Of a stretch of DNA of 52,350 nt, positions 1 through 52,350 are shown in pieces (the first letter of the stretch is position 1; every line of letters begins with the position of its first letter). The notes under the pieces are model-generated. The model saw only the letters and a list, made by a program, of their open reading frames with translations. It was not told the origin of the DNA and did no database searches. Position numbers and translations under genes: made by a program. The stretch is from an uncultured Nitrososphaerota archaeon. Its GTDB lineage: Archaea > Korarchaeota > Korarchaeia > Korarchaeales > Korarchaeaceae. The stretch covers positions 1-52,350 of the forward strand of contig CAZUBM010000011.1 of NCBI GenBank assembly GCA_964618805.1, written 5' to 3'.

Positions 1-2
1 CT

Positions 3-2498
3 CCAGCGCTCTACTTTGGGATCAAAGCATCGAAGGCCAAGGGTGGCATAATGGTGACAGCTTCTGTAGCAGGAAATACTCCTATCCTAATAAAGGAGGG
101 AGATCAAATAAAGCTTGTACCTATAGAGTCCCTGAAAGGCAAGAAACTTGAAGGGATTTCATGTCTTTCTATAGAAAAAGATCTCAAAGTGAGTTTCCGG
201 CCCATAACTGGCTTCTTCGAGCATATAGTAGAAAAAGCTTATAGAATAAAGTACACAGGTGGTTCAATCATAACATCTGCAGATCATTCTGTTTTTGTCT
301 TTGATGAAAAAAACGGTGTGACTGTTAAGAAAACATCGGAGTTGAAGAAGGGTGATTTTCTAATAACCCTCTTAGCGAACTTTAAAGGAAATTCCATACA
401 AGAAATAAACATGCAGGATATCAACTCTTATTACTCAGAAAGGACAAAGGTGAAGATCCCGAGGAAGATTAAGTTAACACCAGAACTATTAAGGCTCATG
501 GGATATTATCTGGCAGAAGGTTGGACCTATATAAGACATCCAATTCATAGAATAGGGCTGAAGTTTGGAAATCACGAGAGATCTAGAGTAGAAGACGCCA
601 AGAGGATAATTAGATCTCTCTTTGGCCTTAACATATATGAGAGAGAGCTAGAAAGTTCGATACAGCTTGAATTTTCAAATAAGAATCTAGCGCTTCTATT
701 TCATAACCTAATGGGAGGAAACTCCAAAGAAAAGCATTTGCCGCCTTTCATTTGGAGTCTTCCAAGGGAGCAAGTCCTACAATTTCTCTCTGGATATCTT
801 TGTGATTCTCACATTAATTACAGGCGATATAGAAGGGGAAGAATTGAGTTTACAACTGCAAGCAGAAAGTTGGCTGAAGAGCTTGTATGGCTACTAAGGA
901 TAAAAGGCATAAGCTGTACGATCTACGAAACATTACATAAGGAACATGTTACATCAAAAGGGTTGCTCATTAAGGAATCCAAAAGTTACGTGATAATTAT
1001 ACCATCAATTGAGAACCCCTTTTCCAAAGACGAACCTTCACCCTTAGCTCATAATCCTCAAGTTAGGAGGATACCAACAACGCTCCTCAAACAGCTGTGG
1101 TTAAGACTTAGACCTAAATATGTCAATTCATTCTCCAGAGACTTGCATAGTAGGACAATTGGGGTAGAGAGAGCGAAGAAGATACTAAGACATATACTGG
1201 CTACTCATAGGAATCCAATAATGCCAGAAGATGATAAGAAAATCTCGATATTGAAAGCCATCTTGAATTCAGATATCGGACTAACTGAGGTGAAAAGCGT
1301 AGAAGTTCTAGAATGGAATAAACCAGTTTATGATATTTCGGTTCCAGGAACAGAGGCATTTTTTGGAGGCTGTTCTCCTATCCTCCTCCATAACTCTCAC
1401 AACCCTCCAGAGTGGAACGGCCTGAAGATATGCGATTCTAAAGCTAGGCTGATGGGAATGGGTCTTGGACTCGAGAAAATTAAGGAGATAGTTGAGCAAG
1501 GCAGGTTCAAACTGATGGGAAATGGAAGGGTTATTGACTCGAAGCACCTAATGGAGGAGTACGCAAACTTCCTTCTCTCTAAAGTTGCTGTCTCAAAGGG
1601 AACGAGGGTTGTCTTAGACCCAGGAGGGGGTTCATCAGCCGTGTTGGCAAGGAAGCTCTTTGAGAGGGCTGGTTGCAAGGTTTACGTTATCAATGAAGAG
1701 ATAGATCCTTACTTCAGGGCAAGGTCTCCTGATCCCGACCCAGATGACCTTGAAGAGCTTAAAGAAGAGGTCCTAAAAAAGGAAGCGGCATTAGGCATTG
1801 CTTTTGATGGAGATGGAGATAGATCAGTATTCGTTGACGATAGGGGGAGGGGTATACAGGGAGATGTTGCTCTTGCCGTTTATGTAAGGCACTATCTAAA
1901 GGGGAAGGAAGGAGCTAAGGTAGTCTACGAGGTAAGCTGCACCAAGGCAATCGAGGACATCACTAGGGAAATTGGCGGAAAACTAGTGATGTGCAGGGTA
2001 GGTCATGCGTTCCTCATGGACCTCATGTTAAAGGAGAAAGCCCTGCTTGGAGGCGAGATCTCAAGCCACTTCTACTTCGGAGACGTGGGCATATACAGCG
2101 ATGGTCTTTTTGCAGGTCTTAGGATGTTAGAGGTCATCTCAAAGGAAGGCAGGCTTTCATCGCTGGTAGATGAATTGCCCAGGTACTTCTCAACTCCGAT
2201 AATAACTGTTTTCGTGCCAGATGAGGTGAAGTTCAAGTTAGTTGAAGAAGCAGGATTTGTTGTGAAGGAGAAAGGACTGAAAACCTTGGAAATAGATGGA
2301 GTTAGGGCTTACACGGAAGAAGGTTGGTTTTTGATAAGGGCATCCAACACAAAGCCAGAGATAAAGATAAGAGCAGAGTCAACGAGCGAAGAAGGCCTGA
2401 AAAATCTGTTTGGAGAAGTAACCAAAGTAATCAAAGAGGCTGCATCCAGGCTTGGAGTAGAGGTTGTGGCCCCCAAGTGGAGATACAAGGAGATGTGA
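3..2498 (+). CDS. Phosphoglucomutase/phosphomannomutase-family phosphohexomutase, intein-containing, 5'-partial
   Basis: Frame is open from the window edge (PALYFGIKASKAKGGIMVTA). Removing the intein restores the GIMVTA-SHNP phosphoserine loop. Also has the FDGDGDR metal loop, GGEISSH sugar loop and IRASNTKP phosphate loop. Confidence 0.93.
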   Translation, partial: PALYFGIKASKAKGGIMVTASVAGNTPILIKEGDQIKLVPIESLKGKKLEGISCLSIEKDLKVSFRPITGFFEHIVEKAYRIKYTGGSIITSADHSVFVFDEKNGVTVKKTSELKKGDFLITLLANFKGNSIQEINMQDINSYYSERTKVKIPRKIKLTPELLRLMGYYLAEGWTYIRHPIHRIGLKFGNHERSRVEDAKRIIRSLFGLNIYERELESSIQLEFSNKNLALLFHNLMGGNSKEKHLPPFIWSLPREQVLQFLSGYLCDSHINYRRYRRGRIEFTTASRKLAEELVWLLRIKGISCTIYETLHKEHVTSKGLLIKESKSYVIIIPSIENPFSKDEPSPLAHNPQVRRIPTTLLKQLWLRLRPKYVNSFSRDLHSRTIGVERAKKILRHILATHRNPIMPEDDKKISILKAILNSDIGLTEVKSVEVLEWNKPVYDISVPGTEAFFGGCSPILLHNSHNPPEWNGLKICDSKARLMGMGLGLEKIKEIVEQGRFKLMGNGRVIDSKHLMEEYANFLLSKVAVSKGTRVVLDPGGGSSAVLARKLFERAGCKVYVINEEIDPYFRARSPDPDPDDLEELKEEVLKKEAALGIAFDGDGDRSVFVDDRGRGIQGDVALAVYVRHYLKGKEGAKVVYEVSCTKAIEDITREIGGKLVMCRVGHAFLMDLMLKEKALLGGEISSHFYFGDVGIYSDGLFAGLRMLEVISKEGRLSSLVDELPRYFSTPIITVFVPDEVKFKLVEEAGFVVKEKGLKTLEIDGVRAYTEEGWFLIRASNTKPEIKIRAESTSEEGLKNLFGEVTKVIKEAASRLGVEVVAPKWRYKEM
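63..1394 (+). mobile_element. Intein (444 aa) with LAGLIDADG homing endonuclease domain
   Basis: Block A SVAGNTPI, block B TSADHSVF, LAGLIDADG-like LMGYYLAEG and degenerate FLSGYLCDS, block F VYDISVPGTEAF, C-terminal LLHN followed by +1 Ser. Confidence 0.93.
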
Positions 2499-3140
2499 TC
2501 TTCTCTCCTTACAAATGCACATATTGCAACAGAATCTGAAGTTTTCAATTGTAGAGCCGAAGCTGAGACGTCAAAACTCCTAAATCCACAAAAAATAGAG
2601 ATGATCTTACTCATATGCCAAAAAATGATCAAGAAGCGTGCTACATTTAAATATTTTCTTAAAAATTCCGCTATCTATCGATATTTTGAAGTCTGGATCA
2701 ACACAACCTCTGATCAACGTAACTCCGATAAGGCTTCCCAAGCCCCTTGGGACATAGGCGATCCAAAACAACACTCTTCAACCAATCACTATCCTGAACA
2801 GGAATCCAGTCAATCAAAATTAAAAGATACTTGATCTTCCCGAACAAAAATCACCTCAGCAACCAGTAACGAACAAGCACCAAACCCACGCAAATTAGCG
2901 CAGCTATAAGATGGATTAAATATGAACGTTAACGCATCGATGACCATGTTGTCCCTCATAAGATCTTACATTCCAACGATCAAAATAGACTTCTGGGCAA
3001 AGTTTACTTCATAGCTCCAAGTATAATTGACTGATGTCTGAAAAACAACTTTCGTCACCTTCTAAAAAGTCCTTTTACCCATCTAATTTTGGCAAACGTT
3101 CAAAAACCGATTGAAACTACACAATACGGGACTTTGACGC

Positions 3141-3470
3141 CTAATCTTCTATTACAACCTTCAAAGTTGGTTCAACTTCCTTGATGATCATGAAATCTTT
3201 GTCCTTTGTCAGAAACATTTCATTCTTGTTTATGCATGTGGCAGCGATAAGTAAGTCTCCAACACTCATCGGAGAACCAGTCTCTCTTAGCTTTATCTGC
3301 AACAATACAGCCGTTAGCTGCTCTTCTTCACCCATAAAATAGATTTTCCCATCAAACTTCTCATAATCCTTGATCGGAGGGAACTCGATCAGAGTTACTG
3401 ATGTTATGTTCTCCTCTATGGTTTCTCCATTCGCTACCCTCTGGATCGCTATTGAGGTGTCTATTATCAT
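3141..3470 (-). CDS. vapC: PIN-domain (VapC-like) toxin
   Basis: MIIDTS start, VGDLLIAA and LTKDKDF motifs. ATGA overlap with the upstream antitoxin. Confidence 0.85.
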   Translation of the reverse strand: MIIDTSIAIQRVANGETIEENITSVTLIEFPPIKDYEKFDGKIYFMGEEEQLTAVLLQIKLRETGSPMSVGDLLIAATCINKNEMFLTKDKDFMIIKEVEPTLKVVIED

Positions 3471-3757
3471 CTCTCCTCCAACTCCTTCAGATATCTCTTT
3501 CTTCTCTTCTCTCTTTCTTTGATCTTTCTCAGAAAGGCCCACTCCTTCTCAGCAGCATGTTCTTCTCTCAGCATCTCCATGCCTTTTATCTCTAGGAGCA
3601 TTGACAGTTCTTCTTTTGTTAGCCCATCTTTAGATGACTTAAGTCTGAGTAACTTCTCTATTATCGCCTGACGGGCAACCTCCGACCAGTTTATCTCCTT
3701 ATACTTCCTCATAAGCCTATATATGTCTTTAGGTATGCTCAGTGTTATATTTGTCAT
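3467..3757 (-). CDS. RHH-like antitoxin (VapB-type)
   Basis: MTNITLSIP...INWSEVARQAI. Translationally coupled to the PIN gene. Confidence 0.8.
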   Translation of the reverse strand: MTNITLSIPKDIYRLMRKYKEINWSEVARQAIIEKLLRLKSSKDGLTKEELSMLLEIKGMEMLREEHAAEKEWAFLRKIKEREKRRKRYLKELEER

Positions 3758-3933
3758 ATGTGTTATAAATAAATTATGTATTTTATAAGTCTTGATAGAC
3801 ATAGGAAACAAAAAACTCGAATCTTTACCCACCGAACCCTCCTCAGGGCTATTATAACATGCATTCCTTCAATGCCTGTTGAATGAAATCAGCGCATTTT
3901 ATAAATCTAGGAAAAGCTAATATAGAGATAAAA

Positions 3934-5178
3934 ATGAAGGTTAAATTTCCTAGAAGCAAGACATTGTTAATAGCTGCAATAATCTTCGCTATACTAGCAC
4001 TGTCTTTTATAATTGGTTTCTTAACATATCCAGAGGAGAAAGCCTATCTATCACCTGCACGAATTCCTTCTCCTACGGTTAAACCGACTATTACTCCTAT
4101 GCCAACAGCTCCCCCCAAGGAGGTACCTGGTATACCTATCCCATCTCCAACTCCCATACCTAAACCTGCTCCTACCCCTTCGCCTATGCTACCAGAGGCT
4201 GAAGCCCAACCAACTGCTGAATTAACCTTATTGGAGGCCGCTGGGAGGATGATAATCTACACAGCCCAAATATCTATGGAGGTTGAGGATGTTGACGCAG
4301 CAGCTAATCAGATCCAGAGCATAGCTGAGGGAGCAGGTGGATTTATTCAAAGCGTTTCTATCTCTGGTGAGGAGAGGAAGAGCGGAGTAATAACTATTCG
4401 AGTTCCCCAGGAGAAGTTCTATGACGTCTTAAGACGGATCGAAAAGATAGGAAACGTGACGAACAAAGAGATTTCTGGACAGGACGTGACTGAGCAATAC
4501 ATTGACCTTGAGGCAAGGCTGAAAAATGCGGAAAGAGAGGAGGAACGCCTTCTTGCAATTCTGGATCAGGCGACTGATGTTAGTGACATGCTAAAGGTCG
4601 AAGAGGAGTTAATGAGGGTAAGAGAGACCATAGAATCCCTCAAGGGAAAGCTACAATACTTGGAACGAAGGGTAGAGTACTCCACCATATCTGTCTATTT
4701 AGAGGAGCTGGCAAAACCTCCAGTTATCTCAAACGTTAAAGTTGTGGAGGTAACTACGTCTAAAGTCACAATAGAGTGGACAACAGATGTATTATCTACG
4801 AGCTTGGTGGAGTACGGAACGACGAAATCTTACGGATCTGAAGTTTATGATCCTAAGCCGGTCAAGGAACATTCAATAACGATTACTGGCCTGAGAGATT
4901 CGACAACTTATCACTTCAGAGTTAAATCGACGGCATATGGGAAGACAGCTGCGTCTCAGGATTACACGTTCACTACAGAATCTGAGCCTTGGGTTAAGAT
5001 ACCCGAGATCGATTGGGGATACCCCATAGAAAGAGGACTTTGGGGCTTCTTGGTTCTTGCTCAGTTCTTAATAACCATTCTAGTGTTCTTCGTGCCTTTA
5101 CTGGTAATTGCGGGTCCTCCCATCTATTACTTCTACAAAAAGAGGCAAAGAGCTAGAAAAGAGGCATCGGAGGAGTAG
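3934..5178 (+). CDS. Membrane-anchored DUF4349-like protein with Pro-rich linker and inserted fibronectin-III-like domain
   Basis: N-terminal TM, Pro/Thr linker, RMIIYTA..TIRVP..DVTEQYIDLEARL pattern, WTTD..VEYG..GL..TTYHFRV FN3 pattern, C-terminal TM. Confidence 0.75.
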   Translation: MKVKFPRSKTLLIAAIIFAILALSFIIGFLTYPEEKAYLSPARIPSPTVKPTITPMPTAPPKEVPGIPIPSPTPIPKPAPTPSPMLPEAEAQPTAELTLLEAAGRMIIYTAQISMEVEDVDAAANQIQSIAEGAGGFIQSVSISGEERKSGVITIRVPQEKFYDVLRRIEKIGNVTNKEISGQDVTEQYIDLEARLKNAEREEERLLAILDQATDVSDMLKVEEELMRVRETIESLKGKLQYLERRVEYSTISVYLEELAKPPVISNVKVVEVTTSKVTIEWTTDVLSTSLVEYGTTKSYGSEVYDPKPVKEHSITITGLRDSTTYHFRVKSTAYGKTAASQDYTFTTESEPWVKIPEIDWGYPIERGLWGFLVLAQFLITILVFFVPLLVIAGPPIYYFYKKRQRARKEASEE

Positions 5179-5322
5179 TGACCATATCCTAGTAAATTGT
5201 AAAAGTGCATTAGAAGAGCTACGGAGTTCTTCTGAAGTTTTTAGTACCATCTCAATATCTGACAAATTTTGTTTTCAAAAAAGTCTTTAAACCCCTTAAT
5301 TCAATTATTTGTGAGATTGCAG

Positions 5323-5907
5323 ATGAGTTCTAAGAAAGATGCCTATTCATCAATATTCTTGGCTTTGAAACATCCTGTTAGGAGGAGGATTTTGATGATG
5401 TTAAGGGACTCACCACTAGCATACACTGAAATCCTGAATAAGTTGAAGGTTGAGACGGGATTTCTTAACTATCACTTGGAGAAGCTTGACCAACTCATCA
5501 AGAAAGATAAAGACGGCAAATATTCTCTAAGTGAATTAGGAGAAGCTGCTCTAGCACTGATCAAAAGGATAGAACCATCTTCTAAAAGGAGTCCTGCACT
5601 TGCTGCTTTTTTTAAGCTCAAGTTAAAGCCAGAACACATTTATCTTGCTATAATCTCTTTTTTGCTGGCCTCAAATGCTTACTTGGCATATTTTGCATTC
5701 TTTCACACGGCCAAATCCTCAGATGAGTTTCTTCAGATCAAGCCGCATGCTGAGAGGATGAGGGTAAGCGGAATAATCATTCGAGAGTTGGGGGAGCCCT
5801 GGAATGTGCTTGTTTATTGGCCCGAATGCATTTACCTTGAATCAGAAAAATGGGCTGCAGAAGATGTCCAGATGCGGACCATATACGTTATGATTGAAAA
5901 CCCATAA
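5323..5907 (+). CDS. ArsR-like winged-HTH regulator with transmembrane segment
   Basis: ALKHPVRRRIL...LNYHLEKL...YSLSELG followed by a hydrophobic helix. The C-terminus may be truncated. Confidence 0.75.
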   Translation: MSSKKDAYSSIFLALKHPVRRRILMMLRDSPLAYTEILNKLKVETGFLNYHLEKLDQLIKKDKDGKYSLSELGEAALALIKRIEPSSKRSPALAAFFKLKLKPEHIYLAIISFLLASNAYLAYFAFFHTAKSSDEFLQIKPHAERMRVSGIIIRELGEPWNVLVYWPECIYLESEKWAAEDVQMRTIYVMIENP

Positions 5908-6037
5908 GACAGAACAATTAAGGAGTGAGAGAAGAGAACAACTAAGTTTGTGCCTAGTTCTATATTTTTGAGAAATATTGTGAACTCTTAAAGATGGAAA
6001 GACTTAAGAGCTGATCCTCCTTCTATTCAAGAAACAA

Positions 6038-6382
6038 ATGTCCATGGAAATAGTTACACCAGAGAGAGCCATAGAACTAGTCAAGGAAGGCAAAACAGGC
6101 TTCCTGATGACATTAGTTTATTGGATGAACGATCCAAACGCTCCCGTAAACCCTGAAGATTTAGGAATAAGGGTCCAGACGGGAGGACTAACACTTTCCC
6201 CTGAGCATACTCCAAACATCTCCATCATTAGAAACATAATAGTTACTGAGGCTTACTTTCCCAAAGAGCTGACCCCAGCTCCCTTGAGAAAGAAGGAGAA
6301 TAGGATGGAGTGGGGAGGCTATAGGGTGTCTGTTAGAATACCTAAGTGGGCAATCATGGCAATATTGTTCCCTAGAGATTAG
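6038..6382 (+). CDS. Hypothetical protein
   Basis: Clean 114-aa ORF with host-like codon use and no recognised motif. Confidence 0.6.
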   Translation: MSMEIVTPERAIELVKEGKTGFLMTLVYWMNDPNAPVNPEDLGIRVQTGGLTLSPEHTPNISIIRNIIVTEAYFPKELTPAPLRKKENRMEWGGYRVSVRIPKWAIMAILFPRD

Positions 6383-6556
6383 TCATTTATGAGGCATGGT
6401 TCTGAAATCTTGTTTCTTCCACAAACATCTACTCAACTCAAACTGGAGAGAATAATTTAGGTGATGTTACTTGCGTTAATTGCCTGCCAGGTAATCGATT
6501 GTATTTAGGATGTCGCAAACTGTAAGTGCTTCATTTAAAATTTCGCACGTTTTATA

Positions 6557-7288
6557 TTGCTGGTGGTAATCCTGGAAGAAGAAACGAGTAAGGCAAGGAA
6601 GGAATCTGTGCATCAGCAGGCTGAGAGGCACGCTCTTTATATCATAATTGACGCCGTCTTCGGCTTGGCTCTTGGCCTTGGGGCATTCTCTCTTACAGAT
6701 ATACCTCTGAGGAATGGGCATGATTTATTCCTAGCTGTTTCTTTCTTCGCTTTTTCGTACTTCGTCATCTCAATGTCTTGGATGGCCCTCCGCCCTTTCT
6801 TCAAGGAGTACATCGTCTATGGACCAATAAACGGGATTTTATTCCTCACGGGATTCTTCATCGCTATCTTGCCCGTATCGATGCGCTTGATAATGATGCA
6901 ATACTTAAAGCAGACTTCTCCAGATATCCTCGAAGCCTCGCTCATGCTCTATCCCCTCTGCATGGCAGTAATAAGCATGAACATGGGGATCTTCAGTTTT
7001 GCCTTTTCAAAACAGAGTTGGAAAACAATTCCTTGGGATGATTTCACTCATCTTTTGTCAGAAGGGGTGGGATCCTTCGTAATGGGTATTATATTCTTAA
7101 TCTCTGTTTTCATACCTCTTGAGAGAACTCTGGCAGACGTGCTACCATTTAACATCCTCTCAAAGCTGCCGCCTGTAGAGTGGATCCCTTTTAAGGTAGC
7201 CTTTTGGTTCCTAGGAGGAATAGCCCTAGCTGGACCGGCAACTCTAATAACCAATCTTATCCTGTGGTTTAGAAAACCGAAGGACTAG
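6557..7288 (+). CDS. TMEM175/DUF1211-like six-TM membrane protein (divergent K+ channel-like)
   Basis: IIDAVFGLAL resembles FSDGVFAIA, followed by SYFVISMSW and FIAILP helices in TMEM175 order. Start codon uncertain. Confidence 0.55.
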   Translation: MLVVILEEETSKARKESVHQQAERHALYIIIDAVFGLALGLGAFSLTDIPLRNGHDLFLAVSFFAFSYFVISMSWMALRPFFKEYIVYGPINGILFLTGFFIAILPVSMRLIMMQYLKQTSPDILEASLMLYPLCMAVISMNMGIFSFAFSKQSWKTIPWDDFTHLLSEGVGSFVMGIIFLISVFIPLERTLADVLPFNILSKLPPVEWIPFKVAFWFLGGIALAGPATLITNLILWFRKPKD

Positions 7289-7747
7289 CACAACTCAATG
7301 CTGATATTTTTATGCTTAGGATATCTTAGCTCTGATTCTCAGGATACCAAAGATTTGCAATAATCTGTTCTGGTTTTCGACTCTTTAATTCTTATTTCAC
7401 TGGTTCTCATTTATTTCTTGAAAAGATGGTTAATTTAGGAAGTTTCCTCCGAATAGTGAAGGGAAGGATAAGACTTCTTCCAGGAGCACAAAGAACTGAT
7501 TGGTGAACTAATTTCCTCAGGAATAAAGCTAGAACCTGTTCTCTCCTCAAGAAGGAAATGGTTGAATTAGTAATCAGAGAAACCGGGTTGGGAGGCGTTT
7601 TCGATTTTATAATCGCTCAAGAATATGTTGAGCGTCTCAAAACCCAACTTCTCCAAGATCCCCTCGCTGCTCCTTCCTCTGGACATGAGTTTTGGTGTGT
7701 GCGAGTGGAAAGCCCATACTAACAAAACTCTCAATCAAACGCTTTGT

Positions 7748-8944
7748 TCAGCTCTCTTCCATCATCTTGAGTCCGTCTACGGGCAATGGACATAAAGGTA
7801 GAGAAGAAGCGTTCTTAACAAGTGAGATCAGATATCTGTCTGTTTCAGTAAGGGTAACTCGAGAAAACGGATAAATCTCTATTTCTTCTTCTCCCTTTTT
7901 CCTGAAAACAAAATGCACGAAGCCTCCAGTTAAGGGGTCAGTTGAAGTACGGATGATATATAGTATCCCTTTTATTCTAGCATGAACTTCAGAACCCTTT
8001 CCTACTTTCTTTAGAGTAGCAGTGTGACCTTCTTCGATGAGATAGCATGCCAAATTGCTGGAAACATATACAGCACCAGTTTCATCTTCCTGACCCCTTA
8101 GTTCCTTTGGGATCTCTGGTTTTCGACCTAATTGTACGTCACAAAGGGCCATGGCGTATGCAGCTTGCATACGGTACATACCTACTTGATAGCATCGTTT
8201 GAAGTACTCCTTTGCTTTTTCGTATTTAGCTTCCTTGTACATGGAGGCACCAGCATTGTAGAGTTCTACTGGTGACATTTCCTTCAGACTGGGAAGTTTC
8301 GAAGGCGTTTCCACAATCCCTCTTCCGATCCGGAAACTATTGATGATATACTCGAAGACAGGCTCCCAATACTCGAAGTCGCTTTCAGGCGATTCGCAGA
8401 TAAATTGAAAGGTCACGCCAACGCCAAAATAGGTGATACTTTGTTCCTTTGTCCTACCTTCTCGGCTGTCATAACTGTAAACAAGCTTTACAGCAGGCTT
8501 TCCTAAGAGCTGGATCTCCTCTTCTGCGTAGAAGTGTAAATTTGGAAAAGAACGGATGAGCTCGTCCTTTGCTAACTCAATGAACTCTTGAGGGTTGGTT
8601 GGTTGTTTTCTCATTCTCCCGTCTGGTCCAACGAACATCATGGTGTATTTTGACAAGATTTCTCTTCCCTGTACATTGACGATGAACCCGGTCTTCCCTC
8701 TACCCATTTCAGAAGCAACAGCTATAGGAATAATCCACGGATCTGCTGACTCATTCTCTAAAAAAATCCCCCAGTTTCCCGGATATTCTATTGAGAAGTT
8801 CCATCTCTCGCTGTAATAATGCTTGATCTCTAAGCCAGAGCTATATTTTGCTTTTAACTCTTTGTATGTTTCCTCTGTGATTTTTCCTTCATGGAAGGCC
8901 TTTTCTAGCTTCGCAAGTTTCCTATATGCCTCTATTTCAGACAT
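7748..8944 (-). CDS. Multidomain protein: SHOCT-like N-terminus, PsbP/DcrB-like domain, TPR, unknown C-terminal domain
   Basis: KLEKAFHEGKITEETYKELKAKY; FSIEYPGNW...VFEYIINSFRI; LYNAGASMYKEAKYEKAKEYF. Confidence 0.6.
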   Translation of the reverse strand: MSEIEAYRKLAKLEKAFHEGKITEETYKELKAKYSSGLEIKHYYSERWNFSIEYPGNWGIFLENESADPWIIPIAVASEMGRGKTGFIVNVQGREILSKYTMMFVGPDGRMRKQPTNPQEFIELAKDELIRSFPNLHFYAEEEIQLLGKPAVKLVYSYDSREGRTKEQSITYFGVGVTFQFICESPESDFEYWEPVFEYIINSFRIGRGIVETPSKLPSLKEMSPVELYNAGASMYKEAKYEKAKEYFKRCYQVGMYRMQAAYAMALCDVQLGRKPEIPKELRGQEDETGAVYVSSNLACYLIEEGHTATLKKVGKGSEVHARIKGILYIIRTSTDPLTGGFVHFVFRKKGEEEIEIYPFSRVTLTETDRYLISLVKNASSLPLCPLPVDGLKMMEES

Positions 8945-8974
8945 AGATTTTCACATTCTTTGATTTATTTTAAG

Positions 8975-8989
8975 GATTTCTAGCGCGCG
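8975..8989 (+). repeat. Variant copy of the GATTT(C)TAGCGCGCG intergenic motif
   Basis: GATTTCTAGCGCGCG, in the same orientation as the copies at 36785 and 51342. Confidence 0.55.
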
Positions 8990-9627
8990 TGGCAAAGAGG
9001 TGAAGTACAGAGCCAATCGTTTTGGGTTTTCCCTTAGAAAGGCCTTAAAACAGGTAGGGATTTTGATGGAGTAAGCATAATTCTGATTATCTTAATTTCC
9101 TTATCTATGTCAATGTTTGGCTTGACAATTAATAGAGCTATGAGTATTTTGGGATTTGGGAATTTGTAGGACTCATTTTTGGTGTCACTTGATTGATGAT
9201 TGACGTTTTAAGATATGTAGCTCTTTATAGGGAAAACAAATACAAATCCCCAAGTTGAAAGCTATGAAAAAAGGAGAGATCCCCTCCTTGGACTTGGTTG
9301 CCTTTTGGGCTATACTCGTTATATAAGTAAGCTCAAAAGTTTTCATGCCCAGATCCAAGAATTAGAAATAAAGGTGTGGTAGCAGAAGCGATCAAGACCA
9401 ACTAGCACACACAAAAGGTTATCTTAACCAAATACGCCAGATCCTAAACCTTTACCTTTTCTTTGCTAGGTACGGCGTTAAATTCCAAATAGTATCTATC
9501 CGTTTATTTAACAAGGATCTGTTGCTGTAAAACGCTACTTCACTTTGAAATTATAATATCCTTTTCGCATCATACCTCCTGAAATGTCACATTCATGCTT
9601 AAAAGCTTCAAAATGTATAAATTAGGA

Positions 9628-10263
9628 ATGGAAGCAGGAATTCGGGAGAAGATAAGAAAGCTTGAAGATGCCCTAATTGAAGGGAGAATTACAGAGAAAA
9701 CATACAAGAAGTTAAAAGCGAAGTATGAAGCGGAGTTATCGAGATTGGGTGAGGTATCCAAGCCTAGCAAGGTTTCGGAGGCAGGTCCTGAAACGGTAGT
9801 TTCTGGAGGTACTGAAGCAGCCTTTAAAAAAGGATTGGAGCTAGTTAATGGATATTTGGGGCGCATTGATCCAAATCTTCCGCTGTTAAAATTAAAACCC
9901 GGTGAAAACTCATCTTCATCATTAATTCAGCATGCGGGGGCAAAATTGCTGGTGATTGTAGGAGTAGAGGAAGGATTTATCACTGTTACCTTAGCAGCTC
10001 ATGTCTGCAACGAGCCTAAGAACGTAAGAGATAGGGATCTCGCTGGTTTTTACAGACGCCTCCTATTTCTTAATGCTGCAAATGTCACACTGACAGGGAC
10101 AATTCATTTTGGTCTCGTTGAGGGCTTAGGGATATTTTTAATGTGGTCACGTCCAATAAGAGATCTCGATTTCACAGAGTTTAAAGAAGCACTTGATCTT
10201 CTAGCAGGTAAAACACTGTTGTTTTTCGTACTCCTTCGAAAAGAGTTCAACTTTATTGGCTAG
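9628..10263 (+). CDS. SHOCT-like domain fused to YbjN/CesT (T3SS-chaperone-fold)-like domain
   Basis: KLEDALIEGRITEKTYKKLKAKY; FYRRLLFLNA...HFGL...RPIRDLDFTEFKEAL. Confidence 0.55.
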   Translation: MEAGIREKIRKLEDALIEGRITEKTYKKLKAKYEAELSRLGEVSKPSKVSEAGPETVVSGGTEAAFKKGLELVNGYLGRIDPNLPLLKLKPGENSSSSLIQHAGAKLLVIVGVEEGFITVTLAAHVCNEPKNVRDRDLAGFYRRLLFLNAANVTLTGTIHFGLVEGLGIFLMWSRPIRDLDFTEFKEALDLLAGKTLLFFVLLRKEFNFIG

Positions 10264-10451
10264 AATAACCAAAAGTAAGTGGAATCCTTTGTTCATATTG
10301 CGGAGTTTGTTGAAAGGCATCTAGTAAGAGTATAAATAAAGAGATGGAAAACTGAGGATATGCTTTCGTCCACTTTAGTTTCAACGCTTTCATCGCTTTC
10401 TAAACAAGCACTTATATCTACATACGATTGATCAACACAGAAAGAGTGAAC

Positions 10452-11825
10452 ATGAGTAAGAGGTCTATAATTTTAGTTTTCTTAATGCTAGGAGTGCTAG
10501 TAGTTCCTACTACGAGAAAATTGACCGGAAAAATGCTGAGATTCTCCGAGACTAGGGAATGGGAGGTTCAAGGGGAAGCCAGAAGGGTTACGGCGATTGG
10601 TTGGAACGGAGAATACTGGCTTATTGGTACGTCAGACGGTTGGATAGTTAGACTTGATGGCTCTAACTTTAGCGTTGTAGGCAGAGTTGACATAGAGGGA
10701 GTCCATTCGCACATAATCTGGACTGGAAAGTACTGGTTGGGGACAAGTGGGGTCTACTATTGTTCGGCCTTCGCTTATGATGGAGAGAAGTTGGTGGAAC
10801 TCAGATATAGATCTTTCAACGAGATAGTTAAGGTAAGCTACGCTTCAGACAAGTGCGTGCTTGTGAATCAGGTGCCATACTCAGATAACTTTTCAATACT
10901 CACATGGAATGGTGAATCCATTAATGTATTGGTTGAAGATGCGATAGACCTCCTATCGTGCAAATCCAATTTCAACTACGGGTACATGCAACTCAGGCTA
11001 GAGCTGGTATCAAACGGAAGCTCTTGCTTGATATATTTATGCAGTGAGCCGTCCGCAACCCACAAACTACTTCCAGTGCTGCAGGGTAAGCTGTGTCATA
11101 AACTCTACTCTTATGACGGACAGAAACTGGTTAACTTGAGCTGGAGCCTTCCTAAGAAAGCATTTCTGTGGAGGCTACCCATCCCTCAGGGACAACCCTA
11201 TATCTGGAAGGAAATTTCAAATGGCACGCACTGGCTTTCATTTTCCTCTGATGGCAAGCTACTTTTCTTCAATGGAAGGGAGTTCCAAGAAGTTAAAGTG
11301 GATGCCAACCTTTCCCAATATTGGGAAGAAGTGAGGTCAAATTGGGGCCCCGAATGGAAAGGAGATTACTGGCGCATGCATTGGAATTGGAACGGAGAAT
11401 ATTGGTTAATCTCATATATAAGACTCATTTCGAATATACCTGCAGAGGCATGTTTGCTTAAGTATGATGGAAAGAGAGTAGAATTGGTCAAACCTCCAAG
11501 AGGCCTCTCTATAATAAATTTCAGGAAATCTAGATGGCCAGTTAACATAGGACAAGTCGTCTGGGGGGACGGAAGGTGGCTTATTGCTGCAAATAAGCGA
11601 TCTTCATTCTGGAGCCGTAGATGGGGGTATCTATTCAGTTTTGATGGGGAAAATTTTGAGGATTTAATGCCAGAACTTAACGAGGCAATAGTGCTTGCTG
11701 GCGGAGGCCCAGGAAGACCAAGGCCTCTCTTACAGGACATCCGTTTGTTAGCTGTTATAATTGGATTCCTGGGGCTGAGCATTGCATATCTCATGATATG
11801 CAGAAGCCTATCGCCGTCAAAATGA
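10452..11825 (+). CDS. Secreted, C-terminally anchored repeat (beta-propeller-like) protein
   Basis: N-terminal hydrophobic signal, repeated WNGEYWLI / YDG motifs, C-terminal TM. Confidence 0.7.
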   Translation: MSKRSIILVFLMLGVLVVPTTRKLTGKMLRFSETREWEVQGEARRVTAIGWNGEYWLIGTSDGWIVRLDGSNFSVVGRVDIEGVHSHIIWTGKYWLGTSGVYYCSAFAYDGEKLVELRYRSFNEIVKVSYASDKCVLVNQVPYSDNFSILTWNGESINVLVEDAIDLLSCKSNFNYGYMQLRLELVSNGSSCLIYLCSEPSATHKLLPVLQGKLCHKLYSYDGQKLVNLSWSLPKKAFLWRLPIPQGQPYIWKEISNGTHWLSFSSDGKLLFFNGREFQEVKVDANLSQYWEEVRSNWGPEWKGDYWRMHWNWNGEYWLISYIRLISNIPAEACLLKYDGKRVELVKPPRGLSIINFRKSRWPVNIGQVVWGDGRWLIAANKRSSFWSRRWGYLFSFDGENFEDLMPELNEAIVLAGGGPGRPRPLLQDIRLLAVIIGFLGLSIAYLMICRSLSPSK

Positions 11826-12078
11826 CACCAATCAATATGTGTTTGAGCACCAAGGCTTTTTCTCATATCTGTTCCGAAAATCAGTTTCATATAGGAAGTT
11901 TGCTGGAAAGCGTATTAGAAGAATAATGTATTTGCATATTACTTTCTAAGGAGGTTTTTGTAGAGTTAGAAAGTTATGACGACCATTTTAGCTTGATTTC
12001 AAGTTCGGACAAAGTTCTTATCTTTAGGCTCTAAAGCGTTTCTCAATCAAGAAATAATTTTTGAAATTATAAGCGCCT

Positions 12079-12839
12079 ATGCAATTGATGCCAAAACATG
12101 CGATTGTTCGAGAGCCAAGCAATAGTTACGCTTATTGTATCTCGAGGCATCCTATGCGCCACACCATAGATTTATCCCTTGCCAGAAGACAACACGAGAA
12201 ATACTGCAGGATTTTGTCCGAATTAGGATTAGAGATAATTCATCTTCCTAGGGACGATCTTCATCCGGATTCTTGCTTTGTAGAGGATAATGCAGTAACA
12301 TACCGAGGTAAAGCTCTAATATGTAGAATGGCGAAAAAGAGCCGCCGTGGAGAGGAAAAAGCAGTTCTGGAAGTTCTAAAGGAGTATATGCCCGTTAAAA
12401 GGGCCATTTCTCCTGCAACAATCGAGGGCGGGGATGTTCTTCATCTTGAGGATCACCTGATATGTAGAGTAACCCAGAGAACCAACGAAGAAGGAGTGAA
12501 TCAACTAAGGAAATGGTTCGGGGTTGAGGCTAAGACAATCTTGGACAAAAGCATCGTTCACCCCAAAAGCTACATCTCATACCTAGGGAATGAGGTGATC
12601 ATTTCAACGAGAAAGTACGCTGATCATCCTGTTCTTGAAGGGTTCAGAGTACTCGTAGTGCCAGAAGACGAGGCCTATGCAGCTAACGCTCTTGCCATTG
12701 ATGAAGTCGTCTTGATGCTAAGGGATTTCCAAAATCCGAAAAGATAGTAAGGGGAGCTGGATATGAAGTTATCACATTGAATGTGAGCGAATTTAAGAAG
12801 TGTGAGGGAGCACTAACATGCCTCTCTCTGCTATTTTAA
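12079..12839 (+). pseudogene. Dimethylarginine dimethylaminohydrolase/amidinotransferase family, frameshifted
   Basis: PDSCFVED, EGGDV, AANAL. A frameshift near 12718 separates the C-terminus ...EFKKCEGALTCLSLLF (catalytic Cys), which ends at TAA 12839. Confidence 0.85.
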
Positions 12840-13187
12840 TGACGTGAATCACGCTGATTTGTGCTATTAGGCTCTTGGCATATGCTCTCAGCGAATCAAT
12901 CATAGTGCTACTTTGATCTTCAATCTAGGACACATATAATTTCGGTTTTCTTACACGGTAATCATTTAACATTTTATCAAACATTATTTGGAATCGCTCT
13001 TCTAAAGTTTAAAATAAACGACTGTTTACGCACAGTGAGAGTTGAAAATTGACTAAAAAGGAGTAAAAGTAATATTTAGCTTTTTATCTGATCACTTATC
13101 TCCTTAATTACGGGTTTAATTATCCTCTCAGTTTATTAAGTGAGTAAAAGCACAAAGATATTAGGGCATTACCTCTTAGGTGAATGT

Positions 13188-13478
13188 ATGGAGAAGGCAG
13201 AATCTGAAGTTCTTAAGAAATTAATATCTATCTTAATAAAGCATGGAGCTAAGAGAATAGCTGTCTTTGGATCTTATGCAAGGGGCGAGGCTAACTATGA
13301 CAGCGATCTGGATGTTTTAGTGGAATTTTCGGACGTTAAAAGTCTTACAGATCTTGTCGGAATAGAAATGGAGCTCTCAGAAGCCCTAAATGTTAAAGTC
13401 GACCTTTTGACTGAAAGATCAATAAGCCCTTACCTTATTGACAGGATTAAGAAAGAAGCAAGAGTGATTTATGGATGA
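13188..13478 (+). CDS. Minimal nucleotidyltransferase (MNT) antitoxin
   Basis: FGSYARGE..DSDLDVLV, KVDL. Confidence 0.9.
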   Translation: MEKAESEVLKKLISILIKHGAKRIAVFGSYARGEANYDSDLDVLVEFSDVKSLTDLVGIEMELSEALNVKVDLLTERSISPYLIDRIKKEARVIYG

Positions 13479-13821
13479 GAAAAGATGATCTTATCTACAT
13501 ACAACATATTCTAGATGCTATTGACCTAATTGAGGATTACACAAGAGGAATCGGTAAGAAGGGCTTCCTGTCAAGCAGAATGATCCAAGATGGATCAGAA
13601 GAAGAGAAATTGAAATTATTGGGGAGGCAGCAAAAAGAGTCTCAGATGAAATGAGAGGTAAATATCCCGAAATTCCGTGGAAGAAAATCGCTGGTATGAG
13701 AGACAAGCTAATACATGGTTACTTCGGCGTAGATCTAGAAGCAGTATGGATTACCGTTAATAGAGACATCCCGGAGTTGAAGAAAGCCATAAAAAACATA
13801 ATGAAAGCTGAAAGAAGGTGA
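13475..13821 (+). pseudogene. HEPN DUF86 ribonuclease toxin, frameshifted
   Basis: MRKDDLIYIQHILDAI..., frameshift near 13595, then [29 protein letters not shown] (RX4H motif). ATGA-coupled to the MNT gene. Confidence 0.85.
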
Positions 13822-13880
13822 AAGGCTTTAGAAGCCAAAAAAATTCATAGTTTTATGTGGAACCTCTGTGCTTTTTGAAG

Positions 13881-15041
13881 TTAGGGCAAAGTAAAGGTTA
13901 TCATTAGGGCTACCAACTCAAGAAATGTTGATGTAAAGAAAGGAGCCATCAAGTTGCTTGAGGCCATAAAACCAGCAAAGGAAGGTCCTAGCGTGGCAAA
14001 AATGCTTGTAAAGGTGCCCTCAATTCCTATTGCCTTTGACCTGTCTTCTTCGGGAAAAGAGTCCATGGTGTAGGCCAGTAGCCCTGGAACGAACAGTGGG
14101 TTTGTTGAAAGGGCCATGAAGGCTAAAGGGAAGAATACCCTGTTGAAGGCAGAAAGAAACAGAAGTAGAAAGTACAGAGTTGAAATAACATAAGTTCCCA
14201 CATACAGCCACTTTCTCCTCACTTTGTCGGCAAGAAAGCCCCCTGCTAAAGAAATAAGTGCCCTTGTTCCGGACCTCAGCGAGTATATTGAGAAAATCTG
14301 CCCGTAAGAAAGACCTACCTCCGATCCAAGCATTGGAATAAAGGAGGCTGCTCCAAAGGCAAAGGCATCTAAGGACTTTATCGCGCAAAACCTAACCAAG
14401 ACAGACTTGTTCCTTATAGCCTTAAGATCCGCGAAAAACGAGAACTTTGTTCGTCTTGTTGCTTTAATCCTCCTTTTCCTTACCATCGTTAAGATTAAGG
14501 CGCTGATGAGGATAAGGGGCATACCAGCTAAAAAGAACGTTTTTCTGAGACCGTACTTCCCCGAAATTAAAGCGCTCACACCTGTTCCAGCAAAGCCGGC
14601 CATGTACCCGAAGAAGTGCATGATACCAAATGGCAGACCCTTTCCTTTCCCAGCTTCAGCTATCATTGGCATGGCTGATATGTAGGAGACGGTCCCAAGC
14701 GCTGAGATAGCTAAGAGTAAAATCAGAAGATCTATAAAGTCATCAGCAAAGTATATAGTGGCCGTGAGAACTCCTTGAGAAAGTAGTCCTATAGCTAGGG
14801 GAATTCTCCGGTCTACTCTATCGGCAATTACGCCTGTTGGTATCCTAACCGCTGTACTCAGAGCTCCTGCAGCCGAAACCATGGGCCCATAGAGGGCAGC
14901 AGGTATGTCAATTTCCTTTACATAGAGAGGGACCGAAACGCCTAATATCGATCTAGAGAATGTGTAAAAGAAGAAGAAAGAGTAAAGGATCACCAACTCA
15001 GGAGAAAAGATCTTTAGCGGTACTTTTACATAATTTCTCAA
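13881..15041 (-). CDS. MFS transporter
   Basis: About 12 TM helices, with motif A in both halves (GVIADRVDRR, GFLADKVRRK). Confidence 0.85.
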   Translation of the reverse strand: MRNYVKVPLKIFSPELVILYSFFFFYTFSRSILGVSVPLYVKEIDIPAALYGPMVSAAGALSTAVRIPTGVIADRVDRRIPLAIGLLSQGVLTATIYFADDFIDLLILLLAISALGTVSYISAMPMIAEAGKGKGLPFGIMHFFGYMAGFAGTGVSALISGKYGLRKTFFLAGMPLILISALILTMVRKRRIKATRRTKFSFFADLKAIRNKSVLVRFCAIKSLDAFAFGAASFIPMLGSEVGLSYGQIFSIYSLRSGTRALISLAGGFLADKVRRKWLYVGTYVISTLYFLLLFLSAFNRVFFPLAFMALSTNPLFVPGLLAYTMDSFPEEDRSKAIGIEGTFTSIFATLGPSFAGFMASSNLMAPFFTSTFLELVALMITFTLP

Positions 15042-15342
15042 ATGTCAGGACCTCAAGATCCTGCTTCCAGTTTTGACATCAATTCGATTAAGGAACTTAA
15101 AAACTCATTAAACCCAAGTAATTTTTTAGGTAAGCCTTTTATCGAGGTTCTGTCTCATCCCTAACAGCTTCTTCATCTCCTCACTATTCCTTCCTTATTT
15201 TGTAATCAGAGGGTAATGCAATTAATAGAAATTAAAAGCCCAATATTAGGGGTTGTTACATCGCCTTATTTGGTCTGACTGGAGCAAAGGGAGAAACGGA
15301 TTGGATAAGCCTTCTTAGTAATAAAAAGATCAATTTTATATA

Positions 15343-15364
15343 TGTAGTAACTTAAAGTACTACA
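15343..15364. promoter_or_regulatory. Inverted-repeat operator between the TATA box and start of the AbrB antitoxin gene
   Basis: TGTAGTA-N8-TACTACA directly after TTTTATATA and 2 nt before ATG. Confidence 0.65.
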
Positions 15365-15366
15365 AC

Positions 15367-15600
15367 ATGAAAGAAAAGGAATTTATCATTAAAGTAACCA
15401 GAAACGGCCAGGTGACAATCCCTAAGAGATTTAGGGAAATTTTAAACATAAACGAAGGTGATTCTCTTTACGTAAGACTTGAAGGAGACAGGGTGATCTT
15501 GACCAAGCCTGGCATCCCGGAGCCTGGCGAGCCTGTTGGGGAGGACGAGTACAAGAGGATAATTGGGCTTCTTGAGGAGGAGAGGAGAAAGTGGTCTTAG
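15367..15600 (+). CDS. AbrB/MazE-family antitoxin
   Basis: KVTRNGQVTIPK..REILNINEGD. Confidence 0.9.
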   Translation: MKEKEFIIKVTRNGQVTIPKRFREILNINEGDSLYVRLEGDRVILTKPGIPEPGEPVGEDEYKRIIGLLEEERRKWS

Positions 15601-15986
15601 TATTGGACACGCGCTTCCTGCTAACCCATACCTTTCCTCCAACCGAGGATGATAGAAGGAAGCTGAGGGATTTCTCCTCGAAGATAGCGAGAGAAGGCCT
15701 TATCATACCACCGGTCGTGATAGCGGAGTTCATGAGGTTGGCTGGACCAAGGATTGGGAGAGAAGCAGCAGAAGCGAGGCTGAGGCTATGGATCAGCACC
15801 TGCGCTAAAGTACCAGAGGTTGGCGAGGAGGAATCCTTCATTGCTGGGAGAATGGCCCTATCTTACAGGAGGGTTCCGCTGGCCGACATCCTGATAGGAG
15901 CCGTTGCAAAATCCCTCCGCGCATCAGTTGTGAGCGATGATCCCCATTTCTTCGAATTAGGCGTCAAAACCCTTTGGTATAAATAA
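15591..15986 (+). CDS. vapC: PIN-domain (VapC) toxin
   Basis: LVLDTR, VIAEF, LADILIGA, VVSDDPHF. Overlaps the AbrB gene. Confidence 0.9.
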   Translation: MVLVLDTRFLLTHTFPPTEDDRRKLRDFSSKIAREGLIIPPVVIAEFMRLAGPRIGREAAEARLRLWISTCAKVPEVGEEESFIAGRMALSYRRVPLADILIGAVAKSLRASVVSDDPHFFELGVKTLWYK

Positions 15987-16086
15987 AGGGCGACACCCTT
16001 GCATCAGAGATCGCTTTATGAAGGACATCGATAACGGGGAGCTCGCGATATATCGCGTTTAAAATTGGTCTTTAGTTCATAAGCCT

Positions 16087-16793
16087 ATGAGAATTGACTA
16101 CAATAAACTGGCTAAAAATATCTTATCATAGCCGGAAGAGTAGCAAAGGAGTTTCAGGAAAAGAAGGGAGTAATTGGATGTGCAGTATATGGAAGCACTG
16201 CTAGAGGGGATGTTCACCCTCTGTCGGACATTGACCTATTGATGTTAGTAGATGGGCGCCAGGTGTACAAATGGGAGAGAAAAGCAGTAGAAAAAATTGT
16301 AGTGAATGTAGCGATTCGGTCTAAAGATATCCTTGAGAGGATGGCAAGAGAGCATCCAGACACGATATTTGCCCTAGAGGAAGCCAAAATTCTGTACGAC
16401 CCTCAAGAAATCCTCTGGAACCTTAAGAAGGAAGTGGCTTTGACCGAGGATTTAAAGAAAGAACTGCTTAGGGATCTGCTTGATGAAGCCAGATCATTCA
16501 TAGGAAAGGCTGAGAGAGCTTTAGATGAAGGAGATCTAGAATCTAGTCTGGTTTGTTTAAGACAAGGTGCTGTCAAGTTAGCTGAGCTAATGTTCTATAG
16601 GGAAAGGGGGAGAAGAATAAACTACATTCATTTTTGGCACGAAATTCGATCACTTTCATCAACCGAGTTTCAAGAACTTCTCACTGAGATACAAGGATTT
16701 CAATTGGCTGATCGAGATTGGTTGGCTCATATGGTGAAGAAGCTCAAAGTTTCTCTGGAAAAAGTTTCTTCTATGATCCTGGTTAGGGAATAG
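16087..16793 (+). pseudogene. Nucleotidyltransferase with C-terminal helical (HEPN-like) domain, frameshift in 5' A-run
   Basis: In-frame upstream of the listed ORF: YGSTARGDVHPLSDIDLL. The ATG at 16087 is out of frame by one base at the A-run 16114-16118. Confidence 0.7.
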
Positions 16794-16853
16794 AATGCGT
16801 TCCATCATATCCTGAGTGTTAGCTGACTTCTGCTTATTAGTGCTGAAAACATT

Positions 16854-17279
16854 TTAACGTTCATCCGAATTGATTGAAGAAAATCTGGTTATCTTGTACG
16901 AATAAAAAAGTCCAAAGAACCAAAATACAAGCCCCATAATAGCCAGAGATGCTGTAAGAAAGAATACCATAGAACGCATTCCTGCATGAAATAGATTTAC
17001 TGGCAAATGGTTGTACATACGCTCTAGGTCTCCAGACAAACCAACATCTATAAACCACACACCCGCCGAAGCCAAAGCAGCTGCAAAAGCATATTTGGAC
17101 AACAAGTAAGACCTATCTATCTCGTCTTTCAACTCTTTAACCTTCAATTTCACCATTTCTTGATCAAGTTCTTGTTTCGAACCGCAGTAAGGGCAATAAA
17201 CTGCTCCTCTTTCCAATAAATGAAAGATGGAGATTGCCCTTAAAGCAATTTCCTTCCCACAATTTGAGCAGGTCTTCAA
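16854..17279 (-). CDS. Zinc-ribbon protein with two TM helices
   Basis: CSNCG...CPYCG followed by two hydrophobic helices. Confidence 0.7.
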   Translation of the reverse strand: MKTCSNCGKEIALRAISIFHLLERGAVYCPYCGSKQELDQEMVKLKVKELKDEIDRSYLLSKYAFAAALASAGVWFIDVGLSGDLERMYNHLPVNLFHAGMRSMVFFLTASLAIMGLVFWFFGLFYSYKITRFSSINSDER

Positions 17280-17376
17280 CTTCTCACGTTTCTAACAGCC
17301 TTATTCCATATTAAGTTCACTTTGTTCGATTTTTTCAATTCGTTGACATATTTCAGCTTTTCAGAAGAATTTCTCC

Positions 17377-18273
17377 TTAACTAATCCTTTCTGCAACGAT
17401 AATATGATAAGAAGGGGGATCATCCCTTACCCACGCTCTTTTACTTATGGACTTCACTTTTTCCAAGAGTTCTCTTGGAATTCTCCTTTCATAGTACCTC
17501 TCCAGATACTCTTCAGACTTTTCAAGTGGAACTCCGCTCTCTTCGAGCTTAATTCTTTTAATTGTCCTTATTTTAAATCCATTTTTCAAAGTTTCTTCGA
17601 CATCTTTAAGGGAAAGCAACCTCTCTTCCTCATCTTCGCAATACCTATATATCTCATTTAGTATAAGACCCATGTCTCCTGGAAAATCCTCAACAAAAGG
17701 TTCGGCGATCCCAATTAGCCCATTTTCCTTCAATATCCTTTTACATTCGCTGAACAGCCTTTCTAAGTTCTGTTTAGTTAATGCTATGTTACCGAGGCTG
17801 AAGAAAAGAGCAAGTCTATCAAAGGATCCGTTAGGAAAGGGAAGCTCGTAGGCATCAAAGTAATAGAAGTTGGTATTTTTCAAATCGAAGACCTTGGCAT
17901 ACTCTTTTGCTTCCGCAAATTCTTCAGATAGTTCAATGCCATAGAACTCCGCGTTCGGATGCTTTAGTCCTGCTTGTATCGAGAACCAGCCGTCCCCAGA
18001 ACCTAAGTCAAGTACTTTCATTCCCGCCTCTATATTCAAGAGTTCGGCCAGTACGAGCCTTGCACCTTCCATTGCAAAGTATCTGTATTCCATTTCTCCT
18101 TTGACCCATTCTTTTGCCTTCAACAACCTGCTATATTCGTCCAAAGATTCTTTATCGAAAATTCCCTTTTTTCTAAGGCTTATTATGTCCTCACGGGCGA
18201 TTTCTTCCTTTTGAAGGATAAATCGTTTAAGATTAGCGAGAAATTTGATGGGATCTTCCCTTTGATCCATCAT
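17377..18273 (-). CDS. Class I SAM-dependent methyltransferase
   Basis: VLDLGSGDG, GIELS, DAYELPF..SFD, RILKENG. Confidence 0.88.
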   Translation of the reverse strand: MMDQREDPIKFLANLKRFILQKEEIAREDIISLRKKGIFDKESLDEYSRLLKAKEWVKGEMEYRYFAMEGARLVLAELLNIEAGMKVLDLGSGDGWFSIQAGLKHPNAEFYGIELSEEFAEAKEYAKVFDLKNTNFYYFDAYELPFPNGSFDRLALFFSLGNIALTKQNLERLFSECKRILKENGLIGIAEPFVEDFPGDMGLILNEIYRYCEDEEERLLSLKDVEETLKNGFKIRTIKRIKLEESGVPLEKSEEYLERYYERRIPRELLEKVKSISKRAWVRDDPPSYHIIVAERIS

Positions 18274-18443
18274 GTCTTGACTCCGTCAGAACTTAATCTA
18301 CTTAAGCCTTTTCTACAAAACTAACAATCAGAAAATCCAATAGATAAAAAGCAACAAATTTTTGTACCTGAAAAGCATTTAGATTTGAAGAGTTAATGAA
18401 TGATAGCCCTAATTCTTCTAGAAGGGGCTCTATTCTCCAATTT

Positions 18444-18968
18444 ATGACACATAGCATCCGGTTAAAACGCGTGGCTCTCACTACTTTCCTTTTCTTTCTT
18501 CTTTTCGTCTCGTGCTTCTTAGTCCTTTCACTAAGTGCAGAGAACCAGGAACCTTTGATAGTGCTCCTAGCTACAGGAGGAGGAAGCCCAGCATGGAGTC
18601 CAGATGGTAAGAAAATAGCCTTCATATCAACTAGATCTGGAGCTGGGGATATTTACATAATGAATGCGGATGGAAGTAACTTGCAACAGCTTACCAGAGA
18701 TCTATCAGGGGAAGTTGGACCGGTCTGGAGCCCTGATGGTACAAGGATTGCTTTCACAAGAATTAGTCATGTCAGGGGTAGCGACATATACGTAATAGTG
18801 CTAGAGGTCGCCCCCACCAAAATAGCACCTTCAAGGCATTTCAAGATAAGCTTAGTATATCTTGCAGTTCTTGTTGCTTTGTCCGTCCTCTTGATAACTG
18901 CTGCATTGGTGGGTAAAAGGTTCCAACAGACACATAATCAAAAATTATGGGTGAAAAGGATTGATTAG
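18444..18968 (+). CDS. TolB/PD40-repeat membrane-anchored protein (only two repeats, probably internally deleted)
   Basis: [13 protein letters not shown] and [13 protein letters not shown], signal peptide, C-terminal TM. Confidence 0.7.
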
Positions 18969-19497
18969 AAGACTAATAATAATTGTCCTCATCTTCATCG
19001 CAATAGACTTCTTATTCATATTCTACCATCTTATCTTTCCATTTGCCTTTAATCGATCTGAGATCAAAGAATGGGATTGGATAGATAGATTTGGAAGGTT
19101 TGCAGTCTTACAGCTTACCTACTATGTCAGTCGTCCCTTCCTCTTATTCGGGTTGACTTATTTCCTCTGCACGCCTGAAAATCTGTTCAAAGACTACAAA
19201 AAGATCATAATTGCTATAATAGCTGCAGGATACCTGGGGAAGCTAGTAGGATCCGCACTTGGTCTCATCCTGACATCATTCGACAGCTGGGTCCAAACAA
19301 TCGGAAGGGAGGAGTACTTGGAATTTGTAAGAGAGGAACTAGGTTCCAGACTTAAGGTATTTCTGAGCCCATCTCTTGCTACCCTATTCATGACTTTTAC
19401 AGCTTTGAGTTTATCTTACATCAGAAGAGGAAGTCGTCCCTCCAGACAGGACATAGGTAAAGTAGAGGTGTCTACCAGGAGATGTATAAACGTCTAG
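18961..19497 (+). CDS. Four-TM membrane protein (paralog 1)
   Basis: Shares [17 protein letters not shown] and FTAxxLSYIRR with the next gene. Confidence 0.75.
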
Positions 19498-19967
19498 CCA
19501 TCATAGTCCTTGCATTCAGCTTTGTAGGCTTCTTTATTCATGTGTACAGTGCATATCTAATGCTTGTCTTCCCACCTTCGGTTGAAACGGAACTTGAGGC
19601 TTGGAAAAGAAAGGAAAGGATGCTTTCAACTATTCAATCTGTTTACAGCCATGTTGGACTTGTTCTCTTCCTGTCTCTCATTTATTATCTGTGTACACCA
19701 AACGACTTGTTCAAGGAGTATAAGCGAATTATCTTTGTGATATTAGTTTCAGATCTTGCGGGTGGAATGCTTGGTTTAACCCTTGGAATTCTCATAACAA
19801 AATCCTTAAGGCACGCTGAGCTTATCAAGCAAGCCGATTATATCCGAGCAATAATCATTCCAACGCTCTTTAATTGGATGATAAGGCCCCTCGGTTCACT
19901 TTTCGAAGGATTTACGGCTTGTACTCTTTCATACATAAGGAGAAGAGAGGATCAAGAGTGGAAATGA
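19482..19967 (+). CDS. Four-TM membrane protein (paralog 2)
   Basis: YYLCTPNDLFKEYKRII and FTACTLSYIRR. Confidence 0.75.
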   Translation: MYKRLAIIVLAFSFVGFFIHVYSAYLMLVFPPSVETELEAWKRKERMLSTIQSVYSHVGLVLFLSLIYYLCTPNDLFKEYKRIIFVILVSDLAGGMLGLTLGILITKSLRHAELIKQADYIRAIIIPTLFNWMIRPLGSLFEGFTACTLSYIRRREDQEWK

Positions 19968-20390
19968 GGTCCTTGCTTTGTATATATAGAAAAAATACAT
20001 CTCAACCCTTAACTTCACTCCAAAACTTTCTGACATCCTCTGAATTTCTGATTCTTCAGAAGCGAGTTCTCTTTCTAGGATGAAATCTCTTGTCAATAAT
20101 TCGAAGCCAGCTTCTAAGGCAGTATTCAAGCACCCACCTCTCATTGGAAGGTAAAGTGATTGCATCCTTCTCCTGAATTCTCTTGGCAAAAGTCTAATGT
20201 CCTCTTCTTTTATCACGAGATCTATAGAGAACATGGTTCCTCCTTTCTTTAGGACCCGATAAGCTTCTGTTACTGCTTTTTCAGCATCAGCAACGTTGGA
20301 AAGGCCTCCTAAATCACCTATGTAGTCAAAAGTTTCCTCTTTTATAGGAATATTCGATTTGTCTGAGATTTTACTGTCCAAAGGATCCAC
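19929..20390 (-). pseudogene. 3' half of a class I methyltransferase
   Basis: NIPIKEETFDY..EAYRVLKKGG present. SAM-binding motif I is absent. Confidence 0.65.
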
Positions 20391-20399
20391 TTCGATGAA

Positions 20400-20527
20400 C
20401 TGGCAGAACCTTTACAGTTTAAGCTTAGAACCACAGTAGGGGCAATAAACCACCCGTTTTCGGTCAGGTGGAAGATGGATAAAGCTTTTGGAGCGACTTC
20501 TCTTCCACAATAACAAATTCTTCTCAA
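20400..20527 (-). pseudogene. 5' fragment of a zinc-ribbon paralog of 16854-17279
   Basis: CYCGREVAPKALSIFHL, then YCPYCGSK in a shifted frame. The upstream DNA also resembles 17280-17330. Confidence 0.7.
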
Positions 20528-20651
20528 CTTCTTATCTTGCTAATTGGTCTTATATTGAATATTAAGTCCACTTTGCTTGGATCAAAAATCGTTTCCTCCT
20601 GTCTTTCATTATCAACAGGGGAATTACAAATAGTACACCCAATGTTAATTA

Positions 20652-21095
20652 TCACGTTTCAGTCTCTTTTTCAACTAGGAATTCTTTAGGTGTAATTACT
20701 TTAGCATTTATCTTCCCCTCAAAGTGTTTTTTGTTCCAAGTTACGAAAGTTTTGACACCAACTGCTTCGCTGGAAAGGGTAACTAAAGCATCTCCAAACG
20801 CTAAACCTCTTTTCATGTAATCAACGACGAGTTCTACAAAATCTCCCCAATCCTCTGGATACGGAGGAAACTCAACGTCCAGCTCGTCGCCGCTGAGATA
20901 TACCTCTAACACCTTCTCAACTCTATTCTCCATGCCTGCCATTGAGAAGAGGCCACAGAGCTCGAGCAGATTGTAAATAGTCGTTCTAGCATTGTTTTTC
21001 TTGAGTAGCTTGTAAGCCCTCTCATTTTCTTCTCTTCTATCATCCCAGATGAAGATGTGATGTATTGCAAGAACATCGGTGTCCTCTACTATCAT
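20652..21095 (-). CDS. PIN-domain toxin
   Basis: IVEDTD, NLLEL, FGDALV, FVTWNKKHF. Confidence 0.8.
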   Translation of the reverse strand: MIVEDTDVLAIHHIFIWDDRREENERAYKLLKKNNARTTIYNLLELCGLFSMAGMENRVEKVLEVYLSGDELDVEFPPYPEDWGDFVELVVDYMKRGLAFGDALVTLSSEAVGVKTFVTWNKKHFEGKINAKVITPKEFLVEKETET

Positions 21096-21403
21096 GGTAG
21101 CCTTCTCCTCACCCTAGCTATTATTAGATCAAGCTCGTCCGTCCCAAAGTGCTTAATTAAGTACTGTCTAGCACCTTCTGCATCAATCTTAATCTTTCCA
21201 GGTGAACTCGGTCTTCTTCCGAGAAGATACATCCTTACAATCCTAGCTATCTTACCTCCTCTTCCATACTTCTCTAAAAGGTGTCTGACTGCATCAGCTA
21301 TTGCCTCTGTCCTGTTACTGTAATATCCTTCCTCTGTTAGCCTGTCCAACTCTTTTACTAATTTAGCTGGAAGCCTTACTTGAATGACAACCTTGCTACT
21401 CAT
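21092..21403 (-). CDS. CopG/RHH antitoxin
   Basis: VIQVRLPAKLVKELDRL..GYYSNRTEAIADAVR. Confidence 0.85.
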   Translation of the reverse strand: MSSKVVIQVRLPAKLVKELDRLTEEGYYSNRTEAIADAVRHLLEKYGRGGKIARIVRMYLLGRRPSSPGKIKIDAEGARQYLIKHFGTDELDLIIARVRRRLP

Positions 21404-21405
21404 TA

Positions 21406-21450
21406 TGTTGCCATTAATAGTGTTGCTAATATAAAGCACGCTGTTACCAT
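21406..21450. promoter_or_regulatory. Three direct repeats (TGTTRCYA) around the TATA box of the RHH-PIN operon
   Basis: TGTTGCCA at 21406, TGTTGCTA at 21421, TGTTACCA at 21442. Confidence 0.55.
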
Positions 21451-21701
21451 ATACTAAGGAGCTCCTAGTTAAATCTTATAACCAAAATGCGCTGCTAGTC
21501 CTTTTAGAGGCTATTGCTCTTCTGTCCTTTCACCAATTATGACGTGATAAGAAGGTGGATCATCCTCACCCTACGCTATTTGGCTTAAACTTCAAAAAGA
21601 CATTAAATTGGGCCCCTTATTGAGGCATAAATTTTCCATACATAGTATAATACAGAAGCCACATCTAATGGATATCAGAAGATTCAAAAGGGATTAGCAA
21701 A

Positions 21702-22361
21702 ATGTTCAAAGAGGATCTAGAATCAAAGCTTAGGGCTGAGATAGTTTCCTACGGGAAGAAGATGGTTGAGCTTGGCCTTGTTTTTGGGTCAGAAGGGAAC
21801 ATAAGCGTCAGACTTCCGGGCAAAGGCTACCTAATAACTCCAAGCATGGTTGACTATGAAGAAATGAAGGAGGAGGACATAGTCCTCGTAGATGGAGAAG
21901 GAAACGTCCTTTCAGGGAGCAGAAAGCCCTCCATTGAAACTCCGATTCATTTAGCGGTATATAAAGCTAGAAAAGACGTAAATGCTGTAATCCACAGCCA
22001 TCCCACTTTCTCAACAGTTGTAGCAATTTTAGGATTAAGGATCCCTCCAATAGTCGAGGAAATGATACCTTTCCTAGGGGGAGAGCTTGTTACATCCAAG
22101 TATGGAATTCCAGGATCTGAAGAGCTTGCAAGAAACATAGTTAGGGCGCTAGGAAATAAAAACGCTGTTTTCATAGCAAATCATGGTCTCTTGGCATGTG
22201 GATCCTCTCTAAAGGATGCTTTTAGAAATACCATGCTTGCAGAGAGAATCGCTAGGGTTTTCGTCATCTCATCCATTCTAGGTAAACCTAGGCAGCTGCC
22301 AGAAGATTCCATCGAGTTCCAGCTTGACTTGTACAGAAAACTTCACAAAATTAAGGAATAA
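21702..22361 (+). CDS. fucA: Class II aldolase (L-fuculose-1-phosphate aldolase-like)
   Basis: GNISVR, ITPS, PSIE, HSHP and ANHG Zn ligands. Confidence 0.85.
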   Translation: MFKEDLESKLRAEIVSYGKKMVELGLVFGSEGNISVRLPGKGYLITPSMVDYEEMKEEDIVLVDGEGNVLSGSRKPSIETPIHLAVYKARKDVNAVIHSHPTFSTVVAILGLRIPPIVEEMIPFLGGELVTSKYGIPGSEELARNIVRALGNKNAVFIANHGLLACGSSLKDAFRNTMLAERIARVFVISSILGKPRQLPEDSIEFQLDLYRKLHKIKE

Positions 22362-22404
22362 TGAAGTTATGTATATCTAAGGAATCAACTAAAATTCTAA
22401 GGGT

Positions 22405-22851
22405 CTAAATTTGGGATTTAATCAGGTCTTCAAGGAAAATCACGGGTATTTTGAAAGGTTTCCTCTCTATTTCTCTCATTAGCTCACGTTCTTTTACAGC
22501 AAACATCACAGGGACTTCTATCTCTTCCCCTAAAGCAAGAGTGAAACAGTCAACTAATGAAATGGCCCTTTCACATTTAATCGCTGCTGCTCTCTCCACC
22601 AGCCTACTTACTTCGAAAACCTCAAGACATCCAGAATCTTTCAGCTTTGCAATCAGGTCCTTGCTCTTCTCCCGGCCTACTTTCCTACACAGCAAATATA
22701 GGAGTTCAAATACGTTCAGCTCTGTCGTTAGCGCAAAAATCTCTCCTTCCTTCAAGCTCCGATAGACAAGCTCTCCTCCTCTGCTTCCTGAAAAGAACTC
22801 AACAAAAACGCTGGTGTCAAATACTATATCTCCTCTTAGCTCTCTCTTCAT
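22405..22851 (-). CDS. vapC: PIN-domain (VapC) toxin
   Basis: VFDTSV, NVFELLY, SLVDCFTLA. Confidence 0.85.
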   Translation of the reverse strand: MKRELRGDIVFDTSVFVEFFSGSRGGELVYRSLKEGEIFALTTELNVFELLYLLCRKVGREKSKDLIAKLKDSGCLEVFEVSRLVERAAAIKCERAISLVDCFTLALGEEIEVPVMFAVKERELMREIERKPFKIPVIFLEDLIKSQI

Positions 22852-23059
22852 TGAGCTTCCTCTCCTCTAAGAGTTCTTGTACTGAAAGCTTCGGAACAGA
22901 ACCAAACAAAACGTCTAATACTTCCAGTTTAGCCTCTGATCTAAGAAGGTGCCTTATGGCTTCGTCCAGATCAACTTTTCTGCCCAATTTTAGCTGGAGC
23001 TTAGCTGCATATCTAAACAGGAGTTCCTTGGTCCTCTTAGAGACTCTAACTGTGGACAT
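22817..23059 (-). CDS. VapB-type antitoxin
   Basis: MSTVRVSKRTKELL..VDLDEAIRHLL. Overlaps the PIN gene. Confidence 0.8.
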   Translation of the reverse strand: MSTVRVSKRTKELLFRYAAKLQLKLGRKVDLDEAIRHLLRSEAKLEVLDVLFGSVPKLSVQELLEERKLNEERAKRRYSI

Positions 23060-23135
23060 TAAGTATACTCAGTATGCAAAGCATATTAAATTTCACACAA
23101 TAGATTCCGAGTCTCTGCATTAAGCAGGGTGAATT

Positions 23136-23854
23136 TCAAACTTTGAATAAGAATAGTTTTAACTCTTTAATTGCCCTTTCTTCCTTACTAATGGCTTCAA
23201 GAAGCTCTTTTGCGTATACCATAAGGTTCCAAGACCTTCCAAGTTCAGTTTTAGTTTTATTCCAGAGTTCTTCTGATATTTCAAATATTCTATCTTCCAT
23301 GAACCCATGGGTCACCCTCCTTTCTCCATAATAGAATAGATCTATTTGTAACTGTAAAAGAGTCACAATATGCTCTTCAATGACTTTTGCTAGGTCAAAT
23401 GCCTTTACACCAATTCGTTCAGCTAGTTCTTTTATTTGTTGAGCTAACTCTATCTTCCAGTTGTTAACTAGAAAGTGTCCAACCTCTGTGATATGTCCAA
23501 GTACATAGTGAGAACAGATCTCTCATCTAAAGTACAGGTAATTCCATTAGGAGAAACTCCGTAAATACCGCCTCCCGTTCTAAATATGTCTATAAGAAAT
23601 ACCTCAAGTTTATCTAACGAAAGACTTCTATTTACAAGCTTCTCGAGCTTACTCAAAGGACAGAGGATGTTTGCTGCTTTCTTTAATCTTATTGCCAAAT
23701 CATTAAGTTGATTACTTCTATGCTCCCAATATTTCGCATAAAAAGCATCATAGCACTCACTAAGTATGCTTTTCAGAAGGCTTAGAGTTTCAGAGATAGC
23801 CACAAAAAGGCATTCTATGCTGCATGAAATAAAACATTTTAGAAAATTTATCAA
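23136..23854 (-). pseudogene. Frameshifted, 5'-truncated hypothetical gene
   Basis: ORFs 23468-23854 and 23136-23366 join through a frameshift at about 23470 (RLDTF/LVNNWKIELAQQIKE...). Confidence 0.5.
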
Positions 23855-24408
23855 GCGAGCGGGTTTCGTGCTGTTTTCAATAATTAGAGATGTGAGACAC
23901 TCTTTGATCGAACTGATCAGGTTATTCCGCTACGTCTCAGCACCAATTGCTGGCTACTTCTTCCTTAACGCTTACTCTAAGAGGTGGTCACCCAAGGATG
24001 GGTCAACCGTGTTGCCCACCTACTTCCAAAGCTCGGTGTTCCTGTTAGGCTTAAGCTACCTATTCGACGTTTACAATAAGGTTTTCATGAGACCTGGACT
24101 TTTTCTTGAAATGATAACCCAACACCTAAGCTACATCGCCTTCCCCTTCTTCAATCTCATCATGGGCTATCCGTCTTTTGGACCTCGCTCTACCCATGGA
24201 AACTTCAGATTGAGGATGCCTCGCCTCTTCGGTTGAAAGCAGATGATGTCTGCTCTTTCTCTTAGTGTTTACCCTCTTCATATTGAAGTGAATATCAAGT
24301 TTCCTATCGCTAAAAGAGAAGTAGCTAGGTTTATTGACCTAAGAAGTTCATTCTCATAAATTAGAGCCAAAATTTAATAGAAGATAGGAAAATTGATAAA
24401 AATGAGAT

Positions 24409-25362
24409 ATGAGAAGGTTCTTTGCCTTACTTATACTTACACTCTGCTTAGTTTTAATGGGATCTTTATTTTCGCTCTACTACTTCAAATTTAGTGAGCA
24501 TTGGACTCTGCCCCAGCTTCTCAGAGAAATTCAGAAGGCCAAGGGAAGGCTCGAAGATGAATTAGAGAACCTAAGGTCTAGAGGCGTTCCCATTTCGCAA
24601 GTATATATCGACGAGGCCAAAGGTGCTCTGGTAGTCGACCTGAACATTAGGTGTTCGAGGTCTTACAAAGTAAAAGAGGTCAAGAAGAATTACGTAAAGC
24701 CCATTAGAGAGATAGTCGGTTATGATATACCTATCCTATTTCCCAAGCCGCCGGAAAAAGTGGTTCTAATAGGAAACCCTCCTGCACCACTTGGTGATCT
24801 CGAAAAGGCCTTAGAAAAGTGGCAACAAAACGTTTGGAAGGAAAATCCTGTGCTCGCTGCTGAAACATCCCTATGGATAGACTTAAAGAGAGGTCTCCTC
24901 TTTGCCTTGACCGAGAACTTAACTGGCGACAGAATAAGCGAGATAAGAGAGATCATTGGATATGACATACCGATAGAGATTAAAGAGCCAAACTTCTGGG
25001 TTACAAGTCTATATATAGGGAAACCAGGGACTAAGACCGTGGAAGAGCTTGAAGAAGCCCGCAAGAGGATAATAGAATTTCATCATCGAAATAAGACTTT
25101 GGAACTTCAAATGCTAGACGTTATAGATGAGGAAGAAGCATCTCTCTTAGGAGAGGAGGGAACACTCCTTTGTGTGGGGATAAAGAACATAACTTACGAT
25201 AAAGTAAAGCTTATCAGGGAGACTGTTGGATATGACGTGCCTTTGTTGATTCGAGTCTCAAGAATAGTGCTAGATAGCAAAAGCAATAAATTCAGGAGCC
25301 TCTTTTCAGCTCGCTTCCGCAGTGCTCCTATGGTTGTTCTTCAAGGACATCAAGCCACCTGA
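24409..25362 (+). CDS. Membrane-anchored protein with three tandem repeat domains, likely C-terminally truncated
   Basis: IREIVGYDIPI / IREIIGYDIPI / IRETVGYDVPL repeats and an N-terminal TM. Confidence 0.7.
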   Translation: MRRFFALLILTLCLVLMGSLFSLYYFKFSEHWTLPQLLREIQKAKGRLEDELENLRSRGVPISQVYIDEAKGALVVDLNIRCSRSYKVKEVKKNYVKPIREIVGYDIPILFPKPPEKVVLIGNPPAPLGDLEKALEKWQQNVWKENPVLAAETSLWIDLKRGLLFALTENLTGDRISEIREIIGYDIPIEIKEPNFWVTSLYIGKPGTKTVEELEEARKRIIEFHHRNKTLELQMLDVIDEEEASLLGEEGTLLCVGIKNITYDKVKLIRETVGYDVPLLIRVSRIVLDSKSNKFRSLFSARFRSAPMVVLQGHQAT

Positions 25363-25437
25363 AGAAAGAAAAAAGAACGTTTCCAAAGATTAAACACGAC
25401 GTAAGAAAGTCCATAGAAGAAGAAAAATTCTCTACAT

Positions 25438-25860
25438 TCAACTGACAGCTATCTTCCAGCCCCCTTTTACTCTTCCAATCCCTCTTTTCTTCAGATTTTT
25501 TGCCTCTTCTATCAGGTTGTCAATTCCTAATCCATCAAGAAGAAGCAAGCCCTCCTGCAAGGCATCTAGCAGTATAGAGGAAGATGGAAGGAGTTCCTTT
25601 GCCTCTTCTAACCTGAAGATGTGGAGATCTGAAGGTATCCTTTCCTTCCTCAAAGCTTCTTTAAGCTCATTTGAAACCCTTTGGTCTCTCACAATAGCCA
25701 ATATGTCGAAGTCGCTTGAGGCTGAGGACTCTCCCCTCGCCCTGGAGCCAAAAAGAATTATCGCTATCTCTTTATCCTTCATATCCTCGAGTATTTTGCG
25801 TAAAGCTGATATCCTCCTCTCCTCTCTTTCCCTAACCTTCCTCAAGAATCCCTTCCGCAA
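25438..25860 (-). CDS. MNT nucleotidyltransferase
   Basis: LFGSRARGESSASSDFDIL. Confidence 0.88.
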   Translation of the reverse strand: MRKGFLRKVREREERRISALRKILEDMKDKEIAIILFGSRARGESSASSDFDILAIVRDQRVSNELKEALRKERIPSDLHIFRLEEAKELLPSSSILLDALQEGLLLLDGLGIDNLIEEAKNLKKRGIGRVKGGWKIAVS

Positions 25861-26221
25861 ACCTAACTATAGCCTCCCCACACTTCACTGAATCCTGGGC
25901 TTCATCAAAAGAGTACTCTTTAACCCTTGCATTCGGATATCTTGCTTGTATGTAGTGTTCTTCTATTCCTGAGCAATCTGAGATGTCTGATGGGACTTCC
26001 TCTATCTCGGAGATCGCTTCCAAAAGCTCTGTTATAGAGTGAGTTAGGGGTTTGTACCCAGACTTCATTATTAAAACAGCCTTCAAGGCCATATCAGCTG
26101 CCTGCTGGGAGTTAAAGCAAGCCATGTCATATAGACTCTCGTCTAAGCTTCTTTTTGCAGCTGTAAGGAATCTTTTCGCCTTGTCTAACCAGCCAAGAGC
26201 GATCTCTTTAGTACTCATCAT
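25832..26221 (-). CDS. HEPN-domain protein
   Basis: ACFNSQQAA..LKA, THSITELL, HYIQARYP. Confidence 0.88.
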   Translation of the reverse strand: MMSTKEIALGWLDKAKRFLTAAKRSLDESLYDMACFNSQQAADMALKAVLIMKSGYKPLTHSITELLEAISEIEEVPSDISDCSGIEEHYIQARYPNARVKEYSFDEAQDSVKCGEAIVRFAEGILEEG

Positions 26222-26443
26222 GAAAAGAACTACTTGCTGCAAAAAACTTTCTCTAGATCTTTAATCGTAGAGCGTTATATGCCAAAATTGAAGGTAACAA
26301 AATGCGAAGAACAGACCACCAGGGCTCTCCACTTATCCAAAACTTTGTTCCTTCTATACGTGATTTCCATTCATGAAACGGGAGTTTCCATCCAGTTTAA
26401 CCTGTTTTATTTGTCATTTCAGGACGATTACTCATGAGATAAA

Positions 26444-27718
26444 TTGTCACGTGAGTACTTTCTCAGGCTCGTTCTAGTCATTTCTGTAATAGCACTTGCC
26501 TCCATGCTAGGATTTTTCCTAGCTAGATTTTATGGGGTGTTTCCTCAAACAGAGATCAACCTGGAGGAGGAGTTAAACCTCACTGGATGGAAGAGAAACA
26601 TAACTCGTCCTTACATGGAACCTTCGGAGATAAGACCGACTAACGTTACTCCCTGTCTAAGCTGGATAAGGATAAGCAAAATCGTAACTACATCTGAAAA
26701 CCCATATCCTAAACGCCCAAGCGGCCTAATACCACCAGTATTTGAGGGTAAGCTTAAAAGTGAATTTAAGCAGGGAGAAGCCATCTGGATATATTTCGAA
26801 TATTCCTACCTTCTATCGTTGGAGGGAGAGGTCGAGCCTATCGGAATTATTGGAGAGTCCTTCAACCGTCACGAGAAGATCTACATCAAGAGAAACAAAG
26901 ATGTAGTCCTCGTTGCGAACATCGTGTTTAACCTCATTATCATCGATCAAGAGGGAGAAGTCAGATTGAAAGCCGATCACTCAAGTGAATTGATGAGTTA
27001 TATGGGTGGTGGATCGTACTACTCCTTCACCGGAGAGAGAGGAACGCGCTTCGTTTTCGCTGGAAGAATTCCCTTCTCATTTGAGCCTGGAGAATACAAA
27101 ATCGTTGCAATGGTAGCGGATCTGCTAACTGGAATGAGGGACGAAAAAGCGGTAAACATAACGGTTCTTCCAGGGGAGTATAGAGAGATTCGGTTTTCGC
27201 CCATATCGAAGCCTCCAGAAACGTTGATCTTAAGGGAAGATGAGTTGACTGGGGGCTGGAAGGAAATCAGATCCTTTAGTAGGTCAATCTGGGATCCCTT
27301 CTACGAGCAACAGATCTGGTTTGCGACTAAAGTCTATGCCAGAGAGGTTAGTGGTATAAGAAGAATGATGGAGATCAATATAATGTTGTTTGAAACCCCG
27401 GAGAGAGCTAGCTCCTACTTTGAGGATATGCTGCATGGATTCAACGAATCAAACCCCTGGGCTCTCTCGGAAATAATCTCGAGGGTTCCTGGAGTGAGAT
27501 CCTTCCTATATATCCATTACGAAAGGATTTACGGGTTAAGAACAATCTCAGTGCGCTCTCTAATCGATAATGCCATCATAACTGTTATTGGAGGAGGATA
27601 TTTGGAGGGAACTCCTACTCCAGCTCCTTTAATTGAAGAAATACTGGACATCGCGGAGATGCAGGAGCTGAAGGTTATAAGCAGCCAAAAAACCCTAGTT
27701 GCCATTAGAAGGGTGTAG
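26444..27718 (+). CDS. Membrane-anchored extracellular protein
   Basis: N-terminal TM and an Ig-like PGEYKIVA strand pattern. Long intact ORF. Confidence 0.65.
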   Translation: MSREYFLRLVLVISVIALASMLGFFLARFYGVFPQTEINLEEELNLTGWKRNITRPYMEPSEIRPTNVTPCLSWIRISKIVTTSENPYPKRPSGLIPPVFEGKLKSEFKQGEAIWIYFEYSYLLSLEGEVEPIGIIGESFNRHEKIYIKRNKDVVLVANIVFNLIIIDQEGEVRLKADHSSELMSYMGGGSYYSFTGERGTRFVFAGRIPFSFEPGEYKIVAMVADLLTGMRDEKAVNITVLPGEYREIRFSPISKPPETLILREDELTGGWKEIRSFSRSIWDPFYEQQIWFATKVYAREVSGIRRMMEINIMLFETPERASSYFEDMLHGFNESNPWALSEIISRVPGVRSFLYIHYERIYGLRTISVRSLIDNAIITVIGGGYLEGTPTPAPLIEEILDIAEMQELKVISSQKTLVAIRRV

Positions 27719-27720
27719 GT

Positions 27721-28215
27721 TTGAGCAGGAAGAGTGAAAAGATCTTCATGATGATCCTAGCAATATCATCTTTCCTGCTCGCAAATGTCCTGATGAAGCC
27801 GAGATCCATAACCATCATCGTAAGCGGAAACGAGTCGGTAACCCTTCAAACTCCTGCTTTGTACACCCTTGAGGAAGTTCTGATAATCTTAGTCAGCTCG
27901 ATTTTGATCGGGATTTCAAGCACCTTGATGCTTCTTTCAAAGAGCGAAGCCGCGAAGTCTAAACTCAACCTGCTTGAAATCAAGTCTCTGGCAAAGCTAC
28001 TTGAAGGCCCTGAGGGGAAGATCTTGGAGTTTCTCGCTAAGAAGGGAGGAGAGGCCCTACAAAGCGAGATATTGTTCGAAACGGGCCTGTCAAAGGTCAC
28101 TGTTTCTAGAGTCTTGAAGGAAATGGAACGAAAGGGCCTCATTAGCAGAAAGAAATACGGTAACACTAAGGTTGTCCGCCTTTCTGGCAAATTTGTGCGA
28201 TTAGAAACTAGATGA
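27721..28215 (+). CDS. Two-TM protein with C-terminal winged-HTH (membrane-bound regulator)
   Basis: GGEALQSEI..TGLSKVTVSRVLKEMERKGLI. Confidence 0.8.
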   Translation: MSRKSEKIFMMILAISSFLLANVLMKPRSITIIVSGNESVTLQTPALYTLEEVLIILVSSILIGISSTLMLLSKSEAAKSKLNLLEIKSLAKLLEGPEGKILEFLAKKGGEALQSEILFETGLSKVTVSRVLKEMERKGLISRKKYGNTKVVRLSGKFVRLETR

Positions 28216-28261
28216 TATTGTACATGAATGACCGCCTGAGGAAAGGAAAAATCCTAAATAG

Positions 28262-28579
28262 ATGGGTGCAAAAAGGTTCCTGATAGCCCTTGTTTCTGGA
28301 GCAAAGTCCTTCTTAACAGAGGAGGAAAGGAGTAGAGTCGGGGATCAGATAAAAAAGCACATAGAGCTTAAGAAGAAGACAATGGAGGCCTACTCATCCC
28401 TGCTGAAGGAGCTCGAGGACAAGAGGATGAGACTTTTGGTCAGTTACATACTCGAGGACGAAAAAAGGCATCACGAGCTTCTCCTAAGGATAGATAAGAT
28501 AGTAGTCGAAGCGGAGACCCTCAAGGAGGAAGACATGTGGGACATGATCTAGAAGTACTCAGTTTTCCACGAGCTCTAG
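28262..28579 (+). pseudogene. Ferritin/rubrerythrin-like four-helix protein fragment
   Basis: HIELK..ILEDEKRHHELL. N-terminal helices are missing and there is a premature TAG at 28550. Confidence 0.6.
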
Positions 28580-28755
28580 GGGGCTAGCTATTAAGAACCC
28601 AGGGCCCACATTGGCTGAAAGTTAAAGGGTTTCAGGGCTCATAGCATAGGCTCTCTTCTTACTCAACCGTTCAATTTGGCAACAAAGGTCGTTGCTAATG
28701 CTCGACGGTTTAAGAAATGTTTTAGTCAAAGACTGGGATAGTAAAGTGAAGGAAG

Positions 28756-29407
28756 TTGAGAGTTAGCTGGTGCTTGTTTTCCTCTACTCTTCATGAGATA
28801 TTAGAGGAGGCTAAACTTTGCGAATCTCTGGGCTGGATGGGGTTTGGTTTCCAGATTATCAAGTCCCCTTCTCCGAATGGCCCGAACTCTTCGTGGTTCT
28901 TACATCCCTAGCCCTGAACACCAATAGGTTGTTCATAGGATCCCTCGTAACGATGTTTTGAGGAGGCATCCGATGGTGATCGCTCACGGCTTCGCTACGC
29001 TCACTCGCATAGTCCCCTCAGGAATAATACTTGGACTGGGAGCAGGAGCTGGTTCAAGCCACATCCCTTACGGCATTAAGATGGAGGGCTTAGCAGCGAA
29101 GCTGGAGGAGGGGATCAAGGTTATCAGGGCCCTTTGGGAGGCGAGTCCAGAGAGCCCAGTTTCCTTTAGAGGAAGACACTTCTCACTCAGCAGAGCGGGA
29201 CCTCCTTTAAAGCCAAAGAAGGAGATCCCAATATACGTGGCGTCTTATGGCCCAAAGATGTTGAGGATTGCATCGATAGGATCTTGAGGTTCAAAGAGGC
29301 GGGGTGCAAGCACATGATCCTAGAGCCTTATTGGATCGAGAAAAAACAGGGTTAAGGAGGCGCTGGAAGTCCTAGGAAGGGAGATCAAACCAAAAGTTCA
29401 ATCTTGA
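28756..29407 (+). pseudogene. LLM-class (F420-dependent, Mer-like) oxidoreductase, multiply frameshifted and internally deleted
   Basis: DGVWFPD, RHPMVIAH..ATL, LGLGAG, PIYVAS.GPKMLRIA, then jumps to the C-terminal DCIDRI.RFKEAG. Confidence 0.8.
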
Positions 29408-29776
29408 TTGAATAGACGCGCCCACTAGAGAGCAGCGACAAAGAGATTGGCTGTTTACCAGCTCGCAGAAAGTTTTAGAGGCTTATAACTGGTCAGGAAA
29501 GTCTGAAGGTTGAAGATCATGTCGAGCAAAGAGAGCATTAGGGCTTGCTCCTTTACCTCCTTGAGATCAACAACCCCATTATCAACTATAAATAAAATAC
29601 ACATCCAATTTAGAAGAGATAAGAACTAAGACAACTCCTTTGTAAACAAAGGGGTCAGCATCCGATAAAATTAGAAAAGCTGGCTAAAGTTTCTGAAAAG
29701 CTACTATATGCCATTTTTAACAAAAAGGTGACATATTTAAATACTTAAGTGCCAATACCATATTAAAGGTGACTCA

Positions 29777-30484
29777 ATGTATCTCGCTAGGTTCAACGAA
29801 GCGTTAAGAGAAAAATGGGAAGGAAGCTTGGTTGCGACTAGGGAAGCTGTTATGATAGAGCCAAGGGCAAAGGAGTACTTGCACAGGCTCAGCAAGCTTG
29901 GATTAGTCAAAAGGGTGAGTTGGGGTTGGTACTACGTTCCGGCAAAGGAGGAAGACGTCTGGAGCTTCTTGAGTAAAGATAGGGGGTTTAAGGTCGTAAT
30001 AAAGCAGACGGCAGCGAGCTTGTGGAACTACGACTTTGTTCATAGGAACGTTTACCGATTAGCCGTAACCTCATCGTCCTACAAAAGGGCCTTGGAGGAG
30101 TTCGCTAGGGGCAGGGGATGGATCTTTGATGTGGAGTACCATAGGAGAATTCCATACAAGTACAAAGAGTTGGATGGTTTGCTCGTAGAAGTTCCAGAAT
30201 CTTGCTTGGTCAACTGCGTTGCGGAGTGGTCCTTCCTGGATGCCTTTGCTTTACTTTACTTCAGGAGGGATGAGATCTCCTTGAGCAAGGTTAGGGAGCT
30301 TTCAAGGTGGAGGAGGATATCCAAGACTGATGCTAGGGTGTGGAGCGCGATAAGGTACGCTTGTCAGCTCTTCAACGAGAGGTCAGGGAGGGATTTGTTC
30401 AACGTGAGGGGAGGGAAGTTCAAAAACTTTGAGGCAAGGGAGCTCGTAGAAGAGGCCGTAGAAAAGGTGTTGGAGTTTGCCTAA
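29777..30484 (+). CDS. AbiEi-like antitoxin / wHTH regulator (type IV TA)
   Basis: YLHRLSKLGLVKRVSWGWYYV resembles the AbiEi N-terminal wHTH. Coupled to a nucleotidyltransferase gene. Confidence 0.6.
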   Translation: MYLARFNEALREKWEGSLVATREAVMIEPRAKEYLHRLSKLGLVKRVSWGWYYVPAKEEDVWSFLSKDRGFKVVIKQTAASLWNYDFVHRNVYRLAVTSSSYKRALEEFARGRGWIFDVEYHRRIPYKYKELDGLLVEVPESCLVNCVAEWSFLDAFALLYFRRDEISLSKVRELSRWRRISKTDARVWSAIRYACQLFNERSGRDLFNVRGGKFKNFEARELVEEAVEKVLEFA

Positions 30485-31254
30485 AGCGATAGAACTGATG
30501 AAGATGAGAGAAAAGGAACTTTTTATGGCTAGAAATAGCCATAAAGGCTATTTCTAGGGGAACGAATGGGTTTAAGAACCCGAGACTCATCTTGATAGGA
30601 GGATACGCTCTAAGAGCGTTCATCCCCCTCTCAAGGTTCACGAGGGATTGCGATTTCATCGTTAAGAAGAAGGATGGTTGGAACTTAGACGGGCTAAAGC
30701 TGATTCTACCGGAGGATTATAACATAGAGGCTGAGGAAAAGCGCGAAACCTACGGATTCATGAGGTGGGTTAAGTACGTTAGGTACGATAAAACCAGCAT
30801 AAAGGTATCCTTGGATTTCATGGAAGGTGAGATAAGGGGGAGGAAGCCCGAGGAGATGATACTCATCGACGAGAAGATGGTTAATGGAAGCAAACCTGTT
30901 TTTATTTCGATCGCAAATGAAAATGTAAAGGTCTTCGTCCCGAGTTATGCGGACTACTTCATAATGAAGGTCGTCTCATCAAGGGCATCTGACATAAGGG
31001 ATATAGCCTCCTTAGTTCTGGAGAGCGGTGTTCCCAAGGGAATTATGGAAAGAGTGAGAGAAATTCTCCCCAGCCCTAAGGTATTTGAGGATAAGTTGAA
31101 AGAGAAAGTAATACCTGAAATCAAGAGAAGGACATTCTTGGATAGTTGGAGAGGCATATTTGCCACCACTAGTTACACTGATGAGGACAAGAAGAGGGCC
31201 ATAGAACAATTAGAAGAACTCATGGCGAGACTAAAACAAAAAATCCTCAATTGA
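30477..31254 (+). CDS. AbiEii-like nucleotidyltransferase toxin, frameshift in 5' T-run
   Basis: LIGGYAL..RFTRDCDF, FIMK..SRASDIRD. The coupled TTG start at 30477 is out of frame at the T-run 30520-30524. Confidence 0.7.
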
Positions 31255-31523
31255 GATTGGAGATCTACATCATGAGTCATGACTTAAATGGAACTAATGG
31301 AAATCGTTGTTTGCGTAACCTACTCATTTTATCTCATACTTATCCTTCTACATGAGTAAGAAGCTTATAACCCACATAGAAACAATCTCTCACGCATACG
31401 AGCTAGAAAGCTTTTTTAAGGAGAAGGACAAAAAGAGAATTATTCCTTTCGTAACAAGCTGCATTAATACTTTAGCCCGCGTTTGGTGAGTTATTATATA
31501 GGAACTGATAGTTTAACGAGTTT

Positions 31524-31545
31524 CCTTTCCATTGGTATGGAAAGG
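31524..31545. promoter_or_regulatory. Perfect inverted repeat CCTTTCCAT-N4-ATGGAAAGG
   Basis: Lies between a TATA-like TTATATA (about 31494) and GGTGA-ATG (31551). Confidence 0.55.
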
Positions 31546-31586
31546 TGAAGATGATCGTTGCGGGAAGATCTAACCGCATTTTCGAG

Positions 31587-31768
31587 AAATCATTGAATTC
31601 CTAGCAAAAAGAGGTGGAAGAGCCCTGCAGAGGGATATATGGTCTGAAACCGGTTTAAGCAAGGTTACTGTTTCTAGAACCCTGAAGTCTTTGGAGAAAA
31701 AGGGATTGGTCGGGAGGGAGAAATATGGAGGGATAAAGGTCGTACTGCTTTCGGAGGAAGTGCTTTAG
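31587..31768 (+). pseudogene. 3' wHTH fragment paralogous to 27721-28215
   Basis: EIIEFLAKRGGRALQRDIWSETGLSKVTVSRTLKSLEKKGLVGREKYG, with no in-frame start. Confidence 0.8.
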
Positions 31769-32007
31769 AGAGGAGTAACCTGAGGAGCATGAATTATCTT
31801 GGATGAGGCTTATGATCCTTATGCGTAGAGTTCTATCAATTTCTTCAATTCTATGTATTGTCTGATGGTCAGATCAACTTTTTTGACCTTATCCTCTTCC
31901 TTTGAGGTTATGGAAATCCTGTTAGTGAAAAAATTGGTACTTAAAAAGGTAAGGAGCCTCGTTCAAAACCTGGACATTAACTGGACTCCTTAGAAGCTTA
32001 TAATAAG

Positions 32008-34656
32008 CTATGAGTCTGCCATCTTCTTCCAGGCAGCACTTGGTGGTGCTGAGGCCTTGGCTGGGAAGATCCTGGGTTTCATCCTTACGTTAACGGGGAA
32101 GGGGATTTCAGACGCCATCCCCCATATCATTGCTTCATGGTTCCTCAGAGACGGTAAGTAGTTCTTTATATCCCCTCCTCCCTCCGTGTAGGCAGCTATT
32201 GCATCTTGATCGTTCAAGTTCTTCAGCCTAAAGCACACTACGGTGTTACATTGGGATATGACTGCCTTTGATACGTAAGCGGGTCTTTGCGTGACCACTA
32301 TGAAGCCCACGTTGTAACCTCCTGACTGGCTTATCGCCTCAATTAGAGTCGAATAAACCCCTGAGTCGAAGGGATTTCCTACAAGTGGAGCGTTTCTTTC
32401 GGGGACTAAATATTGGGCCTCCTCAAGCACCACTATTAGGGCGAAGTCCCCCTTATCCCTTCTCGAAATTGCGTATCTAACTATCTTCCTTATCATCTCC
32501 CTTACCGCTAGGAACTGATCGTCGTAATCTGCGTCAACGCTGAAGTCGAGCACGATTATAGGAAACTTCCTGACAGCCTCTATTATGTCATGACCCATTC
32601 CTCTTGGCCTAAGGAACCTTCCCGATCGTCTTAGCTTTATCTGAAGCTGACTAATCAGCTTCTTCCTCTCCCTCACATCCATGGCAATTGCAAGCTCCTT
32701 TGCCTTCTTAAGCAAGGCTTCTGGGCTTATCTCCCCCTCTCCTAAGACTTCTTCTGCAGCAAGCTCTACAAGGCTTCGAAGGGAGCCCCTATCTATCCCA
32801 AGCCTCCTCGATATGTCCTTAGGGGTTAAAGCTCCTTGCTTCGGCAAGAAGGTCCTGTAGTCAAATATGGCAGCCCCTTTCTTTGAAAGGATTGAGTATT
32901 CCCCCCTCTTATCGAGAACAAGAAACCTAGGTCTCGGATTTATCCTCTGAGAGTTCTCTATCAGGTTTAGGACGAAGGTCGAGTTGTGGACGAAGAAGCC
33001 GTTTGCAACGAAGTTCTCCCACCTCTCAACTGAGATGTCGTAAACGGGCTCCTCCCAGGGCCCTAGTTTCCTCACCTCAACTATCTTCTCGAACGAAAGG
33101 GATGGCATTGTAAGGAGCTTTAGGGCTTGATTTCCTCCTAGGAACTTAAGGACCGCAGTAATATCCTGAACGCTTACAAATTCTCCGTTCTCAATTCTCC
33201 TAAGCGAATCAGGACTTATCCCTGCCCTTACAGCGAACTCAAACCTCCACATTCCTCTTTTTATTCTCTCCCTCTTTATCACATCTCCTAGCTCTGGAAG
33301 GTGGTGGAACACCGGGCCTCCGTCGCTAGCTGTGTACTTCAAAGCCTGCTGGACCTTCTCCTCATCAAAAAGGATCCAAGCAGGGCCAACCCTTTCGGGC
33401 TCAAGGCCAAGGAGGGAGAGAGAACATGCAACCCTCATTGTCTCCGATGGATTTGAGAACATCACCCTGCTCCCGTCATAGGATTGATAGCTTATCCTCC
33501 TAAGGAATTCCTTCATTGCCCTCCTCTCCTCGCTTATTGGAAGGGTGATAAAGGAAGCTAGGCCCTGTTCCGCAATCATCCTCAGCTTTTGGTCCCTTAA
33601 GAGGAGGTAGTCCCTCAATATTTTTGCCTCAAGGCCTTTCTCTCTTGCTATCTCAACGAGCTTCTTATCTGGCCCATGAATTAGGACCTCATCCCCGACA
33701 ACCGACCCATCTGCAACAGCCGCGGCTATAAGCTCAGGACCGACCCCATCAGCCCTTTTTATTGGAGGAGGAGTTTCCAACGGGGAAACAAGCCAGAACG
33801 GGCCTCTCTTAAAGAGACTCCTTGGCTTAGCCTCTCTTAGCCTTAGGCCATCGAAGACCAAGAGGGAATGATCTCCAGTTACTAGAAGCCTCTTTCCCTT
33901 ATCAGTCCTTATCTCGTACATGCATTTTGATGGTTTATGCTTGTGAACAGCAGTTATTCTTGACCAGGTTGGTCTGAAGTTCCTTCTCTCAAGGCAGAGG
34001 GCGTAATACCTCCTTCCAAGCTCCTTAGTTCCCATCCCATTTCCAAGCAGCCTGTCTACGAAATCTCCTATTGGCTCAACTATAACCCTCTTCTCCTTTA
34101 CATCGTAAATCACTGTAATTGAGTCCCCTGAGACGCTCTTTCCTGACCTCGTCATCCCGGCAACGAAAGCATGGCCTCTGGCAAGGGAGTCAAGGTCCAG
34201 GTAGAAGTCTATATCGGAATCAGCAAGCTTTCCTATTGGAACCCTGTAGCCAGAGGTAGTTGATGAGAAGAACTCCCTCAAATCCTCCTTATCTGGCTTG
34301 AAGACTGGATCTGCGGTAGAGGGAGGGGCCTCAAGGCCCTTTATCCTCCCATCAATGGGGTCTCGATAGCCCAGGACCTCTGCGTTAGCAACTAGGTACT
34401 CAAGCTCCCCCTGAAATACGGGGACGAGGCCTGCAGAACTTGCAATTACTCCAGTACGGCCTAGATCCATCTCCTCATTCATTGAGGAGATGTCATAAAC
34501 CCTCAACAGGACAATTGGGCCTCCTTTCCCCCAGAAAGGATGCTCAACAGCATAAAACTGGCCCAGCTCTACTCTTTCTCCCCTCTTTATCACGAAGTTT
34601 ATCTTTCGGGGGGTAGAGCGAGAAATGACATATCCAACAACATTTTGCAACTTCAC
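32008..34656 (-). CDS. herA: HerA-family ATPase, intein-containing (about 497 aa after splicing)
   Basis: HAS-barrel-like N-terminus, Walker A GMTRSGK|ST, LDKRGEY, Walker B VVLEEAQ, TQRPA. Overlaps nurA. Confidence 0.85.
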   Translation of the reverse strand: MKLQNVVGYVISRSTPRKINFVIKRGERVELGQFYAVEHPFWGKGGPIVLLRVYDISSMNEEMDLGRTGVIASSAGLVPVFQGELEYLVANAEVLGYRDPIDGRIKGLEAPPSTADPVFKPDKEDLREFFSSTTSGYRVPIGKLADSDIDFYLDLDSLARGHAFVAGMTRSGKSVSGDSITVIYDVKEKRVIVEPIGDFVDRLLGNGMGTKELGRRYYALCLERRNFRPTWSRITAVHKHKPSKCMYEIRTDKGKRLLVTGDHSLLVFDGLRLREAKPRSLFKRGPFWLVSPLETPPPIKRADGVGPELIAAAVADGSVVGDEVLIHGPDKKLVEIAREKGLEAKILRDYLLLRDQKLRMIAEQGLASFITLPISEERRAMKEFLRRISYQSYDGSRVMFSNPSETMRVACSLSLLGLEPERVGPAWILFDEEKVQQALKYTASDGGPVFHHLPELGDVIKRERIKRGMWRFEFAVRAGISPDSLRRIENGEFVSVQDITAVLKFLGGNQALKLLTMPSLSFEKIVEVRKLGPWEEPVYDISVERWENFVANGFFVHNSTFVLNLIENSQRINPRPRFLVLDKRGEYSILSKKGAAIFDYRTFLPKQGALTPKDISRRLGIDRGSLRSLVELAAEEVLGEGEISPEALLKKAKELAIAMDVRERKKLISQLQIKLRRSGRFLRPRGMGHDIIEAVRKFPIIVLDFSVDADYDDQFLAVREMIRKIVRYAISRRDKGDFALIVVLEEAQYLVPERNAPLVGNPFDSGVYSTLIEAISQSGGYNVGFIVVTQRPAYVSKAVISQCNTVVCFRLKNLNDQDAIAAYTEGGGDIKNYLPSLRNHEAMIWGMASEIPFPVNVRMKPRIFPAKASAPPSAAWKKMADS
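32983..34137 (-). mobile_element. Intein (385 aa) in the P-loop, with degenerate LAGLIDADG and an internal XRE-type HTH
   Basis: GK|SVSGDS, VTGDHSL, AAVADG, IKRERIKRG..FAVRAGISPDSLRRIENG, VYDISV..NFVANGFFVHN|S. Confidence 0.92.
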
Positions 34657-35759
34657 ACCTCCCCGTGCTGAAGGGTAACGATGTTTAGGAGCTGGGCGGC
34701 TGAGGGGCCAAGCCTAAGCATTACCTCCTTGAAGAGGCGGAGATATGCTGAATTCGAGGTTCGCTCAGTTATCCTTGCAAGCCTGTCAACGTGCGAGAGG
34801 GGGATTGGGAAGCCAGATTTTGGATCTGCTAAAGATGTAAGGGCTCCAACTATGTAATCAAGCTTTGGCAGAGCGTATTCAGGAACCTCAAGCCTGTAAA
34901 CCCTCCTTACATTCCCCTTAACGAAAACTGCCCTTGGCTTCAGGCCATGGCCCCAGAAACCTCTCCACTGGGCTTCTCCCGGTATGTCAGACCAGTCCCT
35001 TGGAAGCGGGAGGGGCTTCGTGTACTCCTTCACCGATAAGGATATGGAAGCTACGACAGAATCGTTAAGCCTGCCGTCAATGTTGAGGAGCCTAGGGATA
35101 ATTGAGCTTCTTACCCTCTTCACTATGCCCACTGTAAGGACTCCTGCATCTCTGGACTCTGAAAGGAGGGAAAGAAGGGAGTTCATGGCCTCTTGGTATG
35201 TGGTGATAAATGATTTACTGAAGTCCCTTGAAATGGTTGAATAATGAACCTTTGATATGGCGAGCGGTCCATCGATTATTAGGATGTCTACGCCTTCCTC
35301 AACAAGCCTTCTTGCCAGCTCGAACTGAAGGTAAAAACCTATGAGGTTTGCGAGCTTCCTTCCCTCTTCCTCGTCCCTGAAGATGCGAGCGATCTTCGTC
35401 GTTGCAGCGAGAGGAGAGCCCTTCATCTCAACCCCTTTGAAGACCGAGCCAACTGCAACAACTACCGGGCAAAAGCCCACAAGAAGGTTTTTCCCGCTCA
35501 CACCGGCGTCAACAGCCCCAGATATTATCGTACTTACCTCAATACGAGGGGCCTTCCTTACCTCAAGGAGAGTCCTTACCTCACTGATGAGGGACTCGGC
35601 GACTTTTGCAACCTCTGCTATGTCTGAAGCGCTTCTGATAAGAGATTTCCTAAGAGAACCCTGAATTTCCGAATAGGAGACTAGATCATAGGCTCTAGAG
35701 CTTCGCTCGAGGAAAGGTTCGAGGGTACTCTGCTCTTTCGTGCTTCCACTTGCGACCAT
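34653..35759 (-). CDS. nurA: NurA-family nuclease
   Basis: AVDAG, IIDGPL, GIVKR, YRLEVP, GFPIPL..D..ARI. Directly upstream of herA. Confidence 0.8.
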   Translation of the reverse strand: MVASGSTKEQSTLEPFLERSSRAYDLVSYSEIQGSLRKSLIRSASDIAEVAKVAESLISEVRTLLEVRKAPRIEVSTIISGAVDAGVSGKNLLVGFCPVVVAVGSVFKGVEMKGSPLAATTKIARIFRDEEEGRKLANLIGFYLQFELARRLVEEGVDILIIDGPLAISKVHYSTISRDFSKSFITTYQEAMNSLLSLLSESRDAGVLTVGIVKRVRSSIIPRLLNIDGRLNDSVVASISLSVKEYTKPLPLPRDWSDIPGEAQWRGFWGHGLKPRAVFVKGNVRRVYRLEVPEYALPKLDYIVGALTSLADPKSGFPIPLSHVDRLARITERTSNSAYLRLFKEVMLRLGPSAAQLLNIVTLQHGEV

Positions 35760-35991
35760 GAAGTGACACCGATGTCGGAAGTGAATTACCTCTGGTGATT
35801 TTAATAGTTATACTTTTATCCAGTTTCACGAAATTTGGGGATATATGAAATACTATGGAACGATAAAAGAGATTTTTTTATACAAGTAAAGTTTTGGAAC
35901 CTCAAAAATCATTTGAAATTGAGAACTGCTTTAGAAACTAAAAGTTTATTGCTAATCTATAAACATATTCTTAATAACAAAACATGTTTTA

Positions 35992-36777
35992 GTGATGTAC
36001 TTGCCGATCGAGAACGCCCTTATCTTTGCTGCTGACGCTGACGAAGAGTTTATACTTAAAGCATTTGGCACCGCAGGTCCAAGAAAGGCTGTAGCTCTCA
36101 TAATAGATAGCCAAGGTGCTGAAAAAATTCCGGAGATTAAGAATCAGGTTAGGTGGATGACCAAGTCCTTTAACTCAATTAATCTCAGGAGGGACTTCGA
36201 TCTTGTACTTGATACTGTTAGAGACCTAATACAGAACCACAGGGATGCTGGATTTGAGGTCTACGTTTCCATCACCTCTTCTTTTCCAGAGATTTCAGCA
36301 GCTCTATATGTTGCAACGATGTACAAGGGAGGAATCCCAATCGCTCCCAATGCTCCAGATCCCGAGTTGCCCATGCTGAGGGTAGTGCTACTTCCAGAGA
36401 CCTCTCTCTCGATCCTCAAAGTACTGTACGAGGAGTTCGAAGGCATTGCTTTTCTGAAAGAGCTTTCTAATAGGGTCGCCGATTACCTTGAAAGGGTAAG
36501 GGGTAGGGAAATCAGGCGGCCCAAGAAGGAAAAAGAAGAAAGAAAGGAAGTCAGCTTTGAACCAACAGTAAATTACCACGTGAACAGAAAGCTAAAGCCT
36601 TTAGGGCTGGTAAGAACTGAGCTGGAGGGGAAGAGGCTAAAGATAATCCTTACAAGTTCTGGAATTGCAATTGCAAAGAGGGCTGACGATTATCTCAAGT
36701 TTTATCCAGAGAAGTCCAAAAGGGAAGAGGAGAAGAAAAAGAGAAAGAAGAGGGCAAGCATCATAATAACTGGATGA
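35992..36777 (+). CDS. CARF-like (Csa3/DUF6293-type) domain plus winged-HTH transcription regulator
   Basis: VYVSITSSFPEISAALYVA matches the CARF strand-helix motif (vNiSgG.k....a). C-terminal wHTH VNYHV..LKPLGLV..GKR..IILTSSG. Confidence 0.65.
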   Translation: MMYLPIENALIFAADADEEFILKAFGTAGPRKAVALIIDSQGAEKIPEIKNQVRWMTKSFNSINLRRDFDLVLDTVRDLIQNHRDAGFEVYVSITSSFPEISAALYVATMYKGGIPIAPNAPDPELPMLRVVLLPETSLSILKVLYEEFEGIAFLKELSNRVADYLERVRGREIRRPKKEKEERKEVSFEPTVNYHVNRKLKPLGLVRTELEGKRLKIILTSSGIAIAKRADDYLKFYPEKSKREEEKKKRKKRASIIITG

Positions 36778-36784
36778 CGGCCAT

Positions 36785-36800
36785 TGATTTTAGCGCGCGC
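36785..36800 (+). repeat. 16-bp motif TGATTTTAGCGCGCGC, copy 1
   Basis: Exact match to 51342-51357. Confidence 0.8.
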
Positions 36801-36929
36801 GAATTACCTGAGTCCACTCGTAAACTATGTAGGGTCTTCTTTAACCTGTACATCCAGATTTTTTCCCTTGAACGCTTCGAGATCTTCCTCTGTCAGTATT
36901 CTTATCTCTCTAAGGGAAATCTATGAACC

Positions 36930-37640
36930 ATTGTCTTCTTGATGAAAAGAGGAGTGTCCCTTCTGCAAAGCTTCAAGCCTTTGGCCTTTATCTCTTCGTT
37001 TTTTAGCCTTCCGAGGTATCGAGAGGGAACCCCAGTTCTCCCTGAAACATCGTTGAAGAATGCAACCCATGCGTAATCCGCTTCCACCTTGAGGGTATAT
37101 CCTGTCTCCTCCTCTATAGCCCTAATCAGCCTTTGAACTTCGAGCCAGTCCTTTGAGCCTACTTGAATGAAGAGGGAGTCCACTAAAGCGTGCAGAACCC
37201 TAAAGCCCATCCTTTCTGCAACCAACATTGCCCTAAACAGCGTATCCCTTGCAAGAGCTGTGACACATTCATAAGCCTCTATGCTTCCAAACCTCGCGTT
37301 TCTATACCCTAGATAACCGAAACAAGCAACAAGGATCCATTTAACTGCTATCTGAGCCGAATCATATCTTTTAGAACCTGATTTAGCAGAGTTCGCAAGG
37401 GCCTTCAACTTTGCCCTCCTCTCAACGAGTTCTCCAACTACCTCGGCTACGAGACCCCTACGTCCAAAGGAGATGGTGTGCCCAACCTCTGGAACCTCTA
37501 TCTTTAGGCCAGAGCACTCCAAATCGTTCACGGTTTCTGGACTTATGTTGTTCTTCGCTATTATCGTGGGAAATAGGAAGTTGAAGTCTATTTGGACGAC
37601 GTTCCAGTAAATTCCTGGCTTAGGTGTAAGGACTATGCCT
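36930..37640 (-). pseudogene. polB2: Internal fragment of family B DNA polymerase PolB2 (Dpo2-like)
   Basis: GIVLTPKPGIYWNVVQIDFNFLFPTII..NISPETVN, KWILVACFGYLGYRNARFG, HALVDSL, RRDTP. Both ends are missing. Confidence 0.85.
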
Positions 37641-37668
37641 TATCAAGTGTTACTTCGGTTACTACAGG

Positions 37669-38664
37669 TTAGGCGAAATTGCTTCGGGGGGCTTGAAAAG
37701 AAAAAATCAAAATATAGCAAAATGTTATGGAGATGATGAATATGAAGAATCTCAAAATCTTAATTTTAGTCGGAATCTTAATTTTGACAGGGACAGGAAT
37801 TTGGCTTTCAATTCAAACTGAAAAATTAACTCCGCTAGAAATTTCTATTGGATCAGAAAAAGAAGAAAAACCAGAAATAACTTTAATTTCTGTTTATGAC
37901 AACTATCAAGTAAATCCTGATTTAACAACTGCCTGGGGTTTCGGATGTATAATAAAAACTCCTCAGGAGCTAATACTGTTCGATACCGGAGGAAACTCAG
38001 AAATTTTGCTTTCCAATATGGAAAAATTAGGTATCAATCCTGCCTCAATCAAGAAAGTAGTTATTTCTCATATTCATGGTGATCATGTGGGTGGATTAGA
38101 AGGTTTTTTAGAAAGAAACAGCAATGTTACTGTCTTTATTCCGAGTTCCTTTCCCCAATCTATTAAAAATATGATAACCCAAAAGGGAGCCAAACTTGTA
38201 GAAATTTCGGCTCCAGGGAAAATTTCTGATTTTGTTTACACGACCGGAGAACTTTATGGGCCTCCAAAAGAGCAATCCTTAATTATCGATTCAAAAAAGG
38301 GATTAGTTATTATTACGGGCTGTGCTCATCCTGGAATTGTGAATATTGTGAAGAAAGCTAAAGAATTGATGAAAAAAGATAAGCTTTATTTGGTTTTGGG
38401 AGGGTTTCACCATCCCCCTATATCGTGTGTTAAAGAATTTAAAGAATTGGGAGTAGAAAAAGTTGCACCATCTCATTGCACAGGTGATTTGGTCAGAGAA
38501 GCTTTCAAAAGGGAATATGAGGAAGATTTTATTGAGTACGGGGTAGGAAAGATAATTGAAATCGGATAAAAGGTTTCTCAAATTTCACTTTGCCTAACAG
38601 CGGATAAAAAGGAAATCAAAGATTTCCCCAAATTGCCTTCGGCAACTTCTTTTATATGCATACG
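37669..38664 (+). mobile_element. Integron-type gene cassette (single ORF plus attC), no integrase in window
   Basis: Starts at G|TTAGGC and ends with an attC whose R'' GCCTAAC is the exact complement. Sharp AT-rich composition shift at both ends. Confidence 0.8.
37727..38569 (+). CDS. MBL-fold metallo-hydrolase (COG1237-like) with N-terminal TM anchor
   Basis: LFDTG, SHIHGDHVGG, GCAHPG, GGFH, PSHCTG. Confidence 0.88.
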   Translation: MEMMNMKNLKILILVGILILTGTGIWLSIQTEKLTPLEISIGSEKEEKPEITLISVYDNYQVNPDLTTAWGFGCIIKTPQELILFDTGGNSEILLSNMEKLGINPASIKKVVISHIHGDHVGGLEGFLERNSNVTVFIPSSFPQSIKNMITQKGAKLVEISAPGKISDFVYTTGELYGPPKEQSLIIDSKKGLVIITGCAHPGIVNIVKKAKELMKKDKLYLVLGGFHHPPISCVKEFKELGVEKVAPSHCTGDLVREAFKREYEEDFIEYGVGKIIEIG

Positions 38665-38670
38665 TTCAGC
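38592..38670 (+). other. attC recombination site
   Basis: R'' GCCTAAC, 5-nt spacer, L'' ATAAAAAG, two internal hairpins (GGAAATC-AAA-GATTTCC; TTGCC-TTC-GGCAA), L' CTTTTAT, 8-nt spacer, GTT. Confidence 0.8.
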
Positions 38671-38687
38671 GTTGACCTTGATTTGAC

Positions 38688-39176
38688 TTGGAAGAACCCA
38701 GGAGTTTGGAGGAGCTTGGGAAAGAAGAGGTTGAGCTGAAGTTCATTTGTCCCGAATCAAAGGAACTTGAATTCCTTTTTCCAGAGTTCTACATGGAGTA
38801 CAGAAAATCTATACAATTCAAGGTTTATGACATAAGGGAGATCTTCTGCGAGAAGGTAAGAGCAATCCTAACCAGGAAAGGTTTCAAGGAAAGATATTTC
38901 GTAGATGCATACATGATCTCAAAGAAATTCAACTTAAGATATGAAGATCTGGAAGAAGAGACTTTGAGGAAGCTCAAGTTCATCTTAAGGCTATATTACA
39001 AATACAAAAGGAACCTGAATAATAAAGTTTCGATGTTAACCGTTGAAAACTTCCCATTCGGCTCTGAGAGATACTTACTCATAGAAAAGATAGATGAAGG
39101 GGATTTCCATTTATTCTTAAACAAATTTATGGTTTGGCTAAGAAAGTTGGCTAAGGCAGCCATAGCTTTCGCGTAA
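38688..39176 (+). pseudogene. 3' part of an AbiEii-like nucleotidyltransferase
   Basis: VYDIREIFCEKVRAILTR..RYFVDAY. The N-terminal catalytic GG/D-x-D region is absent. Confidence 0.65.
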
Positions 39177-39281
39177 ATCGAACCTTAAAGGGGCAAAACT
39201 GAAGATGCATGCGAGCTTTATCACGAAAAATCTGCTTAGGATCGTTTTTATAACTAACATTATGGGACTTTTTTATTCGGT

Positions 39282-39560
39282 TCAAAGCAGTTCTTGCAAC
39301 TCGACAAAGAGCTCACTCTTTATCACTTCTTCCCTTTCTATCTTTCCTTCTCTTAGATAGACAACTCTATCAGCTTTCTTGGCTACCTCAAGGTCATGGG
39401 TTGCTATGATAAACATCTTTTTCCTCTCTCGATTAATTCGCTTCATTAGGCTTATGATTTCCTAACCCGTGACAGAGTCCAATTCCCGGTAGGTTCATCT
39501 GCAAGGATGATTGCTGAGTCGTTGACCAGCGCACGAGCTATTGCCACTCTTTGCCTTTCA
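39282..39560 (-). pseudogene. 3' fragment of a LolD/MacB-type ABC ATPase
   Basis: [24 protein letters not shown], frameshift and TAG, then IIATHD..VAKKADRVVYL. Confidence 0.85.
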
Positions 39561-39781
39561 TGCCAAGAATCCTTTCCCACTGGTCGGCTCCAAAGGTTTG
39601 GGTAACTCAGTGGGTTTGGCGAGGCATTGGTGGGATTCTTACTGGTAGGAGCCGGCTCACTTGTCTTAGGGCTCTCATACGACGTAATTAAGATTTTGAA
39701 GTTGAAGAACGAAATACTGAAGGCAGAAAATAATGTTTAATTTTTAAGAATGAATTAGAGGCAAACAATCGTATCTTCATA

Positions 39782-39812
39782 GCCTGACAGCGGAACTTCA
39801 TATTCCCAGAAA
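39782..39812 (+). other. Possible collapsed attC remnant
   Basis: GCCTGACAGCGGA matches 38592-38604 at 12/13 positions and is joined to AACTTC-ATATTCCCAGAAA. Follows an AT-rich ORF tail. Confidence 0.35.
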
Positions 39813-39924
39813 AGACCTCAATATTGCTTGGAAAGGTTAAGAAGCTAAGAAATTGAAGAGTAGCATCTCATCCTCTAAATTCTTCCAAGACCGCTATATG
39901 CGCTACAAACTTCACTATCTTAGA

Positions 39925-40877
39925 TTATGTGCCTGGTGCTTCTTGGAACAACCTCTTACGAGAAATGTCTATTCCAGCATTCTCCAGTAACCATTTGGCA
40001 GCCCTAATATCCTCGAGTGAAAAGGAGATGGATATTTCACCTATTGATATGTCATCGGTTATAACCCATAAAGCAATCTGCACTGCAGCAACTGGTTTTT
40101 GAGTGCGTGGGGCATCAGTGAGGGACATCATCAACTTTATAACGTCCTCTCCATAAGTACCAGGATCAGTTCGTAGTGAGAACGACTCTGAACTTGATGG
40201 ATTGTCTTTGTGCAGGTCAAGACAGTAGGCTTCAATGTTTAAATCAAGTTCAATTCCGGGTTTAACGGTTATAGTCCTACTTTCTGCAATGATCATGTTT
40301 TGTCCCAGACCGGAATTTATCAAGACTAGACCAGGAGTTATTTCTATGTTTACTGTGATTTCAAGTTTAGGGGTAATCCTAAGCTTTATCACATCTCCAG
40401 CACAGTAGCCTGTTCCCCTAAACTCAACATCAACGATATCCTTATTAATTGCATCAATAAGATCGTAGCTTTCACTTACAATTGTAGTAAGGGTCCACAC
40501 ATCCGTGCTCCAAACGTGATACCCTTCCTCTGTGTATCCATCAGCTCTTACTTTGTTGAATATCTTGTCCTTGATGGGACCCTTAAATTCAACATAAAAA
40601 GCCCTAGACTCGTTGACTGCCAAGTTACCAGACCACTTAAAGCCATAAGAGTCCCCGATGCTCACATTAAATAAGTCTCGATTCCCATCATTGCTGACAT
40701 TTATTGTACATGTGACCGATTCGCCCAGTTGTCTCTTAGATGGCCTGAAATCTCAACAAACAGGCTTGGACGACCGTATTTGAAACGCTAGTAGATTATA
40801 AGGCCAGTAAAAAGTAGAAGCAAAGTTAAATCTGCAATGAGAAAAAATTTTAGAAACTTGCGTATAGAATGCTTCAT
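39925..40877 (-). pseudogene. Secreted protein with disrupted N-terminus and C-terminal YCxD...QxAxW domain
   Basis: Signal-like MKHSIRKFLKFFLIAD from 40877 is broken by stops. The intact part 39925-40665 has AYCLD and VQIALW. Confidence 0.55.
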
Positions 40878-41248
40878 ACTAAAACTTCAGTTTTTTCCAT
40901 ATTTAATTTTTCTATATAGAGAACCTTGCATACAAAAAAGTAAGAAAACTATGAACCCATGCGACTGGTTAATCATAGAAGTTGGAAGAGGGTTTTCTTG
41001 ATTTTATGAAGGTAAAAATGAAGTAACCCCCTGACACAATAACCATTAAAGAAGTTTTCCTCCTTCTTTTCGATAGAGAAATAAAACTAGAGACAGTTGA
41101 AGGGCGATGAACTCCTAAATTGAACTGATTTGAATTTAATTTCACTCTTTTCAATAAAAAAACCTATTTTTGGCGCTCTTTCTGGTGGAAAATTATATAA
41201 GCCAACAGGACATCTTTTGTTGGAGATGGAATAAATCTGAAAGGTTTA

Positions 41249-42025
41249 TTGAAGTACGTCTTCTCATTCTTTTTGCTGCTAACTGTTATAATGGTTTTAT
41301 TGACCCAAGTTAAGATCTCTGTACCTATAGAAGAAGTGGACGTGGGCAGTTTCTCGTGGAAAGCTCAGGAAGCGAAACCTTTAGAATTCGAAATCGTTAA
41401 ACACCCAAAATATATTGACACAGAGATTCAAGATCACAAGATAGTGCTTAAGGATGATGAATGGGAGGTGGAGTTGTCCATCAAATCCTCTATAGCGTGT
41501 CGAAAAAGGGCCAATGTGACATACTATGAAGAGGGAAAACCCCATCATTGGAGGATTGAATTGCTGGTTAAAGGATTTTTCATCGAGTTTGACATTAATT
41601 ACTTGAATAAAACAACAAGTGAAATGACGCATGTAAGGAAATTCCTAATAAGTGAGTACGTAGAGGGGTTTGATCTCGGAGACTATGTTGCAGCAGCTCG
41701 GAATGTTGAAGAAATTACTCCAACTGTTTCAGATTATTCTATTGGCAAAATTCACATCATAAATAGGAGAACTTCGGTAATCGACAGAAGGTTCAACTAT
41801 ATTCCTCCTCGGGATGAGTATGAAGAGGAGGTAGATGTAGAGATCATTTTCGATGTAAGATGCTTCACAAGGGCGGAGACTCAAATCACTCTGATTGATT
41901 ATCTAAGTGAGAAAACAGGAGGAATATACAACGCAATAGTGAGTATTCTAGGCACCATATCCGCTGCATTTGGGATCTTTGAAGTTATTTTGCGTGTAAG
42001 TAGGCGGGGGAAAACTTATAGGTAA
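41249..42025 (+). CDS. Hypothetical protein with N- and C-terminal TM helices
   Basis: Intact 258-aa ORF with hydrophobic ends. Confidence 0.65.
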   Translation: MKYVFSFFLLLTVIMVLLTQVKISVPIEEVDVGSFSWKAQEAKPLEFEIVKHPKYIDTEIQDHKIVLKDDEWEVELSIKSSIACRKRANVTYYEEGKPHHWRIELLVKGFFIEFDINYLNKTTSEMTHVRKFLISEYVEGFDLGDYVAAARNVEEITPTVSDYSIGKIHIINRRTSVIDRRFNYIPPRDEYEEEVDVEIIFDVRCFTRAETQITLIDYLSEKTGGIYNAIVSILGTISAAFGIFEVILRVSRRGKTYR

Positions 42026-42172
42026 CTAAAGGATGATAAAGCAAAATTAACCAAGACATTCATCTAAGCACTTTTAAGTGCAGAAATTCGAGCTTTTCGA
42101 TTAGGTTTATCAAACTGACCACTTAGAACGGGCAGCAGATAAGAAGCAACCAGCCACTTAACAACACAACGA

Positions 42173-42775
42173 CTACGACGCTGGAGCTTCTATCTTGAGA
42201 GAGCCAATGCTTCCAAGGTCGATTATGGCTTCTCCACTAAACTGAGGTATTAAATAAAGTAGTTCGACTATTGTTCCAGGTTCCATTTCTACTATAAGCT
42301 CGCCTTTTTCCTCAGTTACCCAGCCGCCATATGGCAACCAAGACGTCGGAAGGTAAAATGCAAGAGGAGCCTTGGATTCTGTGTCCATATGAACTACAAC
42401 GTCAGAAAGCAATGGCACCGTAAGATTGAGGTTTGTTTTGCCAGAATTTCGAATTTTAATGACGATCGCTAATGGTTTCCCCAGCTGCTCGTCAAGTGTG
42501 CTACAACCTGTCATTGTCCATTCGCCACCAATAGTCAAACTTTTGGGACGTGATGGCTCTAGCTTAAGGCCGCATATTGAGTTGAAATTCAGAAATTTCG
42601 CTCCCTCTATGATCCATCCTCCAGATTCTGGAACAGCAGTTGGACTAGGTGTTGCTGTAGGCGAAGATGGCAAAGTTTCCTTCCCTCTAGTAAATAGAGT
42701 AAAGGCCACAACAACTAGTACCAACAACCCTATTGCGAACAGAATTTTTTCTCTCTTCATGATGTTCGCATCCAA
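42173..42775 (-). CDS. Membrane-anchored hypothetical protein with S/T/P linker
   Basis: N-terminal TM and PSSPTATPSPT linker. Confidence 0.65.
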   Translation of the reverse strand: MDANIMKREKILFAIGLLVLVVVAFTLFTRGKETLPSSPTATPSPTAVPESGGWIIEGAKFLNFNSICGLKLEPSRPKSLTIGGEWTMTGCSTLDEQLGKPLAIVIKIRNSGKTNLNLTVPLLSDVVVHMDTESKAPLAFYLPTSWLPYGGWVTEEKGELIVEMEPGTIVELLYLIPQFSGEAIIDLGSIGSLKIEAPAS

Positions 42776-42940
42776 TTGATCTAACTTCTCTGACTATTAT
42801 ACTTTCATAAGTTCATCCATCCATAAGAGAGATGGAGATACTACATATGAACTATAACATCATAGAGTACAAGAGTGAACTTCCTCGCAATTAAAAGCTT
42901 TGTAGGATCGACTAGCTTACTGGTTGATGATGTGAGAGCA

Positions 42941-44115
42941 ATGCCAAAGGATGCTAAATTTGAGATTTCAGATGTAGATTTAGCGGATTTGGTTCTATTG
43001 AATGCCGACGTAATCACCATGTCAGAGAAACTACCTAGTGCCGAGGCAATTGCTATTACGAATGGTAGAATCCTTAAGGTGGGTTCAAACGAGGATGCAA
43101 GGCAATTCATTGGAGACAAGACTAAGGTCTTAGATCTCAACGGAAAAACTGTTGTTCCAGGGTTCATAGATACACATCATCATGGGATTGCTAGGGGTCT
43201 TCTAAAGACATCCAAAGTTTGGGTTGACCTATTTGACTGCAACTCCATAGCTGAGATGGTGGAAAAAGTCAGGAGAATGGTTTTGAAGACTCCAAAGGGA
43301 AAGTGGGTCCTTGGCAGAGGATGGATCAGTTCAGAGTAAAAGAGAAGAGACTTCCAACTAGATGGGACCTTGACCCAGTCTCCTCCGAAAACCCGGTAGT
43401 TTTGAAGAGTGCAGGAGGACATGCAGCCTGGGTAAACAGCAAAGCATTTGAGCTTGCCGGGATTACCGCTGAGACTAAGGAAGATTCTAGGGGCAGAATC
43501 CTCAGAGATAAAAAGGGAGTGCCCATTGGAATAGTTCACGAATACGCCATGCAAATCTTCTGGAACATGGCTGAACCCCCAACTGATGAGGTTTTGCTGG
43601 AGACAGCACGTTCAAGCCTCCAGGCCGCAGCAAAGGTTGGGTGGACAACAATTCATCACGTGATGATCCCTTTCCCCGGAGGTCTTGGCTACTCATTTGC
43701 CGAAATAAGGCCGTTCATGGAACTTCATAGGAGAAAGAAGCTTCCAATCAGGGTTTGGATGATAATCAATCCGTATCATCAGTCTTCAATGCCAGAAGAT
43801 TCTTCTTTGCTTGATAAATTGATAGAACTTGGGCTACACACCGACTTTGGAGATGAGATGCTGAAAATAGGATGCATCAAGATAATAGCGGATGGATCCC
43901 CTCAAGCGCATTCTGCTTACCTATCAGAACCCTATGCTGACAATCCAAACACTTTTGGCATAATAAGGTATCCTGAGGAGAGAGGAGTCTCTAAGACGCT
44001 AAATCGTCTGGTCTCAAAAGCCCATAAAGCTGGGTTCCAGCTCATGATCCATGCAATTGGAGATAGGGCTGGAGATAGGGCTGCATACGTATGCAGACAA
44101 CTAGAAAGGTTTTAG
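42941..44115 (+). pseudogene. Amidohydrolase 3 (YtcJ-like), frameshifted and 3'-truncated
   Basis: VPGFIDTHHH, GRGW/DQ frameshift at about 43323, GHAAWVNS, KIIADG, HAIGDRA, then an abrupt end. Confidence 0.88.
44058..44096. repeat. 12-bp tandem duplication followed by a perfect 16-bp palindrome
   Basis: (TGGAGATAGGGC)x2, then CTGCATACGTATGCAG at 44081-44096. Confidence 0.85.
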
Positions 44116-44615
44116 CAAGCGCCTTTATAGTTAGCTTATTGCTTCTTGGTCTCGTACAAATGGTCGCAGGTTTCACGAAGCCGAGATATGGTGAAGCGAA
44201 AGGTGTAGGCGAGATCAAGACTTCCAATAATGGAAGGAGCTACTTCGCCTTTGATGTAAAATGGGAGGGGGGAGATCCTGGACCAAAAGGAGTTTTCTTC
44301 TACACGGATCCAAAAGCTAGATTGATCGTTTTTAGCAATGACATAACCTATTTTAAGATACGGAGATCAGAATAAGAATACCCTCCAGTTGTTGGATGGA
44401 GATATACAACATTTGGAGGGAATTGCTTCGTCAACAAGGGAAATCGCATGTACAAATGTACATTTGAAGTGCATATTTCAGAATGTGTATCCTGTCCCTT
44501 TATTCCAGAAGAGGGTCCTCCTCCAACCACATTTAGGATAACAATATCAAAAATCCATTACTCTGAAGGTGGACCGTTGATCCAAGGAGAAATTCATGTG
44601 TCTGAAGGATCATAG
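44091..44615 (+). pseudogene. Secreted beta-rich protein with one in-frame TAA
   Basis: Signal peptide. The frame continues 80 codons past TAA 44373 to ...GGPLIQGEIHVSEGS*. Confidence 0.6.
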
Positions 44616-45334
44616 TCTGTTTTTCTTGAAAACTCGGTTTAATCCTTCCTCTCCTTTCTTTTTTATTTTCCGCATGCTTAACTTTTACTCATATTCTCGA
44701 AGACAATTAGGCCCTTAGATAATCCCAAGATCCAAACTACCTAGAAATTTGGAATAAGATGGAAGGTCTCAGAAGGAGCTCCCCCAAGAAATGTTTTTAT
44801 GATCTTCAAATATTGGGGATATGGACTATACGTCGGTAGAAAAATAAAAAAGTTAGGAAAGCAATAGAAACGTTGGTACAAGCGCTCTGATATCGTGTTT
44901 GGAATTCTAAATGAATTTGTTGACTTTGTACCTATCTATACCCTCTTAGGAAAACTCCTTGTTCTATGATCAATTTTGTAGTGTAGATACTCAAACCACT
45001 CCCCAAGTATAGGTGCCTTCATCGGCTTTCTGTACACTTCTCGCAATCGGCTCAACCTTTTGCCAAGCCAGAGTGATGAAACCTTCATCAGGTCTGCAAC
45101 AAAGACTGAATCTGTGGCTTTCTCCTCACTAAAACCCCTACACCTTTGAAGAATGCTTTTTATGACTCCTATAGCGACGTTAGTTACTGCTATTATCATC
45201 AATATGCTTTCTATACCGAACAGACGATTCGCTTGCCAATATCGCTTAAGCTAGCTAAAAATAAACACAAACTATCGCAAAGGTTCGTCCTAAAGAAACT
45301 TTTTATTTGTAATGTCAAAGAGAAAGCGCATATC

Positions 45335-46359
45335 ATGCCTGTTTTCCACAAATTTGGGGAGACAACGATAGCGAGGGTTAGTGACTCCTCTGATCTGAAG
45401 CAGATCTTGGTCGATACCCTAACTGGGTATCGAACGAGCCCGGAAATTACACCGATTGCAAAACCTTGAGGGCGATCCTAGAAGCAATCGATTCCAGCGT
45501 CATCATCACCGAATCCTACATGATAGCTCGCTCACCAAGCCTTCAAGAAGGAGGGATGAGCTTTAAGGCTAACGGCAAGGAAGTCAACTGGAAATGGCTC
45601 CTTAAGGGAGAGGGTTGGCGATGGCTTATCGAACATCCTAGCTGGGACTAGTTCAGAGAAGAAGGGCACTGGGACCGAATCAGGAAGGAAGATCAGGTCT
45701 TCCTCGACCAAAACGGTTTCACCGACCTATTTAAGGAGTTCAGCGTGGAGTACATCAACGTGACCGAAGAGGTTTGGAGGGGGAACATAGCAGATCCCAA
45801 CGAGGTTAAAAGGGCTGTTGAGTCTCATTTCAAGCTGGTTGCAACCAAAAAGCTCTACAACATGGTACTAAAGAAGCTATACGATCTGCGTGGCTCTACA
45901 CTAATAAGCCTTGCAAAGCTCAAGATGTACGCAAGTTTTTGTATGAAGAACCTGTTTGGTATGATACCAGATCTACTTAGGCCTTGGTGGCACGGTCCGA
46001 ACCATTCGAAAATAGCTAGAAGCATAATCGACGTTAACAAGGTCTACCAATCCCTCTTCAACGTCTACGGAATCTGCGAGGCCCTTCACTCAACGGCAGT
46101 TCCACATCCTGAAGGTGAGTACGAGTTGATTCTCCCTCGCATGAGGTACAACATCGTTGATGGATTTGAGGTTGCAGCATTTGGCAGGGACCTTGTTAGC
46201 CTAGATGCCATCCTCCTCAATCTCTCTGAGGGATGGATTTCTCAGAGCGCAGAACTAAATCTAAAACCTATTGAGATAGCTGAGGAGGAGTTCTGGGCCT
46301 GTGATAGGGAAGCCGTGAGAGAATCAAAGGAGAAGGTAGGAAACTGGCTATCCCGATAA
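45335..46359 (+). pseudogene. DUF362-like protein, deleted/frameshifted with in-frame TAG
   Basis: PNWVS, ITES, SLAKLK, MKNLFG, DLVSLDA. Frameshift at about 45418 and TAG at 45649. Confidence 0.7.
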
Positions 46360-46369
46360 TCGGCAAGGA

Positions 46370-46762
46370 CTAAGTATTCGTTACAATTTCATTGCTAAGG
46401 TATTGAATCACCTTTTCCACAAACTCCTTCCCTTTCTCAAGCAATTCCTCAGCTTCTTGCTTTGATATGATGAACGTATGCTCATAATCTCCTATCTGCC
46501 TTTTCTCGAATGCTCTATTCAGTTCCCTCCCCATTTCTCTCGGAAAAATGCCCGTCCTGATGAAATGCTCTCCGAAAGCAGAGATAACGCCTTTGTGGGA
46601 TGAAAAAGACAGGTCTTTTGTTAACAACAAGGCTTGAGCGGAGAAAAACATCGCGTAATAGGTTCTTGAAACCGATGATTCGTAGTCCCCATCTTTGAGG
46701 AGAATTTCGGCGCTCCTAAGGTACCTTCTTGCCCTTTTAATGAGCGATTCGACTTCCTTCAA
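46370..46762 (-). CDS. HEPN-domain protein
   Basis: SRTYYAMF, SHKGVISAF, RQIGDY. Confidence 0.9.
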   Translation of the reverse strand: MKEVESLIKRARRYLRSAEILLKDGDYESSVSRTYYAMFFSAQALLLTKDLSFSSHKGVISAFGEHFIRTGIFPREMGRELNRAFEKRQIGDYEHTFIISKQEAEELLEKGKEFVEKVIQYLSNEIVTNT

Positions 46763-47397
46763 GCTGGAATCCCTTCCTTTCTAATATTCATCAACAAAGG
46801 GCTTCTGACCTCATGAAAGTCTTTCTCAGACACGGGATAAACCGATATTAGCACTCCATATTTCAGGTTAATTTTCGTTATAATGTCAATCATTCTGTCT
46901 ATCTCTCTTCCTGGCAGAACTTTCCCCTCGAGGACTATGAGAACATCTATGTCTGAGTCCTCAGTTGCCTCGCCTCTTGCCCATGATCCATAAAGTATAA
47001 CCTTCTTCAGCCTCTTTCCATACAGTTCTTTGATCTCTGTCTTGAATTCCTTGAGTATTTCCTTTATCTTATCTCTCTCTTTCTCTACAATCTGTAATGA
47101 TAGCTTCCTTTCGTACTCCCTTAGCATCGCTATTAATGGGTGCTTGAGGTTTATCCTGTAGAGCTTTGCCTTTCCTATTCTTCTCGTGACTTTAACTATT
47201 CCCAGCTCCTCTAAGTCCTTGAAGTACTTGTAGAATGTCTGCTTGCTCATGCCCAAGGCCTCAATAACTTCCTTCTTCGTGAAGTCTAAGAGAGGATTAC
47301 CAAGAAAGAAGTCAATTATTCTGATCTTCGGCGAATTTCCAAACGTTTTTAGTAGGATTGATGCGCCTTTCTCTTTTCTGATGAACTCTTCCTGCAT
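46759..47397 (-). CDS. Winged-HTH fused to MNT nucleotidyltransferase
   Basis: FGNSPKIRIIDFFL..GMSKQTFYK..LEELGIV..RIGKAKLY, then LYGSWARGEATEDSDIDVL. Confidence 0.85.
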   Translation of the reverse strand: MQEEFIRKEKGASILLKTFGNSPKIRIIDFFLGNPLLDFTKKEVIEALGMSKQTFYKYFKDLEELGIVKVTRRIGKAKLYRINLKHPLIAMLREYERKLSLQIVEKERDKIKEILKEFKTEIKELYGKRLKKVILYGSWARGEATEDSDIDVLIVLEGKVLPGREIDRMIDIITKINLKYGVLISVYPVSEKDFHEVRSPLLMNIRKEGIPA

Positions 47398-47538
47398 TCT
47401 AAACCAAATTAAAGTTAGAAGATGAGCATATAAATATACTTCTAAAGGTATCAAAGATGAACCTATCAAAGGCATCGATAACTTGCTTTTCTGTCAGAGC
47501 TGTTGTCATTTTTGTTTTTGTAGTTGATGCGGCTCATT

Positions 47539-47814
47539 CTATGCTTTAATTCCATGTGGAAAAGCTTCCTTTATGTCGTTGAAGAATTGATCCATATGGC
47601 TATACATATCATAAAGCTTTTGGCATGGAAATTCGGGGCAATAAGTGCAGATCTTTAGCCCTTTATCCTTTGCACAGTCCCTGATGCCACACTTTTCCCT
47701 CGATCAGCAGCCCTTACAAGTAAACTCCTTTCTTCCTATAAGGTAAAATGGACACCAACCGCAGTAGAGTCCACAGGGAGCTATAAGATCCTCCTTAACT
47801 GTAACTTCGGCCAT
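47539..47814 (-). pseudogene. DUF3795-like Cys-rich protein with one in-frame TGA
   Basis: APCGLYCGWC..CKGC*..CGIRDCAKDKG..CTYCPEFPC. Confidence 0.8.
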
Positions 47815-48201
47815 CACACGCTTTCTATTGTCGCACATATTTTACTTTGTTTATGTTTTCAAATGTGATGCTTTTGCATTGCTTTTACTTTAAAACGGGT
47901 GAAATTTCGCTGAAGAAGATAAGGGAACTTTTTAGATGGAAGAAGATAGCTAGAACCAACACAAGGACCTAAACTGCTTTGAGATATAGCTTAGTTGTTA
48001 GCTTCGATGAGAAGTCGAGGAAGAAAATCTTCGAGGTAAGTAGGGAGTTTAGAGACGATGACATGGGAGAACTCATTAATGAGACGATAAAAAAGAAGTT
48101 GAAGTTTGTCTAGAGCCATGAACTCATGAAAGAAAGGAAAAAGGCATGCTAGCAAAAATCCATATGGCTACCTCAGCCTAAATCGATTCATATCTAATTC
48201 T

Positions 48202-48585
48202 TCAAACCCTTTTCCTCAGAATACCCAAACCATCGTATAGCACTTTCCCTTTTAGGGCTTCAGAGATTAGAAAATCTTGTTCATGCAGTGCTTTAACATC
48301 TATCAGCACAACATCCACTGGAATGCTTTTCCCTTTCAATGAGTATACCTGCTCCAAAACTTCCCAATACCCATTTATCTCATCAAGAATCAAAAGGACG
48401 TCAAAATCGCTCGTTGGTCTTCTCTCTCCCCTCGCCACCGAACCGAAAAGGACTATCGTCACCTTGCCAGCGAACTCTTCAATCAACGCTGATACAAACC
48501 TCTCGAAATCCTCCTTTCTTCTCCTAATGATCTCTGATCTATGCTTTAATAGATCTTCTAGCGAATTCGATGATTTTTTTAGCAT
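48202..48585 (-). CDS. MNT nucleotidyltransferase
   Basis: LFGSVARGE..TSDFDVL, PVDVV. Confidence 0.88.
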   Translation of the reverse strand: MLKKSSNSLEDLLKHRSEIIRRRKEDFERFVSALIEEFAGKVTIVLFGSVARGERRPTSDFDVLLILDEINGYWEVLEQVYSLKGKSIPVDVVLIDVKALHEQDFLISEALKGKVLYDGLGILRKRV

Positions 48586-48916
48586 GAGACATACACCTCT
48601 CCGCTATTTTTCTATCGTACTTTCTCCAATGAACAGATGGGTACCTTGCTCTCGTGTGGTGAGGTTCTAGGGCTTCAGCTGCTTGATAAACTTGCTCTTC
48701 AGTGGCTATGCCTATGCTCTCGATGGAATCCAGTAATTCAGTTAGGCTGTGGGTAAAAGGATATGTTCCTGTTCTTTGGAGTAGAAGCGCCTTAAGCATT
48801 AGTTCTGCTGCTTGGTGGGCTGAGAAGCATGAGATGGCAAACCTCTTCTCTTTAAGACATTGTTCCGCGTTCTCCATAAATTCCATGGCTCTTGAGATCC
48901 AGTCACCTATGCTCAT
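48539..48916 (-). CDS. HEPN-domain protein
   Basis: SCFSAHQAAE..LKA, THSLTELL, TRARYP. Confidence 0.88.
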   Translation of the reverse strand: MSIGDWISRAMEFMENAEQCLKEKRFAISCFSAHQAAELMLKALLLQRTGTYPFTHSLTELLDSIESIGIATEEQVYQAAEALEPHHTRARYPSVHWRKYDRKIAERCMSHAKKIIEFARRSIKA

Positions 48917-49260
48917 TACATCATTCAAACACCTTGATACATATATACTCTGGTATCATTGCATATCTCTTCCGTTTTAATCTTAGGAAAAACCCTAGAT
49001 CAATGATATTGAAGAAATCTCATTAAATCTGTCCATTTTTCCTGGAAAATTATATATTCTAAATTTACCTAACAAATTGTGTCCATAAGAGAGATTTGAT
49101 TGCCTCATTATGATCCACAGAAGTGGTTGGATAAAATGCCTACTGACGGATGACAGCAATGGCTAGGGGACGGTTATGGATAAGTAAAGATCTCTATAAC
49201 TTAATTTTTATCCCGTACAAAACTTCAGGGATTAAAACTGGTTCTGGAATCCAATACGAT

Positions 49261-49701
49261 CTATGCTATAGACCTAGGAAGGACGATTATGTTTTCCTTT
49301 TGAGCCTGAGCCCTCAGTCTCCTGTCAAAAGTGGCTAGTGGGATTCCCTCTCTCTCCGCAATAGAGAGTACGACCTTATCATTGAACCTTGAGGGAGAAA
49401 GATTCTCTTCCAAGAGGGCGGCTAAAGCCCATCTAATCGCATCTCTACCTCCTGATGTCACTCTGGCCTTGGGGTCCCAAGCGTACTCCTGCACTTTAAC
49501 CGAGATGTCCTCAAGGCTTACACCTATTTCCTTCATCAACCAAATATACTCGTACAGCACTATTAAGGGAAGCACCCAAGTGTCGAGGGAATCCAAAATC
49601 TCACGAGACTTATCGTGGTATATTGAATCCTCAAACGTGTCATATACGATGACATTAGTGTCCAGAACAGCAGATGACAATTTATCCACCAGAGGAAGCA
49701 A
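49261..49701 (-). CDS. vapC: PIN-domain (VapC) toxin
   Basis: VLDTNV, VLYEY, FNDKVV, LATFDRRL. Confidence 0.9.
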   Translation of the reverse strand: MLPLVDKLSSAVLDTNVIVYDTFEDSIYHDKSREILDSLDTWVLPLIVLYEYIWLMKEIGVSLEDISVKVQEYAWDPKARVTSGGRDAIRWALAALLEENLSPSRFNDKVVLSIAEREGIPLATFDRRLRAQAQKENIIVLPRSIA

Positions 49702-49924
49702 GACTCTTTTTCATTCCCAGCTCTATCAGTTTTTCTATTTCCTCGGGTGTAAGAGACCTGCCAGCTCTGAGCGTCATCCTCTTTCTCTTGGATTTAGTCA
49801 TCACTATTCTTCCCTGCTCATCAACTTCTACCTCAAGGTAGTCGCCTTCTCTCAGTCTCACTTTTTCCCTTATCTCCTTTGGTATCGTGACCTGATAGTT
49901 CCTCGTGACCTTTACCCTAGTCAT
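49682..49924 (-). CDS. AbrB/MazE-family antitoxin
   Basis: KVTRNYQVTIPKEIREKVRLREGD. Confidence 0.9.
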   Translation of the reverse strand: MTRVKVTRNYQVTIPKEIREKVRLREGDYLEVEVDEQGRIVMTKSKRKRMTLRAGRSLTPEEIEKLIELGMKKSLASSGG

Positions 49925-50085
49925 TAGTATGGAATTATTCTTACTATTATTTAAATATGTTTACTATATTTATACTAGATTCTCTCCTTCTTGTGAATCC
50001 CAGTAGAAGGATTGAAAGCGTAAGGTCATAGTCGAGCATTAGGAATGTTATGGAAGCTTGATAGCTGTGTAAAAAATTTGATAGA

Positions 50086-50517
50086 TTAGATTTTTACTTC
50101 TTTAAGTAAAAGTACTTTCGCGATTTTTTCGCCTTTCTTTCGCAATTTTTCATCAGCGGTGATTAGATCCGCGTCTAGCTTTTTTGAAAGCCAGAGATAT
50201 GCCGCGTCATAAATTGTTAAGCTCGATAAACTCGCCACTTCAAAAACCTCGGCAACCTCCTTCCACAGCACTGGAGCCAGATTTATTCCAAGAGAGCCGA
50301 TCGCTTTTAGTGCTTCAATCCCATCCACAGCTTTTAGAACGCTCTTCTTAACAGCTTTCAGTAGAACTGAGGCGAGTTCGTATGTTAGAAGAGTTGGCGC
50401 ATAAGCTTCCTCGCGTCCTAAGACGATCGCCTTCTTCAACATGTTTGCTTTTTCCTCCCACGGCTCACCGGGAATGACCCACTTCGCTGCCACGCTTGCG
50501 TCAATTACGAGCCCCAC
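50086..50517 (-). CDS. vapC: PIN-domain (VapC) toxin
   Basis: VIDASVAAKW, YELAS, TIYDAAY, LITADEKL. Confidence 0.9.
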   Translation of the reverse strand: MGLVIDASVAAKWVIPGEPWEEKANMLKKAIVLGREEAYAPTLLTYELASVLLKAVKKSVLKAVDGIEALKAIGSLGINLAPVLWKEVAEVFEVASLSSLTIYDAAYLWLSKKLDADLITADEKLRKKGEKIAKVLLLKEVKI

Positions 50518-50753
50518 CTGCTCTCCCTCTCTTCCCTTATCCACTTCACGAGCACATCCGTTGACACGTTTTTCGCCCTGCTTCTAATGTCATCCAGCTT
50601 CTTGCTTGCCTCTTTGGCAAGCTCCTCCCTTATCTTAGCCGTTATTGCCTCTCGGAGGTATTTGCTCCAATCGACCTTCACACGCCGCATTAATTCCCTG
50701 AGTTCCTCCGGTACTTTAACTGATACGTTAACGAGCCTACCCAAAATGCTCAC
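50505..50753 (-). CDS. RHH-like antitoxin
   Basis: VSVKVPEELRELM..VDWSKYLREAI..WIREERESR. Confidence 0.85.
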   Translation of the reverse strand: MSILGRLVNVSVKVPEELRELMRRVKVDWSKYLREAITAKIREELAKEASKKLDDIRSRAKNVSTDVLVKWIREERESRWGS

Positions 50754-50848
50754 CTTTTTGGACTACCAATTTGGCGTCTATATAAAGATGCCCTCGAAGG
50801 GCATATAAATATCCTAGGACTCAGTCTTCTTATCGGGTTTACGGCTCC

Positions 50849-50931
50849 ATGAAGGTTCTCGTTACCGGTACGGTAGGGTTCAAAGGCTACAACTCTGCAG
50901 GGAGCTTTTGAGCCGGGGATTCGAGGTCTAG
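50849..50931 (+). pseudogene. 5' remnant of an NAD-dependent epimerase/dehydratase
   Basis: MKVLVTGTVGFKG / LCRELLSRGFEV*, a Rossmann start with a frameshift. Confidence 0.65.
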
Positions 50932-51341
50932 GGTTAGGGCTATTAGGGTTGAGGAGGCCACCGCCTACACGCTCGCCATCGTCAGTCTGTTGCTTGGATA
51001 GCTCACCAGTCCTCCTCCCCACCTCAACCACTCTTATCCCTCCTTCTGAGGATTAGAATTATGGCAGCTATCGTGACTTGAGTCTGAGTGGAGAATTGAG
51101 CATGTACAGGACGGTATCAATAATAACGGTCTTAAAGTTCATTATACTGAGGTAAACACATGGAATTCTCTATTTTCAATCTTGTTCAGCTAAGTTAGGA
51201 TAGAGGTTAACTAAACTTGTTATATACATAAGCTGGTCTGAGTTACCAGGTGTAATGGGTGTCCTTATCTTTTAGCTCTCTTCTAACTTCTCTTTTAATT
51301 TGAGATTTAGCCTAGATTTACTCACTTCCAGAGGTGCTTCA

Positions 51342-51357
51342 TGATTTTAGCGCGCGC
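51342..51357 (+). repeat. 16-bp motif TGATTTTAGCGCGCGC, copy 2
   Basis: Exact match to 36785-36800. Confidence 0.8.
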
Positions 51358-51566
51358 CCAGCCAAAAGAATACATTTTCGTTAGAAAGCTTATATTTGAA
51401 GAGAAGCGTCCCATGCAATCTGGTCCACTGAAATTTCAACGAATTTCAGATCTGTAAAGAGGGCAAAGTCTAACGATGTGAGCAGAGGAGATTGAATTGG
51501 CAGCAGAAACAGCGGCGGATCACTTTTTATGGGATTTGAACCTCCTGATCGACTGAGGTAATAGTC

Positions 51567-52067
51567 ATGGAGAGGCCTGACAAGACGATGTATTTTCTAA
51601 ATATAGCTCTAGCTGTTGCTGCTAGATCAACATGCCTTAGGAGGAAGATAGGGGCCGTTATAGTTAAGGGGAACACGATCGTTGGAACAGGCTACAATGG
51701 AACTGCAAAGGGAGTCGTTAACTGCATCGAAGTTGGCTGCATAAAGGACCTGCTTGATCTTCCCCATGATAGAGCGTACGACTTATGTCCTGCGGTTCAT
51801 GCTGAGGAAAACGCCATAATCAACTCGAATAGAGAGGACAGGATAGGAGCAAAGCTCTATATAGCTGGATTTGATGCTGAGGGAAATTATGTTAAAGCTG
51901 AGCCGTGCTTGAGGTGCAAGCGCAAGATCATCAACTCTGAGATAGAGGAGGTTATCGTGCTAGATAGCTCGGGAAAACCTGTAAGGTATGATGTCAAAAA
52001 GTGGGTAGAAGAGGACACGAACTGGTATCTAAGAGAATTAGAGAAGGCTCGAAAGATGAGACGATAG
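51567..52067 (+). CDS. dCMP deaminase (ComEB-like)
   Basis: RSTCLRRKIGAVI, TGYNG, HAEENA, PCLRC. Confidence 0.9.
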   Translation: MERPDKTMYFLNIALAVAARSTCLRRKIGAVIVKGNTIVGTGYNGTAKGVVNCIEVGCIKDLLDLPHDRAYDLCPAVHAEENAIINSNREDRIGAKLYIAGFDAEGNYVKAEPCLRCKRKIINSEIEEVIVLDSSGKPVRYDVKKWVEEDTNWYLRELEKARKMRR

Positions 52068-52197
52068 TTTTTATCCAAAAAGTGGCTACTTGGACCTAAC
52101 AACGGAGTTAAGAGAAAGCTTTATAGCATATTCTAGAATATTTGATAAAAGATTCCCTTTATAGGTCCTTGATTTTCATAAGTTTTTATGTTCTTTC

Positions 52198-52350
52198 TTA
52201 CCTACCGCAAGGCTGGTAGTGATCCTTATTGGTCTTTAAGAAGTCTTCACTGGATGATTTCTTATAACCTTCTGTACCTGAGCCTCTTTTCTACTTCATC
52301 TGCAACTATTTCGCTGACTATCTTGAAGAAAGTTGCAAATGAACCTAATA
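52198..52350 (-). CDS. 3' end of a gene entering from beyond the window
   Basis: Open frame LGSFATFFKIVSEIVADEVEK...QPCGR*. Confidence 0.45.

Follow-up and report, generated by a model that had tools for sequence, protein, structure and literature searches.

Insertion of a 996-bp unit within an AbiEii gene

Within the window (the whole 52,350 nt stretch of archaeal DNA analysed here), a unit of 996 bp (37669–38664, + strand), containing a single ORF and, at its 3′ end, a recombination site with G as last base, is located between two short remnants of an AbiEii toxin gene. The left remnant (37630..37668, + strand) consists of 13 codons (GLCLIKCYFGYYR), with the G of the G|TT as its last base, and has 95% nucleotide identity to C12:34326-34365, which belongs to a different contig of this genome; the right remnant (38665..38739, + strand) consists of 24 codons (FSVDLDLTWKNPGVWRSLGKKRLS) followed by a stop, with 88–89% nucleotide identity to C12:34251-34328. 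The C-terminal part of AbiEii is found distally as an ORF in another reading frame (38688..39176, + strand; PF08843, E 4.2e-6, profile positions 117–224 of 238), which matched the C12 paralog with 37% identity over 123 aa in BLASTP. On the other side, the left remnant is adjoined by a pseudogene that represents part of a family-B DNA polymerase (36902..37633, − strand; Pfam PF00136, E 6.2e-12, profile positions 116–317 of 453). It shares 73% nucleotide identity with a full copy (C13:2288-2996), in an alignment that stops at window position 37633; this join lies outside the cassette and marks an older rearrangement. As judged from its sequence, the target locus is a mosaic pseudogene, in which just 13 and 24 codons match the C12 paralog, and a later rearrangement is therefore certain. 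The earlier note on this DNA had described the unit as AT-rich, and the GC fraction inside it is indeed 0.33–0.39, but this is not specific to the unit, with 0.34–0.39 in the right flank and 0.47–0.48 in the left flank.

Both flanks are contiguous in an intact paralogous AbiEii gene on contig C12 (...ACAGG|TTCAGC...), which is the empty site that the earlier note had reconstructed. The paralog is a full-length AbiEii ORF of 301 aa that reads through the predicted empty site (...CLIKCYFGYYR|FSVDLDF...). Because it displays the empty site, the boundaries of the unit are fixed without any attC feature, and since its ORF is intact across the site, the interrupted form is the derived form. The left junction reads ACAGG|TTAGGCGAAAT (G at 37668) and the right junction G|TT (38664|38665), which places strand exchange within the GTT of the R′ box of the site and the target, ACAGG|TTCAGC, in AbiEii coding sequence, at the nucleotidyltransferase motif of the toxin gene. 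These boundaries coincide exactly with the G|TT of the family of related sites described below. A repeat search of the unit found neither terminal inverted repeats nor a duplication beyond GTT at its ends, the sole end-related repeat being I14 (37668-37677 with 38589-38598), in which the 5′ end pairs with the internal R″ box. The target resembles neither a family site nor an attI-like site when judged by eye, and no tRNA was found across the window, so the AbiEii target site is not in a tRNA. The empty-site comparison, made with a paralog in the same genome which is neither an allele nor an ortholog, shows that the 996-bp unit was inserted at G|TT in a sequence other than an att site. In a search of same-genus genomes for an orthologous empty site the AbiEii flanks matched their own C12 paralog only, and the flanks of two other solitary cassettes (on C12 and C18) gave no usable empty site in G001–G004, the assemblies of which are fragmented.

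A chimeric assembly, a possibility raised in the earlier note, is contradicted by read-derived contigs. Logan contigs of run X1 extend across each of the two junctions, and a contig of run X2, from the same sample, also crosses the left one. The left junction is covered by contigs of 142 nt and 399 nt and the right junction by a contig of 838 nt, with 0–1 differences, and the depths of the junction contigs in X1 (20 and 20.1, versus 20–27 for the flanks) and in X2 (3.3, the flank depth of that run) are those of the surrounding sequence. A joint that skips the 996 bp (37667 to 38664) was seen in X1 (depth 26.5) and X3 (depth 4.3), and was rejected as a true empty allele, as it carries the base of the C12 paralog at 38702. 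Neither a circle junction nor a true empty allele was present among the contigs of public runs, a type of data from which rare variants are dropped. The 21 public runs listed include no RNA data set. The genome is called archaeal because of the placement of relatives and its gene content, which includes a HerA-NurA pair, an archaeal-type GlmM and inteins, and not because of the partial SSU rRNA match on contig C27 to an archaeal model, as the same model also matches all bacterial controls.

The sole ORF of the unit is promoter-proximal and encodes an MBL-fold metallo-hydrolase (37727-38569, + strand, stop codon at 38567-38569; PF00753, E 1.3e-11, 45.2 bits against a cut-off of 22.7). Inspection by eye indicated the ATG at 37742, preceded by GGAG, as the likely true start, and an N-terminal hydrophobic segment, also read by eye, suggests that the protein is probably exported or membrane-anchored. 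Among 8000 scored database proteins, 6365 matched it at E<=1e-20, and the best 120 listed were 74–100% identical. Assignment as a beta-lactamase or RNase Z was rejected, with NCBIfam and Pfam scores far under the cut-off, as was assignment as the anti-Pycsar protein Apyc1 (19.8 bits against a cut-off of 50). Relatives are called methanopterin-pathway synthase in one JGI source, which would be an unlikely function given the predicted N-terminal membrane segment.

The recombination site and its family

The recombination site downstream of the MBL gene (all elements on the + strand) starts with the R″ box GCCTAAC (38592-38598), 22 nt past the stop codon, a box that falls in the R″ column of the family alignment, and is followed after a 5-nt spacer by L″ (ATAAAAAG, 38604-38611). 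The site body (38599..38663), delineated by folding and by covariation in the family, folds in single-stranded form into a main stem (left arm 38600-38611, right arm 38649-38659), a first hairpin (38612-38626), an unpaired CCCAAA (38627-38632), a second hairpin with a TTC loop (38633-38645) and an unpaired CTT (38646-38648); the sequence CTTTTAT occupies 38649-38655. An 8-nt 3′ spacer (ATGCATAC, 38656-38663) then precedes the chimeric in-situ R′ (G|TTCAGC, 38664..38670), which forms the right junction and takes its G from the cassette and TTCAGC from the target gene. The 5′ end of the cassette (TTAGGCGAAAT, 37669..37679, part of inverted repeat I14) is the travelling part of R′ and complements its own R″. 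The unit of 996 bp, its MBL gene, R″, the 5-nt spacer, L″, the two hairpins, the 8 nt and the G|TT were thus each found at the position given in the earlier note. In the family the consensus of the 3′ spacer is CCGCAAAAC, from which the copy in the window has drifted, and the cassette may now be immobile.

The start of the cassette, TTAGGC, complements its own R″ at 4/4 variable positions, compared with 2/4 for the in-situ R′. Circularisation would reconstitute R′ as GTTAGGC and restore the GCCTAAC/GTTAGGC pair, as had been proposed in the earlier note, with both boxes fitting the RYYYAAC/GTTRRRY cores. When the ends were joined in silico the R box paired and the bottom strand folded at −18.6 kcal/mol, versus −12.9 kcal/mol in situ. 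By itself the in-situ fold is only modestly better than that of shuffled sequences, both for the bottom strand (−12.2 kcal/mol, z −2.08, 8/200 shuffles as good) and for the top strand (z −2.14, 5/200 shuffles as good).

The structure departs from the canonical attC that the earlier note had recognised here. The site forms a three-way junction, with the unpaired CCCAAA and CTT kept in the family, and this two-hairpin junction takes the place of the terminal structure. Its spacer is 5/8 nt in the window, with a family consensus that has a 1×5 internal loop between the R box and the stem, the longer side being on the R′ arm; the unpaired central spacer of attC sites is about 5/5–6 nt. No base of the site could be assigned as extrahelical. 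An Rfam scan of positions 37500-38800 (E<=10) gave seven weak matches, far under the gathering scores and none of them on the site. The attC family is absent from Rfam.

A covariance model of the site family scored the copy in the window at 92.3 bits (E 9e-26). With model R1, 5 genomes yielded 22 sites, of which some form part of arrays, and the 33-nt core of the site was found in 113 genomic stretches of bacteria and archaea, near-identical across the two domains; the family is also present in Spirochaetales MAGs (L075, L080, L106). GCCTAAC is among the three commonest R″ types (15/94 sites), and G|TTAnnnGAAAT is found downstream of most family sites. The main stem is 93.8% paired in the family, with compensatory changes in 10/11 pairs, and the second hairpin 97.5% paired, with compensatory changes in 5/5 pairs; the covariation score was 0.415 versus 0.107 in shuffles, and was reached by 0/500 shuffles. 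The cassette start was a perfect complement of its own R″ in 23/53 cassettes, compared with 7/53 for the in-situ R′ (53 adjacent site pairs in 39 loci, with 10.6% in an all-against-all control), and none of 10000 permutations reached 23 perfect cases (maximum 17). Cassettes of the family were highly abundant in three hydrothermal-vent samples as measured by contig depth, with summed depths of the site core of ~10^4 in vent metagenomes.

Tandem arrays of 3–4 sites were detected in L055, L089, L137, L066 and other loci, and nine sites were located on one contig of G036. In L055, an MBL gene with 80.6% amino acid identity to that of the window lies between two sites of a four-site array, in a cassette that begins G|TTAGGCGAAAT, and L085 contains the 3′ end of an MBL gene with a near-identical site. 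Of the features of an integron cassette with its attC, the core boxes, complementarity to the own R″ and tandem, mostly co-oriented short ORFs with sites were found, the arrays at the level of the family. On these sequence features the unit is probably a gene cassette of an integron-type system, of a cassette type that also occurs in the tandem arrays of other genomes.

Array-adjacent integrases and the search for a platform

Homologs of tyrosine recombinases were detected in 13 of the 113 site-family loci (tblastn, with the G032 integrase as query), and in 10/13 of these loci the integrase is located upstream of the array, in the same orientation. Seven complete or near-complete locus integrases were scored with NCBIfam models together with the G032 query, and none of these eight reached the IntI cut-off of 265 bits; all scored best as XerA-type, with three of the eight above the cut-off of the archaeal XerA model NF040815 (recomb_XerA_Arch). 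Forty-one residues of the IntI-specific domain, including the ALER block, are missing from all five integrases that were aligned to IntI1, and the array integrase has 20 residues where VchIntIA has 60. The description of the cassette as IntI-mobilised in the earlier note is not supported by these scores and alignments. Identity of the array integrase to IntI1 amounts to 33.7%, and the PDB entry that it matches best is that of VchIntIA (2a3v, 161 bits). Many of the array integrases have an extra N-terminal segment of ~70 aa, and are otherwise simple two-domain proteins with a catalytic part of XerA length. Five further loci contain C-terminal integrase fragments only (43–80% identical to the query in tblastn), and three translated, unscored matches (two more on L107 and a second on L069) resemble other kinds of recombinase when judged by eye.

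The array integrases accompany the arrays across phyla at 40–65% identity, and in G032 the array-adjacent integrase was the only full-length Xer-like gene found. Directly past the integrase stop codon, 4/5 loci examined have an attI-like site ending in ..AG|TT, with a conserved palindrome pair split by CCAAAT or a variant of it; the cassette start typical of the family (TTnnnnGAAAT) comes next in two of these four loci. This arrangement of site core, integrase and attI-like site was also noted on a plasmid of a cultured bacterium, where the model gave a single weak match only. The link between integrase and array comes from genomes other than that of the window, mostly from MAG contigs.

The genome to which the window belongs is represented by an assembly that is 93.7% complete, and an integron platform could lie in the missing part. 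In this assembly the best match to the IntI model TIGR02249 was 91.6 bits, against a cut-off of 265, and no array-type integrase was found, the best relative being 35% identical to the array integrase; the XerA-like gene of this genome, located on contig C4, contains an intein. Searches of the genome for the attI-like motif and for a site array were likewise negative, with a broader model (R2) finding five sites, all solitary and none <4 kb apart, and no integrase gene was found near the unit within the window. This suggests that cassettes can bring genes into archaeal chromosomes without the usual docking platform. The proposal in the earlier note of a cassette inserted at a secondary site outside any array agrees with the AbiEii target, the empty-site paralog and the lack of any detected array, integrase or attI-like site in the genome. 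We conclude that, in the form of the 996-bp unit, an integron-type cassette has genuinely been inserted at a secondary site in an archaeon, and we regard the system as a variant of the classical type of integron.

Route of insertion and relation to known systems

The cassette would have been excised as a circle from an array, either in another cell or on an element that has since been lost, and the folded bottom strand of its site would have recombined with a double-stranded chromosomal GTT, a reaction that goes by the name of attC × attG in bacteria. Exchange in GTT would leave the cassette with the G at its 3′ end and TTAGGC at its start. The reaction would require a tyrosine recombinase that is not encoded nearby and, with less certainty, the cognate enzyme may be the IntI-related, XerA-like integrase without the IntI-specific insertion that is located upstream of the arrays, beside the attI-like site.

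Alternatively, the cassette may have been inserted by a canonical IntI with its IntI-specific domain, supplied for example by a co-resident bacterium or a transient plasmid. According to the available text of the respective sources, IntI1 recombined eight of nine archaeal attCs at frequencies like those of a bacterial control (PMC9668308), and inserted cassettes at GWT sites in genomes (10.1101/2022.09.11.507474). The GTT of the target fits these sites, as well as the GWTMW consensus to which the earlier note had pointed; the match is weak evidence by itself because GTT is very common. A canonical IntI is nevertheless an unlikely agent, with 0/8 array integrases at the 265-bit cut-off, the 41 IntI1 residues absent from the five that were aligned, and no such enzyme found in the own genome. 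We consider it very unlikely that the folded site was accepted as substrate by the chromosome-dimer resolvase XerA of the host: the array integrases do score best against NF040815, the genome encodes the XerA-like gene on C4, and G032 has one full-length Xer-like gene, but the host XerA is just 35% identical to the array integrase, and the latter travels with the arrays and has its own attI-like site, which favours a dedicated enzyme.

Other explanations do without an integron-type reaction. The subterminal hairpins, the short fixed motif beside the insertion and the GTT at both junctions could also belong to a non-autonomous transposon, either a hairpin-ended one of the IS200/IS605 type or a MITE that duplicates the 3 bp GTT. 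This is highly improbable, as terminal inverted repeats, a left-end hairpin and an associated transposase were not found, the MBL gene is the sole ORF, and the units of the family are arranged head to tail in arrays that display the R′/R″ signature and adjoin a tyrosine recombinase and an attI-like site. The great depth of the site core invites misassembly and the empty form that was seen is that of a paralog, which would be compatible with there having been no insertion at all, the junctions being an assembly artefact or the C12 paralog having lost 996 bp; such a scenario is scarcely credible in view of the intact AbiEii ORF on C12, junction contigs at the flank depth of their own run, and boundaries that fall at the G|TT of the family. 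For the insertion of an integron-type cassette, a possible but tentative reading is that of a separate, cross-domain integron lineage without the IntI-specific insertion, in which the three-way-junction site would replace the extrahelical bases, and which would seed platform-less archaea at plain GTT; the insertion in the window would in that case be the first natural one in an archaeon in which platform-independent capture is resolved to the base.

The closest described counterpart is the SALIN, a single attC lacking an integron-integrase, which arises in bacteria by attC × attG as set out in the available part of Loot et al. (10.1101/2022.09.11.507474). The locus in the window is similar in having one cassette with its site, no integrase or second site within 4 kb, an ordinary gene as target, and insertion at GWT (here GTT); compared with the SALINs in that text, it differs in its archaeal host, in being a natural insertion with an empty-site paralog, and in a site and likely integrase that are not the classical attC and IntI, as known here from sequence. 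The archaeal integrons and CALINs of Ghaly et al. 2022 (PMC9668308) share with the family, as far as the text of that study is available, arrays in archaeal MAGs, sites common to bacteria and an attI that directly follows the integrase; they are enriched in signal-peptide proteins, and their nearest bacterial relatives are atypical Spirochaetota integrases. In the same text the IntI-specific domain is described as part of the archaeal IntIs, whereas it is missing from the integrases beside the site family of the window, and singleton attCs were all left out, with the consequence that secondary-site insertions are not described there (PMC9668308).

As listed in the available part of Cury et al. 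2016 (PMC4889954), an attC has a folded bottom strand with an R box, an unpaired central spacer, an L box that includes extrahelical bases, and a terminal structure that varies. The family resembles the classical attC/IntI systems (IntI1, VchIntIA) in the type of R″/R′, in exchange at G|TT to give a chimeric R′, in a folded imperfect palindrome of conserved structure and variable stem sequence, and differs from them in its three-way junction, its 1×5 loop and its very high cross-domain identity, as well as in an integrase without the 41 insertion residues that mostly has the same direction as the array. With regard to the integron platform, the IntI-specific domain near patch III is absent, and an attI with G|TT was found in related loci only. 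With archaeal XerA and bacterial XerCD the array integrases share their best scores (against NF040815) and their nature as two-domain tyrosine recombinases, but unlike these they adjoin arrays and an attI-like site rather than dif, and are passed between phyla and domains along with the arrays.

No machinery for the capture of single genes is as well understood as the integron, but how far it reaches into archaea has been deduced solely from MAG arrays, lone sites having been set aside as potential false positives. The single site described here marks a real insertion, established to the base by empty-site comparison, in a genome without a visible platform. Linked to the core of this site, which is present in 113 stretches, are integrases that resemble IntI but are devoid of its hallmark insertion, along with an attI-like site of their own. 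The IntI-specific insertion has long been held essential, and the question is raised whether it is truly needed for recombining folded sites. Cassette traffic could directly add genes to archaeal chromosomes, and can also interrupt genes, in this case that of a toxin of the toxin-antitoxin type.

The inserted unit and its target

Direct reading of window positions 37300-39100 found every element that an earlier note had listed for a 996-bp unit. The left junction reads ACAGG|TTAGGCGAAAT, with the G at 37668, a single ORF occupies 37727-38569, and 22 nt past its stop codon starts the R'' box GCCTAAC (38592-38598), followed by the spacer AGCGG, ATAAAAAG (38604-38611), a pair of hairpins (38612-38626 and 38633-38645), CTTTTAT (38649-38655), 8 further bases and the right junction G|TT at 38664|38665. 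The AT-richness noted earlier does not set the unit apart, as the right flank shares it. The unit has no terminal inverted repeats, and just one repeat touches an end, where 37668-37677 pairs with the internal R'' region.

Querying the organism's own genome with 37600-38720 showed the two flanks to be contiguous on contig C12, where 34326-34365 corresponds to window 37630-37670 and 34272-34328 to window 38664-38720, with an overlap of 3 nt. The C12 sequence across the empty site, ...TACTACAGG|TTCAGCGTCGACC..., lies inside an intact 301-aa ORF (product ...CLIKCYFGYYR|FSVDLDF...). Since this paralog reads through the junction, the empty site previously reconstructed on paper is real, and the presence of GTT at both junctions places strand exchange within GTT. 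Two public sequencing runs of a single vent sample yielded Logan contigs across the left junction, one of 142 nt (1 difference) and one of 399 nt (no differences), and the first of these runs (X1) also yielded an 838-nt contig without differences across the right junction. The depths of these contigs equalled the flank depth of their own run (20 and 20.1 versus 20–27 in X1; 3.3 in the second run, X2).

The insertion struck a gene for an AbiEii-type nucleotidyltransferase toxin, in its N-terminal motif region; the assignment to the Pfam family was made on the distal ORF in the window. The target is now a mosaic pseudogene. Agreement with the paralog extends over only 13 codons on the left side and 24 on the right, up to a stop codon, and the distal AbiEii ORF is in a different frame and only 37% identical to the C12 paralog; a PolB fragment adjoins the left remnant. 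Further rearrangements have clearly struck this locus, before or after the insertion. The family-B DNA polymerase fragment (36902-37633, minus strand) has 73% nucleotide identity to a full copy on contig C13 and is fused head-on with the AbiEii remnant (37627-37633), in a neighbourhood that is a patchwork of gene fragments.

A family of cassette recombination sites

The 3′-terminal ~110 nt of the unit have counterparts on contigs C18 and C50 of the same genome and in relatives up to other phyla, at 88–95% identity. The sites share a common plan of R'' (nnnTAAC), one A, an 11–12-bp stem, hairpin 1, CCCAAA, hairpin 2 and CTT, then the second strand of the stem, roughly 5 unpaired bases and G|TTAnnnGAAAT. 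A search with covariance model R1 gave 22 sites in five genomes, several of them spaced 0.4–1.4 kb apart on one strand, and a pattern search of a species-representative genome collection detected a 33-nt site core in 113 stretches. Archaeal hosts of this core include Methanophagales, Methanoperedenaceae, Altarchaeum and Aenigmatarchaeota, and other hosts are WOR-3, Patescibacteria, Dehalococcoidia, Atribacterota, Spirochaetales and others. At E<=0.001, R1 had 169 matches in 100 of the 113 core loci, part of which are weaker opposite-strand echoes, and many of the loci contain arrays of 3–4 sites.

The structure of the site family is well supported. Over 96 distinct aligned sites, pairing in the main stem reaches 93.8% and compensatory changes affect 10 of 11 pairs; in hairpin 2 the figures are 97.5% and 5/5 pairs. 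The covariation score was 0.415 versus 0.107 in shuffles (0/500 reached it) and at most 0.087 in slid controls, in an alignment that was fitted to the model and is thus biased toward the structure. Hairpin 2 has a triloop in 65 of 94 sites, which in 48/94 is T-N-C on the top strand, equal to G-N-A on the bottom strand. G-N-A triloops with a C-G closing pair are unusually stable in DNA, and this loop fits a bottom-strand DNA fold of the site. By itself, the in-situ window site folds with only a modest gain over shuffles (z near −2.1 for each strand), which makes comparison the basis of the case. The description of the site as a canonical attC is not supported.

Integron exchange takes place at G|TT, and each cassette begins with TTRRRY complementing its own R''. 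This signature was sought in 94 sites from 39 loci (97 matches minus 3 opposite-strand echoes), which gave 53 pairs of adjacent sites on the same strand and <4 kb apart. The four variable bases after GTT at the cassette start perfectly complemented the cassette's own R'' in 23/53 pairs, versus 7/53 for the in-situ R' of the same site and 10.6% in an all-against-all control; none of 10000 permutations reached 23 (maximum 17), and part of the 30 imperfect pairs probably hide an undetected intervening site. The start of the window unit complements its R'' at 4/4 variable positions, compared with 2/4 in situ, and after joining of the ends in silico the R box closes the structure (bottom strand −18.6 versus −12.9 kcal/mol in situ). 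The site family behaves like integron cassettes.

In four hydrothermal-vent runs (X1–X4, three samples), the summed contig depth at the site core (window 38611-38667) was about 740 to 16,000, versus a flank depth of only 4–27 in the two runs holding the flanks, and loose ends at the core run on as in the consensus, CCGCAAAACG|TTAGGCGAAAT. A great many different cassettes carrying the family site circulate in those vent samples.

The MBL gene has relatives within such arrays. Searching all fetched loci by tblastn, we found an 80.6% identical relative at L055:3358-4098, flanked by sites 3168-3262 and 4124-4219 of a four-site array, in a 958-bp cassette with the same start, G|TTAGGCGAAAT, as the window unit. 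In L085, a locus from an Aenigmatarchaeota MAG, the 3′ end of an MBL gene (82%) precedes a near-identical site that closes with CCGCAAAACG|TT. The window copy has ATGCATACG|TT at this position; four stem pairs of the consensus are lost in it, so that it may be decaying. The MBL protein belongs to a very large family. Matches to it at E<=1e-20 were obtained for 6365 of 8000 scored candidates; the best 120 listed were 74–100% identical, some being named from bacterial and archaeal phyla. The best paralogs within the own genome are only 39% identical, which fits a foreign origin of the gene. The protein has an MBL fold (PF00753) and a hydrophobic segment at its N terminus; in the NCBIfam and Pfam profile search it came near the cut-off of no specific family. 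Two of these 39% identical paralogs are located at C18:40675-41640 (L157) and on C50 (L158), and a family site whose R' is degenerate comes after one of them. Contig C50 also carries a family site that lacks the TAAC box, together with a short palindromic site (50 nt) of the GCCTAACAG...CTGTTAGG type.

Array-adjacent integrases and their attI-like site

In another genome, G032, an array is located directly downstream of a 349-aa tyrosine recombinase in the same orientation, and contains a CfrBI-type restriction-modification cassette and then a 311-aa ORF, with a site after each. Homologs of this integrase were detected by tblastn in 13 of the 113 core loci, upstream of and co-oriented with the array in 10/13, with a divergent, shorter subtype in the other 3. 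This subtype (L154, L094 and L090) is 40–43% identical, lacks the N-terminal extension and is divergent from its arrays, a layout like that of classical integrons; one site family seems to have two platform architectures. Near the family sites of locus L107 are three genes, or pieces of genes, for tyrosine recombinases; two belong to another subtype, with a frameshift in one of the two, an arrangement reminiscent of recombinase-in-trio elements.

Directly past the integrase stop codon, an attI-like site was present in 4/5 loci (L033:4388-4538, L098, L069 and L131), consisting of two TATATCCGAAC..GTTCGGATATA-type palindromes with CCAAAT, or a variant of it, between them and ending in ..AG|TT, with the usual cassette start TTnnnnGAAAT next in 2/4. 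The CCAAAT motif is common to the attI-like site and the cassette sites.

The best PDB match of the array integrase was VchIntIA (161 bits versus 150 for XerA), and it is 33.7% identical to IntI1; on these comparisons it is IntI-related. None of the eight integrases tested reached the TIGR02249 cut-off (265 bits), the XerA-type model NF040815 being best for all. The array integrase has 20 residues where VchIntIA holds 60, and 41 IntI1 residues, including the ALER block, are absent from all five aligned integrases, so that by profile and alignment it is not a canonical IntI. The earlier naming of IntI as the mobilising enzyme is not supported.

A plasmid of a cultured Chryseobacterium sp. (NZ_CP041688.1, 6971-11217; L166) encodes the same integrase with its N-terminal extension (40.7% identity). 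Next to it come five small genes in the same orientation, with one weak site match (21.7 bits) between two of these, and the plasmid offers a possible experimental handle.

The host genome and known integron systems

Profile searches of the own genome gave no IntI above the cut-off, nor was an attI-like motif present in this assembly, which is 93.7% complete, making the absence of a platform provisional. Among the genes of this assembly, the one closest to the array integrase (35% identity) is XerA-like and bears an apparent intein. Five sites were detected with the broader model R2, none <4 kb from another. One of the five belongs to a second delimited solitary cassette (C12:49896-50651, L156), which opens with G|TTAGCAGAAAT right at the stop codon of an apparent methyltransferase gene (a reading by eye), and contains small membrane-like ORFs and a terminal family site (63 bits, R'' TGCTAAA) with complementary R''. 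Downstream are a cassette-like start (TTATCGGAAAT) without its own site and an apparent integrase remnant. Inteins recur in this genome: the XerA-like gene on contig C4 sits in an open frame of 702 aa, suggestive of an intein, the window encodes a HerA-type helicase with an intein and HTH insert beside NurA (32008-34656, minus strand), and an archaeal-type GlmM-like gene (51-2495, plus strand) has intein-like matches.

With the empty-site paralog and the bridged junctions, it is very probable that a secondary GTT site in an archaeal chromosome received an integron-type cassette, outside any array and with no platform in sight; the whole account, with the IntI-related, XerA-like array integrase as the inferred enzyme, is likely. 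SALINs, single cassettes outside integrons, and IntI-catalysed insertion at GWT 'attG' are described for bacteria (10.1101/2022.09.11.507474), and a review gives GWTMW/GNT as secondary-site consensus (PMC4618277). Archaeal integrons were reported from 75 MAGs, 'excluding all singleton attCs', with attI immediately downstream of intI and with the IntI-specific domain (PMC9668308), whereas the array integrases of the present site family are without this domain. The site family may overlap the archaeal attC set of that report, and the domain-less integrases may or may not conflict with it. No published description of arrays tied to integrases without the IntI-specific insertion was found in a limited literature search. 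The system works like an integron, yet it does not pass the IntI-domain test and its geometry deviates from that of attC, and as a variant integron system it matters to specialists in integrons and in archaeal horizontal gene transfer.
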